Part shown: piece by piece, positions 1 to 32,000 of the stretch
Position numbering within the stretch: position 1 is the first letter of the stretch
Layout: every line of letters starts with the position of its first letter
Origin: Candidatus Saccharibacteria bacterium oral taxon 488
Lineage (GTDB): Bacteria; Patescibacteriota; Saccharimonadia; Saccharimonadales; Saccharimonadaceae
Assembly: GCA_010202845.1 (NCBI GenBank)
Contig: CP047921.1
Span: 720,001 to 752,000, forward strand
Reading direction: 5' to 3'
Length of the DNA: 32,000 nucleotides
Notes under the pieces: model-generated
Seen by the model: the letters and a program-made list of their open reading frames with translations, nothing else
Databases searched by the model: none
Told to the model about the DNA's origin: nothing
Translations under genes and position numbers: made by a program

Positions 1-129
1 GAGGAGCTGGAGCAGCAATGCTCACACTACATGCGTGAACTTGGTATCAAGGATACGGATTTAGTGGTTGGCTCGTATAGTGATTTGCTGGAGGGTGCAG
101 CTCTTTCCGAGTTAGCCGCAAACAATTGA
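1..129 (+). CDS. 3' end of an unidentified CDS entering from upstream of the window
   Basis: Frame +1 is open from base 1 to TGA at 127-129 (...ELGIKDTDLVVGSYSDLLEGAALSELAANN*). It is convergent with dnaK. 42 aa is too short to name a family. Confidence 0.35.
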   Translation, partial: EELEQQCSHYMRELGIKDTDLVVGSYSDLLEGAALSELAANN

Positions 130-160
130 CTAGTGACAGATAGCGTACACTGAGTTCACA

Positions 161-190
161 AGAATATAAAACTACCCCCGATAGAGGGGG
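161..190 (-). terminator. weak intrinsic terminator candidate downstream of dnaK
   Basis: CCCCC (175-179) / GGGGG (186-190) stem with a 6-nt loop. On the minus strand it is followed by TAGTTTTATATT. The stem is only 5 bp. Confidence 0.3.
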
Positions 191-218
191 CAGTTCATGT
201 TACGAGTTGGTGCCGAGA

Positions 219-2111
219 CTACTTCTCGTCAACCACCTCGCCCTCGACTGGCTCATCCTTGTCAGACTTTTTATCGTCCTTGGACTCATCAGTCTTGTTG
301 TCCTCAGCAGCTTGCTGATACATCTTGGCGCCGATTGGCATGATGGCATCCTGCAGTGCTTTGGCTGCTGCTTCCAGCTCGTCTTTGTCGTCAGCGTCTT
401 TGTGCTTTTCCGCTTCCTTAACCGCTTCGTCAATCGCCTTCTTGTCGTCGTCAGAAATCTTATCCTTAAACTCGTCTGGCATTTTCTTTGCCTGATAGAT
501 GGCGTTTTCTAGCTGGTTTTTGGCGTCAACCGTTTCACGCTTTTTCTTGTCCTCGTCAGCGTGTAGTTCGGCTTCTTTCTGGGCTTTTTCAATATCTTCC
601 TTACTCATGTTACCAGAGTTTTGGATGGTGATTGATTGCTCCTTGCCAGTACCCTTGTCCTTAGCCGTAACATTGAGGATGCCGTTAGCGTCGATATTGA
701 ACGTCACTTCAATCTGCGGCACGCCGCGCGGTGCTGGCGCGATGCCGTCAAGCACAAAACGACCCAAACTCTTGTTGTCATTGGCAAATTCGCGCTCACC
801 CTGCAAGACGTGAATCTCCACTTGCGGCTGGTTATCGGCAGCCGTCGAGAATACTTCGCTCTTGCTGGTCGGCACGGTGGTATTGCGCTCGATCAGCTTG
901 GTCGACACACCGCCCATCGTCTCGATACCAAGACTGAGCGGCGTCACGTCCAGCAGCAGCACGTCCTTGACGTCGCCTGCCAACACGCCGCCTTGAATAG
1001 CTGCACCGACAGCCACCACTTCGTCTGGATTGACTCCCTGCATCGGGTCTTTGCCAAACAATTTCTTCACCCGCTCGACCACTGCTGGCATACGGGTCAT
1101 ACCGCCAACCATGACGACATTATTGATGTCAGATTTGCTGAGTTTGGCGTCTTTGAGCGCCTTCTCGACCGGACCGTCCAAACGCGCCAACAAATCTTTC
1201 ACCAAATCTTCCAACTTCGCCCGCGTCAGGCTCAGTTCAAAGTGCTTTGGCCCATCAGCATCAGCGGTGATGAATGGAATGTTAACTTCGTATTCAGTGA
1301 CTGTCGATAGCTCCTTCTTGGCCTTTTCGGCTTCGTCCTTCAGGCGCTGCATGGCTGCATTGTCTTTGCGTAGGTCGATGCCTTCTTTAGACTTAAAGTC
1401 ATCCAGGAAATAGTTAACGATGATATTGTCAAAGTCCTCACCGCCCAGGTGAGTGTCGCCATTCGTGGCCTTCACCTCAAACACGCCGTCGCCCAATTCC
1501 AACACCGACACGTCGAAGGTACCACCGCCAAGGTCAAACACCACGATAGTTTCGTCATTTTTGCCTTTCTCCAGGCCGTACGCCAAAGCAGCGGCCGTCG
1601 GCTCATTAATGATGCGCTTAACTTCCAGGCCGGCGATTTTACCAGCGTCTTTGGTCGCCTGGCGCTGCGAATCGTCAAAGTAGGCTGGCACGGTGATGAC
1701 TGCTTCGGTGACTTTTTCGCCGAGGAACGCCTCGGCGTCGGCCTTGATTTTGCCGAGAATCATGGCTGAAACTTCTTCTGGCGTGTATTCCTTGCCACCC
1801 ATTTCCACGGCCACACCCGCACCTTTCTTGACGATCTTAAACGGCATGAGGCCACGGTCTTTTTGGACTTCTTTGTCATCAAACTTACGGCCAATAAAGC
1901 GCTTGACACCATAAATTGTATTCTTTGGATTAGTCACACGCTGACGCTGCGCCACTTGTCCGACCAAGCGTTCGCCCTTTTTATTAATCGCTACCACTGA
2001 TGGCGTGGTACGGTTACCCTCAGCATTAGCGATAACTTCCGGCTTGCCTGCCAGCATATACGCAAAAGCACTGTTGGTTGTACCGAGGTCAATTCCGATA
2101 ATTTTACCCAT
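219..2111 (-). CDS. dnaK: molecular chaperone DnaK (Hsp70)
   Basis: 630-aa ORF with Hsp70 signatures [19 protein letters not shown] and [16 protein letters not shown] Shine-Dalgarno lies upstream of the ATG. CIRCE operators lie upstream. Confidence 0.98.
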
Positions 2112-2163
2112 ATGATTCCCCTTTCTTTGTTATGATCACATCTGGTATTTGCTTATATTCATT

Positions 2164-2190
2164 TTAGCACTCTTTATTCACGAGTGCCAA
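2164..2190 (-). promoter_or_regulatory. CIRCE operator 1 (HrcA binding site) in the dnaK leader
   Basis: TTAGCACTC-N9-GAGTGCCAA, one mismatch to the consensus TTAGCACTC-N9-GAGTGCTAA. It lies between the putative -10 box and the dnaK start. Confidence 0.85.
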
Positions 2191-2197
2191 CTATTTC

Positions 2198-2226
2198 AGT
2201 ATAAATAATTAGCACTCCCGTGTCAA
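2198..2226 (-). promoter_or_regulatory. sigma-70-type promoter of dnaK (TTGACA-17-TATACT)
   Basis: On the minus strand, TTGACA (2221-2226) and TATACT (2198-2203) are separated by a 17-nt spacer. The -35 hexamer sits inside the spacer of CIRCE 2. Confidence 0.6.
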
Positions 2227-2235
2227 GAGTGCTAA
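2209..2235 (-). promoter_or_regulatory. CIRCE operator 2 (perfect consensus)
   Basis: TTAGCACTC-N9-GAGTGCTAA with a perfect 9-bp inverted repeat, overlapping the -35 of the dnaK promoter. Confidence 0.9.
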
Positions 2236-2254
2236 TTCATTTTGTGACGACTAA

Positions 2255-2779
2255 TTATTTCTCTGATGCGTCAGTATTTTCTTTGACATCCGCCCGCGTT
2301 GATTCCGATGACTGGCGCGTCACCTTAACCATCGCATCGCGAATCACCGCGCCGTCTAGCGTATAGCCAGCACGTAGTTCCTCAGCAATCACCTCTTTGT
2401 CGCCTTCGGCTTCTTCATCAAATTGAACGGCTTGATGCAGCTCAGGATTAAATAATGTGCCAGGTTTAGCGTTAATTTTCTCGAGGCCGATTTCCTTGAG
2501 TTGCTTGTCGAGTTGTTTACCCAGGCCAGCCACGCCTTTCGCCCACGGATTATCTTTCAGCTCCTCCGGCACATTGGCAATCGCCCGCTCAATCGTATCG
2601 ATCACTGGCAGCAGTTTCATCACCGACTTCGCCTGGCCCATTTGGTGTGCCGATTGCTTCTCCGCCTCCACGCGCTTGCGATAGTTCTCGAAATCCGCCC
2701 GCGTCCGCTGCAAATCCAGCGTCAACTCGCCCAATTGCTGCTCTAAATCTTCAGTTTTGTTAGCTTTATTCTTTGTCAT
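2255..2779 (-). CDS. grpE: nucleotide exchange factor GrpE
   Basis: GrpE-like coiled-coil N terminus, then LLPVIDTIERA and FNPELHQAV motifs. Start is set at ATG 2779 (MTKNKANK...) because AGGAGGAAAA lies just upstream. The longer 2917 start has no RBS and adds a non-GrpE extension. Confidence 0.93.
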   Translation of the reverse strand: MTKNKANKTEDLEQQLGELTLDLQRTRADFENYRKRVEAEKQSAHQMGQAKSVMKLLPVIDTIERAIANVPEELKDNPWAKGVAGLGKQLDKQLKEIGLEKINAKPGTLFNPELHQAVQFDEEAEGDKEVIAEELRAGYTLDGAVIRDAMVKVTRQSSESTRADVKENTDASEK

Positions 2780-2924
2780 TTTTTCCTCCTTCTGAACGGC
2801 CAAAACGGCTCGTGGCCATATGTGCAGGGGAAAAGCACGATCATAGCTATGAAAATAATAATCAAAATAATCACTACTAGCCACGTTGGCAAGCCGCTCA
2901 GTAGTCCACCAATCCACTCAGCCA

Positions 2925-3635
2925 TTACAATACCTCCTCTAACATCGCACCGGTTCGCCTAACCAGCTCCATCGTTCGACGGTAATTCTGCCGAGTCGGA
3001 CCGATCACACCGATGTAACTATTATTACTAAACTGTGAACAAAACCTACTAATAATCAACGTTGCTCCAGAACTTTTACCAATCGGATTTTCGCTGCCGA
3101 TAAACACATTCAGCGGCTGGTTCGGCGCTGCTTCACGTAGCCACGGCTCGATATTATCAATCAACCTGGCAATCGCCTGCACATGATCGCCCTCGACAAA
3201 CTCCGGCTGACTAAACAGCTGCGTCATGCCATTCATATACAAGTGCGTACCAAACGACGCAAAGCCAAAGTTACCCGTCAACTCCACCAAGCTGTCAACG
3301 GCGCTGCGAATTGCCCGGTCGGACGTATCAACGTGCGAATTAACATGCGCTTCGATCGCTCTCGCACTGCGATCGATGCCGCTCGGCAGCTCCGTCATCT
3401 GCGCGTCGGTGATGCCATTGACATAAAAGCGATAGCCCTTGTCGGTGGGAATGCGCCCAGCGCTGGTGTGTGGCGCCTCGATAAAACCCATCTCCTCGAG
3501 CTTGGCCATTTCGCTGCGAATCGTGGCGCTGGACACGCCAAACAACTTGGCCAGCGTCACGCTGCCAACTGGCGCCGCAATCTCGGCATATTGCTCAATG
3601 ATGGCAGCTAAAATCGCCTGTTGACGTTCGGTCAT
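2925..3635 (-). CDS. hrcA: heat-inducible transcription repressor HrcA (short, 236 aa)
   Basis: N-terminal winged-helix region (LTERQQAILAAIIEQY...VGSVTLAKLFGVSSATIRSEMAKLEEMGFIEAPHTSAGRIPTDKGYRFYV) and HrcA-type C terminus (GPTRQNYRRTMELV). Start is set at ATG 3635 because the CIRCE and -10 box overlap the 3662 alternative. Confidence 0.9.
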   Translation of the reverse strand: MTERQQAILAAIIEQYAEIAAPVGSVTLAKLFGVSSATIRSEMAKLEEMGFIEAPHTSAGRIPTDKGYRFYVNGITDAQMTELPSGIDRSARAIEAHVNSHVDTSDRAIRSAVDSLVELTGNFGFASFGTHLYMNGMTQLFSQPEFVEGDHVQAIARLIDNIEPWLREAAPNQPLNVFIGSENPIGKSSGATLIISRFCSQFSNNSYIGVIGPTRQNYRRTMELVRRTGAMLEEVL

Positions 3636-3641
3636 AGGCTC

Positions 3642-3682
3642 ATTGTAGCATGAATCTGGCACTCATCGCAAGCGAGTGCTAA
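3642..3682 (-). promoter_or_regulatory. CIRCE operator 3 plus extended -10 promoter of hrcA-grpE (apparently leaderless)
   Basis: On the minus strand, TTAGCACTC-N9-GAGTGCCAG spans 3656-3682. TGCTACAAT (3642-3650) lies 6 nt upstream of ATG 3635, with TTGCGA inside the CIRCE spacer as a possible -35. The CIRCE overlaps the stop codon of the upstream gene. Confidence 0.75.
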
Positions 3683-5079
3683 TGCGACCTTGCCGCGCGC
3701 CTGGCCTGGCTACGTGCTCGCGTAAATCGCCTGGCGGCGTCTGACGAAAACATTAGCACCGCTACAATATTCAGCCCGATGAACAGCAGCATACTGGCTG
3801 TCGACCAGGTTATCTTGCCGATGGTCAAGGTGAATGAGTTAGCGATAACCGCCAGCCCGGATATCATCATCAATACCAGCCGCAATCGATTACTACCGCT
3901 AAATGTCCGACTCACCAGCACGATGGTTGTAATCACCCACACCACGCCAATGATAATCGACGAACCAATCAGCCAATTAGCAATCACCGCCGCGTCATTC
4001 ACCTGACCATCCACCATCAGCTCAGCCACCATCTGGCTGTGAAATTGGTCAATCGCAAGTAACTCAACAACGGTGTTGATGATACTGACCGCCAGCGCCG
4101 CAAACATTGCCACCACGCCAAACGCAATCTGTGGCGGTCGCCGACTCCAAAATTGCTGTATCAATGTATCGTGCGCCACCGGCATTACCTCGTGCGAAGT
4201 AGCATCGAGAATCACCTCGTCGCGCTCCTCTATCAAGGACTGGTTGGCGCGCACTCGCCCGACCTCAAGCACTGGCAGATCGCCATCGGTCTGAATGGTG
4301 TCGCCGCCACCGTTACGCGAATGATACCCGGTGGAAAAATCTTTCAGAGTGGTCACCCCGATCGAGGCTCGCGCCTTGAGCGCTGACTGGACGATATAAT
4401 CCCGCTCAATGTCAGTATTCTCATCAATCTTATGGGTAATCTGCAGTGTGAACAGGCTAAAGCCAACACTTCTATCGTACGTTCCCGCCGCCAGCCAATC
4501 CACCCGATGACCGCCCGGCAGCAGCCAGCCCTGTGGGCAACGCCAGAAACGCACGTGATGGCGCTTGCCGGGATTACCGTCAACTTCCTGCTGGTAGGTA
4601 AAGTCCTGCCACCGACCAAATAAAAACAGTGATGAAACTGGCGCCTGCGGATAGCTACGCCGCGTCAGGGTCGCTACTATCATCCGCCACGATGAACGCA
4701 CCGTAATCTCTTCTGCCAACGTCCAGCCAGCCGCGGTCATCGCTTGATGGACCTGTGCCTCCGAGCCGCGCAAGGCTAGATTAACTGGATCACCTAGCAG
4801 TCCGTCTGCCGTCCGTGTCCGCCCGATGAAATAATTCGGTACGTATAGACTACTCAGGATACGATGCAGCCGCGGCAGTGCCAGGTAAGCCGTAATCAGC
4901 CACACCACTATAAACAACCCGACCATCCACCAGCCGCCCGAATGCCAGCCCTCGCGCCACACGAGCCACGCCAGCCAGAACGATGCCGCACCGGCTAATA
5001 AGAAAAAGATCTGGTCAAGCAACCCCGACAACGACCAAAACGGTCGCCTGAGCGAAAACGACGACTTCTTCGTCGCCAT
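3679..5079 (-). CDS. membrane protein with LssY-like C-terminal-type domain
   Basis: 466 aa. Two N-terminal TM helices are followed by a soluble region (GDPVNLALRGSEAQVHQAMTAAGWTLAE...HHVRFW...) that I recognise as the LssY_C family pattern, then four C-terminal TM helices. The start abuts the stop of the upstream gene (5080/5079). Confidence 0.6.
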   Translation of the reverse strand: MATKKSSFSLRRPFWSLSGLLDQIFFLLAGAASFWLAWLVWREGWHSGGWWMVGLFIVVWLITAYLALPRLHRILSSLYVPNYFIGRTRTADGLLGDPVNLALRGSEAQVHQAMTAAGWTLAEEITVRSSWRMIVATLTRRSYPQAPVSSLFLFGRWQDFTYQQEVDGNPGKRHHVRFWRCPQGWLLPGGHRVDWLAAGTYDRSVGFSLFTLQITHKIDENTDIERDYIVQSALKARASIGVTTLKDFSTGYHSRNGGGDTIQTDGDLPVLEVGRVRANQSLIEERDEVILDATSHEVMPVAHDTLIQQFWSRRPPQIAFGVVAMFAALAVSIINTVVELLAIDQFHSQMVAELMVDGQVNDAAVIANWLIGSSIIIGVVWVITTIVLVSRTFSGSNRLRLVLMMISGLAVIANSFTLTIGKITWSTASMLLFIGLNIVAVLMFSSDAARRFTRARSQARRAARSH

Positions 5080-5799
5080 CTAGGCTGCGTCCTCACCCAT
5101 CAAATAATCAAGGAGATCCCGCGCTATCAACCGCGCCTCATCATCACGCCGATTAAACACGTCACCGCGCTCAATAATTTCGCCGCAAACCCGCACCGCT
5201 CGAGTCAAATCATCATTGATAATCACGTGGTAATACGGTACTTCCAGCGCATGACTGAGCTCGGCGATGGCCGACTGGCGGCGCTTCGGCCAGGCCGTTT
5301 GAAATTCTGCTTCCGTCGCGTACCGCTGCTTTAATCGCTCCAGCCATGTCGGATAATCCGGCGGCACGATAAAGATAGCTATACAGCCCGGTGCCAATTG
5401 CTCATACTCAGCCACGCCCTGTACGTCAATGTCGGTGATCGCCGTCTGCTGATGATCGTGCGCCAACTGCAGCTCGGCTGTCGAGGTACCATACACCTTG
5501 CCGTGAACGAACTTGGCCTCAATGAACTGATGGTGTTCGAGCATGGTTAGTGCGGTTGCTTGATCAATAAAATAATAATCAACGCCGTCGCGCTCTGGCT
5601 GACCGTTATTTGCCCGTGGCTCCCGCGTGGTGTGCGACACGATATCGCGAAATGACGGTGATCGCAATAACCGCCTTTTAATCGTATCCTTGCCCGCGCC
5701 GGAAATACCGGTTAGCAGTGCAATTTTAGTATCTCGCACCAGCGCTACGGCCGCTTCGGTCGGCCGGTACCCCCTGATGACACGTTCAAGATCTGACAT
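5080..5799 (-). CDS. guanylate kinase-like P-loop kinase
   Basis: P-loop GISGAGKDT, SHTTREPR...GVDYYFI and HGKVYGTS motifs match the guanylate kinase family. It has extra N- and C-terminal tails (239 aa), so I do not call it the housekeeping gmk. Confidence 0.7.
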   Translation of the reverse strand: MSDLERVIRGYRPTEAAVALVRDTKIALLTGISGAGKDTIKRRLLRSPSFRDIVSHTTREPRANNGQPERDGVDYYFIDQATALTMLEHHQFIEAKFVHGKVYGTSTAELQLAHDHQQTAITDIDVQGVAEYEQLAPGCIAIFIVPPDYPTWLERLKQRYATEAEFQTAWPKRRQSAIAELSHALEVPYYHVIINDDLTRAVRVCGEIIERGDVFNRRDDEARLIARDLLDYLMGEDAA

Positions 5800-5805
5800 A
5801 TGAGT

Positions 5806-5814
5806 ATTATACCA
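5806..5814 (-). promoter_or_regulatory. extended -10 box TGGTATAAT, 6 nt upstream of ATG 5799 (leaderless)
   Basis: The minus strand reads TGGTATAAT-ACTCAT-ATG, with no Shine-Dalgarno. Confidence 0.5.
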
Positions 5815-5851
5815 GATTATTGACTAAGCTTCCGGGGGCAGCTGCGACTTC

Positions 5852-6808
5852 TTATCTATGCACCATGTCCATCGCCCGAATATGCGGTGGACGATGCGTT
5901 AGCTGAGGGCGGCGAGACGGCACAGCGATGTGAGCACGGGAATGAGCGGTGGCTTGTGGGTGGGTCAGCTCCTTTGGCTGCGGTGGTAATTTTGGCTGGG
6001 TTGGCAGCTGATGCGGTTGGGATAGCGGGCGCTTGACAGTCGATTGCGTATCAGCATGCGGCGTACTGGCACGAGGACTAGTATGCGGGCGGCAAGTGGT
6101 TGGTTTGGACGCCGCTTGGGGCGCTGTAACTGATGGTTGGTTTGGACGCCGAGATGACGCAGCGGCTACGGGATTAAGCGGACGAGTCGGGCTCGAAGGC
6201 TGAGATGAAAGCGGCGGCTTCGTCAGCGGCGGGTGTGGCGGATGTGATGAGAGCGGCTTGACTGGCTGAGCCTTGACGGAAGAAAGTTTGTTGAGCGGGC
6301 GCTTGGCCGGAGCTGGCACCAAAGCAGTGGGCTTGATCAGTGAAGCGCGTGACGGTGAGAGGGCATGCTTTGGCGGCTGGGGCTTGACGGACGGCTTGGT
6401 AAATGATGCGCTTCGCGAGCGCTGGACGCTACGCGGCGGCATAATGTCATGAAAGACTGCCGGTTTTTTAGGGTGAGGTTTAGCCGGCAGATTGGGAGCG
6501 GGAGTCTTTTGAGGAGCGGCAGAACGCGAGCGAGGTAACTGAGTAGAAGGTTGTGGTGGCACAATGCGAGACGCAGCCGAAGAACGAGCTGACTGCGCGG
6601 CTACAGTTTGCCGTTGAATACTATGACGCCGAGCCGGAGCAGCCGCAGAGTGAGGAGAGTGTGGCGTGGGCGGCGCAAAAGACGCCTGCGCGGCCGCTGG
6701 GCGCTGACGCGACACTGATGCTTCCGCGTCAACATCTGATACCTCGCCCTTACGACGGTTGCCGAGCCGAGCTTTTTTGAATAGCTTCATCAACTTCATC
6801 AGCGCCAC
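5852..6808 (-). CDS. Pro/Ser/Ala-rich, highly basic low-complexity protein (hypothetical)
   Basis: 318-aa ORF. AAGGA lies upstream of GTG 6808, with an alternative ATG at 6799. There is no TM helix or signal peptide. About 280 aa are P/S/A/K/R/Q-rich and no domain is recognisable. Confidence 0.5.
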   Translation of the reverse strand: MALMKLMKLFKKARLGNRRKGEVSDVDAEASVSRQRPAAAQASFAPPTPHSPHSAAAPARRHSIQRQTVAAQSARSSAASRIVPPQPSTQLPRSRSAAPQKTPAPNLPAKPHPKKPAVFHDIMPPRSVQRSRSASFTKPSVKPQPPKHALSPSRASLIKPTALVPAPAKRPLNKLSSVKAQPVKPLSSHPPHPPLTKPPLSSQPSSPTRPLNPVAAASSRRPNQPSVTAPQAASKPTTCRPHTSPRASTPHADTQSTVKRPLSQPHQLPTQPKLPPQPKELTHPQATAHSRAHIAVPSRRPQLTHRPPHIRAMDMVHR

Positions 6809-6942
6809 CTCATCCTTTGGGAGATGTCGATACCGAAAATGATTACGGTCAGCTGGTCGATATGACTCTCCTTCCTCTGATTGATTCTGTCACCATTATA
6901 CCGGTTATGCTCAGTGATTTCAAGCGGCCAACCGCTCAGCCG

Positions 6943-7401
6943 CTAGAGCAGCTCATCCAGCACTGATTGCCAGTCAGGAAACTGCGGAGTACCGAAATGG
7001 ATGTGCCAGCCAACAAACTCAGCAGCACCCCTGGCCGTCCGATCATCAATCAAGATATCACCCCGGCTCAACTGTTTGACCGACGAAAAGATAACCTTAC
7101 GATAGAAAATATTTTCCTGACCATCGCCGCCAAAATACCGTTTCACCCACGCCAGCTTATCACCCAACGCCGTCGGATTTTCCCATGGTGATGACGACAG
7201 GATGTATAGATCATACTTTTCCTTCAGCTTATCAACCGCCTCAAGGGCGCCCGGCATCGGATCCATCAATGCAAAAACACCCGGAATATTGTCATACTCA
7301 CCCGCAAACTTCTCCAGCATCTCAGGCGGAACCTTCGTCAAAGCCGACGTAAAATCCACGAGTACACCGTCCATATCAAGGTAAATAATTGGTTTCTTCA
7401 T
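6943..7401 (-). CDS. 5'(3')-deoxyribonucleotidase (NT5C-type HAD phosphatase)
   Basis: HAD motif I YLDMDGVLVDF and an overall NT5C-like layout. Start is set at ATG 7401, with AGAGGGA 7 nt upstream inside the lepA 3' end. Confidence 0.75.
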   Translation of the reverse strand: MKKPIIYLDMDGVLVDFTSALTKVPPEMLEKFAGEYDNIPGVFALMDPMPGALEAVDKLKEKYDLYILSSSPWENPTALGDKLAWVKRYFGGDGQENIFYRKVIFSSVKQLSRGDILIDDRTARGAAEFVGWHIHFGTPQFPDWQSVLDELL

Positions 7402-7403
7402 AA

Positions 7404-8366
7404 TCAATCCCTCTTTAACATCACCATAAACGCTTCTGATGGAATGTCAACCTTGCCAAAGCGTTTCATGCGCTTTTTGCCGCGAGCTTGTTTGGCGAGA
7501 AGTTTCTTTTTTCGGCTGACATCGCCGCCGTAGAGGTAGCCGGTGACATCTTTGCGGTAAGCACCGATGTTTTCGCGAGCGATGAATTTGCCGCCAATTG
7601 CTGCCTGCAGTGCCACCTCAAAGCTCTGACGCGGCACCACGTCTTTCAGCTTTTTGACGATCTCACGACCCAAACCTGGCGCCTCCGAGCGGTGACACAT
7701 GACGCTCAGCGCATCAACCATTTCACCCGCCACGTAGAAATCCACCCGCACCAAATCTTCCGGCTGATAGCCCGCCAGTTCATAATTAAACGAGCCGTAG
7801 CCGCTGGTTACCGACTTCAATTGATCATAAAAATCCGTCAGCAAATTGGCCAGCGGTGCCGTAAACGAAATCAGTGCCCGCTCGTCGATGTAACTGAGGT
7901 TTTTTTGCCGACCGCGCTTGGCGACAATCAGCTGAATCACCGCACCGATATAGTCCTGCGGCACCACAATCTCACCATCAATCCACGGCTCGCGAACCTC
8001 GGTGATCTGCACTGGATCGGGCAATTCGCTGGCTGACTTGATGTCCAGCTCCTCGCCGTTGGTGAGGCTAACTTGGTAATCCGTGCTCGGATTGGTGACA
8101 ATAAGATCCAGATTATACTCACGCTCCAGCCGCTCACGAATAATATCCATGTGTAGCAGCCCCAAAAAGCCAATCCGCACACCATACCCCAACACTGGTG
8201 AATTCTCCGGCTCAAACTGCAGCGCCGAATCGCTCAGACTCAGCTTTTCAATAGCCTCCTTCAGATCATTGTAATCTTCGTTGGACACCGGGAAAAAGCC
8301 CGCGTAGACGAAGGGCTTGACTTCTTTGTAGCCGGGCAGGGGCTGGACGGTGATTTTTTCAGTCAT
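7404..8366 (-). CDS. lepA: elongation factor 4 (LepA), C-terminal half (domains III, V and the LepA C-terminal domain) as a separate ORF
   Basis: MTEKITVQPLPGYKEVKPFVYAGFFPVS...GFLGLLHMDIIRERLEREYNLDLI...GGDVSRKKKLLAKQARGKKRMK is colinear with E. coli LepA from ...[23 protein letters not shown] to the end. The G domain and domain II are missing; they are encoded at 19789-20865. Confidence 0.92.
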   Translation of the reverse strand: MTEKITVQPLPGYKEVKPFVYAGFFPVSNEDYNDLKEAIEKLSLSDSALQFEPENSPVLGYGVRIGFLGLLHMDIIRERLEREYNLDLIVTNPSTDYQVSLTNGEELDIKSASELPDPVQITEVREPWIDGEIVVPQDYIGAVIQLIVAKRGRQKNLSYIDERALISFTAPLANLLTDFYDQLKSVTSGYGSFNYELAGYQPEDLVRVDFYVAGEMVDALSVMCHRSEAPGLGREIVKKLKDVVPRQSFEVALQAAIGGKFIARENIGAYRKDVTGYLYGGDVSRKKKLLAKQARGKKRMKRFGKVDIPSEAFMVMLKRD

Positions 8367-8377
8367 AACTGCCTACT

Positions 8378-8386
8378 ATTATATCA
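8378..8386 (-). promoter_or_regulatory. extended -10 box TGATATAAT, 11 nt upstream of the lepA C-half ATG
   Basis: The minus strand reads TGATATAAT-AGTAGGCAGTT-ATG(8366). This is the same motif class as other apparently leaderless genes in the window. Confidence 0.4.
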
Positions 8387-8411
8387 GTTGAGCGTTTACC
8401 TACTCAACTGA
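8384..8411 (-). terminator. hairpin after the 803-aa gene
   Basis: TCAGTTGAG (8384-8392) / CTCAACTGA (8403-8411) form a perfect 9-bp stem with a 10-nt loop, 5 nt downstream of the stop at 8417-8419. There is no clear U-tract. Confidence 0.35.
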
Positions 8412-8416
8412 TCGCG

Positions 8417-10828
8417 TCAACGAATTGGTCCATGTGGAGGTGTGACTATTCCTGCCCGTATAGCCCTGACATATTTGCCCAAGCTGCCCGGCATGTCACG
8501 CCAAAATTCATCGTCATATCGCCCCGACAAGACATCTGCCAAACGCTTGTCCTGATAGTGCTCGATTTGCTCGTATAGCTCACACAATCGCCAGATGATA
8601 AGCTGGTCGCTGTAGCTTGTTAAGCCTACATGTTTTAGGTTGTTAAACTGACCAACTAGCTGACGCATAATCTTAATGTTAGTATCTTCTGTAGACAGCA
8701 AGTCACTCACGAACTCATTTATATCAAACTTTCCTAACGGCGGTTTAACTAGGCTTATAAACTCAATAAATCTCGGCAGACACTTCTTCTCCTTCGCCTC
8801 TTTCGCTAACTCACCAAAATCTGCTTCGACACCCCAATACAATTCTTCTTCCTCTACAGAATCATTAGTAACCAGCCTACCGTCTCCAAACACATCATCA
8901 AACTCACCGCCCATCTCCTTGACTAATGGCTCCGCAAAACGCTTGTATTCACGGAATAGTTCGACACCCTTCCCGTCTTTTATTAAACCATTGATGACAT
9001 CCATGCAGCTACTATCAGCACCGTATCCATAGAGATTACGGTAAATATCTAGCTGGTCTATGCCATAACGCTTTTGATAGCGTTCGTCTCGCGTAAAGAA
9101 TACGCCCCTATCATAGAAAAATACCTTAAGCTTCTCCGCCTGATCAATATGGCGATCAAGGACCAGTCCACCCAGTTTGTCAATAGCCAAAATACCATGA
9201 TAAGCTATAGTTTCCACGTCCTCCACAAAATCACGTTCCGCTCGTGCAGATTGCAGCTTAGCGATACCGCCGTTTTTCCAGAAATAGCTTTCGCCAACAC
9301 TACTATCAGCCCCAAACCACAGCATCATGATGTCCCTTAGGGACAGATCCTCCCCCTTTTGCTGCTTGGTACAAATCTCATCAATCTTTTCGATTGTATG
9401 TATGGTGTCCAATTTATCCTGACCATTAGATAATTCACCGATTCTCTCATGCAGTGCATCTGTCATACACGACTCAACTCGACAGTCATCGCCATCAATC
9501 CCCAAAATCATTTTTATATCACCACCTTCACCCAGACACATCATGATACGAGGAATATTGTATCTACCGGTTGTGAATACAAGTATCTTAGTGATATTTC
9601 TATGGCCAAAGGAATCGTAACTTGATAGTGCAACCTTATACAAAAAGTCATAAATAGAGCCTGAGTCACCAGGGAACCAGCCGGTACATTGACCCTCAAG
9701 TAACGCCTGCACCTCCTCGGCTGTACCTTTTTGGGGCGTGGAAGAATCCTTATACTTACAAATTATTTCATGCCACTCCCCTTGAGTCTCTCGACGTCGC
9801 TCTTGCCCTAGGCCTGTTCGGATCGCTACCTCCCTGCCATACAGCTCACCAAACTTAGCCGCCTCCAGTTCATCGGGCCTATATTTCCACAAAGTTTCAT
9901 ATACCGCCTCAAGCGCCGCAGGATTTACCTCTGGCAAAAGTCTCTTGCTACCAGTTCGGCGAACATCAAATGTTTTGGTTTGCGGATTAAACTCTCCTAG
10001 TTCTGGACAGGCATCGATCACATAGGACAAAAACCAGTCAGGATATCTCCCGGCCTCCAATGCCGCCTTCCACTCGCCCAGACGCCCAAGCTGTGCCTTA
10101 TGAAAGTTACCAACCAACTTAATCTGCGTATCATGATTGTACCAAGCTTCGTCAAGGCCGAATCGTTCACTCCAACGAGGCGACGAAGATGATAACTGAC
10201 GCAGCTCCTCTTCACTAGGCAAACTGTTGACAATCTTACTTTCGGCCACCGGTATCGACATAATATATGAACGATACGGATATCTGTCCGGACCAGTATA
10301 CCAGTTGGGCTTGGTGGTACTTTGCTGAGGCGGCAGTGGCGATTCTTCCTCCTCTAAGTCTGTTGTTTTACCTAGGATATACCGAGTTAGCAACCTCAGC
10401 TTCTTTGTATCGTCAGCCGGATTTTTTGAACCGTATACATTCCCCAGGCGGCTATACCTCTTCACCAGTATCTCCAGGTTGCCATCCCGCCATTCACTAC
10501 CTAGCCTAGTAAAGATATCGCTTGCGAGTAGTCGCTCCAACTCCTCTGGAGTAGCATGCTCAGTCATGACGTCAAATACTGCAAATATTCTCGCGCTTCG
10601 TTCCTGAGACTTCCAGCCCTCCTCTGGATCTTTAAACTCATCCAAAGATATACGGAGAGCTTCCGCCATTTGGCCAGCTACATCAAACGTGTCGGGCGCT
10701 TCTTTTCGAAGTTGCGCTACAACCTGACCCATCTTGTCAGCGGAAACATAGTCTTTGCGAAGCTCACCTTCTAGGGTCGGATCAAGAGCGGGTCTATCAG
10801 GTGTCTCCCGATATTTATCAATCATCAT
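8417..10828 (-). CDS. hypothetical protein, 803 aa (ORFan to my eye)
   Basis: Long uninterrupted ORF with TATAAT 8 nt upstream of the ATG. It is acidic and soluble-looking, with no TM helices and no motif I can assign. Confidence 0.7.
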   Translation of the reverse strand: MMIDKYRETPDRPALDPTLEGELRKDYVSADKMGQVVAQLRKEAPDTFDVAGQMAEALRISLDEFKDPEEGWKSQERSARIFAVFDVMTEHATPEELERLLASDIFTRLGSEWRDGNLEILVKRYSRLGNVYGSKNPADDTKKLRLLTRYILGKTTDLEEEESPLPPQQSTTKPNWYTGPDRYPYRSYIMSIPVAESKIVNSLPSEEELRQLSSSSPRWSERFGLDEAWYNHDTQIKLVGNFHKAQLGRLGEWKAALEAGRYPDWFLSYVIDACPELGEFNPQTKTFDVRRTGSKRLLPEVNPAALEAVYETLWKYRPDELEAAKFGELYGREVAIRTGLGQERRRETQGEWHEIICKYKDSSTPQKGTAEEVQALLEGQCTGWFPGDSGSIYDFLYKVALSSYDSFGHRNITKILVFTTGRYNIPRIMMCLGEGGDIKMILGIDGDDCRVESCMTDALHERIGELSNGQDKLDTIHTIEKIDEICTKQQKGEDLSLRDIMMLWFGADSSVGESYFWKNGGIAKLQSARAERDFVEDVETIAYHGILAIDKLGGLVLDRHIDQAEKLKVFFYDRGVFFTRDERYQKRYGIDQLDIYRNLYGYGADSSCMDVINGLIKDGKGVELFREYKRFAEPLVKEMGGEFDDVFGDGRLVTNDSVEEEELYWGVEADFGELAKEAKEKKCLPRFIEFISLVKPPLGKFDINEFVSDLLSTEDTNIKIMRQLVGQFNNLKHVGLTSYSDQLIIWRLCELYEQIEHYQDKRLADVLSGRYDDEFWRDMPGSLGKYVRAIRAGIVTPPHGPIR

Positions 10829-10836
10829 TGATCACG

Positions 10837-10842
10837 ATTATA
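10837..10842 (-). promoter_or_regulatory. -10 box TATAAT, 8 nt upstream of the 803-aa gene start
   Basis: The minus strand reads TATAAT-CGTGATCA-ATG(10828), with no Shine-Dalgarno. Confidence 0.4.
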
Positions 10843-10874
10843 CTACTTTTTAATAATTTGTCAATTATATTATG

Positions 10875-12578
10875 CTAGCAGGTTGCACCCTGGCGAGTTT
10901 TCTTCAGTATCTCAGCAATCTTCTCCTTTTGCTCGGGGCTGTAGAAATAGCCTAACGCTTTACTCATACCACCGCCTTTCCCCTTAGCACGGTATCGTGA
11001 CGGCTGTCCAAAATTGGGGTCGTTCCTTATTAAACTATCAACTATCCTATCAAATAGAGGGGCACTACAATGTAACTCACGCATGATCTCTTTTTTTACT
11101 TGATACCCTTCAGGAGCCAACTCCGTATAGCCTTCACTTCTGAGATACTTACCTATCTTATCAACTTGCTCCGGTGACAAGCCTTCACGAATTCTCACCT
11201 GACCACTTTCAGCGACAAATCTATAGATTTCAGGCCGTAGGTTCAGCAAGTCCATGGCATCTCTCACCAATTTCAAACCCACCCCAAGGCGCTTTGTTGC
11301 CGTACTTATCATGGCATATCCCTCTGGTGGTGGAGGCGCAAATAACCCATTCTCCTGTGCTTTTCTCATAATCATTGCCTGCTGCTCCGGACTATAAAAC
11401 TCGTGCACCTGACCAGAACGACACTTTATACCATCAGATAGGACACCAGCTTTTTTAAGTTCTCTTGCTATCCTTATCAGTGCCATCACTGTCACATCTA
11501 CAGTTTTGGCGAGAGCAGTGATTGTCAAATACCCCTCTGGGGGCGGCTGTGTAAACAACCCTCTCTCCTCAAGCCTTTTTCGTATTACTTCAACCTGCTC
11601 TTCAGTAAAAATTGATTGCTCTTCTCCATACCAATCTCGCTTAGCTACACATCCCAACAAACCCTCCTGATTCAATTCAGCAATGTGTCTTACGATGGTG
11701 CGATACACTACTCCAAACTTAGCTGCCAATTGATTGGCATTCATCATCCCCTCTTCATTCGCCTGAGGGGGATTTAGATAATTACCCCCGCGCCGGGTAT
11801 CCACCCCAGCTGATTGCTGAATATCATTCGCTAGCGCCTCCACTAGGTGCGGCACAAACTGCTTGTCGCAGCGTACCGATACACCACAGTCTGGATATTG
11901 CTCCATCACCCCCGCAAGCTGCGTTTTCGTACAGGTAGCCAGCTTTGCCCGCTCTTCTTCTGGCAGCCGCGTTGTATCAAATACAAAGGTACCGTTACCG
12001 TAGGCGTCACAAATTAGCACCGTCCGCTCGAGCGGTGGGATATTCACCTCATGGTATGGCTCTTGGCGCATCATCGCTGTCTCCACTGACCCACGACGAA
12101 TCTGTAATGCTTCGCCGCTCGGCTCAATACCAAATTCATTTGCCAACACGAATAGCAGTGTTTTCAGCCGGGGTTGGCGAGTCGCCCTCTCACGGTGGGG
12201 CGCCTCGGACACACTGGCGGTAGGCCCGGGCCGCTCATCGGGTGGCACAAAGACATGGTCAGTCGATTCAATCTGGCCAATAACCGTATCAATAGCTATG
12301 AGCTGCTCCGCTTTGTCAGCAATATGGCCAAGCAACTCATTGAGCGGCTCTATGCCGTAGTAAGCAAACACCGCATTCTCCCTTTCACCAGAATTGTCTA
12401 GCCAAATCGTTGGCTGATGGTTGTATACTTGCACCATATCATTAATTAGCTGGATCAATTTATCCAAGGCAGCCTCAGCGTAGGTATCGACATTTTCAAC
12501 CGTCAACGGTTGATTAATAATTTCCTCTACACTGCTTGCAAAGTCCTTGCCATGATCAATACTACCGAGTCGCTCCAT
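10875..12578 (-). CDS. hypothetical protein, 567 aa, with four tandem ~71-aa HTH-like modules in the C-terminal half
   Basis: Modules at roughly aa 270-346, 347-417, 418-488 and 489-560 each follow the pattern (P)PEGY-x-helix-turn-helix-like segment-...-(Y/L)SPEQ-x3-I-x6-G. They resemble MerR/excisionase-type HTH units. The N-terminal 270 aa is unassigned. Confidence 0.7.
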   Translation of the reverse strand: MERLGSIDHGKDFASSVEEIINQPLTVENVDTYAEAALDKLIQLINDMVQVYNHQPTIWLDNSGERENAVFAYYGIEPLNELLGHIADKAEQLIAIDTVIGQIESTDHVFVPPDERPGPTASVSEAPHRERATRQPRLKTLLFVLANEFGIEPSGEALQIRRGSVETAMMRQEPYHEVNIPPLERTVLICDAYGNGTFVFDTTRLPEEERAKLATCTKTQLAGVMEQYPDCGVSVRCDKQFVPHLVEALANDIQQSAGVDTRRGGNYLNPPQANEEGMMNANQLAAKFGVVYRTIVRHIAELNQEGLLGCVAKRDWYGEEQSIFTEEQVEVIRKRLEERGLFTQPPPEGYLTITALAKTVDVTVMALIRIARELKKAGVLSDGIKCRSGQVHEFYSPEQQAMIMRKAQENGLFAPPPPEGYAMISTATKRLGVGLKLVRDAMDLLNLRPEIYRFVAESGQVRIREGLSPEQVDKIGKYLRSEGYTELAPEGYQVKKEIMRELHCSAPLFDRIVDSLIRNDPNFGQPSRYRAKGKGGGMSKALGYFYSPEQKEKIAEILKKTRQGATC

Positions 12579-12585
12579 GTACGAT

Positions 12586-12594
12586 ATTATAGCA
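12586..12594 (-). promoter_or_regulatory. extended -10 box TGCTATAAT, 7 nt upstream of ATG 12578 (leaderless)
   Basis: The minus strand reads TGCTATAAT-ATCGTAC-ATG, with no Shine-Dalgarno. Confidence 0.5.
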
Positions 12595-12775
12595 TCTTAT
12601 ACTATTATTGTAAATAGTGGGCCCTCTCAATCACAAATAACCACCTTAACCCAGCCACATATTCTTTACTGAATCCCATAATGGCACACTCATGTCTTTA
12701 TCAAATTGAAAATTTAGTTCTCATTAGTGGATTATCGGGTCGGCAAGGGCGCTCAATCCTCTATAATAATGTCTT

Positions 12776-13744
12776 TTAATAGGTCGGTTTAGAATAAGCC
12801 TGCTGTTCGCCATAGCCGATGCGTAGCAAAATAGTCGGATATTCTCCGGCCAGACCCAGTGTCTTTGCCATTTCTGCGGCAATTTCTGGCTGCTCATTTG
12901 GCTGGTTCAGATAGGCATGAGCGATCCCAAGCTCCGTGGCAGTCAGCAAGAAACGCTGCAGCGTCCGACCCAAACTCACCCATTCGCACCGACTATTTTC
13001 TCTCGTCGTAAAAAGAACCAGATGAGAAGCCGATGCTATCTTTTCGCGATCGGCCTTATTCTGCGTCTTAGCATTGATAGCCATCGACATGATCGGCTCA
13101 GCCATCCAGCGCGGCACATTAGGCGCGCCAAACACAGCATAACTCAGCCCGTCAAGTGTTTGATCTTGATGCTTCTTGTTAAATCGCATCCAGCTTTTCA
13201 ATTCAGCCTTAAACGCCTCATTTTGCATTTGACGTACATTTCCTTGAAAGACACATTGTTCAATATCATGAAATTGCTCTGTTTGATGTGCGTAATAATG
13301 AACTGAGACACCCTTTTCATTGCTAACGGATTGTAGTTTCTTTAGTGCATCCGGAGCAATTTCCTCACCGGTATAAATGCTACGATTAATCTGCCGTGCA
13401 TCTATCTGTTCGAACAATGGACTCGGCTTGATACCAGCATCTTCTGTAAGTGAAATCGTGATAACTCCCGTATCACCAATTGAAATGGTAGATTTATAGC
13501 CCTTGGTTTGCGCTGCCAAGCAGAGGTTCTCGGCTGCACAGCCCAGACTCACGAATAACTCCCTGTTGTCAGGGTCGACTACTGGTAGCTTTCTGTCAAA
13601 ATCAGGATAAATTTCTACCGCCGACTCGTTCTGACGAAATTTCCACGGCTGAGTATTATGGCCTGACGGCGCCTTGACAGCTTGCGCAACCAAAAATTCA
13701 AAGCTAGCTGATGATATGTTGTTACTGCGAGACATTCTTACCAT
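12776..13744 (-). CDS. Acg-type (double-domain) nitroreductase family FMN oxidoreductase
   Basis: The N-terminal AVKAPSGHNTQPWKF motif and the ~320-aa two-lobed length match the Acg/Rv2032-like nitroreductase family. The start is ambiguous (TTG 13756, ATG 13744 or ATG 13735). Confidence 0.7.
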   Translation of the reverse strand: MVRMSRSNNISSASFEFLVAQAVKAPSGHNTQPWKFRQNESAVEIYPDFDRKLPVVDPDNRELFVSLGCAAENLCLAAQTKGYKSTISIGDTGVITISLTEDAGIKPSPLFEQIDARQINRSIYTGEEIAPDALKKLQSVSNEKGVSVHYYAHQTEQFHDIEQCVFQGNVRQMQNEAFKAELKSWMRFNKKHQDQTLDGLSYAVFGAPNVPRWMAEPIMSMAINAKTQNKADREKIASASHLVLFTTRENSRCEWVSLGRTLQRFLLTATELGIAHAYLNQPNEQPEIAAEMAKTLGLAGEYPTILLRIGYGEQQAYSKPTY

Positions 13745-13832
13745 AATTCTACCCAATACACGAGCCTTCCCATCTCGTTAGCTACTTCTTATAACCAAGT
13801 ATACTCACCCTATAGGAGCGAGGTCAATCAAT

Positions 13833-13943
13833 ATCGCCAAGACTAAGCTTTCAGCCATTCTTCTTGAAATCATTGTAATCCTCGTTAGATGCCAGGAAAA
13901 AGCCTGACTATCCTACTTACACCATTCTAACCGCCTGAGTCAT
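13833..13943 (-). pseudogene. lepA: decayed copy of the first ~135 nt of the lepA C half (junction remnant C')
   Basis: The minus strand starts with ATGACT, as the real C half does. It then reads ...GGCTTTTTCCTGGCATCTAACGAGGATTACAATGATTTCAAGAAG..., which aligns to lepA 8229-8366 (GFFPVSNEDYNDLKEAIEKLSL). It carries an internal deletion, a 1-nt indel and an in-frame TAA. Confidence 0.75.
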
Positions 13944-14031
13944 GACCTTAGGCGGGCGAGAGTGTTCTATGTATTGCCAGACAGATGTCGCAGGCTAGAT
14001 TGGTCTATATTACCAACTCGTATGCATGTTC

Positions 14032-16647
14032 CTATACGAGCCTATCTAGCCCCTGTCCAAGTTTGATACTGTAAGGATAAGCTGGGTCAAAAACTTCTGC
14101 GCGTTCAAAATCGATCGGCCGCATTGATGCAATACGGTATTGCCCATTATCATCCCTGCTATACTCAATGATAAAATCTTTCAAACGCCATGGTTTATCA
14201 ATCCCTGTATCATGCCGTACGGTCTCAGCGATGTCTTGTATGCGCGAAAGGGCGTCAGTCATCAGCTCTCGCTGATTTGACTCCGGCACAGCATTGTCCA
14301 CAAAGAAATTGCGTACCGTTCGCCCGCTCTCGCCATTTATCTTCTCCATCACAACAAAACCTTGTTGCCCGTTCGTAAAGACCCGAGCAATTGGCTTTGG
14401 CGCGTCAACGCCAAGCTTGCGTAGCAACAAAAGCGCCTCGAACTCATCGACTGGCCCCCGACGCTTTGCCTCCACGACATTCTTCACAATCACCTCGGTG
14501 TCGCCAGCAAGCGATAGCCCAAAAACTGCCTCACCAGGATACGGATCGTTTGGGTTCGCTATTTTGAGTGATGTCGCCGACTGCAGTAGTTCGGTGCCAA
14601 TATCAGGACTTGAGAACAGTTCGGATAACTGGCCTTTTACTGCCTCACTATAACTACTGTCGATCCTCATTTCTCGCTGATTTTCCAGGCTTCTCACTTC
14701 GTAACCCAAGTTAACCGGCTCCGTGTTTTTTAGCTCGCGAGTATAGTAATGCCGGTGCAGAGCTAGCTGTGTCATACGAAAAGCCAGACGTTCACTGGGG
14801 CTAGTCGGTCGACTATACGGTTCCAACCGGCCATCTTCAGTGCGATACAAACCCCCTGCTGACTCTTCGTCCTTGACATTGTATTCTATAGTATCTACTA
14901 TATTATTTCTTTCCAGCTTGTCACCTTTCAGACCCAGCACCGTTCTTGGTCGGTCTCTTGCACTAAGCAGTCTAATTCGGCTATCATAATCATAGTCTGA
15001 CCCTGGCACCCCTAGCACGCTCATGATATCGTCAGGAATCGTTCCTGTAAATCCAGTGTCATAGTAATGGGCGGCGTCTGGGTGCTGGATATGAGAACGC
15101 AGGTACTCGCCTTTTACTTCGTCGTTAAAGTTATTGCAAAACTTTCGCGGATACACAAGGTAGGTAGGAAACTCTATGAGCGACCCGCCTGTCGCACGGC
15201 TACTCATACCGAGTTTGCGGCGGCGGGCGTAGAGTTGAGCACGGCGCCCCACGTACGCATAGACACCGTCACGACCGAGGAATACTTCTTCAAATTCTCT
15301 CTCGCCTATCCGCTTAGTGTCCCACTCGGCAAACAATCTATCGTAGTAGCCAGTATCAACTTCAAGTACCTGATTGAATATTTTAGCCGCTCTTTCCAGG
15401 GTTTCAGATATATCAATCTCTCCCATCTCGGCTATATAGTCTGCCACCAGCCTGCGGTAGGTCGGCCAGGCATCACCCGTCTTGTCTCCTCGCCCACCGA
15501 ATAACTCTTGGACATACCGGTCTCCGTACCGCGACGCTATATCCTTCTGCAGTTTATCGTAGGCCTGTTTAATAGTCTCTCTCAATCTCCTATCATCTTC
15601 GGTTTTGGGAAGTCGCAAACGTCGATCGGCCTGAACCGCTCTTTTGTGAAATTCCGTCCCCGGTCGAGATGATGTCACATGCTCTATGTCACCCGCCTCG
15701 TCTGCGTATGGATGATATTTCACTATACCGCGCAGCTCTGGCTTGAGTTCGGCAATATATGCACGTAACCTAGACGCCTCTTCTGCACCAATAAGCCCCT
15801 CCAGGTCAAGCTGAGTAACTTTTTGCGCAGTCGAGTAGTGGTTTGCACATGCCCACAATACAGTACTCCGTGCGACTGTGTCCATACCGTAGTATGATAA
15901 ATGACCAAGGACGGCATCTGCTAGATCGTCGCTTAATTTTATCTTATCTATACAGCTAAGGACTATTTCTGGGGCAGTTTCACCAAAGACATATACGCAT
16001 TGCAGTACCTGTAATTCATAGCCGGCATCAATGAGTTCGTAGGCGATACTAGCATCAAGGCCGGTAAAGTTCTTGAGGTAGCCAGCAACTACATCACCGT
16101 GGCCGGTATTGATGATTTTGTGGGCAATTTCATTGTGATCGAGACCAGTAAAGTTCTTGAGGTAGTAGGTGACTGTCCCACAATTACCAGCATCGATGAG
16201 TTTGTGGGCAATTTCATTGTGATCAAGGCCGGTGAAGTTCTTGAGGTAGTAGGCAACTGTCCCACTCTCACAGGCATCGATGAGTTTGTGGGCAATACTA
16301 GCATCAAGGCCGGTGAAGCTATCGAGGTTGCGGGCAACTGCCCGACCATGGCCGGCATTGATGAGTTTGTGGATGTCATGGTTCGTCAATTGATGGTTAG
16401 AATTCTCGCTTACCAGAGTCTCAAGCAACTCATCAACAGTGTATGTATCTTCTACCGCCTGCTTAAACCCTCTCTCACCATCTCGCGCAACATGACCAAC
16501 AAGAGAATTCTCGACACAAGAAAGACCTTCGTGATTCTCTGCCCGACCCGCAGAGTCCCCTGTCAAGTCTTCAGAGTCCAATGAACCTTCGGTTATGTAT
16601 TCAGAATCATCTACTCTTATAATTTTTCCTGTTTCGTGACCGTTCAT
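14032..16647 (-). CDS. hypothetical multidomain protein, 871 aa (N-terminal 27/28-aa helical repeats, C-terminal kinase-like region)
   Basis: AAGGAAAAA Shine-Dalgarno. Aa ~90-230 carry 4-5 repeats of HKLIDAGxxGxVxxYLKNFTGLD(HNE/AS)IA. The centre has FLGRDGVYAY ... YYDTGFTGTIPDD, faintly HAD-like. The last ~170 aa carry VIVK, EFEALLLLRKLG, VVMEKINGES and PIDFERAE, spaced like an APH/choline-kinase/RIO-type fold. Confidence 0.7.
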   Translation of the reverse strand: MNGHETGKIIRVDDSEYITEGSLDSEDLTGDSAGRAENHEGLSCVENSLVGHVARDGERGFKQAVEDTYTVDELLETLVSENSNHQLTNHDIHKLINAGHGRAVARNLDSFTGLDASIAHKLIDACESGTVAYYLKNFTGLDHNEIAHKLIDAGNCGTVTYYLKNFTGLDHNEIAHKIINTGHGDVVAGYLKNFTGLDASIAYELIDAGYELQVLQCVYVFGETAPEIVLSCIDKIKLSDDLADAVLGHLSYYGMDTVARSTVLWACANHYSTAQKVTQLDLEGLIGAEEASRLRAYIAELKPELRGIVKYHPYADEAGDIEHVTSSRPGTEFHKRAVQADRRLRLPKTEDDRRLRETIKQAYDKLQKDIASRYGDRYVQELFGGRGDKTGDAWPTYRRLVADYIAEMGEIDISETLERAAKIFNQVLEVDTGYYDRLFAEWDTKRIGEREFEEVFLGRDGVYAYVGRRAQLYARRRKLGMSSRATGGSLIEFPTYLVYPRKFCNNFNDEVKGEYLRSHIQHPDAAHYYDTGFTGTIPDDIMSVLGVPGSDYDYDSRIRLLSARDRPRTVLGLKGDKLERNNIVDTIEYNVKDEESAGGLYRTEDGRLEPYSRPTSPSERLAFRMTQLALHRHYYTRELKNTEPVNLGYEVRSLENQREMRIDSSYSEAVKGQLSELFSSPDIGTELLQSATSLKIANPNDPYPGEAVFGLSLAGDTEVIVKNVVEAKRRGPVDEFEALLLLRKLGVDAPKPIARVFTNGQQGFVVMEKINGESGRTVRNFFVDNAVPESNQRELMTDALSRIQDIAETVRHDTGIDKPWRLKDFIIEYSRDDNGQYRIASMRPIDFERAEVFDPAYPYSIKLGQGLDRLV
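16022..16400 (-). repeat. in-frame tandem repeat, about 4.5 units of 81/84 bp, inside the 871-aa gene
   Basis: Unit starts are at 16022, 16103, 16187, 16271 and 16352. Units 16103-16186 and 16187-16270 are near-identical at the DNA level. Confidence 0.9.
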
Positions 16648-16881
16648 TTTTTCCTTTTACCTATTGATGATTATGGTCTATATTGTAATATATAGCCACT
16701 GAACGCCGCAAGTATTCTATTCTAAAGTGTCTTACTCGCAGGATTAGGTTTGCAGCTCAGAGAGGACTGTTCCGCCATATTTAGCATGGCGTATCTAACG
16801 ACTATGGTCATGGTGGATCGGCTGAGGGGATCGGGTCTTGACATGGTTTTTCAATCAGCTTGATTTAGCAAAATACTTGGT

Positions 16882-17196
16882 TTACTCCCACCGCCGCGTG
16901 CTATTGATCTCGTGCTTCTCAAAATACACTTCCGCCAAATTAACATCAAACCGATTCGCCAGCTCCATCAAATAATTCAGTACATCCGCAAATTCCTCGT
17001 GCAGATTATCATGGTTATCAGGTCTTTTTTCTCCCTTAAATCCCGTCTCTTTGCGAATCGCTTTCGCCAGCTCGCCAACCTCCTCAGTAAACAATAAGAA
17101 TACTTCGGTAACAGAATTTTTATCCCATCCTTTTTCTTTACACGTTTGATCGAGGTGTTTTTGTAATTCAGTTAAGCTGATTGTTTGTGGATTCAT
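16882..17196 (-). CDS. MazG-like nucleoside triphosphate pyrophosphohydrolase (small, single domain)
   Basis: 104 aa with the EEVGELAKAIRK ... EEFADVLNYLMELA motif pair typical of the all-alpha MazG/NTP-PPase fold. GAGGAGAAG Shine-Dalgarno. Confidence 0.8.
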   Translation of the reverse strand: MNPQTISLTELQKHLDQTCKEKGWDKNSVTEVFLLFTEEVGELAKAIRKETGFKGEKRPDNHDNLHEEFADVLNYLMELANRFDVNLAEVYFEKHEINSTRRWE

Positions 17197-17240
17197 ACTT
17201 CTCCTCTATTTATCTCGTTATCGACGCGAATGGCTTGCGT

Positions 17241-17849
17241 TTATAATTCAACATCCGGCAAGTCCTTCAACTTCTTGCCGTCAAAGCAAAAATACGCTGC
17301 ACCCTGATAGGCACCGCTATTGTTGGCTTGATTTTTATCTTCGAAGATCTTTCGCACTAGCGGCGACAGTAGCCACCGCTGTCCGCCATACTCAACTTCA
17401 CGTTCGCCGACAACTTTAGCGACAATCGTCTGGTCTTTGCTAAAGACAATTTTATCGCCGTTTTTGAGGCCTTTTCGATAAAAGCTAAACTTTTGATTAC
17501 TGTTCTTGGCTTTGGTGATTTTATCAAATTCCGCTTCTTTATTTTTCTGCTCCGGAAAGATCACCTCACCCTCAAACGACAGCAGCAGTTGTCGCACCAA
17601 ATCATAATCAAGCGCGAAAAGCTCGCTACTACCGACTCGATGCTTGGCAAATATTTCGTGCAGTAATGTTTCCTTTTCGGAGTAGTCAGCCACCTCGATC
17701 GCGAACAACCGCTTCAAACCAACCACATTGTAGTAGCCGTTCGCCTCGAGAAAACGCATCCGCTCTGGGTATTGCTTGGTTTGCGCCTTGCCGATTTTGA
17801 TAAGGCCTGACACTGCGGTGGTCATGACGTAGATGATGCCTTTGCTCAT
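17241..17849 (-). CDS. GIY-YIG / T5orf172-family nuclease-like protein with a C-terminal extension
   Basis: The N terminus GIIYVMTT...GLIKIGKAQ...ERMRFL...EKETLLHEIFAKHRVGSSELFAL matches the T5orf172/GIY-YIG-like pattern. AAGGAGGA Shine-Dalgarno. The C-terminal ~90 aa is unassigned. Confidence 0.7.
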   Translation of the reverse strand: MSKGIIYVMTTAVSGLIKIGKAQTKQYPERMRFLEANGYYNVVGLKRLFAIEVADYSEKETLLHEIFAKHRVGSSELFALDYDLVRQLLLSFEGEVIFPEQKNKEAEFDKITKAKNSNQKFSFYRKGLKNGDKIVFSKDQTIVAKVVGEREVEYGGQRWLLSPLVRKIFEDKNQANNSGAYQGAAYFCFDGKKLKDLPDVEL

Positions 17850-18019
17850 TATAATTCCTCCTTATAACTAATATTCTACACTACTTTCACAGAACCTAGC
17901 TTGTTGAAGAATCACTATTTATAACCTGAGAGGCCTCCAGCCGGTCTCTCAGTTGAAAATATTGGCTGGCAGACACTTTGACCGGGTCGTCTGAAGTATC
18001 AATCACAGTTTACTCTGCA

Positions 18020-18142
18020 TTTTCTCAACGTAACCGTATCAGCTACCCGCGCCTCACGAGTGGTGTTGAGGTTGGTAATAATGTAGCCGGGTAGCAGTGT
18101 TTCCTTTCCGGAATATTCAGTCGCCCCAATCGCTTCATGCAT
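18020..18142 (-). pseudogene. lepA: decayed copy of the lepA N-half 3' end (junction remnant N'3)
   Basis: It translates to MHEAIGATEYSGKETLLPGYIITNLNTTREARVADTVTLRK, then unrelated CRVNCD*. By hand alignment, 54 of 69 nt are identical to lepA 19807-19875. Similarity stops at the same Lys codons as in the real gene. Confidence 0.8.
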
Positions 18143-18192
18143 AATGTTGTAGCATTTTATTTTATAAATAATGGCAACTCATTCTTAACTCA

Positions 18193-18870
18193 CTATGCTT
18201 TCGGCAAAAAACCGCGCGCCACGAGCGCCTGCCAAGCCGTGTCTGCCGAGAGAGATGACGGCTGAGGCGTTGAAAATCCCTTATCGGGATAGATCTTTAT
18301 CCGCTCGTAATCACCCAGCATCAACGTCAACATCATGACGGCACTGCCATAGGTTACCTCATATAAGCGATAATATGCCTCTAATGTTGTCGGCTGACTA
18401 GTTACATACAGTCGCGGCCGCGGGTGCGGCCACTGAGCCTCGGCGGTTGCCAAAAATCGACGCGTCATATACGGTTTATGAATTAAAATGATATCCTCAG
18501 CCTGGATCGCCGCCCCCGCCAGCAGCTGAGCCGAACGGATGATGTTTTCACCGGTATTAGCAGCTTGGTGCTCAAACAGAATCGCCGAGTCGGGCACCGC
18601 CAAGCATTGGAGCTGTCGTCCTAGCAGTGTCGCTTCGGTTTCCGTGGCCCTATGATAGGGATTAGCAAATCCTGACACCACAATCCATGAACTAATGCCC
18701 GCATGATACAGCTCGGCTGCTCGCTCGGCGCTATCGACCATAGCTCCCGCGCCACCGATCACGATAGCATCCGCCCGCACCGGTAGCCGACTCTCAACAC
18801 AAAGATATTCCCATAGCACATGAAGATGGTGCCAGTCTTGATCAGTGAGAGCTAGCTGACTACGCGACAT
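18193..18870 (-). CDS. YdcF/DUF218 (ElyC/SanA/YdcF) family protein
   Basis: 225 aa with AIVIGGAG...VVSGF...EATLLGRQL...ANTGENI, characteristic of the DUF218 family. The start overlaps the tail of remnant N'2. Confidence 0.75.
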   Translation of the reverse strand: MSRSQLALTDQDWHHLHVLWEYLCVESRLPVRADAIVIGGAGAMVDSAERAAELYHAGISSWIVVSGFANPYHRATETEATLLGRQLQCLAVPDSAILFEHQAANTGENIIRSAQLLAGAAIQAEDIILIHKPYMTRRFLATAEAQWPHPRPRLYVTSQPTTLEAYYRLYEVTYGSAVMMLTLMLGDYERIKIYPDKGFSTPQPSSLSADTAWQALVARGFLPKA

Positions 18871-18886
18871 GTGTTAGCTCTCGGTG

Positions 18887-18995
18887 TTTTTTCAATGTCG
18901 CTGTATCGCCCACCCGCACTTCACAGTTGATGACGATGTGGCCAATTTCACCGGTGTCCAGCGATGGGCTAGGATCATACCCTGACTGAGATTGA
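18887..18995 (-). pseudogene. lepA: decayed copy of the lepA N-half 3' end (junction remnant N'2)
   Basis: It lies inside the 78-aa ORF 18860-19096: ...[32 protein letters not shown], then unrelated HRELTHVA*. Hand alignment to lepA 19808-19905 gives a 37-nt block with 6 mismatches, a 12-nt gap and a 49-nt block with 6 mismatches. Confidence 0.85.
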
Positions 18996-19145
18996 TTATG
19001 ACACCGCTGCCAAAACTCCGGTACCACAAACGTGACCGACGACGCTGCGAAAGCAACTGCCAAATGCGTGTTGTATTCTCTGAAGAAGGATGTCATTCAT
19101 TCAGTATAGCATCTTACAAAGATGGAGTGACATCCACAGGGTTAC

Positions 19146-19784
19146 TTACGTTTCAACTTCCTTACGAGATATCCACACGACCATCATAATAGACCAGCCA
19201 AATAGTGACACTTCCGACACCACTGTCAATGGCACCGAGACTTCGCCCGCATAGTATGTGCCGACGACCTTTAGCAATGCAACACATACGCTTATTAGGA
19301 TAATCAGCCGAGATTTCGTAATAATTGCTACCGCAATAACACATGCAGACAATGCCAGCGCCATCCAATGTAGTCCCGCAAACAGTTGACTCGCCGATAA
19401 TACACTTGTTGCTGAGTCAATCGGCAATCCATTCACCGGATAAACGAGTCGGCCAAGCGCCATCATTGCGTAAAATGCGCCAATTGCCACAACAATACCT
19501 AGAGCAAGAACTACACCCATGCTAACAGGGTGGCGCCTCCTGAGATTACCGTACAATACCACAACAACGGCTAGCAACATTGACGACCCACATGCTAGCA
19601 TCTCATCTGCTATCTGAAAAGTAGTCTGGTGCTGTTGCACCCACGCCATCACACCCGAAATGTCTGCTGAAGGTATCGGCAGTGACATTGCAATACTAAT
19701 GCAGGCCGCGGCAAGCAAACCAAAACCCATCAACCATACGATACTACCAATATACGAAATACGCCGACTGCCTTGCTTCACCAC
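19146..19784 (-). CDS. hypothetical integral membrane protein (about 6 TM helices)
   Basis: 212 aa and strongly hydrophobic. GTG start with AAGGAG 7 nt upstream; that RBS lies in the last codons of the lepA N half. Confidence 0.6.
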   Translation of the reverse strand: MVKQGSRRISYIGSIVWLMGFGLLAAACISIAMSLPIPSADISGVMAWVQQHQTTFQIADEMLACGSSMLLAVVVVLYGNLRRRHPVSMGVVLALGIVVAIGAFYAMMALGRLVYPVNGLPIDSATSVLSASQLFAGLHWMALALSACVIAVAIITKSRLIILISVCVALLKVVGTYYAGEVSVPLTVVSEVSLFGWSIMMVVWISRKEVET

Positions 19785-19788
19785 TATC

Positions 19789-20865
19789 TCACTCCTTTGT
19801 CATATACTTTTTCAACGTCACCGTATCACCCACCCGTGCTTCACGCGTAGTCTTCAAGTTGGTGACGATGTAGCCAATTTCACCGGTATCCAGCGATGAG
19901 TCAGGGATCATGCCAGGACTAAGATGGCCAACTTCTAGTGCCAGCCCGTTAGCGCCAGTCGCCATCATATGAATTGCTTCACCTTTTTTGATTTGGCCGT
20001 CAACCACCCGCACATACAAAATCACCCCGCGGTAATCGTCATAATAACTATCAAAAATCAGTGCCCGCGTCGGGTCGTCCGGCTGGCCAGTTGGCGCTGG
20101 AATTCGCTCAACAATCGCCGCTAAAACTTGGTCAACATTCTGCCCAGTTTTGGCAGAAATATGAATAATGTCGCTTTCATCGCAGCCCAGCAAATTAATC
20201 ACCTGTTTGGACACCCGTGGCACATCAGCGGCCGGCAAATCAACCTTGTTCAGCACCGGAATGATCGTCAAATCCTGCTCCATCGCCAGGTATACATTCG
20301 CCAGCGTCTGCGCCTGAATGCCTTGGCTGGCGTCAACCACCAATACCGCGCCCTCGCAGGCCTGCAAACTACGCGACACCTCATAACTAAAGTCAACGTG
20401 ACCAGGCGTGTCGATGAGATTGAGATCGTAGACAGTTGGCTGAGCCAACCCATTCACACCGACATCTGCACAAACCCGAGAGTCAGACTGCGCTAAGCGG
20501 GTGGCAGTCGATGGGGTAGCGCCCGCTTCTGAAGAAATCTCTGATTTTTCAGAAGAAGGGGCGGATCGACTGGCAGGACCCGCGTCTAGCGACCGACGTG
20601 AAGACTCTGCAAGAGTCTTCGACGATGGGAGCGGTGATGCGCCGCTCACCTCCACCTCCTGATATTCATATTTCATCCGCACTGGCGCGAGCTTAATGGT
20701 GATCCCCTTCTCGCGCTCCAAATCCATACTATCCAGCAGCTGCGACTTCATCTCGCGCTTCTCCACCGTCCCCGTCATCTCCATCATCCGGTCCGCCAGC
20801 GTCGATTTACCGTGATCAATGTGAGCGATGATACAAAAATTACGAATACTGGTCAGCGGTTTCAT
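19789..20865 (-). CDS. lepA: elongation factor 4 (LepA), N-terminal half (G domain + domain II) as a separate ORF, with a ~72-aa low-complexity insertion
   Basis: [15 protein letters not shown] (G1), GITIK (G2), DTPGHVDF (G3) and NKVDL (G4). It is colinear with E. coli LepA up to ...VGDTLTL, then reads KKYMTKE*. The start overlaps the murJ stop (TGATG). Confidence 0.92.
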
Positions 20866-22526
20866 CAGCGCCTCAACTTGCTCATATCAAATCGCGAAAA
20901 CAGCAGACGTTTAATTCGCACCAAAACCGGGTCGATTTCTGGTAGCCTTAGCCACTTGGACAGCGCACCATACACGACAAAATTGAAAATCGTAATTGCC
21001 CCAAACTTGGGTAGCGCCCCCAAAAAACTGTCATCCGACGCCCGGAACGGAATTACCAACACGCTGACGTAGCACGCCACCGCAAGCGGCACCGCGGCTA
21101 ACGCCATCTTGGCGACCGCTTTGACAAATGTCGCATCAAACAGCTGTGGCATGCGCCGACCTAAAATAACGCATAAAATCACCACCTCGACAAAAGCCAC
21201 GATCGACTGTGCCCAGGCCAGACCATACGGGCCAAGTTTCGCGTAGTAGCCGAGTATCACCGCCAGCGCCACATTCAACACAATCGCAAAAATCGACACA
21301 TACATCGGCGTCTTGGTGTCCTGCTGCGCATAAAATCCGCGCGCCACCATGTGATACACCGTCCTGAATAAAATCGCCATCACCAGACAACCGAGAATGT
21401 TCGCCATGACCGGATCGCCATTATTATTGATAAAGTGTACTATGTAGCCGCGGGCGAAAAATGTCACCACACAGATCGGGATAATCATCCAGATTACCGT
21501 CCTGAGAAATGACCGCAGGTCTCTGCGAAATAGATCCGGCCGCTCTGAGGCGAGGCGTTCAGTTAGCTGCGGAAAGGCAGCATTAGAAATAGCGACGCCG
21601 ATGAGATTGATCGGCATCATGTGAAGCGTCAATGCTTGGTTATAGCGACGAATGACACCGTCCCCCATCCGCGACGCCAAGTTGACTTCGGCCAGGCTAA
21701 CCACATAATCCATCCCCTGATCAATTGAGCGGGCTGGTAGCAGCGACAAGACTTTGCGAAAGCCATGGTTACGCCAATAAATCTTGAAATCATAATCAAA
21801 ACCGAGGCCGATCAATCCAACCGCACTGACGATGAGCTGCAGCACCGACCCGAGCACCACGCCGAGCGCCACGCCCATAATGCCGCCATCAAAGATCTGC
21901 CAGCCGAACAGGTTGATGCCATTGGTAAACCACAACGTACCGATGATAATCCCGACATTGTACAGCATCGGCGCCAGCGCATAGAAGGTGAAGCGACCGA
22001 CCGCTTGCTGGATGCTGGCGATCACCGCCGCCACCGCAAAGATCAGCGGATTTACGGCGATCACCCGCATCATACTGACCGCCAATGCGTGACCAGCCTC
22101 GCTCAGCCCCGGCGCGATCAGATATTTCATTAGCGGATCAGCAAAGACGATGATCAGAACGCTCGTTACCAGCGTCACCAATGCCATGAGATTAATCATG
22201 CTCGAGCTAATTTGCCAGGCTGATTGCTTATTACCCTTGACCCACCGCTCATTAAATACCGGGATGAAGGTAACGCTCAGTGCCCCCGACACTAGAATCG
22301 CAAACATAAAATCCGGCACCATGAACGCCGCCGTATAGGCATCCAGCCCGACTGGATAGCCAGCCAAGTGAGCCTTCTCGTTGGGAAAATATGCCGCATT
22401 CAAAAAGCGATCGCGCAGCAGCCCCAGCAAGCTTGACAGCAACATCGAGCTCGCTAAAATCGTGGCAGCTAACTTGACTGTCAGCCGCTGATTGATCTTG
22501 TTGACAACATTACGAACGCGCCCCAT
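20865..22526 (-). CDS. murJ: lipid II flippase MurJ (MviN family)
   Basis: 553-aa polytopic membrane protein with a MurJ-type N terminus ([19 protein letters not shown]) and the length and topology of the MOP flippase family. Confidence 0.85.
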
Positions 22527-22532
22527 ACCAAT

Positions 22533-24401
22533 TTATGCGTGCAGTTTTGCTTCCTTTGGCAGTTTCGTCCCCGAAAGAATCTCGTCCACCGCCGCTTCTT
22601 CTAATGTCTCATCTTTGAGCAGCGCCTCAGCCAATTTATCGAGGAACGGACGATTGGCTTTGAGTACCAGCATTGCCCGCTGCTTAGCCTCGGTGATCAG
22701 CTGCGACACTTCCTGATCGATCAGCTTAGCAGTTTCATCCGAGTACGGCCGCTCGCGGGTCATCTTGTCAAACATCAGCCCGCCGTTGTCTTCGTGGAAT
22801 ACTTGATCGCGTAGGCTCTGACCCATACCTTGCTCAATCACCATATCGCGGGCAATCTCAGTGGCTTTACGCAGGTCTGAGCCAGCACCCGTAGTAATGC
22901 CGTCATCGCCGTAGATAATCTGCTCGGCAATTCGACCGCCCATCGCCCGAGCCAAAATATCTTTGAACTCGTAGACGTTGGTGTAGCTCTTGTCCTCTGG
23001 CGGTAGGAACCAGGTTACACCGCCGGTACCGCCGCGCGGAATAATTGTTACCTTGTGAACTGGATCAGAATCCGGCAAGACATGGCCGACGATGGCGTGG
23101 CCTGCCTCGTGGTAAGCTGTCAATTCCTTCTCGTGGTCGTTCATTACCTTGGCCTTGCGCTCCGGTCCGATCGCTACCCGCTCAAATGCCTCGGTCAGTT
23201 CATCGTTGGTAATTTTCTTTTTATTGCGACGTGCGGCGATAATTGCTGCTTCATTAGCGATATTGGCGAGATCCGCTCCCGATGAGCCAGCCGTCTTGGC
23301 GGCCAATTTATCCAGGTCAACCGTCTCGTCAGTTGGCTTTTTCTTGAAATGAACCTTAAGAATTGCCTCGCGGTCTTTGCGCTCCGGCAGGGTAATCGTC
23401 ACTCGCCGGTCAAATCGCCCCGGGCGCAGCAACGCAGGATCCAGCACATCCGCCCGGTTCGTCGCCGCCAAAACAATCACATTAGTGTCGCCATCAAACC
23501 CGTCCATTTCCACCAGGATCTGGTTCAAGGTCTGCTCGCGCTCGTCGTGACCGCCACCCATGCCCGAGCCACGTTTGCGGCCCACCGCGTCAATCTCGTC
23601 GATGAAAATGATACACGGCGCATTTTTCTTGGCCTTTGAAAAGAGATCACGCACCCGGCTGGCCCCAACACCGACAAACATCTCCACAAACTCCGAGCCA
23701 GAAATTGAGAAGAACGGCACGCCCGCCTCGCCAGCCACCGCCCGGGCCAGCATGGTTTTACCAGTACCCGGATTACCGACCAGCAAGACACCCTTCGGAA
23801 TCTTAGCACCCAGCTCCTTGTATTTTTTCGGGTGCTTCAAGAAATCGACGACTTCTTGCAGGTCCTGCTTAGCATTATCATTGCCGGCAATATCCTCAAA
23901 CAGCACCTTTTCCTTGTCCTCACCATACAGCCGCGCTTTTGACTTACCAAAGCCCATCGCTTGATTGTTCTGTCCCTGAGCCTGACGCATCATGAACATG
24001 AAAAAGATCACGATGATCACTACCGGTACGATCATCACCGTCAGATTCCACAGTACCTCACCGGTTTGCGATGGCGGCAGAACGTTAATTTCGACCTTGG
24101 CGTCCTTGTTCAAACCTTGCTCATAAATCGTACTACCGGATTCCTTGACTGATTTCTCGGTCGGCTGTTTTTGACCCTTGGGGGTAATTTTCAAATCATT
24201 ACCCTGGATATCAATCTTGGCAATCTCCCCGGCATTTGCCCGTCGCACTACGTCGGTCAATGCCACATTCTTCAAGTTGCTATTTGGCGACAGCGCCGCA
24301 TACACTGCCAGCCCAAGAAACACAATGATTGCCCAAAACAGTCCCAGCCGAGCAACCTGCCCGACCCCTTTCTTAGTATTCTTTGGCGTCTTTCCTGCCA
24401 T
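22533..24401 (-). CDS. ftsH: ATP-dependent zinc metalloprotease FtsH
   Basis: Two N-terminal TM helices, Walker A GNPGTGKT, second region of homology [20 protein letters not shown], and zinc motif HEAGHAIV. Confidence 0.98.
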
Positions 24402-24428
24402 ACGTCACATAATCCTTTCTCTTTCGTC

Positions 24429-25274
24429 CTAGCGAGTCACTCGTTTTATTGTAACACTTTTTACGGACAATTTCACCCGCACGCTGGCGGCTGGCTGCCA
24501 CACCGTTCCTGCTCGACCAGTTTTGATGGCGATCAGTAGTCGATCCAGCTGTGCTGAGAGTAGCGACACGCCAGTCAGTCGCTGCACTTCTCGGTGGAGC
24601 AGCTCGCGCGCCGGCTCGATCGGGATATGTGTCCAAAAATAACGGCTACTGAGGCGTGGTGACAACTGCATTATTTCTTGGTCAATCTCTTGGCGCAGCC
24701 GCCATTGCTGACGCCATAACCGACCAAGCGCCGCCCGTTGCTGATCAGTCAACCTTGCCTGTAGCTGTCGGCGCAGCTGATTACGCAGATAAGCATTTGA
24801 CTGATTCGTCGCATCCTCCACCCACTCCAGCCGGTGGCGCAGCGCATAATCATATATGTCTTGCTTTGTCCATTCCAATAGCGGCCGCTCAATCCGCTGA
24901 TCGCCCATAGCCGCCAAGCCCCGCCAGCGCGTACCGCGCCGCAGGTTGAGCGCTATCGTCTCAATCACGTCATCCTGGTGATGGGCCGTCGTCACGCACC
25001 CACCCCACCGTGCCGCCACGTCAAAGAGAAATTGATACCGCCGCTGGCGCGCCGTATCCTCACTGGCTGCCGGCCCCAATTCCTCACGCTTCGCAAAATA
25101 CGGCACCTTATACCGGCAGGCAAGCCCCGCCACAAACCGCGCATCCGCCGCCGATTCTGCCCGAATGCCATGATCAAAGTGAGCCACCGCCACCTCGTCC
25201 TGGCCATGCCGTAATACGCTGTCGAGGAGCACCACGCTGTCCACCCCACCCGATACCGCAATCAGTCGCTTCAT
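24429..25274 (-). CDS. tilS: tRNA(Ile)-lysidine synthetase TilS (short form)
   Basis: PP-loop LIAVSGGVDSVVLLD and the TilS N-terminal domain layout. Start is set at ATG 25274 because TGTCATAAT lies 6 nt upstream. The GTG 25292 alternative would overlap that box. Confidence 0.85.
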   Translation of the reverse strand: MKRLIAVSGGVDSVVLLDSVLRHGQDEVAVAHFDHGIRAESAADARFVAGLACRYKVPYFAKREELGPAASEDTARQRRYQFLFDVAARWGGCVTTAHHQDDVIETIALNLRRGTRWRGLAAMGDQRIERPLLEWTKQDIYDYALRHRLEWVEDATNQSNAYLRNQLRRQLQARLTDQQRAALGRLWRQQWRLRQEIDQEIMQLSPRLSSRYFWTHIPIEPARELLHREVQRLTGVSLLSAQLDRLLIAIKTGRAGTVWQPAASVRVKLSVKSVTIKRVTR

Positions 25275-25280
25275 GAGGAT

Positions 25281-25289
25281 ATTATGACA
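25281..25289 (-). promoter_or_regulatory. extended -10 box TGTCATAAT, 6 nt upstream of tilS ATG (leaderless)
   Basis: The minus strand reads TGTCATAAT-ATCCTC-ATG(25274). Confidence 0.5.
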
Positions 25290-25306
25290 CACACTGCGGG
25301 GTTACG

Positions 25307-25315
25307 TGATACAAT
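25307..25315 (+). promoter_or_regulatory. extended -10 box TGATACAAT, 7 nt upstream of the SGNH hydrolase ATG (leaderless)
   Basis: The plus strand reads TGATACAAT-ACTCACT-ATG(25323). It is divergent from the tilS promoter 18 nt away. Confidence 0.5.
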
Positions 25316-25322
25316 ACTCACT

Positions 25323-25967
25323 ATGCACGAGACAACCATCCTCTGCTTTGGTGATTCCAACACCTTTGGGCAGCGGCCCGATACGAACGCGCGATATGAC
25401 AAGTCGGTGCGCTGGCCGCGGCGACTGGGGGCGCTGCTAGCGGACGAGGCGCGCCAATATTATATCATCGAGGAGGGGCTGGGTGGTCGGCGGACTGACC
25501 TTGATCATCCCAATCCAGCCAAGCCGTCGAGAAATGGCTGGACGTATTTTCCGCCGTGCCTGGCCAGTCATCAGCCCGACATCGCCATCATCATGCTGGG
25601 AACAAATGATGCCCAGATTTGCCACCAGCGACCAGCCGAGGCGATCGTGACGACACTGGCACGTTACGTAACCTGTTGTCATGAGTCGGACGTCACGCCG
25701 CTGCTCGTTGCGCCGCTCATTCCAGACCCTGCTGGACTGTTTAACGAGGCAATCGTACCGCGATCGGCGTGGCACTTTGATGATACAGCCGTGGCGACAC
25801 TAACTGCACTACCTGAAAAAATTCGAACCTATGCTACTAAATATAATGTTGCGTTTTTCGACGCCAACACATATGCCGAGGCCGGTGTAGACGGGCTACA
25901 CTGGACAGCAGCAGGTCACGAGCGATTTGCCCGAGCAATCGCCCAGATGATACGTGAAATCGCGTAG
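25323..25967 (+). CDS. SGNH/GDSL-family hydrolase (arylesterase/lipase-like)
   Basis: Block I ILCFGDSNTFG, block III MLGTNDA and block V DGLHWT. Start is set at MHETT (25323), next to the -10 box. Confidence 0.85.
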   Translation: MHETTILCFGDSNTFGQRPDTNARYDKSVRWPRRLGALLADEARQYYIIEEGLGGRRTDLDHPNPAKPSRNGWTYFPPCLASHQPDIAIIMLGTNDAQICHQRPAEAIVTTLARYVTCCHESDVTPLLVAPLIPDPAGLFNEAIVPRSAWHFDDTAVATLTALPEKIRTYATKYNVAFFDANTYAEAGVDGLHWTAAGHERFARAIAQMIREIA

Positions 25968-25972
25968 AATAC

Positions 25973-26290
25973 TCAAACGTCAGTTAGTTTGATGTCTTCG
26001 ATTTCGCTGGGCCCTACCCAATAGACTCGATCGCCAGCCTCGAAAATAGGCGCCGCTGCTGCCACTAACACTGAGGAAATTCGTTCCTCTGTTAACCCCT
26101 TAAAGGCTGGATTTTTGAAAAAATCAGCTCTTTTTATACCAGCATCACCGGCACGACGTAGGATAAACTTCGCCACTTCACTAATATTGGCGTCAGCCGG
26201 AGAAGCCTCGGGCTGACGCAGGGTGTCCCACCCCCCATGTTCTTGAGGTAGTAATTTCTTCGTCGGCATAGTTAGCATCATTTCGCTCAT
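25973..26290 (-). CDS. hypothetical protein, 105 aa
   Basis: ORF with a strong GAGGAGGA Shine-Dalgarno 11 nt upstream. No recognisable domain. Confidence 0.55.
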   Translation of the reverse strand: MSEMMLTMPTKKLLPQEHGGWDTLRQPEASPADANISEVAKFILRRAGDAGIKRADFFKNPAFKGLTEERISSVLVAAAAPIFEAGDRVYWVGPSEIEDIKLTDV

Positions 26291-26425
26291 AGCTATCTAT
26301 ATCCTCCTCAATATTATTTTCACAAGTATATCATCGTATCGTCAACTCTTGCAATAGCGTGCGCAATATGTCATCCACATATTAAAGCACCGCGGCCCAT
26401 ACAGACCGCGGATAAAAAACAATTC

Positions 26426-26502
26426 TGGTAGCACCGGGTGGACCCGAACCACCGACCTCAGGCTTATGAGTCCTGCGCTCTAACCAGCTGAGCTACGGTG
26501 CC
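26426..26502 (-). tRNA. tRNA with anticodon CAT, elongator tRNA-Met-like (tRNA-Ile2/lysidine not excluded)
   Basis: The minus strand reads GGCACCGTAGCTCAGCTGGTTAGAGCGCAGGACTCATAAGCCTGAGGTCGGTGGTTCGGGTCCACCCGGTGCTACCA. It folds as a cloverleaf with a GTTCGGGTC T-loop and an encoded CCA. Confidence 0.9.
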
Positions 26503-26619
26503 ACACGTCACCAATTGTACCAAACGAGTCAGAAAATCTCAACCGCCTCGAGAACCTACTCATCAGGCGGGGCCTAAACTGCTAATCAAATAAGGCCAGG
26601 CAAGTTTCGCCCCCGGCGA

Positions 26620-26778
26620 CTAGGCCACCAGCTCCACGCCTTCTTCGTCCAGCAGTTCCAGTCGCCGCATCACCAACGAACGTAGCTCCTCGCACGTCCG
26701 CCGGCGCTGCCATGTCCGCAGCTGGTCGTTATTGACCGCGTCTAAAAATTGCCCAAGCTCGTGCTCAGTGATATCCAT
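26620..26778 (-). CDS. possible small protein, 52 aa (below the ORF-track cutoff)
   Basis: ATG at 26776-26778 with GAAAGG about 8 nt upstream. Translation is MDITEHELGQFLDAVNNDQLRTWQRRRTCEELRSLVMRRLELLDEEGVELVA*, ending at TAG 26620-26622. No homology can be assessed. Confidence 0.25.
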   Translation of the reverse strand: MDITEHELGQFLDAVNNDQLRTWQRRRTCEELRSLVMRRLELLDEEGVELVA

Positions 26779-26941
26779 ATTGTCGCCTTTCTGTGTTTGT
26801 TAAACCGTGGCTTTACTATAGCACACATTTGACATAAGTGCAATAGTATGACAGCTCGTATAACCACTCGCCCAATACTCCCATCGGCTTCCCTCGGCAA
26901 ACCGCTTGTGATAAACTGGAGGGAGAGGATTTTACACAAAC

Positions 26942-27673
26942 ATGACCCCGGCTATTATTTCATCACTTGCCATCGTCGCCTTCTCGGCACTGATCCACGC
27001 TAGTTTTCAGCTCAGCGTCAGCGTCTTGACTTTGCTCAGCGGCCATTCCCTCGGCAAGCAAACCGCCCACCGAAAAGTATTGCGACTGATGAACGGATTC
27101 GTGTGCGGAGTGTTGGTACTGACAGTACTGCTGATATCGGCGATCGTCTACTATCTGTCACTGGTTATTCATCACGCCGCTCAGGTCGAGCAGCTGGTGG
27201 CGGCCATCGTCTGCGGGCTGATGGTTGGATTGGGCGTGGCGACCTGGGCGGTGTACTACCGACGGGGCGAAGGTACAGCCTTGTGGCTACCGCGCAGCTT
27301 CGCGACCTATCTATCAAAGCGCTCAAAAGCGACGCGTCACAGCGCCGAGGCCTTTAGTCTCGGGATGGCGAGCGTGGTGGCCGAATTACTGTTCATCATC
27401 GGGCCGATGGCGGCAGCGGGCCTCGCAACCGTCCTACTACCATCAACCGAGTGGCGCCTCATCGCCATCGCCCTCTACGTCGTCATATCACTGCTATCAC
27501 TGGTCGTCGTCTTAGTGTTGGTCGGTAGCGGCCATTCCCTCGCCCACCTACAACAGTGGCGGATGGCACATAAACGTTTCTTGCAATTTGCAGCTGGCGG
27601 CAGCTTGATCATCTTGGGCGGCTTTTTGTTCGTTGATCGAGTACTTGGCATCGTCAGCTATGGAGGTTTTTAA
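26942..27673 (+). CDS. hypothetical integral membrane protein (about 6 TM helices), first gene of a 4-gene operon
   Basis: 243 aa and hydrophobic, with GGAGGGAGAGGA upstream. Its stop overlaps the next start (TAATG). Confidence 0.65.
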   Translation: MTPAIISSLAIVAFSALIHASFQLSVSVLTLLSGHSLGKQTAHRKVLRLMNGFVCGVLVLTVLLISAIVYYLSLVIHHAAQVEQLVAAIVCGLMVGLGVATWAVYYRRGEGTALWLPRSFATYLSKRSKATRHSAEAFSLGMASVVAELLFIIGPMAAAGLATVLLPSTEWRLIAIALYVVISLLSLVVVLVLVGSGHSLAHLQQWRMAHKRFLQFAAGGSLIILGGFLFVDRVLGIVSYGGF

Positions 27674-27972
27674 TGTCAGAAGGGCACCCAAACCGACCAA
27701 CCATCGATGTCGTCAAGCGCGGCAAGCGACCGAGCGAAGAGTTTGACCCGACAAAACTCCACCACTCTATCCTGGCGACCTGCCTGAGTATCCGCACACC
27801 CGAAGGCCAAGCTGACGACATCGCCAAGTCAGTCACCCTCGGCGTGATGAGTTGGTGCGAGACCCGGCCAGAAATTACCACAAACGACATCCGACACCGC
27901 GCGACGCAGCTGCTGCAGAAACTACACACCGACGCAGCATTTGTTTATCAACACCATAAGACGATCATGTAG
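27673..27972 (+). CDS. stand-alone ATP-cone domain protein
   Basis: 99 aa. IDVVKRGKRPSEEFDPTKLHHSI...ITTNDIRHRATQLLQKL...AAFVYQHH follows the ATP-cone consensus (VxKRdGr.E.Fd.dKl..si ... i.d.v...L...a..Y). GGAGG RBS. Confidence 0.75.
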   Translation: MSEGHPNRPTIDVVKRGKRPSEEFDPTKLHHSILATCLSIRTPEGQADDIAKSVTLGVMSWCETRPEITTNDIRHRATQLLQKLHTDAAFVYQHHKTIM

Positions 27973-27979
27973 GGGGCAC

Positions 27980-29356
27980 ATGGCACAAAAACCAACTTTT
28001 GACTATGATGTAATTGTTATCGGCAGCGGGGCCGGCGGTTCACCAGCCGCAACTGTCTTGGCGCGCGCTGGCAAGAAAGTCGCCATCATTGAGCGCGGTA
28101 CCTTTGGCGGCGAATCCCCAAACTGGGGCGACATTCCGACGGGCGCCCTACTCTACACTGCCGACGTCTACCACGAGGCCAAAACAGCGGCCAAGTTCGG
28201 CCTGCGCACCAGCACGGTCGGCTATAATTATCCTTCGCTACTCGCCTGGAAAGACACCGCCATCAAGCGCACCGGCACCGGCGGCAACCGCAGTTACTAC
28301 GAGAAACAAGGCATCAGCGTCTTTACCGGTAGCGCCCACTTTCTCAGTCCCAACGAGATTACCGTTAATCGCCGCCACTTATCAGCGCGCAAATTCCTGA
28401 TCGCCAGCGGCTCAACCTGGCGCGATGATCACATCCCGGGCCTCGACGAAGTGGCTTATCACACGCCGCAAACCATCCTCTCGCTCAAGCGCCCGCCCAA
28501 AATACTGTTCGTTGTTGGCTCTGGCACAACGGCGATGGAGCTGGCATATTTATTCTCGACCTTTGGCAGCAAGGTGTATGTCGCCGAGACCGCCGGGCGT
28601 ATCTTGCCCGAGTTTGACCAAGAAGTTGGCGAACTGATCGCCGCTGATGCCAAGGCACAGCGCGGCATGAACATCCTCACCCAGACAAAGCTGGTCGCCG
28701 TCCAGAAAGACGGCATCGCAAAGCGCGTCACCTACGCTCGTGGCGGCCAGCAGCATTCAGTGCGCGTTGATGAAATCCTCATCGCCGACGACCGCCTACC
28801 GACGACCGACATTGGCCTAGAAAATGCGGGCGTAGCATATACTGAACATGGCATTCAAGTCAGCGAAGCGATGCAGACTTCGGCGCGGCACATCTTTGCG
28901 GCTGGCAGCGTCGTTGACCTTCAGGCACAGACACACACCATTCTCAGCCACAGCCGCACCGCTGCACACAACTTACTACACCGTAATTTCATCGCGCTTG
29001 ACGATAGGCCGCGTTTGACGATCGCCTTCACCGACCCGCAGATCGCCCGAACGGGACTAGACGAGGACGACTGTCTGCGCCGCGATTTGAAAGTAAGTAT
29101 TGCCCTTGCGCCACTGACCTTGACCGCTCGCAGCAACATCACCGACCGACGCAGTGGGTTTGTCAAATTGATCAGCGACAAAAAAGGCGTCCTGCTCGGC
29201 GCCACCATCGTCGCACCGGGCGCCAGCGACTTGATGACCGGCCTCAGCCTCGCCATCCGTCACGGCCTAACCGCCAAACAATTGATGAGCACACCAAATT
29301 GTTTCGTTGCCTGGTCAGAGGCGGTACGCATTGCGGCGGGGAAATTGGCAGCGTGA
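27980..29356 (+). CDS. class-I pyridine nucleotide-disulfide oxidoreductase homologue lacking the redox-active cysteine pair
   Basis: FAD site DVIVIGSGAGGS and NAD site FVVGSGTTAMELA. Where lipoamide dehydrogenase and glutathione reductase have GGTCLNVGCIPSK, this protein has GGESPNWGDIPTG. The C-terminal HPT..E motif is also absent. Confidence 0.8.
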   Translation: MAQKPTFDYDVIVIGSGAGGSPAATVLARAGKKVAIIERGTFGGESPNWGDIPTGALLYTADVYHEAKTAAKFGLRTSTVGYNYPSLLAWKDTAIKRTGTGGNRSYYEKQGISVFTGSAHFLSPNEITVNRRHLSARKFLIASGSTWRDDHIPGLDEVAYHTPQTILSLKRPPKILFVVGSGTTAMELAYLFSTFGSKVYVAETAGRILPEFDQEVGELIAADAKAQRGMNILTQTKLVAVQKDGIAKRVTYARGGQQHSVRVDEILIADDRLPTTDIGLENAGVAYTEHGIQVSEAMQTSARHIFAAGSVVDLQAQTHTILSHSRTAAHNLLHRNFIALDDRPRLTIAFTDPQIARTGLDEDDCLRRDLKVSIALAPLTLTARSNITDRRSGFVKLISDKKGVLLGATIVAPGASDLMTGLSLAIRHGLTAKQLMSTPNCFVAWSEAVRIAAGKLAA

Positions 29357-29376
29357 TGGTAAGGAGTAAATACTCC

Positions 29377-29676
29377 ATGACTATGGTATCAGTAGGAGAA
29401 GAGAGCGAAGCGAAGAACATCGCCAAAGCTCTCGTCGAGCAAAAACTGGCCGCGTGTGTGCAGCTGCTGCCGATTCAGTCAACCTACATTTGGCAAGGAA
29501 ATTTTGAATGCGATGCAGAGATCTTGATGCTTATCAAGTCGCGCAAAGATGACTTTGTGGCAATTGAAAGAGTAGTCAGGTCGCTCCATAGCTATGACGT
29601 AGCAGAGATAATCTCATTTGATATTACTGCTGGATCACAGCTATACCTTGACTGGATCGATGAGACATGTAGATGA
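29377..29676 (+). CDS. cutA: CutA1 divalent-cation tolerance protein
   Basis: KLAACVQLLPIQSTYIWQGNFECDAEILMLIKS...HSYDVAEI matches the CutA1 family. Start is set at ATG 29377, 10 nt after AAGGAG. Confidence 0.85.
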   Translation: MTMVSVGEESEAKNIAKALVEQKLAACVQLLPIQSTYIWQGNFECDAEILMLIKSRKDDFVAIERVVRSLHSYDVAEIISFDITAGSQLYLDWIDETCR

Positions 29677-29679
29677 ATG

Positions 29680-30234
29680 CTAAACAAGAGCATTCTCAAC
29701 AATGTATTGAGAGGCCTCTGCAAATTTCTCTTTCCACAGACAATCCTTTAAGGCCGCACCCCCGAGAAGCTTCCTTCTAACACTGAAAAAAGTTAATAAG
29801 TCCCAGGGATCGGGCTTCTCCCCGTCCAAACGTTGCATCTGCACATCATGGAGTAAACCTACCAACGGCGATACTCTATTACTATCAAACTGAAAGGTCG
29901 GATAAAGGTGATATCCGTGATCAGGAACTGCAAGAACGCTACCGCGGCGCACCGCAGCAAGTGTAATGCTGGAAGCATACTCCCCACCACCAAGCTCTTT
30001 GACTGCCTCTTCTGTCGTCAGGAATTGATTTTCTTTCAAGAGTTGATTTCTCGCCTCATTGGCGCGTGCAATTGCCCCGAGGTACATCTGATACCCTGGC
30101 GACCTCGAATTACTCAAACCATCAGGACAGCCCTCTCTAAAATCTCTATCAATCTGATTCCTCCACTGAGCATCGATTTCTGAAGGAAACTGTCTAGCGG
30201 GTAGTTGAGGCAATGAACTTAGACGCTCTGTCAT
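29680..30234 (-). CDS. hypothetical protein, C terminus faintly resembling the Xre/MbcA/ParS antitoxin toxin-binding (DUF2384-like) domain
   Basis: 184 aa. The C-terminal PWDLLTFFSVRRKLLGGAALKDCL resembles the W...LgG..P.d.l pattern. TGCTATATT lies 8 nt upstream of the ATG. The family call is weak. Confidence 0.4.
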   Translation of the reverse strand: MTERLSSLPQLPARQFPSEIDAQWRNQIDRDFREGCPDGLSNSRSPGYQMYLGAIARANEARNQLLKENQFLTTEEAVKELGGGEYASSITLAAVRRGSVLAVPDHGYHLYPTFQFDSNRVSPLVGLLHDVQMQRLDGEKPDPWDLLTFFSVRRKLLGGAALKDCLWKEKFAEASQYIVENALV

Positions 30235-30242
30235 GATGTTCT

Positions 30243-30251
30243 AATATAGCA
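30243..30251 (-). promoter_or_regulatory. extended -10 box TGCTATATT, 8 nt upstream of ATG 30234 (leaderless)
   Basis: The minus strand reads TGCTATATT-AGAACATC-ATG. Confidence 0.4.
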
Positions 30252-30363
30252 TGACCAGGTCAAAAAGGCTAGACGTAGCCACCCCAGCCAATTTACACCA
30301 CGACTTCACATGTATCAAAAACAAAAACGACCTCAACTCATGAGGCCGAAAAATCAATAAACA

Positions 30364-30440
30364 TGGTTGCGGGGGTAGGATTTGAACCTACGACCTTTTG
30401 GTTATGAGCCAAACGAGCTACCAGGCTGCTCTACCCCGCG
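30364..30440 (-). tRNA. initiator tRNA-fMet (anticodon CAT)
   Basis: The minus strand reads CGCGGGGTAGAGCAGCCTGGTAGCTCGTTTGGCTCATAACCAAAAGGTCGTAGGTTCAAATCCTACCCCCGCAACCA. It closely resembles E. coli tRNA-fMet, including the C1xA72 mismatch, and encodes CCA. Confidence 0.93.
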
Positions 30441-30468
30441 GCACATTGTCCATCTTAGCAAACACGAA

Positions 30469-30909
30469 TTATTTTTGCAAGCTCTGACTCGTCCGCCGCG
30501 CACCAAAGAGGAAATTGATCCACTGCTGGAAGTTACTGGTCGGTTGCTTTTGCGGCGTGGTTTGGGCGGTCGGTTGCTGCTTGGCCGCGTCGGTTGACGG
30601 CACGATCAGCAGCTTTTCGCCGGGCGAGCCACGGCCCAGACGCTGGCGCACCGCGAGATCGAGGTACTCATCGCTTTCATAATATTTTGACTCATATGCC
30701 AACAGCTCGGTGCGCAATTTCTCAACCGTCAGCTGGTACTTTTTTTGATCGACCATCTGCTGCAATTCATAATTGCGCTGCATCGATTCGATCGACCCCC
30801 ACGCCCAACTCAGCGCGATCAGCGCCGCCGCCGCAACCACAACATTATTCAGCGTCAAATAATCGTGACGCACGTGGTACCAAAATCGTTTGAGTTTCAG
30901 CATGTTCAT
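30469..30909 (-). CDS. ftsB: septum formation initiator family protein (FtsB/DivIC-like)
   Basis: Single N-terminal TM helix, then a coiled coil (QRNYELQQMVDQKKYQLTVEKLRTELLAYES) and the YLDLAVRQRLG motif typical of FtsB/DivIC. It has a Gln/Thr/Pro-rich tail. Confidence 0.75.
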   Translation of the reverse strand: MNMLKLKRFWYHVRHDYLTLNNVVVAAAALIALSWAWGSIESMQRNYELQQMVDQKKYQLTVEKLRTELLAYESKYYESDEYLDLAVRQRLGRGSPGEKLLIVPSTDAAKQQPTAQTTPQKQPTSNFQQWINFLFGARRTSQSLQK

Positions 30910-31098
30910 GTTGGTTTTATCAGAAGCTATGGCTATATTATGAGGGGTCGGGTGGGGTTAGTCAAGATGAGCGGATCTGCAGATGATTTTACTGGGTGAT
31001 CATAGCATGAATGGCTAAACATTAGTAAGGGCCAAGCTGTAGGGGGCTAGTAGCAATCTAGTGAAATTACCAGTCCATTTCGGCCGCCCGTAGTAAGC

Positions 31099-31872
31099 TC
31101 AGTACACCAGTTCCATAAACTCGGAAGAGTTCACATATTCAAAATCATGTACCAGATGGTCGCTCAGGAGATTGTTAACATTCAAAGGGCGTGGCACCGC
31201 AGCACCGAGATATATAGCTGCAATGAGCGCCGTCGATAAGCTGTGGCGAAGATTGAGTACGGCAAGCTTTTCAAAAATATCCGCTTGATGTGTTTCGAGG
31301 TAGGTTTTGTGTAGCTTGGTCATCGAGCCCTTCGCGAGTTCTGGCTGCGTCACGTCAAGCCCCAGATCCTCAGCCACATCGACGAGGCGCCGGCTAGCTA
31401 TCGGCGTCAGACGATCAACATCGTACCTCGTGTCAATGACCGCTTGATTTTGCCGCCGCTCTCTCCACTTGTTGTACAGCCAATCCACTTGTTCAGTTGC
31501 AATTGGCGACGACCGTTTCAGCACTGACAAATCGGCACAGAGTTGGTGGCCTGCAAAGGTCACGCTGGACAATGTCCGCGAGGAAGCGATATCTGACTCG
31601 ATCATTTCTAGAAGCCGCGGCCCCTCGTCCTCTGATTCTAGATAGACTGACTTGAATCCAAATTCGAGCAGGCTTTGATCCTCCAGTGAATCAAAAGTTG
31701 CAAGGTCAATGATGGCCCATGAGTAGCAAAACGGTTTTGATGCTCCCCGAACCCGGAAATTCTTTGTCCACTCAACATCGAGCGCAGCAACGAGACTTCG
31801 TTCCTGACTAAACGGGCGCTCTGGGTCACCAAACGAGCGTTCCGCCCACTGCAAGTTTGTTCTCAGGTGCAT
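31099..31872 (-). CDS. hypothetical protein, possibly a DEDD-type 3'-5' exonuclease fold
   Basis: 257 aa. ALDVEWT (DxE-like) and FAGHQLCADLSVL (Exo II-like) are spaced as in DnaQ-like exonucleases, but the third motif is not clear. AGGAGA lies upstream. Confidence 0.4.
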   Translation of the reverse strand: MHLRTNLQWAERSFGDPERPFSQERSLVAALDVEWTKNFRVRGASKPFCYSWAIIDLATFDSLEDQSLLEFGFKSVYLESEDEGPRLLEMIESDIASSRTLSSVTFAGHQLCADLSVLKRSSPIATEQVDWLYNKWRERRQNQAVIDTRYDVDRLTPIASRRLVDVAEDLGLDVTQPELAKGSMTKLHKTYLETHQADIFEKLAVLNLRHSLSTALIAAIYLGAAVPRPLNVNNLLSDHLVHDFEYVNSSEFMELVY

Positions 31873-31905
31873 CGACTTATGTATTCTCCTAGAGACGATT
31901 TTAAC

Positions 31906-32000
31906 TCACATAGATGCTTTTACCAAGATACGGTCATAGTCGAAGAACGGCGCCAAGCCGAGGGGCATGACGTAACACTTTTGGTAGCCTAGATCGCTAA
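31906..32000 (-). CDS. 3' end of an unidentified CDS running in from beyond the window end
   Basis: The minus-strand frame is open from 31998 to TGA at 31906-31908 (...CYVMPLGLAPFFDYDRILVKASM*). It lies 33 nt upstream of the 257-aa gene and is probably co-transcribed with it. Confidence 0.35.
   Translation of the reverse strand, partial: SDLGYQKCYVMPLGLAPFFDYDRILVKASM

Follow-up and report, generated by a model that had tools for sequence, protein, structure and literature searches.

A split lepA gene in Saccharibacteria that probably encodes a two-subunit EF4 and houses a proposed recombinase-free cassette hotspot

We analysed a 32,000-nucleotide stretch of DNA (the window; positions 720,001 to 752,000 of contig CP047921.1) from Candidatus Saccharibacteria bacterium oral taxon 488, in which the elongation factor 4 (EF4) gene lepA is present as two colinear, intact open reading frames on one strand (Table 1), as the initial annotation had proposed. 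The upstream half, lepA-N, encodes the G domain and domain II, matches the Pfam families GTP_EFTU (8.9e-53) and GTP_EFTU_D2, and retains complete G1–G5 GTPase motifs, including SAK and the catalytic histidine of DTPGH. The downstream half, lepA-C, encodes domains III and V and the LepA C-terminal domain (CTD), begins with the sequence MTEKITVQPLPGY, and matches EFG_III, EFG_C and LepA_C (3.6e-43) with no EF-G domain IV. Alignment to the NCBIfam LepA equivalog profile TIGR01393 (595 positions), of which the N half covers positions 1–281 and the C half 278–594, confirms that the halves abut and form a complete EF4 with no loss, overlapping by only 3–4 linker positions. The solved structures give the same boundary: the halves cover residues 5–285 and 283–598 of Aquifex LepA (2ywe), and in Thermus thermophilus LepA (5imq) the N half extends to residue 283 and the C half starts at 284. 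The position of the linker thus agrees across LepA profiles and structures and places the break at the boundary of domains II and III, where it had first been located. The gene order FtsH–MurJ–lepA–(NT5C)–Gmk is unchanged relative to relatives with intact lepA. Canonical EF4 is a single chain of ~600 aa; each half alone scores below the TIGR01393 equivalog cut-off of 533.9 bits (415.9 and 437.3 bits) and public annotations label the halves 'GTP-binding protein' or 'hypothetical protein', so annotation pipelines may call EF4 missing or fragmented here.

The two halves have separate expression signals. The lepA-N start codon overlaps the murJ stop codon (ATGA), an arrangement from which lepA-N would be translated in tandem with murJ. 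A stop codon lies two codons 5′ of the lepA-C ATG, and the extended −10 promoter predicted for lepA-C, from which this half may be expressed, overlaps an 11-bp hairpin located 3′ of the 803-aa gene; the hairpin is not significantly more stable than shuffled sequences (z = −1.8). All 27 oral-type loci carry TATAAT 6–14 nt before the C-half start, mostly preceded by TG. Among the environmental split loci (n = 6) the C-half start overlaps the previous stop codon (ATGA) in several, and the C half of locus L027 is likewise coupled to the preceding stop; environmental relatives may thus instead translate lepA-C by coupling to the preceding gene. The supplement of one N. lyticus paper, checked for expression, mentions neither lepA half. 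Within the G domain, the length of the low-complexity insert varies by lineage (0, 25–34, 53 or 77 aa), and the insert of the window is also present in L028, a distant lineage.

The gap between the halves is a mosaic of co-oriented cassettes that are shared and shuffled across species and strains. As the initial annotation stated, none of its genes has a link to translation; we count nine open reading frames of at least 78 aa in place of the ten it gave, and one of these (18860–19096, 78 aa) has a residual copy of the end of lepA-N at its core. The tail codons of lepA-N contain AAGGAG at the expected Shine-Dalgarno position of the first cassette (c20), and many cassettes have promoters of their own, such as a predicted perfect-consensus promoter at 10837–10864, 8 nt from the ATG of the 803-aa gene. 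The T5orf172/GIY-YIG-like protein also weakly matches a phage 'homing endonuclease' family (1.1e-6); its gene occurs only in the window, L006, L008, L082–L089 and close relatives, and is missing from L001–L005, L012–L022 and all environmental split loci. The 871-aa gene contains four tandem repeats of 84 nt at 16054–16386, and four other strains carry a large ORF of 661–1260 aa at its position. Strains with an identical N-half protein nevertheless differ in island content, and the nitroreductase-family protein is shortened to 150 aa in the near-identical islands L089 and L091–L093. Exact-sequence look-ups returned no record for the 871-aa protein or for lepA-N, and for lepA-C one 6.7-kb contig with the same order of 567-aa gene, 802-aa gene (803 aa in the window), lepA-C and NT5C. 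A self-splicing intron or ribozyme was considered and rejected: Rfam detects only two tRNAs in the window, and lepA-N and lepA-C are each delimited by stop or start signals of their own.

Table 1. Features of the split lepA locus, in window coordinates
Feature	Coordinates	Strand	Length	Remarks
murJ	20865..22526	-		Upstream neighbour of lepA, conserved in split and intact lineages
lepA-N	19789..20865	-	358 aa	EF4 G domain and domain II
S/A/P-rich low-complexity insert	20431..20661	-	~77 aa	G domain β2–β3 hairpin, between GITIK and DTPGH
c20, multi-pass membrane protein	19146..19784	-	212 aa	GTG start 4 nt past lepA-N stop
Scar 1, degenerate lepA-N 3′ end copy	18885..18992	-		75–88% identity; inside 78-aa ORF 18860-19096
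c1, DUF218 protein	18193..18870	-	225 aa	
Scar 2, T5orf172 gene fragment fused to second degenerate lepA-N 3′ end copy	18018..18133	-		79% identity; ends at junction
c17, T5orf172/GIY-YIG-like protein	17241..17849	-	202 aa	PADLOC defence candidate PDC-S57, 2.7e-58
c13, MazG-like nucleotide pyrophosphohydrolase	16882..17196	-	104 aa	
c2, protein of unknown function	14032..16647	-	871 aa	Weak kinase-like C terminus
Scar 3, degenerate lepA-C 5′ region copy	13833..13904	-		Residues ~22–46, 75% identity; just upstream of nitroreductase cassette
c12, nitroreductase-family protein	12776..13756	-	326 aa	
c11, protein with repeated HTH modules	10875..12578	-	567 aa	Own predicted promoter 12586-12614
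c4, protein with no family match	8417..10828	-	803 aa	
Predicted lepA-C promoter, TTGAGT-18-(TG)TATAAT	8378..8407	-		Extended −10; −10 end 11 nt from ATG
lepA-C	7404..8366	-	320 aa	EF4 domains III and V and LepA C-terminal domain
NT5C-type 5′-nucleotidase	6943..7407	-		Downstream neighbour of lepA-C

The island is not a mis-join. The complete genome CP040003.1 shares the layout, as do five or more independent assemblies. L089, a 742-kb contig with 95% nucleotide identity over the island, shows it too, and three 12.5-kb contigs from other oral samples span from within lepA-N into lepA-C. With the split state present in 30 species and nothing beyond the general risk of metagenome contigs to favour it, an assembly artefact can practically be dismissed.

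We next compared the locus across relatives. lepA is split at the identical residue in 30 of 80 Saccharibacteria species representatives, including CP040003.1 and Southlakia epibionticum ML1, a genetically tractable organism (lepA-locus genes SEML1_0727, 0726 and 0725; PMC10633639 Table S1). Split N halves end in the pattern ...GDTVTL[KR][KR]Y..* and split C halves begin with M..I.V[QE]PLPGY, and intact relatives have another linker, ...TV[KR]R-xHAxx-PLPGY. Public data hold several hundred stand-alone lepA half-proteins; each of the 120 closest homologues of lepA-N is a stand-alone protein of 283–367 aa, and nearly all of the closest homologues of lepA-C are 304–345 aa long. The halves co-occur in the ancestral order and locus wherever the contig permits, separated by a gap of 0.34–11.4 kb with zero to ~11 ORFs. 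No clean lepA halves were found in other phyla, the short matches in the 50%-cluster library beginning within domain II or representing chimeric gene calls, and literature searches for a described split lepA returned no published description. An empty-site allele reading through TLKK...ITVQPLPGY, as expected had an island inserted into lepA in this genome, was not found among relatives. That part of the initial annotation therefore gives way to another order of events: since the split is old and shared, the gap is variable and no empty-site allele was found, the 11.4-kb island accreted within an already split gene, and its content keeps turning over there.

Purifying selection acts on the two halves as strongly as on intact lepA, a comparison made on very few pairs: dN/dS among split lineages is 0.066 for the N half and 0.022 for the C half, against 0.079 and 0.028 for the corresponding parts of intact lepA (four and one pairs only). 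Such constraint indicates that the split event left the gene un-inactivated. It contradicts the idea that a recent insertion inactivated a dispensable lepA and that the two ORFs are decaying remnants, which would fit the non-essentiality of lepA in E. coli (PMC4245954) and of both halves in ML1. Values of dN/dS between 0.02 and 0.07 over divergences at which dS reaches saturation, 26 independent split loci free of frameshifts and stops in either half, and conserved start signals make decay very improbable.

The CTD of EF4 is required for efficient ribosome-dependent GTPase turnover (PMC4339808), and EF4-type function thus needs both halves. We infer that the G/II block and the III/V/CTD block would join through their normal interface, on or off the ribosome, and that the joined polypeptides would work as a two-subunit EF4; the initial proposal that two polypeptides could reassemble at this position is plausible. 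A single-sequence AlphaFold model of the concatenated halves had a pLDDT of 31.6, too low for the model to be of use. Tn-seq in S. epibionticum ML1 scored lepA-N and lepA-C both non-essential, as lepA is elsewhere, and these fitness data consequently do not yet address function. Alternatively, the halves could have diverged functionally, for example with G/II as a stand-alone ribosome-associated GTPase and III/V/CTD as a separate ribosome-binding factor. Their separate signals and spacing of up to 11 kb mean that equal amounts of the two are not enforced, and the N half has gained G-domain inserts of varying length, against much stronger conservation of the C half. The constant pairing in the ancestral locus, selection on each half as in intact lepA, and retention of the GTPase motifs together with the CTD for ribosome-stimulated turnover (PMC4339808) argue against such independence, which we consider unlikely.

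Traces of past exchange are preserved within the gap as degenerate copies of the lepA cut ends (scars 1–3 in Table 1). Homology in scar 1 halts exactly at the TLKK junction, and the stretch of L001 homologous to it is a genuine N-half end followed by DUF218. The module of scar 3 plus the nitroreductase cassette recurs in L008, L009 and L022. Of 27 loci, only 6 have detectable scars; a piece of the junction moves along with each cassette, and the codons of the N-half tail and C-half head vary with the neighbouring cassette. Identity to other loci is likewise mosaic: murJ of the window is 93% identical to that of L010 and 68% to that of L006, and lepA-N is 91.5% identical to that of L006 and 83% to that of L010. 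The lepA tree conflicts with the FtsH+MurJ tree with high bootstrap support, and in either tree split species are scattered among intact ones; both are neighbour-joining trees of one to two proteins, with saturated nucleotide sites. Sliding-window nucleotide identity around the junction is 0.65–0.85 everywhere, again at saturated sites. The split may have had a single origin followed by lateral spread, or have arisen by repeated fission and fusion. Taken with the conflict between trees, this mosaic pattern suggests that homologous recombination, with the lepA halves as its anchors, has brought in cassettes and exchanged alleles. Saccharibacteria are naturally competent and recombine with arms of ~1 kb in experiments (PMC10633639). 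The lepA gap is a recombination hotspot, with content that varies across strains and species between the same conserved flanks and with evidence of homologous exchange through those flanks.

Searches with Pfam, NCBIfam, PHROGs and PADLOC detected no integrase, transposase or recombinase, either in the window island or in 28 cassette families of other loci; a recombinase encoded elsewhere in the genome may still be involved. Cassette borders carry no repeated att-like or attC-like motif and only ragged, degenerate copies of the target ends. A search for a short att-like core allowing up to 3 mismatches recovered just the three N-end copies already known, with no excess over chance. A target-site duplication, suggested by the N tail YMTKE and the C head MTEKI, was also dropped: the tail accompanies the c20 cassette, and neither heads nor tails are constant among relatives. 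These results bear on the idea that the split was made, and the turnover is driven, by a site-specific mobile element (a homing endonuclease of the free-standing kind, or a trans-acting integrase), which would target the lepA junction and whose att-type repeats would be the partial lepA copies. The identical junction across split lineages, the mixing of split and intact species in both trees, the T5orf172/GIY-YIG-like gene with its weak 'homing endonuclease' match immediately after lepA-N in L006, L008 and L085–L088, and the direct repeats of the target end that flank the first cassettes would suit such an element. However, the T5orf172 gene is found in a minority of split loci and in no deep-branching one, no gap contains an integrase or transposase, and no short core motif recurs at other cassette borders. 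The repeats, moreover, are 70–110 bp long with differing 5′ truncation points and only 75–88% identity, and the tail and head codons change with the adjoining cassette, so we regard a mobile-element origin as distinctly improbable.

Programmed excision, as of the skin (sigK) or nifD elements, would restore an intact lepA whose re-joined junction would read TLKKYMTEKITVQ. The halves do join in frame across a shared ATGAC, but the frame is kept trivially, each ATG being already a codon of the ORF it belongs to. The element lacks a recombinase gene, the shared sequence is only 5–6 nt and is not conserved in relatives, and no re-joined allele is present in ~240 protein clusters or 80 loci; we give excision next to no weight. 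Joining at the protein level by a split intein was also rejected. Past the junction lepA-N has only 5 residues, and lepA-C has 8 ahead of PLPGY; these tails contain no intein blocks and no Cys/Ser/Thr splice residue and are too short to accommodate intein fragments. We do not expect the proteins to be ligated. Split-intein fractured genes (PMC2677866) and dnaE split inteins resemble lepA in having separately encoded halves with foreign genes between them.

Comparison with known split genes and gene-capture systems shows where the lepA locus differs. In Aeromonas phage Aeh1, insertion of the mobE homing-endonuclease gene divides nrdA, an enzyme gene of the essential type, into colinear ORFs that both stay intact, likewise with short new tails at the cut ends, and the nrdA halves reportedly form an active enzyme in experiments (PMC3045599); assembly of the lepA halves is our inference. 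In contrast to Aeh1 nrdA, lepA is a translational GTPase gene of a bacterial chromosome whose split is conserved across many species, and its insert is a variable array of 0 to ~11 ORFs and not a single endonuclease gene. A split by a free-standing homing endonuclease does not fit, as the candidate gene, T5orf172, is not in every split allele. Tandem genomic islands at tRNA genes share with the lepA gap units bounded by a partial target-end repeat with the intact copy at the edge, whereas the lepA gap has no integrase and its repeats have ragged outer ends and occur in mirror image at both halves. An integrase-borne island or prophage was discarded in the absence of a tyrosine or serine recombinase and of att repeats at both ends. 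Integron arrays similarly consist of co-oriented, unrelated single-gene cassettes with rapid turnover, but many lepA-gap cassettes have their own promoters; IntI, attI and attC were not found, nor was a repeated inverted-repeat element between cassettes, and an integron was rejected. Hotspots between conserved core genes, as Oliveira et al. are said to have described in Nat Commun in 2017, reportedly have strain-variable content, often no mobility genes, and turnover by homologous recombination in their flanks. Here, by contrast, the 'flanks' are halves of one ancestral gene, and the scars show recombination within flank coding sequences. In the ultra-small episymbiont Nanoarchaeum equitans, conserved informational genes occur as two ORFs with the halves scattered over the genome; the lepA halves have kept their ancestral locus and colinear order, with a cassette slot between them.

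Together, these data are probably best explained by an old, maintained split of lepA that yields a two-subunit EF4 and encloses a cassette hotspot needing no recombinase. lepA in this Saccharibacteria clade would be an old, selectively maintained 'gene in pieces' cut in the flexible domain II/III linker, and, once the gene was divided, the interval flanked by its two extremely conserved halves may have become an exchange hotspot. Incoming DNA with a piece of the lepA-N end or lepA-C start beside a cargo gene would recombine into the resident half, either by a Campbell-type single crossover or by one homologous end and one illegitimate join. By either route the outcome would be a complete half-gene, the incoming cassette and, as a scar, the truncated remainder of the older copy. 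Whole islands or whole alleles could be exchanged among lineages by double crossovers in both halves, which the natural competence of Saccharibacteria would make easy. More tentatively, we propose that split lepA acts as a gene-capture platform that propagates itself without a recombinase, with the halves as portable homology arms and EF4 persisting as an obligate two-subunit GTPase. If so, any cargo between the halves would be movable by natural transformation into related genomes, converting intact lepA to the split form, and the allele would spread by hitch-hiking on useful cargo.

As far as could be found, split lepA is the first natural example of an EF-G-family translational GTPase encoded in two parts, G/II and III/V/CTD, as separate polypeptides divided at the hinge between these blocks. 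It is a natural experiment on whether these blocks must be covalently linked, and it occurs in strains that are now culturable and engineerable (N. lyticus, S. epibionticum), for which the lepA gap looks like an insertion site tolerated in nature. The locus illustrates how, in naturally competent, genome-reduced episymbionts, fission can open a conserved gene to cassettes with no dedicated recombinase.

The gene for elongation factor 4 (EF4) is divided in the window between two minus-strand genes, lepA-N, which encodes the G domain and domain II, and lepA-C, which encodes domains III and V and the C-terminal domain (CTD), with nine ORFs between them, listed in minus-strand order in the table. 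A lepA split into two colinear ORFs by an accessory island had been proposed in the initial annotation; the split itself is borne out by Pfam domains, the NCBIfam lepA equivalog profile and structure alignments. The halves meet at the short linker between domains II and III: lepA-N ends at equivalog position 281 and lepA-C starts at 278, the halves span 5-285 and 283-598 of LepA structure 2ywe, and in structure 5imq lepA-N extends up to 283 and lepA-C runs from 284. All GTPase motifs are intact, and lepA-C begins MTEKITVQ-PLPGYKEVKP, with a stop codon two codons 5′ of its ATG. A low-complexity insert in lepA-N occupies the β2-β3 hairpin of the G domain directly after switch I; its length among split lineages is 0, 25-34, 53 or 77 aa, and a few intact lepA genes carry unrelated inserts at the same spot.

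Features of the split lepA locus and its surroundings
Feature	Position	Strand	Remarks
ftsH	22533-24401	-	first in minus-strand gene order
murJ	20865-22526	-	directly upstream of lepA-N
lepA-N, 358 aa	19789-20865	-	Pfam GTP_EFTU and GTP_EFTU_D2
lepA-N insert, ~77 aa	20431-20661	-	S/A/P-rich, low complexity
Island gene 1			212-aa membrane protein
Island gene 2			78-aa ORF, in fact a scar
Island gene 3			DUF218
Copies of lepA-N end	18885-18992, 18018-18088		75-88% identity
Island gene 4	17241-17849	-	T5orf172/GIY-YIG-like protein; PADLOC candidate PDC-S57, 2.7e-58
Island gene 5	16882-17196	-	MazG
Island gene 6	14032-16647	-	871-aa repeat protein
Copy of lepA-C residues ~22-46	13833-13904		directly upstream of nitroreductase gene
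Island gene 7	12776-13756	-	nitroreductase, 326 aa
Island gene 8			567-aa HTH-repeat protein
Island gene 9			803-aa protein, no family match
lepA-C, 320 aa	7404-8366	-	Pfam EFG_III, EFG_C, LepA_C
NT5C-type nucleotidase	6943-7407	-	downstream of lepA-C
Pro/Ser/Ala-rich low-complexity ORF, 318 aa	5852-6808	-	no family match
gmk	5080-5799	-	further downstream, past NT5C-type nucleotidase

Other genomes share the split. Searching proteins with the C half recovered ~8000 relatives, and almost every one of the best 120 (86-98% identity) is a free-standing protein 304-345 aa long, with Candidatus Nanosynbacter, Saccharimonas and other Saccharibacteria as sources; the best 120 matches to the N half are stand-alone G plus domain II proteins of 283-367 aa. 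We mapped both halves in lepA loci from 80 species representatives and observed a split lepA in 30 (both halves visible in 26, the contig stopping short of the N half in 4), an intact gene in 49 and an internal stop in one. The cut residue is identical in every split allele, with N halves terminating in GDTVTL[KR][KR]Y plus 1-20 residues and C halves beginning M..I.V[QE]PLPGY, and intact alleles read GDTVT[VL].[KR], then 5 or 6 residues, then PLPGY. The halves lie between 344 bp and 11.4 kb apart. Split and intact states have the ftsH-murJ-lepA order in common, and gmk is found downstream of lepA at most oral-type loci as well as at many of the others. An empty-site allele, which the initial annotation proposed to look for, did not appear: none of the 80 loci carries an uninterrupted lepA with split-type junction residues, and at the junction the nearest intact allele, P0113, has the sequence ...ITVKRAHATTPLSGYK....

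Mis-assembly, in which the island would be a mis-join, has a negligible probability, and we observed the same layout in independent sequences. The complete 889,964-bp genome CP040003.1, also oral taxon 488, carries a split lepA in the order ftsH-murJ-lepA-N, 211-aa protein, 78-aa ORF, DUF218, T5orf172, MazG, 926-aa protein, lepA-C; a 742-kb contig (L089) contains a near-identical island (95% nucleotide identity); and three 12.5-kb human oral contigs from other samples span from inside lepA-N to inside lepA-C. The split arrangement is no assembly error. In Southlakia epibionticum ML1, where the split locus is SEML1_0727, 0726 and 0725, the Tn-seq table lists SEML1_0728 as MviN/MurJ, SEML1_0727 as a 918-bp 'GTP-binding protein' and SEML1_0726 as a 687-bp hypothetical protein, and gives the lepA halves a core-family flag and a non-essential call (PMC10633639). 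The halves are tabulated in that supplement and absent from the paper's text; lepA is named only once in the gene table, and therefore no second intact copy is annotated.

To assess selection, we calculated dN/dS by the Nei-Gojobori method for pairs with dS of 0.05-1.5. Among split lineages the ratio is 0.066 for the N part (79 pairs) and 0.022 for the C part (74 pairs), with 0.079 (only four pairs) and 0.028 (only one pair) for intact lepA; between the window and deeper split lineages, dS has reached or passed saturation. The lepA-N start lies on the murJ stop (ATGA), and AAGGAG occurs within the last lepA-N codons, with 8 nt separating it from the GTG start of the gene that follows. A candidate promoter for lepA-C, TTGAGT-18-TATAAT with an upstream TG, has a -10 element ending 11 nt before the ATG, and in all 27 oral-type loci a TATAAT precedes the C-half start by 6-14 nt, although the sequence farther upstream varies with the neighboring cassette. 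The six environmental split loci show close coupling of the C-half start with the gene before it, and in several of them stop and start overlap as ATGA. Read from sequence, these selection and expression signals are those of two working genes and of no broken gene, and decay of the halves as pseudogenes is scarcely credible. Near-consensus sigma-70 promoters precede the 803-aa gene (10837-10864), the 567-aa gene (12586-12614) and lepA-C (8378-8407), all on the minus strand, and end only 7-11 nt from the respective start codons, which points to mRNAs with no leader or a very short one.

From co-retention, colinearity, selection and the published requirement of the EF4 CTD for efficient ribosome-dependent GTPase turnover (PMC4339808), we infer that EF4 would be made as two polypeptides that assemble at the interface natively formed by the G/II and III/V/CTD blocks. 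That the two stand-alone proteins instead have independent functions is unlikely.

We compared gaps across 27 split loci (26 species representatives plus the window) and found them filled by a mosaic of cassettes that are shared, shuffled and, with few exceptions, co-oriented. Their families include three NUDIX groups, MazG, Ham1, nitroreductase, SDR, GrpB, peptidase S51, DUF6994, DUF218, glycosyltransferase, Fic plus HTH, SemiSWEET, a CCA/poly(A)-polymerase fused to a Schlafen domain and a DNA-alkylation repair protein, and contigs encoding an identical N-half protein differ in island content. No profile library searched identified an integrase, transposase or other recombinase among the gap genes, no attC-like or short att-like motif was found recurring between cassettes, and Rfam found no ribozyme in the window. 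A site-specific element or endonuclease behind the split, for which the identical cut residue might speak, is improbable, and programmed excision is a very remote prospect.

Several further features of the island and its borders were observed. The only Rfam matches in the window are two tRNA genes (26429-26502 and 30367-30440, minus strand). The T5orf172/GIY-YIG-like protein, whose PDC-S57 family is a PADLOC defense candidate, weakly matches a phage 'homing endonuclease' family, and its gene directly follows lepA-N in several relatives. The 871-aa protein contains an 84-nt (28-aa) unit in four tandem copies (16054-16386) and has a weak kinase-like C terminus; its CP040003.1 counterpart has 926 aa, and because the large ORF at this position differs in size between strains (661-1260 aa in four others), it may be a strain-variable repeat protein. 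The nitroreductase gene, intact in the window, is truncated to a 150-aa ORF in the islands of L089 and L091-L093, which come from other samples, are otherwise near-identical and have no match to window 13367-13536. Nucleotide house-cleaning and salvage enzymes are abundant in and beside the gap across loci L001-L045 and in the window (MazG, three NUDIX families, Ham1/ITPase, NT5C and a deoxyribosyltransferase-like protein), and conflict-type gap genes comprise Fic, Schlafen and a glycosyltransferase also matching a GT4-conflict family. Four loci (L085-L088) have extra genes between lepA-C and NT5C, with ORFs of ~100-200 aa and Pfam Parb-CE matches, and thus the downstream border of lepA-C is variable too. 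The 318-aa ORF, 68% identical in L010, accounts for a local GC-skew reversal (+0.2) and raised GC content.

Identity to relatives switches along the locus: compared with L010 and L006, the window's murJ region has 93% and 68% identity, respectively, whereas its lepA-N has 83% and 91.5%, which places a breakpoint near the 5′ part of lepA-N. We built a neighbor-joining tree with bootstrap for LepA, and a second tree from the flanking FtsH plus MurJ proteins. The LepA tree contains a uniformly split oral clade (98%) and groups intact with split alleles elsewhere (L030 with L037, 97%; L026, L032 and L035 together, 95%). The FtsH plus MurJ tree mixes the two states and conflicts with the LepA tree; split locus L022 pairs there with intact L060 (99%), its MurJ being 75% identical to L060 and 60% to the window, and its lepA-C 93.6% identical to the window and 89.4% to L060. 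The distant environmental lineage L028 carries a G-domain insert homologous to that of the window, and Saccharibacteria show natural competence, integrating DNA that carries ~1-kb homology arms (PMC10633639). Taken together, the identity mosaics, tree conflict, L028 insert and competence support homologous exchange of islands and whole lepA alleles. Either one origin with lateral spread or repeated fission and fusion may underlie the distribution, nucleotide sites being saturated. Separately, cassettes at one end of a 113-kb contig (L090 1-13731; ERZ772753 NODE_30) are 97.6% identical to window 19819-13536, and the adjoining 3-4 kb (65% GC, GlnA and GlnE) is actinobacterial-looking by GC profile and junction sequence; either the contig was assembled as a chimera or TM7 cassettes have moved to a host-like genome.

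The island also contains scars, degenerate copies of half-gene ends. Two copies of the final 70-110 bp of lepA-N lie within it, and in each the homology ends exactly after the TLKK codons and begins at a different upstream point; the second is fused to a T5orf172 gene fragment. The scar from lepA-C forms a module with the nitroreductase gene that also occurs in L008, L009 and L022, and at least one scar is present in 6 of 27 loci. The window's first scar plus DUF218 corresponds to the real N-half end followed by DUF218 in locus L001, where a mini-copy, TLKKYMIKE-stop, stands ahead of the membrane-protein cassette, a position taken in the window by the actual lepA-N tail; therefore each half-adjoining cassette carries its own piece of that half. 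The island layout is a full half, new cassette, truncated old copy and older cassette. We infer that cassettes could arrive by a single crossover of a circular molecule bearing a lepA piece plus cassette, which would yield this layout, as would one homologous end with one illegitimate join.

Near precedents are phage Aeh1 nrdA, split by mobE (PMC3045599), and fractured genes with split inteins (PMC2677866), together with integration hotspots between core genes, tandem islands at tRNA genes, and integrons. By their defining tests the locus is a recombination hotspot, and is not an intein, an integron (no attC-like motif between cassettes), an integrase island (no integrase found), an intron (no Rfam ribozyme) or a universal homing endonuclease system. 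We found no earlier description of a split lepA in the literature searched, and read the locus as gene fission plus hotspot. Most likely, EF4 would act here as two polypeptides and the gap between their genes as a recombinase-free cassette slot, with the two half-genes serving as homology arms.

Follow-up and report, generated by a model that had tools for sequence, protein, structure and literature searches.

Organization of the Locus

The gene discussed here occupies positions 10875..12578 on the (-) strand of the window, by which we mean the whole 32-kb stretch of DNA that was analysed, and encodes, from an ATG start codon, a protein of 567 aa. The ORF list reproduces the frame originally called from the sequence alone, and the ORF list, the homologues, and the AF2 model together describe a complete gene whose product consists of a family-defining N-terminal domain followed by four winged-helix modules. 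Its promoter, located at 12586..12614 on the (-) strand, is composed of TTTACA, a 17-nt spacer, and TGcTATAAT, scores 11/12 against the consensus, and leaves 7 nt between the end of its -10 box (-10 element TGCTATAAT) and the ATG; no Shine-Dalgarno motif is found ahead of the gene, an arrangement of the leaderless type that the sequence-only reading had correctly described. A -10-to-ATG spacing of 7-8 nt recurs in 6 of the 8 homologue loci, and a seventh has a weaker -10-like box about 10 nt from the ATG.

Downstream on the same strand, and separated from the 567-aa ORF by the 46-nt gap reported earlier, lies a gene encoding 803 aa (8417..10828, (-)), whose uncharacterized family is restricted to the oral clade and which has a promoter of its own (TTGACA-16-TATAAT, 10837-10864, 12/12 consensus) placed 8 nt before its ATG. 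The 567-aa gene is located inside a variable island of 11.4 kb that separates the two halves, both conserved, of a split lepA, a configuration for which literature searches returned no description. Within the island there are also relic copies of the lepA junction sequence and a T5orf172 gene that matches the defence candidate PDC-S57 (2.7e-58), and no integrase or recombinase was found in the 32-kb window.

Family Membership and Distribution

Neither the 567-aa protein nor its neighbour is the ORFan that it had been taken for: the neighbour has 57 homologues, all of at least 45% identity, and for the 567-aa protein a word-index search returned 77 homologues and a profile made from the first 262 aa matched 1083 cluster representatives (clusters at 50% identity). 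The window protein itself matches the HMM of the N-terminal domain at 2.4e-92 and carries four modules, which together place it in the family. Saccharibacteria account for most members, a few scattered loci being labelled as other Patescibacteria (CPR), namely Shapiro-, Nomura-, Moranii-, or Peregrinibacteria; related loci were sampled with a narrower N-terminal-domain alignment (n=20). Throughout the family the domain is found at the N-terminus, and the number of modules behind it ranges from 0 to 10, four being the commonest. For 82% of the modules the nearest relative lies in another protein, and, of the first and last modules, about 55% find their partner in the same ordinal class. The gene is present in a single copy at every family locus examined, no synteny is conserved across these loci, several relatives are flanked by housekeeping genes (serS/hpf/secA, ftsK, or murG/murC), and no family member was found in the IMG/VR viral contigs searched. 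The literature search yielded no description of the family and, to our knowledge, the lineage-specific proteins of cultivated Patescibacteria are mostly without an assigned function. By sequence criteria, the 567-aa protein is a member of a large, unnamed family that combines a conserved N-terminal domain with a chain of predicted winged helices of the MerR/BldC type.

The N-Terminal Domain

The N-terminal domain (aa 1-262; 11793..12578, (-)) was characterized by an AF2 model of the domain alone and by profile searches. In the model, with a pLDDT of 84.9 and a pTM of 0.80, aa 9-101 are helical and aa 102-135 form a disordered linker; an alpha/beta region follows (aa 136-250), which bears the motif MMR...Y...CD(E/A)xGN. 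The domain is acidic, with a net charge of about -20, and its conserved residues are L83, L142, G163, R171, Y175, N195, and K218; no match to it was found in Pfam, NCBIfam, PHROGs, or the PDB. An enzymatic reading of the family consensus CDEEGN is not supported, since in the clade of the window protein the motif becomes CDAYGN, CDGYGN, or CQEYGN and the acidic pair is therefore dispensable; to judge from these substitutions, the motif is more likely to be structural. The Foldseek matches of the domain to Serpin and KTSC structures (E at least 0.28, probability at most 0.25) were dismissed as noise. Helix 79-101 draws GCN4-like matches (E at least 0.2), a hint at most of a possible coiled coil.

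The Four-Module Array

The C-terminal half of the protein had been described as a series of four similar units, and an independent module HMM, trained on modules from six homologues (27-35% identity to the window protein) with the window protein itself left out, recovers exactly four, at the same boundaries. Module 1 (aa 276-346, NEEGM...FTEEQVEVIRKRLEERGLF; 11541..11753, (-)) matches the HMM with an E of 9.5e-9 and is also matched by Pfam HTH_11, module 2 (aa 347-417, PEGYLTITALAKTVDV...YSPEQQAMIMRKAQENGLF; 11328..11540, (-)) with an E of 6.8e-12, module 3 (aa 418-488; 11115..11327, (-)) with an E of 1.1e-4, and module 4 (aa 489-566; 10881..11114, (-)), which has an enlarged basic wing (SRYRAKGKGGGMSK), with an E of 2.2e-4. 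BLASTP between modules gives 29% identity for m1 against m2 (E 5e-8) and 28% for m3 against m4 (E 0.004). Short linkers rich in proline (GLFxPPPEGY) connect the modules, which are about 70 aa long, and both motifs named in the sequence-only reading are there, PEGY at the opening of the units (NEEGM in unit 1) and F/Y/L-S/T-P/E-EQ...I...L...G at their close.

In the full-length AF2 model, a confident one (mean pLDDT 83.7), each of the four modules is folded as b0-a1-a2-b1-b2-a3, that is, a strand, two helices, a hairpin, and a helix. The predicted elements are H281-288, H292-304, E312-316, E319-324, and H326-338 in module 1; H353-360, H364-376, E384-387, E391-395, and H397-409 in module 2; H424-431, H435-444, E450-455, E461-467, and H469-482 in module 3; and H495-502, H506-519, E527-532, E538-546, and H548-566 in module 4. 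All four thus present, within about 60-70 aa, the MerR/BldC-like topology (a1-a2, b1-b2, a3). The array does not belong to the three-helix winged-helix class (MarR, GntR, HTH_11; H1-b1-H2-H3-b2-b3), as two helices precede the wing in the AF2 model, and the Pfam matches to HTH_11, MarR, GntR, and Crp span the helix-turn-helix only (profile positions ~13-47).

Profile and structure comparisons point to the same fold class. The hhalign alignment of the module profile to BldC covers 40 columns (probability 72.5%, E 3.3e-5), but its register in the wing is ambiguous, and the DNA-contact arginines of BldC therefore do not map confidently onto the modules. A PDB profile search has as its top match Cbp2 (2LVS, a tandem-HTH binder of CRISPR repeats) at 2.5e-7, and also finds RacA at 5.7e-3. 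In Foldseek the RacA-DNA complex is matched with a probability of 0.92, a TM of 0.59, and an E of 0.23, and phage MerR-type, AlpA, PrtN, and KilAC proteins are matched weakly but consistently; every match, by structure or by sequence, between a module and a DNA-binding domain of solved structure is weak, the best E in the Foldseek PDB search being 4e-3. Among Pfam families, HTH_11 reaches 27.4 bits in module 1 against a gathering cut-off of 25, MerR_1 scores 25.4 bits in the homologue P0066, above its cut-off of 21.6, and has no match, full-length or otherwise, in the window protein, and more than 20 DNA-binding HTH families are matched across the window protein and its homologues. The proposal that the units are HTH domains of the MerR/excisionase type is supported: the AF2 topology is that of BldC and MerR, the module profile aligns to BldC, and the weaker matches to RacA, Cbp2, and MerR-type proteins are consistent with it.

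Relation to Known DNA-Binding Systems

The modules share their winged-helix type with the MerR regulators and RacA, and their post-wing motif Y-S/T-x-E-Q-x-x-I-x-x-x-L-x-x-x-G resembles the MerR hallmark Y-S/T-x-x-D-L-x-x-L. The AF2 model differs from these proteins in that its modules directly abut each other, with neither the long C-terminal coiled-coil helix used for dimerization nor an effector-binding domain, so that the window protein is a predicted monomeric tandem array, whereas a classical MerR protein is a symmetric dimer on a palindrome. TAL effectors are modular as well and read DNA through tandem repeats that vary in number, and the start of the TAL repeat (LTPEQVVAIAS) and the N-terminal GYSQQQQEKI resemble GYSPEQQxxI of the modules; their repeats, however, are two-helix units of 34 aa with a different fold, and homology to them was rejected, as the E of about 1e-5 is reached only by summing, single repeats have an E of at least 48, and the likeness is confined to a helix-cap motif of ~15 residues.

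BldC of Streptomyces (PDB 6AMA/6AMK), the MerR-like founder of the BldC family, has the topology a1-a2-b1-b2-a3 and multimerizes head-to-tail on DNA direct repeats, the number of which varies (PMC5859096). Its unit of ~68 aa has the same order and size of elements as each module, and its multimers on direct repeats are a non-covalent analogue of the tandem array. BldC is, however, a free single-domain protein that oligomerizes on DNA, whereas in the family the modules are fused behind a 260-aa N-terminal domain; unlike BldC, moreover, the modules of one chain have each diverged in sequence, and their binding to DNA is a prediction. The small MerR-like winged helices of lambda Xis, RdfS, and Gp36 of phage D29 likewise assemble on direct repeats, as filaments or oligomers, and bend the DNA (PMC5859096, PMC11963761, PMC12266134). 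The BFVD matches of the modules to AlpA, PrtN, and MerR-type phage proteins reflect a likeness to this group, whose members are single-domain, encoded by mobile elements, and paired with a recombinase, whereas the family is chromosomal and multi-module and was not seen in the IMG/VR contigs searched. In the archaeal Cbp1/Cbp2 proteins (PDB 2LVS), a single chain contains two or three imperfect HTH repeats and binds a ~25-bp DNA repeat (PMC3597662); the HTH repeats are three-helix, homeodomain-like units with basic linkers and no wing, whereas the family modules are winged, and the Cbp proteins have three repeats at most and no N-terminal domain. A fused head-to-tail arrangement of MerR folds, with up to ten BldC-sized units in one chain, was not found described in our literature searches and, as far as the model shows, the family is a known DNA-binding fold in a new arrangement.

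Sequence Evolution

Sliding identity and Nei-Gojobori dN/dS locate an approximate recombination breakpoint at codons of about 225-240 (11859..11906, (-)). The dS to the relative L005 is 0.26 upstream of this point and 1.0 downstream of it; omega is about 0.36-0.39 on either side. Because dS rises four-fold and omega is alike on the two sides, the pattern is ascribed to recombination of old haplotypes and not to accelerated protein evolution, and positive selection on the array is not supported, its greater divergence from L005 being paralleled by the higher dS. Compared with the orthologue in L029, the protein has a dN of 0.71, vs 0.18 for MurJ and 0.02-0.03 for LepA, and such fast evolution is atypical of a core chromosome-organizing factor.

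Proposed Mode of Action and Alternative Readings

The predicted fold and the sequence matches make a multi-site DNA binder the most likely function of the 567-aa protein. We infer DNA binding, its head-to-tail geometry, the length of the site, and the role of the N-terminal domain alike, and we assign a probability of about one half to a reading in which the winged-helix array binds DNA head-to-tail, the N-terminal domain is an effector, and the protein acts genome-wide and not as a local factor. The array would lie along double-stranded DNA and correspond, in covalently linked form, to the oligomers that BldC and Xis build on direct repeats, with one module covering approximately one helical turn and four modules reading a composite site of ~40 bp. 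Since every module keeps a conserved identity of its own, the four would recognize dissimilar sub-sites rather than four identical repeats. The window and 29 related loci yielded no four-fold periodic operator of the kind that the sequence-only reading had suggested, the tandem and dispersed repeats of the island and of these loci being only coding repeats and two-copy chance matches. The N-terminal domain would supply an effector function common to the family, such as binding of a partner or ligand or self-association. If the array does bind DNA as the BldC and Xis oligomers do, it would constitute a natural "pre-assembled filament", a candidate genome-organizing or global regulatory factor of the lineage, and a possible modular DNA-recognition scaffold.

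The charge and conservation of the modules also lend themselves to a different reading, in which the winged helices are a scaffold for protein or RNA and activity resides in the conserved N-terminal domain. There are precedents in SelB, which binds mRNA through four tandem winged helices, and in the tandem winged helices of UFL1/DDRGK1 and of cullins, which bind proteins; a UFL1-DDRGK1 tandem winged-helix chimera is in fact the top Foldseek PDB match of the whole model (E 4e-3), whereas SelB is absent from the top structural matches. Family-wide, the modules have a median pI of 6.8 and a net charge of 0, and the whole proteins are acidic (median pI 5.2), an unusual profile for a protein dedicated to DNA binding; residues exposed on the recognition helix are hypervariable, conservation within the modules is strongest at core or structural residues (G, L, I, and YSPEQQ), and the N-terminal domain is better conserved than the array (mean column identity 44% vs 32%). 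Against this, two basic positions are conserved across the family, one in the recognition helix (position 23, K/R in 57%) and one in the wing (position 39, R/K in 80%), the module signature is a standard DNA-type HTH, as the range of DNA-binding Pfam families matched indicates, and the closest specific matches, namely BldC, RacA, Cbp2, and the MerR-type phage proteins, are all DNA binders. Modules 2-4 of the window protein are themselves basic, with net charges of +2, +1, and +6. We regard a protein or RNA scaffold as unlikely.

It had also been suggested that the 567-aa and 803-aa proteins act together, and the former could then be a dedicated partner or regulator of the latter within one system. 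The two genes are on the same strand with no terminator in the short gap between them, and they are side by side both in L006, a relative of 93% identity, and in L029, where the orthologue of the 567-aa protein is only 32% identical, so that the adjacency holds in two oral lineages; moreover, the array haplotype of the window goes with the 803-aa gene, and the alternative haplotype in L005 is followed by a 125-aa ORF. The co-occurrence breaks down beyond these cases: L005, whose orthologue is 63% identical, has no 803-aa homologue, no neighbour of that size was seen in the distant loci examined, and the 803-aa family is confined to close oral relatives, vs the 1083 representatives of the target family. 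With the perfect promoter of the 803-aa gene added, a dedicated partnership appears improbable, and a genome-wide DNA-organizing or regulatory factor is likelier than a local regulator of the neighbour because the gene is single-copy, lacks conserved neighbours, and has a strong leaderless promoter.

Another variant of DNA binding, which we consider quite unlikely, would make the protein a TALE-like modular DNA reader, with a sub-site of ~10 bp per module, arrays of 1-10 modules that duplication and recombination reshuffle and that specify long composite targets, and an N-terminal domain representing a new effector fold. Patescibacteria in cultivation have very small genomes and a lifestyle of attachment to other bacteria, host bacteria in the case of the cultivated Saccharibacteria. 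Given this host-attached life, the very fast evolution of the protein, and the exchange of whole arrays between strains, the targets of the array could even be host or invader DNA, rather than the organism's own genome.

A role in recombination or against phages, as a Xis-like factor or as cargo of a mobile or defence island in lepA, is very unlikely: the position between the lepA halves, the junction relics, the PDC-S57-like gene, and a fold class common to Xis and other recombination directionality factors (PMC5859096, PMC11963761) count in its favour, but the window encodes no recombinase, the protein has no PHROGs or PADLOC family (PADLOC gave sub-threshold, HTH-only matches to CasR and WYL, E >2e-3), the viral contigs searched hold no member, several distant relatives sit among housekeeping genes, and a multidomain protein of 567 aa with a large conserved N-terminal domain that is missing from Xis-type proteins departs from the small, single-domain excisionases and directionality factors encoded beside an integrase. 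Saccharibacteria are genetically tractable via natural transformation (PMC10633639), which makes the function of the array directly testable.

Modular Organization and Fold of the Array

The minus-strand open reading frame at 10875..12578 is real, and the four C-terminal units that a sequence-only reading had proposed for its 567-aa product are true repeats, which persist both in BLASTP searches of those units against the protein (units 1 and 2, 29% identity, E 5e-8; units 3 and 4, 28% identity, E 0.004) and in an independent module HMM. Built from 31 modules taken from six homologues with only 27–35% identity to the window protein, which was itself excluded, the HMM recognizes exactly four modules, at aa 276–346 (E 9.5e-9), 347–417 (E 6.8e-12), 418–488 (E 1.1e-4), and 489–566 (E 2.2e-4), the boundaries agreeing within a few residues with those first proposed. 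The full-length AlphaFold2 model, based on an alignment of 53 sequences, is confident (mean pLDDT 83.7, pTM 0.57), and all four modules follow an identical order in it: a short strand at the (P)EGY motif, an 8-residue helix, a 12–13-residue helix, a beta hairpin, and a 13-residue helix. The lower pTM of this model suggests that the modules hold no fixed positions relative to one another.

This succession of helix-turn-helix (HTH), hairpin, and helix, in which only two helices precede the wing, is the MerR/BldC/Xis arrangement, and the three-helix MarR/GntR winged-helix type was rejected for the modules on the same count of helices. The 68-residue protein BldC has the same order as each module (a1 14–21, a2 25–34, b1 38–42, b2 45–48, a3 51–60; PMC5859096), and a profile of 100 modules aligns with its sequence, which was checked against PDB 6AMA, with an hhalign probability of 72.5% (E 3.3e-5). 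Among PDB sequences the same profile matches Cbp2 (2LVS; 2.5e-7), a protein with two HTH repeats that binds CRISPR DNA repeats (PMC3597662); it also matches RacA (5.7e-3) and many HTH regions of MarR, GntR, CodY, and BirA proteins. A Foldseek search of the whole model against the PDB returned nothing below 1e-3, the RacA–DNA complex being found with a probability of 0.92 and a TM score of 0.59, and in a viral structure library the matches were to HTH, MerR-type, AlpA, PrtN, and KilAC proteins (best 6.5e-6). Pfam HTH_11 exceeds its cut-off in module 1, as do MerR_1 and DUF4248 in the homologous protein P0066. Taken at the level of fold, the original description of the units as MerR/excisionase-type HTH is thus supported by the predicted module topology, and the BldC alignment and the weak RacA and Cbp2 matches are consistent with it. 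Membership among the classical MerR regulators was nevertheless rejected, since these possess a coiled coil and an effector domain, both of which are missing from the window protein.

The N-Terminal Domain

According to the AlphaFold2 model, the N-terminal domain (aa 1–262) comprises a helical part (helices 9–21, 33–54, 63–74, and 79–101), a disordered linker (aa 102–135), and an alpha/beta part (aa 136–250), the last of which carries the best-conserved motif of the family, MMRxExY...P.L.R.VL(V/I)CDEEGNATFVFD. Because the domain modeled alone scores a pLDDT of 84.9 and a pTM of 0.80, the two parts are predicted to form one body. The domain is strongly acidic (net charge about −20) and its invariant polar residues are R171, Y175, N195, and K218. 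The CDEEGN motif is read as more likely structural than catalytic, because its acidic pair gives way to other residues in the window clade (CDAYGN, with CDGYGN or CQEYGN in relatives). Pfam gave no match to the domain, even when weak hits were pooled across 23 members, nor did NCBIfam, PHROGs, PADLOC, or a PDB sequence profile search.

Family Size and Distribution

The protein had initially been labeled an ORFan, which is mistaken: a word-index search finds 77 homologues, and an exhaustive HMMER search, run with a profile built on the N-terminal 262 aa, finds 1083 cluster representatives at E ≤1e-3, 436 of them at E ≤1e-30. Homologues at 90–99% identity come from genomes of "Candidatus Saccharibacteria bacterium oral taxon 488" (about 0.86 Mb), a group at about 63% includes a Nanosynbacter lyticus protein, and the remaining word-index homologues, 24–39% identical, belong to Saccharibacteria from the environment and to a single Nomurabacteria MAG. 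Scanning one genome per species for a sequence pattern yielded 20 loci, mostly in Saccharibacteria, the other labels being Shapirobacteria, Nomurabacteria, Moraniibacteriota, and Peregrinibacteria.

The domain is N-terminal without exception among the 150 matches listed, in proteins of 294–1009 aa. What follows it varies, with 0 to 10 modules per protein and a mode of 4 among 201 family proteins. A 703-aa Moraniibacteriota protein (locus L023, 7701–9812) joins the shared domain to diverged "APEGWMTN...EHYSPEL" modules, and in an 874-aa protein (L025, 7659–10283) the domain, with its MMR…LVCDEEGN core, is followed by helical repeats of another kind, each of about 110 aa. In some homologues (L027, L012, L015) adjacent modules are 83–97% identical in DNA, which points to gain of modules by recent duplication. 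Family proteins carry the source name "hypothetical protein" or one assigned automatically, for example "helix-turn-helix domain-containing protein", and no account of the family came up in literature searches. The window protein belongs to a large uncharacterized family that pairs an orphan N-terminal domain with a MerR-type module arrangement that we did not find described; as Saccharibacteria are now genetically manipulable, the function of this family is testable.

Proposed Function of the Array

We favor, at roughly even odds (about 0.5), a reading in which the array would lie on double-stranded DNA with its BldC/Xis-like units linked covalently head to tail, each module covering about one helical turn, and the acidic N-terminal domain would provide a common effector function. 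The analysis shows the fold type and the repeat architecture, basic residues conserved at recognition-helix position 23 (K/R in 57%) and wing position 39 (R/K in 80%), and a basic charge on modules 2–4 of the window protein; DNA binding, its geometry, the length of the site, and a genome-wide role are inferred. Counting against DNA binding, family modules are uncharged on average (median pI 6.8), the proteins are acidic (median pI 5.2), and every match to solved DNA binders is weak; moreover, the operator-like DNA repeats that such a protein had been expected to read were found neither in the window nor in 29 related loci. The uncharged modules and acidic proteins would suit binding of RNA or protein, and the array may instead be a scaffold for either, an explanation to which we assign a distinctly smaller but appreciable chance.

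If the array does bind DNA, its modules fit a composite target better than four identical sub-sites. For 82% of 742 modules from representative proteins the nearest relative lies in another protein, and first modules pair with a module of the same ordinal class in about 55% of cases, as do last modules, so the modules retain individual identities.

Evolution of the Array

The window protein evolves faster than its neighbors, with a dN to the related locus L029 of 0.71; the corresponding values are 0.37 in the 803-aa protein, 0.18 in MurJ, and 0.02–0.03 in the LepA halves. Close strains carry two discrete array haplotypes, about 45–59% identical per module, on N-terminal domains that are about 80–90% identical (10875–11900, minus strand, compared with L005), and mosaic N-terminal domains, such as that of the homologue P0006, are also present. 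Relative to L005, dN and dS are 0.09 and 0.26 over the N-terminal 232 codons and 0.39 and 1.02 over the array, omega is about 0.36–0.39 in both, and identity drops sharply near codons 225–240. Since dS is raised along with dN and omega is similar in both halves, positive selection on the array was rejected; the higher dS, similar omega, and identity drop indicate rather that two old array haplotypes have probably recombined onto similar N-terminal domains. The array seems to move as a single cassette, perhaps along with the gene downstream of it, an exchange made plausible by the natural transformation known from Saccharibacteria (PMC10633639).

Promoters and the 803-aa Neighbor

The promoter described for the 567-aa gene was confirmed (TTTACA-17-TGcTATAAT, ending 7 nt before the ATG). 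Its leaderless arrangement recurs across the family: of eight homologue loci across Saccharibacteria, six place a −10 box 7–8 nt ahead of the start and show no Shine-Dalgarno motif, and in a seventh a weaker −10-like box sits at a distance of about 10 nt. The arrangement is not unique to this gene, because a −10 box lies 6–8 nt before the start of 4 of the 25 window genes (gmk, the 803-aa and 567-aa genes, and 29680–30234), and the C-terminal half of lepA is preceded by a TGaTATAAT box of its own, 11 nt from the ATG.

The downstream 803-aa gene (8417..10828, minus strand) does begin 46 nt past the stop, and the two products had been supposed to act together. In favor of this, the genes also adjoin in L006 and in L029, where the orthologue of the 567-aa protein is only 32% identical. 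Against it, L005 has a 125-aa ORF in place of the 803-aa gene, and the latter has its own promoter on the minus strand at 10837–10864 (TTGACA-16-TATAAT, 12/12 sigma-70 consensus, ending 8 nt before the ATG, without a Shine-Dalgarno motif). Its family is also restricted to close oral relatives, because all 57 members are at least 45% identical. Joint action is weakly supported at best: a functional link is possible within the oral clade, yet it cannot explain the far wider family of the 567-aa protein, and that this protein is a dedicated partner of its neighbor is improbable.

The Split lepA Locus

The gene lies within an 11.4-kb stretch (about 8367–19788) that parts two halves of lepA (EF4) and holds, in the window, the 803-aa, 567-aa, nitroreductase, 871-aa, T5orf172, DUF218, and 212-aa genes. 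A role in recombination of this island or in defense is the least probable explanation, very unlikely in our estimation: in several distant relatives the family gene sits among housekeeping genes, IMG/VR viral contigs yielded no family member, and no integrase or recombinase was found in the window. Outside the oral clade the family gene occupies other sites without conserved neighbors (after ftsK in L003, between serS and hpf/secA in L027, between murG and murC in L023, and among hypothetical genes in L001, L004, and L028). Each locus has one copy, and no neighboring ORF contains the module or the N-terminal domain.

The N-terminal half of lepA (19789..20865, minus strand, 358 aa) encodes the GTPase and domain II (TIGR01393 positions up to 281) and the C-terminal half (7404..8366, minus strand, 320 aa) domains III–V (positions 278–594), so that the break falls cleanly between domains II and III. 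The split is kept in three diverged relatives (L005, L006, L029) with differing content between the halves, L006 having a methyltransferase and a MazG-like gene and L029 an SLFN/AlbA_2 gene. Compared with L029, the halves show strong purifying selection (dN/dS 0.09 and 0.03; 94–98% amino-acid identity), and the split lepA has the appearance of encoding a functional translation GTPase in two pieces. Within the GTPase domain, at about aa 66–143 of the N-terminal product, a low-complexity insertion of about 75 aa, rich in Ser, Ala, and Pro, breaks the Pfam and TIGR matches in two; it is shorter in L005 (329-aa product).

Relic copies of the lepA junction, derived from the 3' end of the N-terminal half and the 5' part of the C-terminal half, persist in the island at 75% identity (18888–18992 to 19808–19925; 13833–13904 to 8229–8300), with more in L006, and look like scars of repeated insertion through recombination at this junction. 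A 202-aa T5orf172/GIY-YIG-like protein (17241–17849, minus strand) matches the PADLOC single-gene defense candidate PDC-S57 (E 2.7e-58) and PHROG homing-endonuclease families, and a 46-nt partial copy of its gene, 76% identical, lies at 18088–18133. The 871-aa protein (14032–16647, minus strand), whose gene is missing from L005, L006, and L029, contains about 4 tandem 28-aa repeats (HKLIDAG...YLKNFTGLD; 84-bp period, 76% matches, 16017–16372) and, as its one family match, a weak APH/Kdo kinase-like hit at the C-terminus (E 3e-3). The 212-aa ORF (19146–19784, minus strand), without a family match, has a Shine-Dalgarno motif, begins 4 nt past the stop codon that ends the N-terminal half of lepA, between the 3' end of that half and the relic at 18888–18992, and is kept in L005 (211 aa).

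Follow-up and report, generated by a model that had tools for sequence, protein, structure and literature searches.

Accessory genes accumulate between the two halves of a split lepA gene in Saccharibacteria, together with relics of the lepA ends

The analysed window, a 32,000-nucleotide stretch of a Nanosynbacter-like genome (Candidatus Saccharibacteria bacterium oral taxon 488, contig CP047921.1, positions 720,001 to 752,000), contains the translation-factor gene lepA in two pieces, split at the hinge that joins domain II to domain III, with domains I–II on one side and domains III and V and the C-terminal domain (CTD) on the other. Accessory genes and three short lepA remnants occupy the gap. 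The features are listed from the N half to the C half, with the supporting evidence in brackets:

19789–20865, minus strand: lepA N half, G domain and domain II, 358 aa (Pfam GTP_EFTU, GTP_EFTU_D2)
19789–19803, minus strand: cassette-specific tail MTKE-stop of the N half, holding the RBS of the next gene (junction comparison)
19146–19784, minus strand: mem212, a 212-aa membrane protein gene, the newest unit beside the live N half (dS, metagenome loci)
18996–19145, minus strand: 3' flank of the mem212 cassette (class-A relic alignment, five genomes)
18888–18992, minus strand: N'2, relic of the lepA N-half 3' end, class A, profile positions 31–149 (BLASTN, nhmmer, shuffles, alignments)
18863–18887, minus strand: former-junction tail HRELTHVA-stop (colinear with live tails of L001 and L010)
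18193–18870, minus strand: DUF218/YdcF cassette gene (Pfam DUF218, E 4e-17)
18089–18192, minus strand: 3' spacer of the DUF218 cassette (repeat D6; identity to L001; T5orf172 match in L006)
18021–18088, minus strand: N'3, relic of the lepA N-half 3' end, class B, profile positions 81–149 (BLASTN, nhmmer, shuffles)
17241–17849, minus strand: T5orf172 (GIY-YIG family) gene, 202 aa (Pfam T5orf172; PADLOC PDC-S57, E 3e-58)
16882–17196, minus strand: MazG/dUTPase_2-like gene, 104 aa (family match; strain comparison)
14032–16647, minus strand: 871-aa gene with internal 84-nt repeats (repeats, locus comparison)
13830–13909, minus strand: C', relic of the lepA C-half 5' end, profile positions 41–120 (BLASTN, TBLASTN, nhmmer)
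12776–13829, minus strand: nitroreductase (Acg-family) cassette (Pfam, NCBIfam, promoter scan, empty/occupied pair)
10875–12614, minus strand: 567-aa multi-HTH gene (family search, promoter scan, locus comparison)
8417–10864, minus strand: 803-aa gene (family search, locus comparison, promoter scan)
7404–8407, minus strand: lepA C half, domains III, V and LepA C-terminal domain, 320 aa (Pfam EFG_III, EFG_C, LepA_C)

Comparison with the intact lepA of relatives placed the cut at TLKKY/ITVQPLPGY. In the N half, lepA homology runs as far as KK, whose last base is 19807, and the following Y codon. The original prediction had both N' copies and the live N half diverging right after a shared (K/R)K; this coincidence was borne out, but the true junction lies one codon later, at KKY/ITVQ. 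The C half begins with a cassette-specific head, MTEK, before ITVQPLPGY, and has a promoter-like site of its own with a TG-extended -10 element (8378–8407). With dN/dS values of 0.04–0.14 for the N half and 0.01–0.07 for the C half (0.01–0.14 together), both halves are under strong purifying selection. The junction is identical among split loci, and the linker length is equal in relatives with intact lepA. The split is ancient, and the two-ORF gene is still functional, in one clade of these tiny oral Saccharibacteria; split and intact alleles are interleaved in a single-protein NJ tree, so the split may have more than one origin. The two LepA halves presumably reassemble physically. Insertion had been envisaged inside a protein-coding gene, but lepA was already split and insertions fall between its halves, the N side not always being the point of entry.

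Searching the whole window with both lepA halves (BLASTN) yielded only three significant matches beyond the genes themselves. N'2 aligns at 18888–18992 with N-half nt 941–1058 (75.4% over 118 columns, one 12-nt gap, E 4e-19), N'3 at 18021–18088 with N-half nt 991–1058 (79.4% over 68 nt, E 1.7e-11), and C' at 13833–13904 with C-half nt 67–138 (75% over 72 nt, E 2.7e-8). TBLASTN E-values were 1e-7, 2e-7 and 2e-4, respectively, and local-alignment scores lay 32, 19 and 19 SD above those of 300 dinucleotide-preserving shuffles; nhmmer scored N'2 at 64 and N'3 at 57 and returned E 5e-8 for C'. The three predicted remnants, whose quoted translations were also correct, are real recombination scars, and chance is excluded. 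The window arrangement recurs in at least 10 independent assemblies and is therefore no assembly artefact. Two of the proposed extents required trimming. C' had been drawn as 13833–13943; it is firm for 13830–13909, and beyond 13909, up to the ATGACT start at about 13943, lepA similarity is weak, residual and more decayed. N'3 had been drawn as 18020–18142; its lepA portion is 18021–18088, and 18089–18142 is not lepA, containing instead a T5orf172 fragment. The scraps in the gap are leftover copies of the cut lepA ends that record how the genes recombined in.

Next to the live N half stands mem212, a gene without a family match. A lepA N-end piece with the tail YM(T/A)KE-stop always precedes it (47 metagenome loci); the combination of YM(T/I)KE-stop and mem212 is live in the window and lies behind a relic in L001, L102, L098, L135, L136 and L139. 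L098 carries two mem212 copies, and a lepA-tagged copy occurs in a Corynebacterium genome. In five genomes, the 3' flank travels with mem212 and with the N'2 5' boundary whatever lies downstream; a TGnTATACT-like element lies within it, as does the beginning of a 78-aa ORF, called in L081, which continues through N'2. N'2 itself is a mosaic of a cassette-borne 5' part of ~45 nt, with a 1-nt deletion, and a 3' part from the old N/DUF218 junction, with the 12-nt deletion. The stop of its tail HRELTHVA overlaps the DUF218 start codon, and N'2, tail and DUF218 match base for base the live N half, tail (FRERTHVT-stop in L001, FRERTHAA-stop in L010) and DUF218 of L001 and L010, where DUF218 (91–93% aa identity) directly follows the live N half. 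By this colinearity, N'2 is a former live junction.

The DUF218 3' spacer, conserved in 13 metagenome loci, ends with a ~46-nt fragment of a T5orf172 gene (18088–18133) fused to N'3; the spacer with this fragment is 86–88% identical to L001 8435–8551 and matches the T5orf172 gene of L006. N'3, a 68–69 nt copy, closes the DUF218 cassette and terminates in TLRK, then a C codon where Y is expected. Its 5' boundary is shared with L098, L135, L136 and L139, in which mem212 follows.

Further inward, the T5orf172 gene has homologues directly after hsdR or beside type III restriction-modification (R-M) genes; this neighbourhood suggests a candidate defence cargo rather than a homing endonuclease. The MazG unit is exchanged independently, with two other genes in its place in strain L086, and the 871-aa gene also assorts independently, the live C half coming immediately after it in L011 and L014. 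C', the nitroreductase gene and the promoter-like site between them (13798–13827, TTGACC-18-TATACT) form a conserved unit, C' being linked to nitroreductase in four species. This, with better-preserved C' copies in alignments of L008, L009 and L022, contradicts the suggestion that N'3 and C' flank a whole imported lepA site: C' belongs to the nitroreductase unit kept in those three relatives, and the site of L008 itself reads live N half, T5orf172 and onward to the 871-aa gene, C', nitroreductase and live C half. The 567-aa gene (promoter-like site 12586–12614) is unaccompanied by nitroreductase in L010 and precedes C'-nitroreductase in L009. The 803-aa gene has no family match; its promoter-like site (10837–10864) agrees with the consensus at 12/12 positions. 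Instead of four modules, then, at least 7–8 units assort independently: the mem212, DUF218, T5orf172, MazG, 871-aa, nitroreductase, 567-aa and 803-aa genes.

Related lepA loci hold alternative cargo. Among 74 informative lepA loci, 26 are split, with gaps of 0.4–11.5 kb. Across 26 species-level relatives, the gap contents (0.4–11 kb) differ, comprise ~40 gene families and are nearly all co-oriented with lepA. Neither the window nor any of the more than 70 gaps yielded an integrase, transposase or recombinase, and no tRNA adjoins the lepA locus. The gap is a hotspot where accessory genes pile up. Cassette order differs among genomes and each cassette keeps its own lepA scrap, in agreement with the successive accretion originally predicted. 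The same cassettes sit on backbones with MurJ only 57–60% identical, and the window backbone is itself mosaic, with murJ like that of L010 and a lepA G-domain insert like that of L006–L008. Since the dS of mem212 to the L001 copy is 0.175, against 0.57–2.9 for core genes, the cassettes are younger than the backbone.

Individual events are visible in pairs of empty and occupied sites. On the N side, L134 is empty, and the occupied sites of L139, L136 and L135 have in addition an 805-nt DUF218 cassette and 68 nt of duplicated lepA end; the flanks are 96–98% identical between L134 and L139. This pair, like the colinearity with L001 and L010, agrees with repeated use of one site, the N' copies being former live junctions. 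On the C side, identity between L011/L014 and L008 is 97.2% to the left, C' included, and 88.8% to the right; an incoming nitroreductase gene and C half therefore displaced the resident C start. Relics are mosaic: the upstream cassette accompanies their 5' part, the downstream cassette their 3' part. The expected decay with distance from the live N half did not materialize: identity is 75% for N'2, which has a 12-nt deletion, and 79% for N'3, and the 3' part of a relic moves together with its downstream cassette. The 5' boundaries of relics fall at scattered positions (lepN nt ~891; profile positions 31, 38, 81 and ~134), truncated genes adjoin relics, and one joint, between MazG and lepN in L118, lies at a 6-nt microhomology (CGATTC). 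Identical 5' boundaries nevertheless recur in differing downstream contexts (classes A and B), and the class-A crossover interval (profile positions 60–88) takes in the class-B boundary (81), which might point to favoured breakage there. An internal deletion is present in the relic of L001 and L102.

Cargo probably accreted through homologous and illegitimate recombination in a naturally competent lineage, with relics reused as homology arms. Natural competence and homologous integration have been published for Saccharibacteria (PMC10633639), and homology-facilitated illegitimate recombination (HFIR) is defined in PMC3240628. Competent cells would take up DNA of related strains, which would recombine through homology provided by the strongly conserved lepA ends; sometimes one fragment end would find homology while the other joined illegitimately (HFIR). 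After such one-sided joining, the resident lepA end would be displaced inward rather than replaced, becoming an N' or C' relic, and the cassette between live end and relic would possess its own direct-repeat pair. It could then be inserted beside the live N half of any split-lepA genome by homologous recombination, through a double crossover or a Campbell-type event from a circle, and lost again, the relics acting as portable homology arms. The window would represent two N-side additions, mem212 and DUF218, atop an older array of T5orf172, MazG, the 871-aa gene, C'-nitroreductase, the 567-aa gene and the 803-aa gene. Transformation would be the entry route, and cargo recombination presumably depends on RecA. 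Because efficient double crossover would normally call for an arm longer than 68 nt, a circular intermediate or some further enzyme may be at work.

Site-specific integration, in which a dedicated recombinase with its gene elsewhere in the genome would insert circular cassettes bearing an attP-like lepA N end at the KK junction, would account for the integron-like layout of co-oriented genes each followed by the same ~70–120 nt sequence, for insertion beside the live N half, for the clean 68-nt duplication, and for identical relic boundaries in different contexts together with the 60–88 interval overlapping position 81. We consider it unlikely: besides the lack of integrases and transposases in the window and more than 70 gaps and of an adjacent tRNA, there are five different relic 5' boundaries, the microhomology joint, truncated neighbouring genes, insertions on the C side and in mid-array, and breakpoints beyond the KK site, given identical tails joined to different genes in L016 and L019. 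Internal rearrangement alone, that is, tandem duplication, unequal crossing-over and deletion in one lineage without horizontal input, is distinctly unlikely. Direct repeats of lepA ends can recombine mutually, and the double mem212 of L098 and the deleted relic of L001/L102 fit such events, but cassette divergence is uncoupled from backbone divergence, the same cassettes occupy the diverged MurJ backbones, the incoming and resident sides of L008 differ (88.8% versus 97.2%), and a tagged mem212 copy resides in Corynebacterium.

Homing-type acquisition, with a free-standing GIY-YIG/T5orf172 endonuclease that cut lepA, made the split and stimulated cargo-dragging gene conversion at its breaks, is highly improbable. 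In L006, L008 and L118, 20 nt separate the gene from the live N half before it; its fragment is fused directly to N'3, its protein family is ~70% identical across phyla and thus suggests horizontal mobility, and functional genes split by homing endonuclease genes are known, e.g., Aeh1 nrdA (PMC3045599). Against this, it occurs in only 3 of 30 species-level gaps, the simplest split loci hold other small genes, it matches the candidate defence family PADLOC PDC-S57 (E 3e-58), its close homologues adjoin hsdR or type III R-M genes rather than split genes, and no homing-endonuclease relative of the protein was found among solved structures; the scattered 5' boundaries and the microhomology joint argue likewise against homing or an integrase. 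Chance similarity or an assembly artefact has a negligible probability given E-values down to 4e-19, z-scores of 19–32 and the identical arrangement in at least 10 independent assemblies, even though L082, a related contig, was assembled as a chimera crossing between two mem212 copies.

The pneumococcal cps locus is a similar recombination hotspot between conserved genes. Neisseria minimal mobile elements (MMEs; PMC3082526) likewise hold alternative cargo between two conserved flanks, without mobility genes, in a naturally competent host that exchanges them via transformation and homologous recombination in the flanks. Unlike in MMEs, however, a single split gene provides both flanks at lepA, cargo builds up into arrays of up to 10 genes instead of being swapped one for one, and cassettes hold internal flank copies (68–118 nt) as extra homology arms. 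Tandem accretion of islands at tRNA/tmRNA genes resembles the lepA gap in reusing one site, leaving a target-end direct repeat per event and pushing older units inward while repeats decay; the lepA gap differs in lacking an integrase and a fixed att core, in variable repeat boundaries that include illegitimate joints, and in its target, a protein-coding gene functional in two pieces. Integron arrays share short, co-oriented, mostly one-gene cassettes, each followed by a recombination-competent repeat, and the entry of new cassettes beside an upstream platform, whereas the lepA gap lacks both IntI and any detected attC hairpin, its repeat duplicates the coding end of the neighbouring gene, and many of its cassettes have promoter-like sites of their own. 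Aeromonas phage Aeh1 nrdA, split by a homing endonuclease gene, also comprises two selected ORFs with foreign DNA between them (PMC3045599); the lepA gap, by contrast, is part of a cellular genome and carries multi-gene cargo that varies, and its sole nuclease-like gene is sporadic and resembles defence cargo. HFIR (PMC3240628) combines one homologous anchor with one illegitimate, microhomology end, and would for this reason produce the duplicated target ends and truncated neighbouring genes. It is known mainly from laboratory transformation assays, whereas at lepA it is deduced from natural variation, in which its products have turned into reusable cassettes.

LepA is encoded in the window by two open reading frames, an N half and a C half, lying 11.4 kb apart with cargo in the gap between them:

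lepA N half: 19789-20865, minus strand, 358 aa, G domain and domain II
lepA C half: 7404-8366, minus strand, 320 aa, domains III and V plus the LepA C-terminal domain

A genome-collection scan using the C half as a query identified 80 Saccharibacteria loci, in 26 of which (the window counted) the halves are 0.4-11.5 kb apart; lepA is intact in more distant Saccharimonadales. In all split alleles the N half ends with ..DTVTLKKY and the C half restarts with ..ITVQPLPGYK, whereas intact alleles read ..DTVTVKRSHADEPLPGYQ across the junction. Because split and intact junctions are equal in length, the cut is confined to one position of the linker that connects domains II and III. The tail (the codons after KKY, with the stop) and the head (the codons before ITVQ, with the start) change with the adjoining cargo. 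dN/dS values of 0.04-0.14 (N half) and 0.01-0.07 (C half) across species denote strong purifying selection, and both halves are probably still functional after the split. Split alleles occupy one subtree of a neighbor-joining tree, with a few intact ones interleaved; a single origin of the split is likely, if not proven.

Additional variation was observed within and immediately beyond the N half. Between the switch I region and DTPGH of its G domain, LepA carries a low-complexity Ser/Ala/Pro-rich insertion of ~79 aa (window 20428-20664, residues 68-146). The related loci L003 and L012-L016 lack this insertion; it differs in L001 and L010 and is 93-97% identical to that of L006-L008, yet the adjoining murJ is L010-like; the insertion is a second recombining variable region within lepA. 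Four loci (L095 ~740-760, L096 ~5975-5995, L124 and L127) carry a 7-nt tandem duplication (TATGACATATGACA) in the tail past KKY, before mem212, a cassette gene for a 212-aa membrane protein, so that the length and reading of the N-half tail vary among strains while lepA proper is unaffected.

BLASTN searches with both halves against the window returned three further significant matches, all others having E > 0.3. N'2 and N'3 are relics of the 3' end of the N half, and C' of the 5' end of the C half:

N'2: 18888-18992, lepA strand, 75% over 118 columns, E 4e-19
N'3: 18021-18088, lepA strand, 79% over 68 nt, E 2e-11
C': 13833-13904, lepA strand, 75% over 72 nt, E 3e-8

With E values from 4e-19 to 3e-8 and scores exceeding those of dinucleotide shuffles by 19-32 SD, these are genuine lepA pieces, as the original prediction had proposed; the peptides it quoted for them were correct, and it rightly recognized that the N' copies share a breakpoint with the live N half and that one lepA site has been used repeatedly. 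Two of the extents required revision. N'3, placed at 18020-18142, is a lepA piece with a T5orf172 gene fragment (18089-18142) fused on upstream, and C', placed at 13833-13943, holds in its core but resembles lepA only weakly over its first ~35 nt.

Comparison with related loci clarified the identity of each remnant. N'2, the HRELTHVA* tail behind it and the DUF218 start that overlaps this tail align base for base with the live junction of L001 and L010, which consists of the N-half end, a tail reading FRERTHVT* or FRERTHAA*, and DUF218; this alignment identifies N'2 as a junction that was once live. The window's live junction, KKYMTKE* followed by mem212, has counterparts in L001 and L102, where it lies downstream of DUF218 and is preceded by a relic. 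N'3 is a lepA copy of 68-69 nt closing a DUF218 unit (in the order DUF218, spacer, T5orf172 fragment, N'), and this unit, with its boundary unchanged, precedes T5orf172 in window-type strains and tail plus mem212 in L098, L135, L136 and L139. C' belongs to a conserved unit, comprising C'(1-121), a promoter (TTGACC-18-TATACT) and a nitroreductase gene, which directly precedes the live C half in L008, L009 and L022. Among 26 split GTDB representatives, the window was the only one in which nhmmer detected N' relics (a short one in L001 was recovered via alignment alone), and five, including the window, gave C' relics; the frequency of relics becomes visible only with strain-level metagenome contigs.

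A 78-aa open reading frame (18863-19096) begins within the 3' flank of mem212, immediately past a TGnTATACT-like element, runs in frame across N'2 and stops 8 nt past the DUF218 start codon. By this route translation of DUF218 may remain coupled, a possible reason for the retention of N'2. The intergenic segments 17850-18020, 16648-16881 and 13905-14031 had no match among species representatives.

Pairs of loci representing states before and after insertion were found on both sides of the gap. On the N side, L134 reads N-tail-mem212, while L139, L136 and L135 read N-tail-DUF218-spacer-T5orf172 fragment-N'-tail-mem212; the latter arrangement is longer by 805 nt and by a 68-nt duplication of the lepA end, and the flanks are 96-98% identical. 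On the C side, L011 and L014 carry the gene for an 871-aa protein followed by the live C half, and L008 has C' and the nitroreductase gene between them. The left match of L008 to this pair is 97.2% and continues through C', whereas the right match is 88.8%, indicating that the resident C start was displaced by an incoming nitroreductase gene together with a foreign C half.

A metagenome scan with mem212 as the query yielded 47 loci, whose relics were classified by their 5' boundary:

Relic classes at mem212-bearing loci
Class A: 5' boundary at profile position 31, 13 loci
Class B: 5' boundary at profile position 81, 13 loci
Class C: 5' boundary at profile position 38, 5 loci
Class D: 5' boundary at lepN nt ~891, 2 loci
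16-nt tag: 5' boundary at profile position ~134

Inside each class, the 5' boundary travels with the upstream cassette, as does the 5' part, and the 3' part and tail track the downstream cassette. The 3' part of class A, for instance, looks fresh before T5orf172 (L099) and carries a 12-nt deletion before DUF218. In class D, codon 47 of MazG is joined to lepN through the 6-nt microhomology CGATTC (L118). The backbone is mosaic in its own right, and dS between mem212 and its L001 copy is 0.175, far below that of every core gene (0.57-2.9). Several parts of the original prediction were not borne out. Its gradient of decay away from the live N half is contradicted by N' identities of 75% versus 79% and by the mosaic relics; instead of four modules precisely, there are at least 7-8 independently assorting units; the import of a whole occupied site as its third module found no confirmation, nor did integrase-like or homing mechanics.

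We propose that incoming DNA would recombine while anchored by the conserved lepA ends. In rare events, one end would be joined by homology and the other illegitimately, leaving the displaced lepA end as a relic. The cassette would thereby come to lie between direct repeats, and ordinary homologous recombination could then move, stack, reorder or lose it. Saccharibacteria are documented to be naturally competent and to integrate DNA by homology (PMC10633639), homology-facilitated illegitimate recombination (HFIR) has been established as a process (PMC3240628), and the mosaic flanks and relics are consistent with transformation and homologous recombination. As in HFIR, one side of the joint is homologous and the other is connected at a microhomology with duplication or deletion (CGATTC in L118; L008 versus L011). 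The gap works like the minimal mobile elements of Neisseria (PMC3082526), with conserved flanks, alternative cargo among strains and no mobility genes. To our proposal may be added an improbable extension, in which the lepA-end copies, beyond being passive scars, would serve as recombination sites of a dedicated Saccharibacteria cassette-capture platform that is integrase-free or of a kind yet to be recognised; expression signals would come from split lepA, as would a favoured break or crossover point near GGCTACAT, ~70 nt before the junction, and the platform would export cassettes across phyla.

Other systems resemble the gap in layout. It shares the accretion style of tRNA islands, since direct repeats of the target end flank its units (N'2, N'3, C' and the 68-nt duplication of L139 versus L134), but differs from integrase islands in their defining features. 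The island ends bear no tyrosine or serine recombinase gene, and searches of the island genes, about 35 cargo families and the window flanks (Pfam, NCBIfam, PADLOC) revealed no integrase, transposase or recombinase. No tRNA gene is adjacent, the nearest, at 26.4 and 30.4 kb, being unrelated. Neither a fixed att core with constant repeat boundaries nor a fixed breakpoint in the lepA end fits the data, as the 5' boundaries are scattered over lepN nt ~891 and profile positions 31, 38, 81 and ~134, and one joint lies at a microhomology. One crossover interval overlaps one relic boundary; as a fixed breakpoint this is unproven. The evidence does not support a site-specific recombinase: the searches yielded none, the boundaries differ between relic classes, and insertions are seen on the C side and inside the array too. 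A break may nevertheless be favoured near GGCTACAT.

The gap likewise recalls integrons in its co-oriented cassette array of variable content, evident from gap maps of 30 loci, but the element upstream is the lepA N half rather than intI with attI and Pc. A repeat search at cassette boundaries detected no attC-like inverted repeats, and the 3' ends of cassettes are copies of lepA coding sequence. A gene split by a homing endonuclease would leave two conserved open reading frames, as seen here (dN/dS 0.01-0.14, with presumed function), and T5orf172 would be the candidate enzyme. Its gene, however, is present in just 3 of 30 gaps, matches the defence candidate PDC-S57 (PADLOC) and has relatives, ~70% identical across very different phyla, located directly after hsdR or beside type III restriction-modification genes. 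The homing-endonuclease reading is therefore weak, and in the residence and family ties of its nuclease gene the gap departs from such split genes. The T5orf172/GIY-YIG family (window 17241-17849; homologue loci L141-L146) comprises proteins of ~200 aa with >2000 members found, and in CPR genomes its start lies 5 nt past the stop of type I hsdR.

According to the same 30 gap maps, each gap holds 1-10 genes, nearly all co-oriented with lepA, from about 40 families. These include three NUDIX types, MazG, Ham1, GrpB, peptidase S51, SDR, GT4, nucleotidyltransferase, Fic, DUF6994, SemiSWEET, DNA-alkylation repair, a CCA-type enzyme fused to Schlafen/AlbA_2, nitroreductase, DUF218 and T5orf172. The window flanks consist of housekeeping genes (dnaK, grpE, hrcA, gmk, murJ, ftsH and tilS). 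Nucleotide house-cleaning is a functional theme of the cargo, the hosts being nucleotide scavengers. Such enzymes (three NUDIX families, MazG and Ham1/ITPase) are frequent in the gaps of L017-L021 and L026; in the window, MazG is encoded at 16882-17196 and a 5'-deoxynucleotidase (NT5C) at 6943-7407, directly after lepA.

A number of cassettes apparently come with promoters of their own. Strong sigma-70-like matches on the minus strand, one of them 12/12, are located at 10837-10864, 12586-12614, 13798-13827 and 8378-8407, directly upstream of the genes for an 803-aa protein, a 567-aa protein and the nitroreductase and of the lepA C half, respectively, the last with a TG-extended -10. The 871-aa gene contains four to five tandem 84-nt coding repeats (16024-16386), and its product measures 871, 926 or 986 aa in the sister strains L081-L086. 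The nitroreductase cargo is decaying in part of the population: segment 13367-13536, intact in the window, is missing from L081, L083-L085 and L088-L090, where only a 150-aa fragment is called.

In a whole clade of ultra-small host-associated bacteria, a near-universal translation GTPase is maintained as two pieces, and the gap is one of the clade's few sites to hold and swap accessory genes, which encode membrane proteins and enzymes of nucleotide cleaning and include candidates for defence. The lepA scraps provide a stepwise record of gene entry into a streamlined genome without integrases or transposases, and mark a safe, naturally used landing site with ready homology arms for Saccharibacteria genetics. 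No description of split lepA or of a gap hotspot in Saccharibacteria was found in the open-access literature.

Cultivated Saccharibacteria live as epibionts on Actinobacteria (PMC10633639), and what looks like transfer of a lepA-gap cassette to an oral actinobacterium was observed. Corynebacterium-type mem212 retains GACGTTGAAGAAGTAT, the last lepA N-half codons, with tail and RBS; the lepA tag is about 16 nt, and with tail and RBS it reads GACGTTGAAGAAGTATATGGCAAAAGGAGTGAG. This tag makes the gene flow directly traceable, apparently from Saccharibacteria to the actinobacterium. The homologue lies in a ~5 kb low-GC patch, the DNA on both sides having 58-66% GC, with glnA/glnE and a heme-oxygenase gene on one side and a threonine synthase gene on the other, and it occurs lepA-tagged on numerous independent contigs, the longest of 2.07 Mb. 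Of the island, only the mem212 unit is truly present in the actinobacterial genome. Metagenome contig L082 (ERZ772753 NODE_30), considered as an island in an actinobacterial genome, was rejected: the N-terminal ~95 aa of its mem212 are host-type and the remainder is near-identical to the window, so it is most likely an assembly chimera crossing within the shared gene.

In L140 (8001-8690; GCA_963554065.1, a MAG named uncultured Corynebacterium sp. by NCBI), the mem212 homologue is ~80% identical at the amino acid level, and the window counterpart of the unit spans 19146-19822. The same homologue was found in 13 further loci (L104, L106, L109, L111, L112, L114, L116, L119, L122, L123, L125, L126 and L130) and sits within an array of paralogous small open reading frames. 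Loci L129 and L131 have kept a longer lepA piece of 111 nt.

Follow-up and report, generated by a model that had tools for sequence, protein, structure and literature searches.

Three separable accessory genes in a hypervariable island within the fractured lepA gene of human-associated Saccharibacteria

The fractured lepA gene and its cargo

We analysed a 32,000-nucleotide stretch (the window; positions 720,001 to 752,000 of contig CP047921.1) of Candidatus Saccharibacteria bacterium oral taxon 488. In the window and in related loci, a break at the domain II/III linker has left the gene of the translation factor EF4, the translation GTPase lepA, as two intact open reading frames (ORFs). The N-terminal piece (lepA-N; 19789..20865, minus strand; 358 aa) encodes the G domain and domain II (Pfam GTP_EFTU 8.9e-53, GTP_EFTU_D2). 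The C-terminal piece (lepA-C; 7404..8366, minus strand; 320 aa) encodes domains III-V and LepA_C (Pfam LepA_C 3.6e-43, EFG_C) and has MTEKITVQPLPGYKEV at its N-terminus. The gap between the halves measures 0.9-11.4 kb and its contents differ from genome to genome; wherever lepA-C is at least 92% identical and the flank is long enough, the gene is split and its pieces lie 887-8417 bp apart. The breakpoint is identical in all loci of this type (site B), reading ...TL[K/G]KY plus a short variable tail on one side and a variable head plus QPLPGYKEV on the other. Unsplit LepAs of other Saccharibacteria are at most 81% identical across the junction, which there reads ...VGDTITVKRAHATTPLSGYK.... A second Saccharibacteria lineage has lepA broken elsewhere, at the boundary of the G domain and domain II, and in five contigs this junction is empty, with overlapping stop and start codons (TAATG or TGATG).

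An interruption of up to 11.4 kb together with decayed duplicate fragments could be taken to mean that lepA is a decaying pseudogene and the region junk DNA piling up in a dead gene. However, dozens of independent contigs and one complete genome carry both halves intact, the break falls exactly in an interdomain linker, and dN/dS against relatives (0.05-0.14 for lepA-N and 0.02-0.045 for lepA-C) is comparable to that of DnaK (0.02-0.04). The selection analysis rules this explanation out, and we give it practically no weight. Both pieces are under strong purifying selection and, judging from their sequences, are probably still functional in human-associated Saccharibacteria.

Directly behind lepA-N lies the gene of a 212-aa predicted membrane protein (19146..19784, minus strand), which has no match in Pfam, PADLOC or NCBIfam and is also present in loci L006, L007, L048 and L071. 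It is followed by a DUF218-family gene (18193..18870, minus strand; Pfam DUF218 4.2e-17), and in L060 the same gene sits between lepA-N and a lepA-N remnant. Then comes the block of three genes considered below (M3). Downstream of M3, an Acg-family FMN nitroreductase gene (12776..13756, minus strand; NCBIfam NF047509 8.1e-90) is a later cargo insertion, whose left junction is that of L009 but for one base (GGCGAT versus GGTGAT). The cargo at 8417..12578 encodes a 567-aa protein with repeated HTH domains (10875-12578, minus strand) and an 803-aa protein without a family match (8417-10828, minus strand); these two genes are always paired (L006, L042, L071; 32-55%-identical versions in L041 and L043). 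Related lepA gaps carry DUF6994, a PolyA_pol+Schlafen protein, GrpB, NUDIX, GT4, SDR and DUF218. Neither an integrase nor a tRNA was found at the island site, and no restriction-modification (R-M) gene is among the genes identified between positions 219 and 22526 of the window.

The island also holds decayed copies of its own flanks. One lepA-N 3' end (residues 318-354) is found at 18884..18982 (minus strand; tblastn E=1.2e-7; direct repeats D3/D6). A second (residues 314-353) lies at 18020..18139 (minus strand; E=2.5e-7; repeat D5, 79% over 68 nt), where it forms the left boundary of M3; its tail reads ...VADTVTLRKCRVNCD before the stop, and the same remnant occurs in L006 and L071. The right boundary of M3 is a decayed lepA-C 5' end (residues ~6-46; 13833..13955, minus strand; repeat D4, 75% over 72 nt). 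Here tblastn against the window recovers residues 22-46 at 13833-13907 (E=1.9e-4), and the remnant aligns with the spacers between the third gene of the block and lepA-C in L001, L017 and L009. These remnants are beyond chance, and an earlier note on this DNA had recognised those on both sides of the block; M3 is bracketed by them because successive arrivals left decayed junction copies.

The three genes of the block and their distribution

M3 consists of three co-oriented minus-strand ORFs (17241-17849, 16882-17196 and 14032-16647) with purine-rich Shine-Dalgarno-like sites before them (AAGGAGG, GAGGAG, AAAGGA) and intergenic gaps of 44 nt and 234 nt. This agrees with the layout described in the earlier note, and its domain calls (GIY-YIG/T5orf172, MazG-like and a kinase-like C-terminus) hold as well.

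The first gene (17241..17849, minus strand; 202 aa) encodes a T5orf172/GIY-YIG nuclease (Pfam PF10544, 27.0 bits, cut-off 20) with an N-terminal nuclease domain (~1-95) and a conserved C-terminal domain (~115-200); Pfam reveals no recognisable NUMOD/IENR-type DNA-binding module in this window-type protein. The protein is a strong, full-length match to the PADLOC family PDC-S57 (E=2.7e-58 and 5.8e-35) and also matches the PHROG 'homing endonuclease' (1.1e-6). Its homologues (n=2071) are ~70% identical across phyla, and dN/dS is 0.034-0.047.

The second gene (16882..17196, minus strand; 104 aa) encodes a MazG-type all-alpha NTP pyrophosphohydrolase with the motifs EEVGELAKAI and EEFADVLNY. MazG (PF03819, 29.4 bits, cut-off 22), dUTPase_2 (33.6 bits, cut-off 22.9) and PRA-PH of Pfam are all above their cut-offs, and relatives in the PDB are YpjD (2gta, 2.7e-7) and DCTPP1. 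Against the NCBIfam equivalog models the protein scores far under the cut-offs, which excludes orthology with E. coli MazG. The gene has a dN/dS of 0.059.

The third gene (14032..16647, minus strand) encodes an 871-aa protein, here called BIG, which was modelled with AF2 (pLDDT 78.3) and compared with the PDB and BFVD by Foldseek. Residues 1-67 form a disordered, acidic N-terminus, and residues ~88-300 comprise four 27/28-aa ARM-like repeats and a helical region. The repeat array described in the earlier note is real: 84-nt units of 70-76% identity are present in the DNA at 16022-16386 and correspond to the protein units. Residues ~330-650 make up a helical and alpha/beta central domain, for which the structure search gave no PDB match (best E=1) and whose family has 185 cluster representatives among 1.84 billion proteins. 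A faint HAD-phosphatase likeness had been read into this segment, but a HAD identity has no support: there is no Pfam match, hhalign against two HAD proteins gives a probability below 1% and the DxD nucleophile motif is missing. The C-terminal region (~690-871; 14035-14580) is a RIO/Bud32-like kinase domain by fold (RIO1 4otp, probability 1.00, TM 0.47; also CK2, CK1, Bud32 and the minimal kinases of giant viruses), and its weak sequence-profile matches are mostly kinases, with Pfam APH sub-threshold (17.8 bits, cut-off 23.2). E735, W820 and D824 are invariant and K722 nearly so, and the loop reads DKPWRLKD in place of HxDxxxxN, whose absence had been remarked upon earlier. All motifs quoted before for this protein are present in its translation, and it still stands outside any described family.

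All named members of the BIG family are from Saccharibacteria, and no phage homologue was found. Repeat number in the family varies from 3 to 21, surface positions are variable and dN/dS (0.17-0.24) exceeds that of the neighbouring genes. Together with the disordered, acidic N-terminus, these features would suit a host-interaction or effector protein of an epibiont, rather than an intracellular kinase, with repeats shaped by an arms race with the actinobacterial host and an incidental position in the lepA island. However, the sequence shows no evident signal peptide or transmembrane segment, and the highly conserved central and kinase domains suggest an enzymatic core, which makes such a role improbable. 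In remote family members these two domains stay linked while the repeats do not, and distant homologues (41-51% identity) are solitary among housekeeping genes.

The earlier note had treated the trio as one unit and a candidate conflict system. An anti-phage or anti-plasmid machine, with BIG as kinase/repeat sensor, the nuclease as effector and the MazG-type protein depleting nucleotides, would agree with the adjacency and co-orientation of the genes, the lepA remnants on both sides, the conservation of the block in L006 and L007, and the PADLOC listing of the nuclease as a defence candidate. However, across about 100 related loci each of the genes is found without the other two, and all pairwise combinations as well as each gene alone are found: nuclease and MazG with BIG precisely absent (L071), nuclease and BIG without MazG (L001, L002, L009, L017, L019), MazG and BIG without nuclease (L003). 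The full trio is present only in the window, L006 (CP128407.1) and L007, which are the window's own lineage. Among 16 loci seeded on lepA-C and showing the domain II/III split, none has the full trio (T5orf172 in 3/16, intact MazG in 3/16 and BIG in 1/16). Besides the solitary BIG homologues elsewhere, neither BIG nor the MazG-type protein matches PADLOC, and gaps of 44 and 234 nt with a ribosome-binding site for each gene do not require that the genes form an operon. A three-gene conflict system is thus largely refuted by co-occurrence and very unlikely; conservation of the trio in the neighbourhoods of homologues is essentially lacking. The three genes are independently shuffled accessory cargo, not one machine.

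The nuclease gene at the breakpoints of lepA

In six loci (L001, L002, L009, L017, L019 and L041) the nuclease gene begins straight after the stop of lepA-N, and the lepA tail ahead of it is always YFTKE(T/I)K. At the second-lineage junction, L083 and L104 carry a 208-aa PDC-S57-type T5orf172 gene exactly at the break; in L083 stop and start codons overlap with the lepA pieces at either end of the gene, and in L104 the codons at the left end adjoin but do not overlap. Presence here and absence in the empty junctions is, on sequence evidence, the pattern of a putative free-standing homing endonuclease making a 'gene in pieces'. Cases are documented in which the insertion of a homing endonuclease broke a gene and provided stop and start codons (PMC3045599; PMC2677866). 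The trio's nuclease gene would be the likeliest agent of the lepA break. Since lepA is also split in loci that have no T5orf172 gene (L039, L044, L049, L115 and others), the split can persist without the nuclease, whose part in causing it is a historical inference.

The conflict context proposed earlier for the nuclease is supported, and the gene may possibly be a single-gene defence nuclease of the PDC-S57 type that landed incidentally, with or without a MazG helper, in a lepA fractured otherwise, and had no role in mobility. Along with the strong PADLOC match, relatives in other phyla usually adjoin type I/III R-M genes, some of them 5 nt downstream of hsdR; such 'guilt-by-embedding' is the basis of the PDC candidates (10.1101/2024.01.29.577857). 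Strong purifying selection, high conservation across phyla and the rarity of the family on phages and plasmids point the same way. However, PDC-S57 is a candidate family only, and a chance landing does not explain two exactly occupied lepA breakpoints, stop/start overlaps and presence/absence polymorphism, or the tie of the gene to one particular lepA tail. We consider this reading the less probable one.

Two observations sit uneasily with homing: ~70% identity across phyla with dN/dS ~0.04 is more conservation than a selfish endonuclease usually shows, and the neighbours in other phyla are R-M genes, not lepA, which a host-beneficial defence role fits at least as well. Defence and mobility roles of the nuclease are not mutually exclusive.

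Our preferred reading, at a probability of about 0.6, is that M3 comprises three independently distributed accessory genes, for a homing-type nuclease, a stand-alone MazG and a phosphotransfer protein, in a hypervariable cargo island between the two pieces of the fractured lepA of human-associated Saccharibacteria. The nuclease, most likely the product of a free-standing homing-type endonuclease gene, would cut near the lepA linker in genomes without its gene and be copied in during repair together with flanking lepA sequence. The upstream piece would receive its stop codon, and the downstream piece its start codon, from the inserted DNA, which could thereby create or maintain the fracture as a permanent landing pad for other DNA. 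For the other two proteins we likewise infer function: the MazG-type protein may be a stand-alone NTP/dNTP pyrophosphohydrolase that cleans or remodels the nucleotide pool, and the ARM-like array of BIG, rapidly changing in length, probably binds a target on which the alpha/beta and minimal kinase domains probably act by ATP-dependent phosphotransfer. What is best supported as new is the fractured lepA landing pad and not the trio.

Comparison with known systems

As in known genes in pieces, such as the nrdA of phage Aeh1 split by mobE (PMC3045599) and other 'fractured genes' (PMC2677866), a conserved gene has become two co-oriented ORFs that flank a nuclease gene, the ends of the element hold stop and start codons (with coding overlap in L083), and both lepA pieces are retained with short new tails and heads. 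Unlike the Aeh1-type cases, lepA is a translation GTPase gene on a cellular chromosome and not a phage gene of DNA metabolism. There are also no split inteins, the T5orf172/PDC-S57 nuclease is without NUMOD modules, the gap in the window's lineage is a multi-gene, constantly reshuffled island, and homing is putative.

The nuclease resembles the PDC-S57 candidates in its full-length HMM match and in relatives that lie in or abut type I/III R-M loci, whereas the window gene is in a split lepA with no R-M gene found (219-22526). T5orf172 domains are the nuclease of the homing-endonuclease-derived ICP1 proteins (PMC8263062, PMC8096241). The window protein shares with the vibriophage ICP1 proteins Odn and CapR this Pfam domain, the link to homing-endonuclease ancestry and to mobile-element conflicts, but differs in its C-terminal domain and cellular-chromosome setting. 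The MazG-type protein is like MazG, YpjD and DCTPP1 (RS21-C6) in being single-domain and all-alpha, in size and Pfam families and in the EExxE...ExxD metal-binding pattern, and unlike E. coli MazG in its equivalog scores. BIG has the ~180-aa two-lobed fold of RIO/Bud32 and APH/Kdo-type kinases with conserved beta3 Lys, alphaC Glu, catalytic-loop Asp and DFG-like Asp; it departs from them in its loop, in reaching no Pfam kinase family threshold and in the fusion of the kinase domain to an alpha/beta domain and ARM-like repeats.

Finally, the lepA island is like the chromosomal accessory and defence hotspots that lie between conserved core genes, such as those described as core defence hotspots in P. 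aeruginosa (PMC10250203), in having fixed conserved flanks and contents highly variable between close relatives. It is unlike them in that an integrase or tRNA is absent from the site, only one of ten tested cargo proteins (the T5orf172 gene product) matched PADLOC, the flanks are the two halves of one gene, and decayed flank copies surround individual cargo blocks.

Distribution of the three M3 genes

The M3 module consists of a T5orf172 nuclease gene (17849-17241, 202 aa, Pfam T5orf172), a MazG-type gene (17196-16882, 104 aa, Pfam MazG, dUTPase_2 and PRA-PH) and a gene for a large protein, here called BIG (16647-14032, 871 aa), for which Pfam gives a sub-threshold APH match alone. All three lie on the minus strand, like every other gene in this region of the window, and a purine-rich ribosome-binding site precedes each of them; the open reading frames and Shine-Dalgarno sites are present as the earlier note described. 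The lepA remnants reported on both sides of the module are also real, as judged by tblastn and DNA repeats. Remnants of the upstream piece of lepA (lepA-N) lie at 18020-18139 (residues 314–353, E=2.5e-7) and 18884-18982 (E=1.2e-7), and a remnant of the downstream piece (lepA-C, residues 22–46) lies at 13833-13907 (E=1.9e-4). The idea that a piece of T5orf172 is joined to the left lepA remnant (DNA repeat D7) was rejected, since tblastn reads the entire stretch as lepA-N 314–353.

Loci retrieved with BIG as the seed were searched with the window proteins by tblastn, a sample biased by its seed. BIG adjoins lepA-C in these loci and the content upstream of it is of three kinds. It is preceded by lepA-N and T5orf172, without MazG, in L001, L002, L009, L017 and L019, and by lepA-N, a DUF6994 gene, MazG and a 142-aa gene, without T5orf172, in L003/L014. 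The full window-like array is present in L006 and L007 only. More distant BIG homologues (41–51% identity) are surrounded by housekeeping genes and have neither T5orf172 nor MazG or lepA nearby. All named BIG homologues are from Saccharibacteria, the closest genome being that of oral taxon 488 strain 106.1.1 (CP128407.1, 93%).

Because of the seed bias of the BIG-based sample, 80 metagenome loci were fetched with lepA-C as the seed, and in 16 of these lepA was split between domains II and III with either the whole gap or the end of lepA-N in view. T5orf172 is present in three of the 16 and intact MazG in three (with MazG remnants in two more), while BIG is found in a single one. The full trio occurs in none of the 16, and every partial combination is seen when the BIG-seeded loci are included. 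The array of locus L071 is that of the window (212-aa membrane protein, DUF218, T5orf172, MazG, nitroreductase, HTH protein and 803-aa protein) with BIG missing between MazG and the nitroreductase. The view of BIG as the constant core of the island, always abutting lepA-C, came from the BIG-seeded loci and was rejected, since most split-lepA islands in the lepA-seeded sample are without BIG; sampling from the flank corrected what sampling from the cargo had suggested.

The earlier note had read the three genes as apparently travelling together and as a candidate conflict system, and had named lack of co-occurrence of their homologues elsewhere as evidence against it. This is essentially what was found: the three genes are distributed independently, and the data do not support a conflict system made up of the trio. 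In M3, three genes that are mobile or inherited separately from one another have come to lie side by side in one lineage, within the cargo island of a fractured lepA. Adjacency and shared flanking scars are insufficient to define a system here.

The fractured lepA and its cargo island

The gene for the translation GTPase LepA (EF4) is present as two pieces on the minus strand, lepA-N (20865-19789, 358 aa; G domain and domain II) and lepA-C (8366-7404, 320 aa; domains III-V and LepA_C), so that the 11.4 kb from 8367 to 19788 are internal to lepA. The gene is split in every locus with a lepA-C of at least 92% identity and enough flank, with gaps of 887–8417 bp, and is continuous in most loci with a lepA-C of at most 89% identity. 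Among the LepAs of the protein database that run across the junction, identity does not exceed 81%; the best of them read ...VGDTITVKRAHATTPLSGYKHVQPFVYAGFFPVS..., and the junction in the unsplit lepA of a relative reads ...GDTITVKRAHATTPLSGYK.... All alleles split at this position (site B) share one breakpoint, the linker between domains II and III; the upstream piece ends in ...VGDTVTL(K/G)KY and a short variable tail, and a variable head, M-x-x-x, opens the downstream piece and is followed by (V)QPLPGYKEVKPF. Two intact lepA open reading frames with the domain II/III split are seen in the window, in loci L001-L019 and L039-L063 and in L071, and the same breakpoint occurs in L065 and L115 despite a lepA-C identity of only 82–85%.

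Ratios of dN/dS are 0.05–0.14 for lepA-N and 0.02–0.045 for lepA-C, as compared to 0.02–0.04 for DnaK. Both pieces are under strong purifying selection and lepA is therefore not a pseudogene; judged from these sequence comparisons, it appears to work as two polypeptides, a naturally two-piece EF4. Rejoining by a split intein or intron has no support, since the pieces end and start a few residues from the linker with no intein-sized extension. A search of the window revealed no integrase, tRNA or Rfam element at the split site; its tRNAs are located only at 26426 and 30364, and its sole Rfam match, AsrC, is sub-threshold (29 bits vs 111) and was taken as chance. The G domain of lepA-N carries a Ser/Ala/Pro-rich low-complexity insertion of ~78 aa (residues 68–145, window ~20430-20665), which is absent or of other length in relatives, the tblastn match being split at residues 67 and 146. 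No account of a split lepA in Saccharibacteria came up in literature searches. An apparently working two-piece form of this essentially universal GTPase in a clade of human oral Saccharibacteria offers a natural test of LepA domain autonomy.

The gap holds different genes in other genomes, namely DUF6994 with a 183-aa gene, a SWEET-like protein, GrpB, several NUDIX hydrolases, a GT4 glycosyltransferase, an NTP-transferase, an SDR, a Peptidase S51, DUF218, and a 950-aa protein combining a PolyA_pol head with Schlafen AlbA_2. The last of these, a PolyA_pol/CCA-adding head joined to AlbA_2 in a conflict-type architecture, is the sole gap cargo of L049 (7107-9959). Among ten cargo proteins tested, only the T5orf172 gene matches PADLOC, which argues for a general flexible-genome island and not a defence island.

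Decayed copies of the lepA junction bracket individual cargo blocks. The Acg nitroreductase block has its left junction in a 5' remnant of lepA-C, and here the window (13757-13955) and L009 (12613-12815) are alike but for one base, GGCGAT in the window and GGTGAT in L009, before ATTGATTGACCTCGC; the insertion common to both may be either shared or transferred. In L060, DUF218 is flanked by lepA-N on one side and by a lepA-N remnant on the other. We infer that cargo integration would be anchored on lepA homology from diverged donors, which would leave the bracketing remnants.

Several further features of these loci were observed. A 567-aa multi-HTH protein and an 803-aa protein with no family match (window 8417-12578) always occur together in the window, L006, L042 and L071, with 32–55%-identical versions of the pair in L041 and L043, and, more than the trio, may form a true two-gene module. 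In L003/L014 (16791-17535) a partial guanylate kinase open reading frame is followed by a fused extra 3' end of lepA-C (residues 212–319, 98% identical), with an IucA/IucC-like cluster between the extra copy and lepA-C; the lepA 3' end may be a second recombination hotspot. A family of 142–164-aa proteins (MNNFKNFTEK...; 82–87% identical; L001 9319-9789, L003 9363-9791, L044/L053 9394-9890), with no Pfam or PADLOC match, is usually encoded directly upstream of BIG, or of lepA-C where BIG is absent. The window is without this gene and has 234 nt of non-coding DNA ahead of BIG instead. The lepA break is a hotspot of accessory-gene exchange without a recognisable integrase and bears on the flexible gene pool of these naturally competent epibionts with reduced genomes.

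The MazG-type protein and BIG

Functions of the M3 proteins are inferred here from sequence, predicted structure and comparative genomics. The MazG-type protein exceeds the Pfam cut-offs for MazG (29.4 bits vs 22), dUTPase_2 (33.6 vs 22.9) and PRA-PH, and its relatives in the PDB are YpjD (2gta, E=2.7e-7) and DCTPP1. Alignment to YpjD places the EExxE...ExxD metal-binding pattern at EEVGELAKAI and EEFADVLNY. The earlier assignment as a MazG-like NTP pyrophosphohydrolase is upheld by these family matches, solved relatives and metal-binding residues.

BIG was modelled with AlphaFold2 (34 homologues, mean pLDDT 78.3). Residues 1–67 are acidic and disordered in the model, and residues ~88–230 form helix-turn-helix repeats of 27/28 aa that match designed armadillo repeat proteins in Foldseek. 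Homologues have between 3 and 21 repeat copies, which vary mainly at a few positions. Contigs of L008, L010-L013, L015, L016 and L020 break in the 84-nt repeat array and start at about residue 93; repeat counts from metagenome assemblies are therefore unreliable, and BIG is often truncated in databases. A 51%-identical homologue in L005 (9214-18318) lies by an alanine racemase called as two open reading frames (195 and 191 aa) and between two His_Phos_1 genes, which may be another broken or duplicated-flank arrangement.

The central domain of BIG has many invariant residues, among them D431, E441, D443, R446, E454, G458-R-D-G461, D530-T-G532 and R559-L-L-S562. Modelled alone, it reaches a pLDDT of 76.2 and a pTM of 0.80. 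It has no significant Foldseek match in the PDB (best E=1, SIS-like) and its family has no Pfam entry and only 185 cluster representatives among 1.84 billion proteins, some members being stand-alone proteins of ~330–400 aa. The suggestion that this segment is faintly HAD-phosphatase-like does not hold, since there is no Pfam match, hhalign gives a probability below 1% against two HAD proteins, the motif is GRDG and not DxD, and the PDB folds lend no support.

The C-terminal ~180 aa match the RIO1 kinase in Foldseek (4otp, probability 1.00, TMt 0.47, E=8.7e-3), as well as CK2, CK1 and Bud32, and giant-virus minimal kinases in BFVD (TMt 0.54 for one minimal kinase). We assign a two-lobed kinase fold to this region with moderate confidence, all fold-match E-values being above 1e-3. 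No curated Pfam family matches it above cut-off (APH, 17.8 bits vs 23.2, residues 734–820; Kdo is sub-threshold in one homologue), and a profile search of the PDB retrieved kinases only at E=0.05–1.4. The beta3 lysine (K722) is Lys in 14 of 15 sequences and Arg in one; the alphaC glutamate (E735), W820 and D824 are invariant, and 12 of 15 remote members retain D846. The kinase-like C-terminus recognised earlier is thus consistent with the fold matches and with the conserved Lys, alphaC Glu and catalytic and Mg-binding Asp residues, and the loop, DKPWRLKDF, is as stated not the canonical HxDxxxxN.

The central and kinase domains stay together in remote members of the family and the type of repeat does not. 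BIG evolves faster than its neighbours (dN/dS 0.17–0.24). Most likely, the protein would carry out ATP-dependent phosphotransfer on a target that the repeat array binds. For the discovery of an enzymatic domain that is new and coupled to a minimal kinase, the family is an accessible subject. No phage homologue of BIG was found, and the phage and plasmid matches of the T5orf172 protein are weak (26–45% identity); on these grounds a phage or plasmid origin is not supported.

The T5orf172 nuclease and the gene in pieces

The T5orf172 protein matches Pfam PF10544 over residues 4–89 (27.0 bits vs cut-off 20). Across 20 diverse homologues G4, Y7, K18, E29, N41, E65 and E76 are invariant, and conservation is 90% or higher for R30 and R32; by analogy, the conserved GIY, Arg and Glu positions may have catalytic roles. 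The GIY-YIG nuclease-like call of the earlier note is therefore well founded, and the protein is a putative nuclease. A second, C-terminal domain (~115–200), which matches no assigned family, is also conserved and is duplicated in P0206. The protein matches a PHROG annotated as homing endonuclease and both PADLOC models of PDC-S57, a single-gene phage-defence candidate (PDLC05040, E=2.7e-58, residues 1–129; PDLC05041, E=5.8e-35, residues 2–198). A literature search found no paper mentioning PDC-S57; PDC candidates are defined by embedding in or adjacency to restriction-modification (R-M), BREX or DISARM systems and are described as untested (10.1101/2024.01.29.577857).

The nuclease gene lies between co-oriented lepA pieces in the window, L001, L002, L009, L017, L019 and L041 at site B. 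It follows directly on the lepA-N stop in six loci of the window clade, where the lepA tail always reads YFTKE(T/I)K before the stop; at this site the gene behind lepA-N is T5orf172 in some genomes and a different one in others. In a second lineage of Saccharibacteria, lepA is split at the boundary of the G domain and domain II (site A). Five independent contigs (L079, L081, L082, L084, L089; ~9700) have an empty site-A junction with overlapping stop and start codons, ...PKEI-TAATG-AAACCA... or TGATG. A 208-aa PDC-S57-type T5orf172 gene (PADLOC E=7e-44) sits exactly in this junction in L083 (9093-9719) and L104 (~1100-1725). Its start overlaps the upstream lepA stop and its stop overlaps the downstream lepA start in L083, and the upstream lepA stop and the T5orf172 start abut without overlap in L104. 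The gene is thus present or absent at one junction among close relatives. A nuclease between the pieces, this polymorphism and the stop and start codons at its ends together form the signature of gene-in-pieces homing endonucleases. Genes in pieces made by free-standing homing endonucleases are known from nrdA/mobE of phage Aeh1 (PMC3045599) and from 'fractured genes' (PMC2677866), and T5orf172 domains are found in homing-endonuclease-derived nucleases of phage ICP1 (PMC8263062, PMC8096241). A mobile nuclease is the most likely, yet unproven, reading of the T5orf172 gene from these sequence data.

The main rival is a role of the gene in phage defence, which may coexist with mobility. Several observations speak against an element that is purely selfish: Pfam detects no NUMOD, IENR1 or HTH DNA-binding module of GIY-YIG homing enzymes in the protein, purifying selection is very strong (dN/dS 0.034–0.047), the 2071 homologues are ~70% identical across phyla (among them Rickettsiales, Ignavibacteria and Nomurabacteria), and lepA is still split where the gene is absent. 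Homologues in other phyla also lie by R-M genes, after hsdR in L029, L030 and L035 and near type III R-M in L032-34; none of the genes identified in the window from 219 to 22526 belongs to an R-M system. In L029, L030 and L035 (6001-6603; type I R-M of Nomurabacteria and Saccharimonadales) the PDC-S57-type gene starts 5 nt past the hsdR stop. This tight placement behind hsdR, as behind lepA-N, suggests that such genes could be selfish insertions. In L017 the dS of lepA and T5orf172 (0.33–0.41) is lower than that of DnaK (0.78). This is no more than a hint of recent horizontal transfer of the two, since dS differs greatly from gene to gene (2.2 for MurJ) and codon bias could account for the difference.

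Returning to the mobile nuclease, a PDC-S57-type gene would have had a probable role in creating the fractured-lepA setting, and the real novelty is this setting and the probable part of the nuclease in it, not the trio. A bolder reading, to which we give roughly one chance in three, is that PDC-S57-type T5orf172 nucleases are free-standing homing endonucleases that fractured lepA at two interdomain linkers, giving rise to a functional two-piece LepA and a permanent, integrase-free landing pad on which unrelated cargo genes build up and are exchanged, and that, separately, BIG represents a new kinase family with an unassigned catalytic domain and named members only in Saccharibacteria. If this is true, lepA would be a cellular equivalent of the genes in pieces of phages, and a part of the defence candidates found within R-M operons would be selfish homing elements. 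If the nuclease is the breaking agent, the gene-in-pieces mechanism of homing endonucleases extends from phages to cellular chromosomes. In contrast to the phage genes in pieces, the broken gene here resides on a cellular chromosome and has expanded into an integration hotspot.
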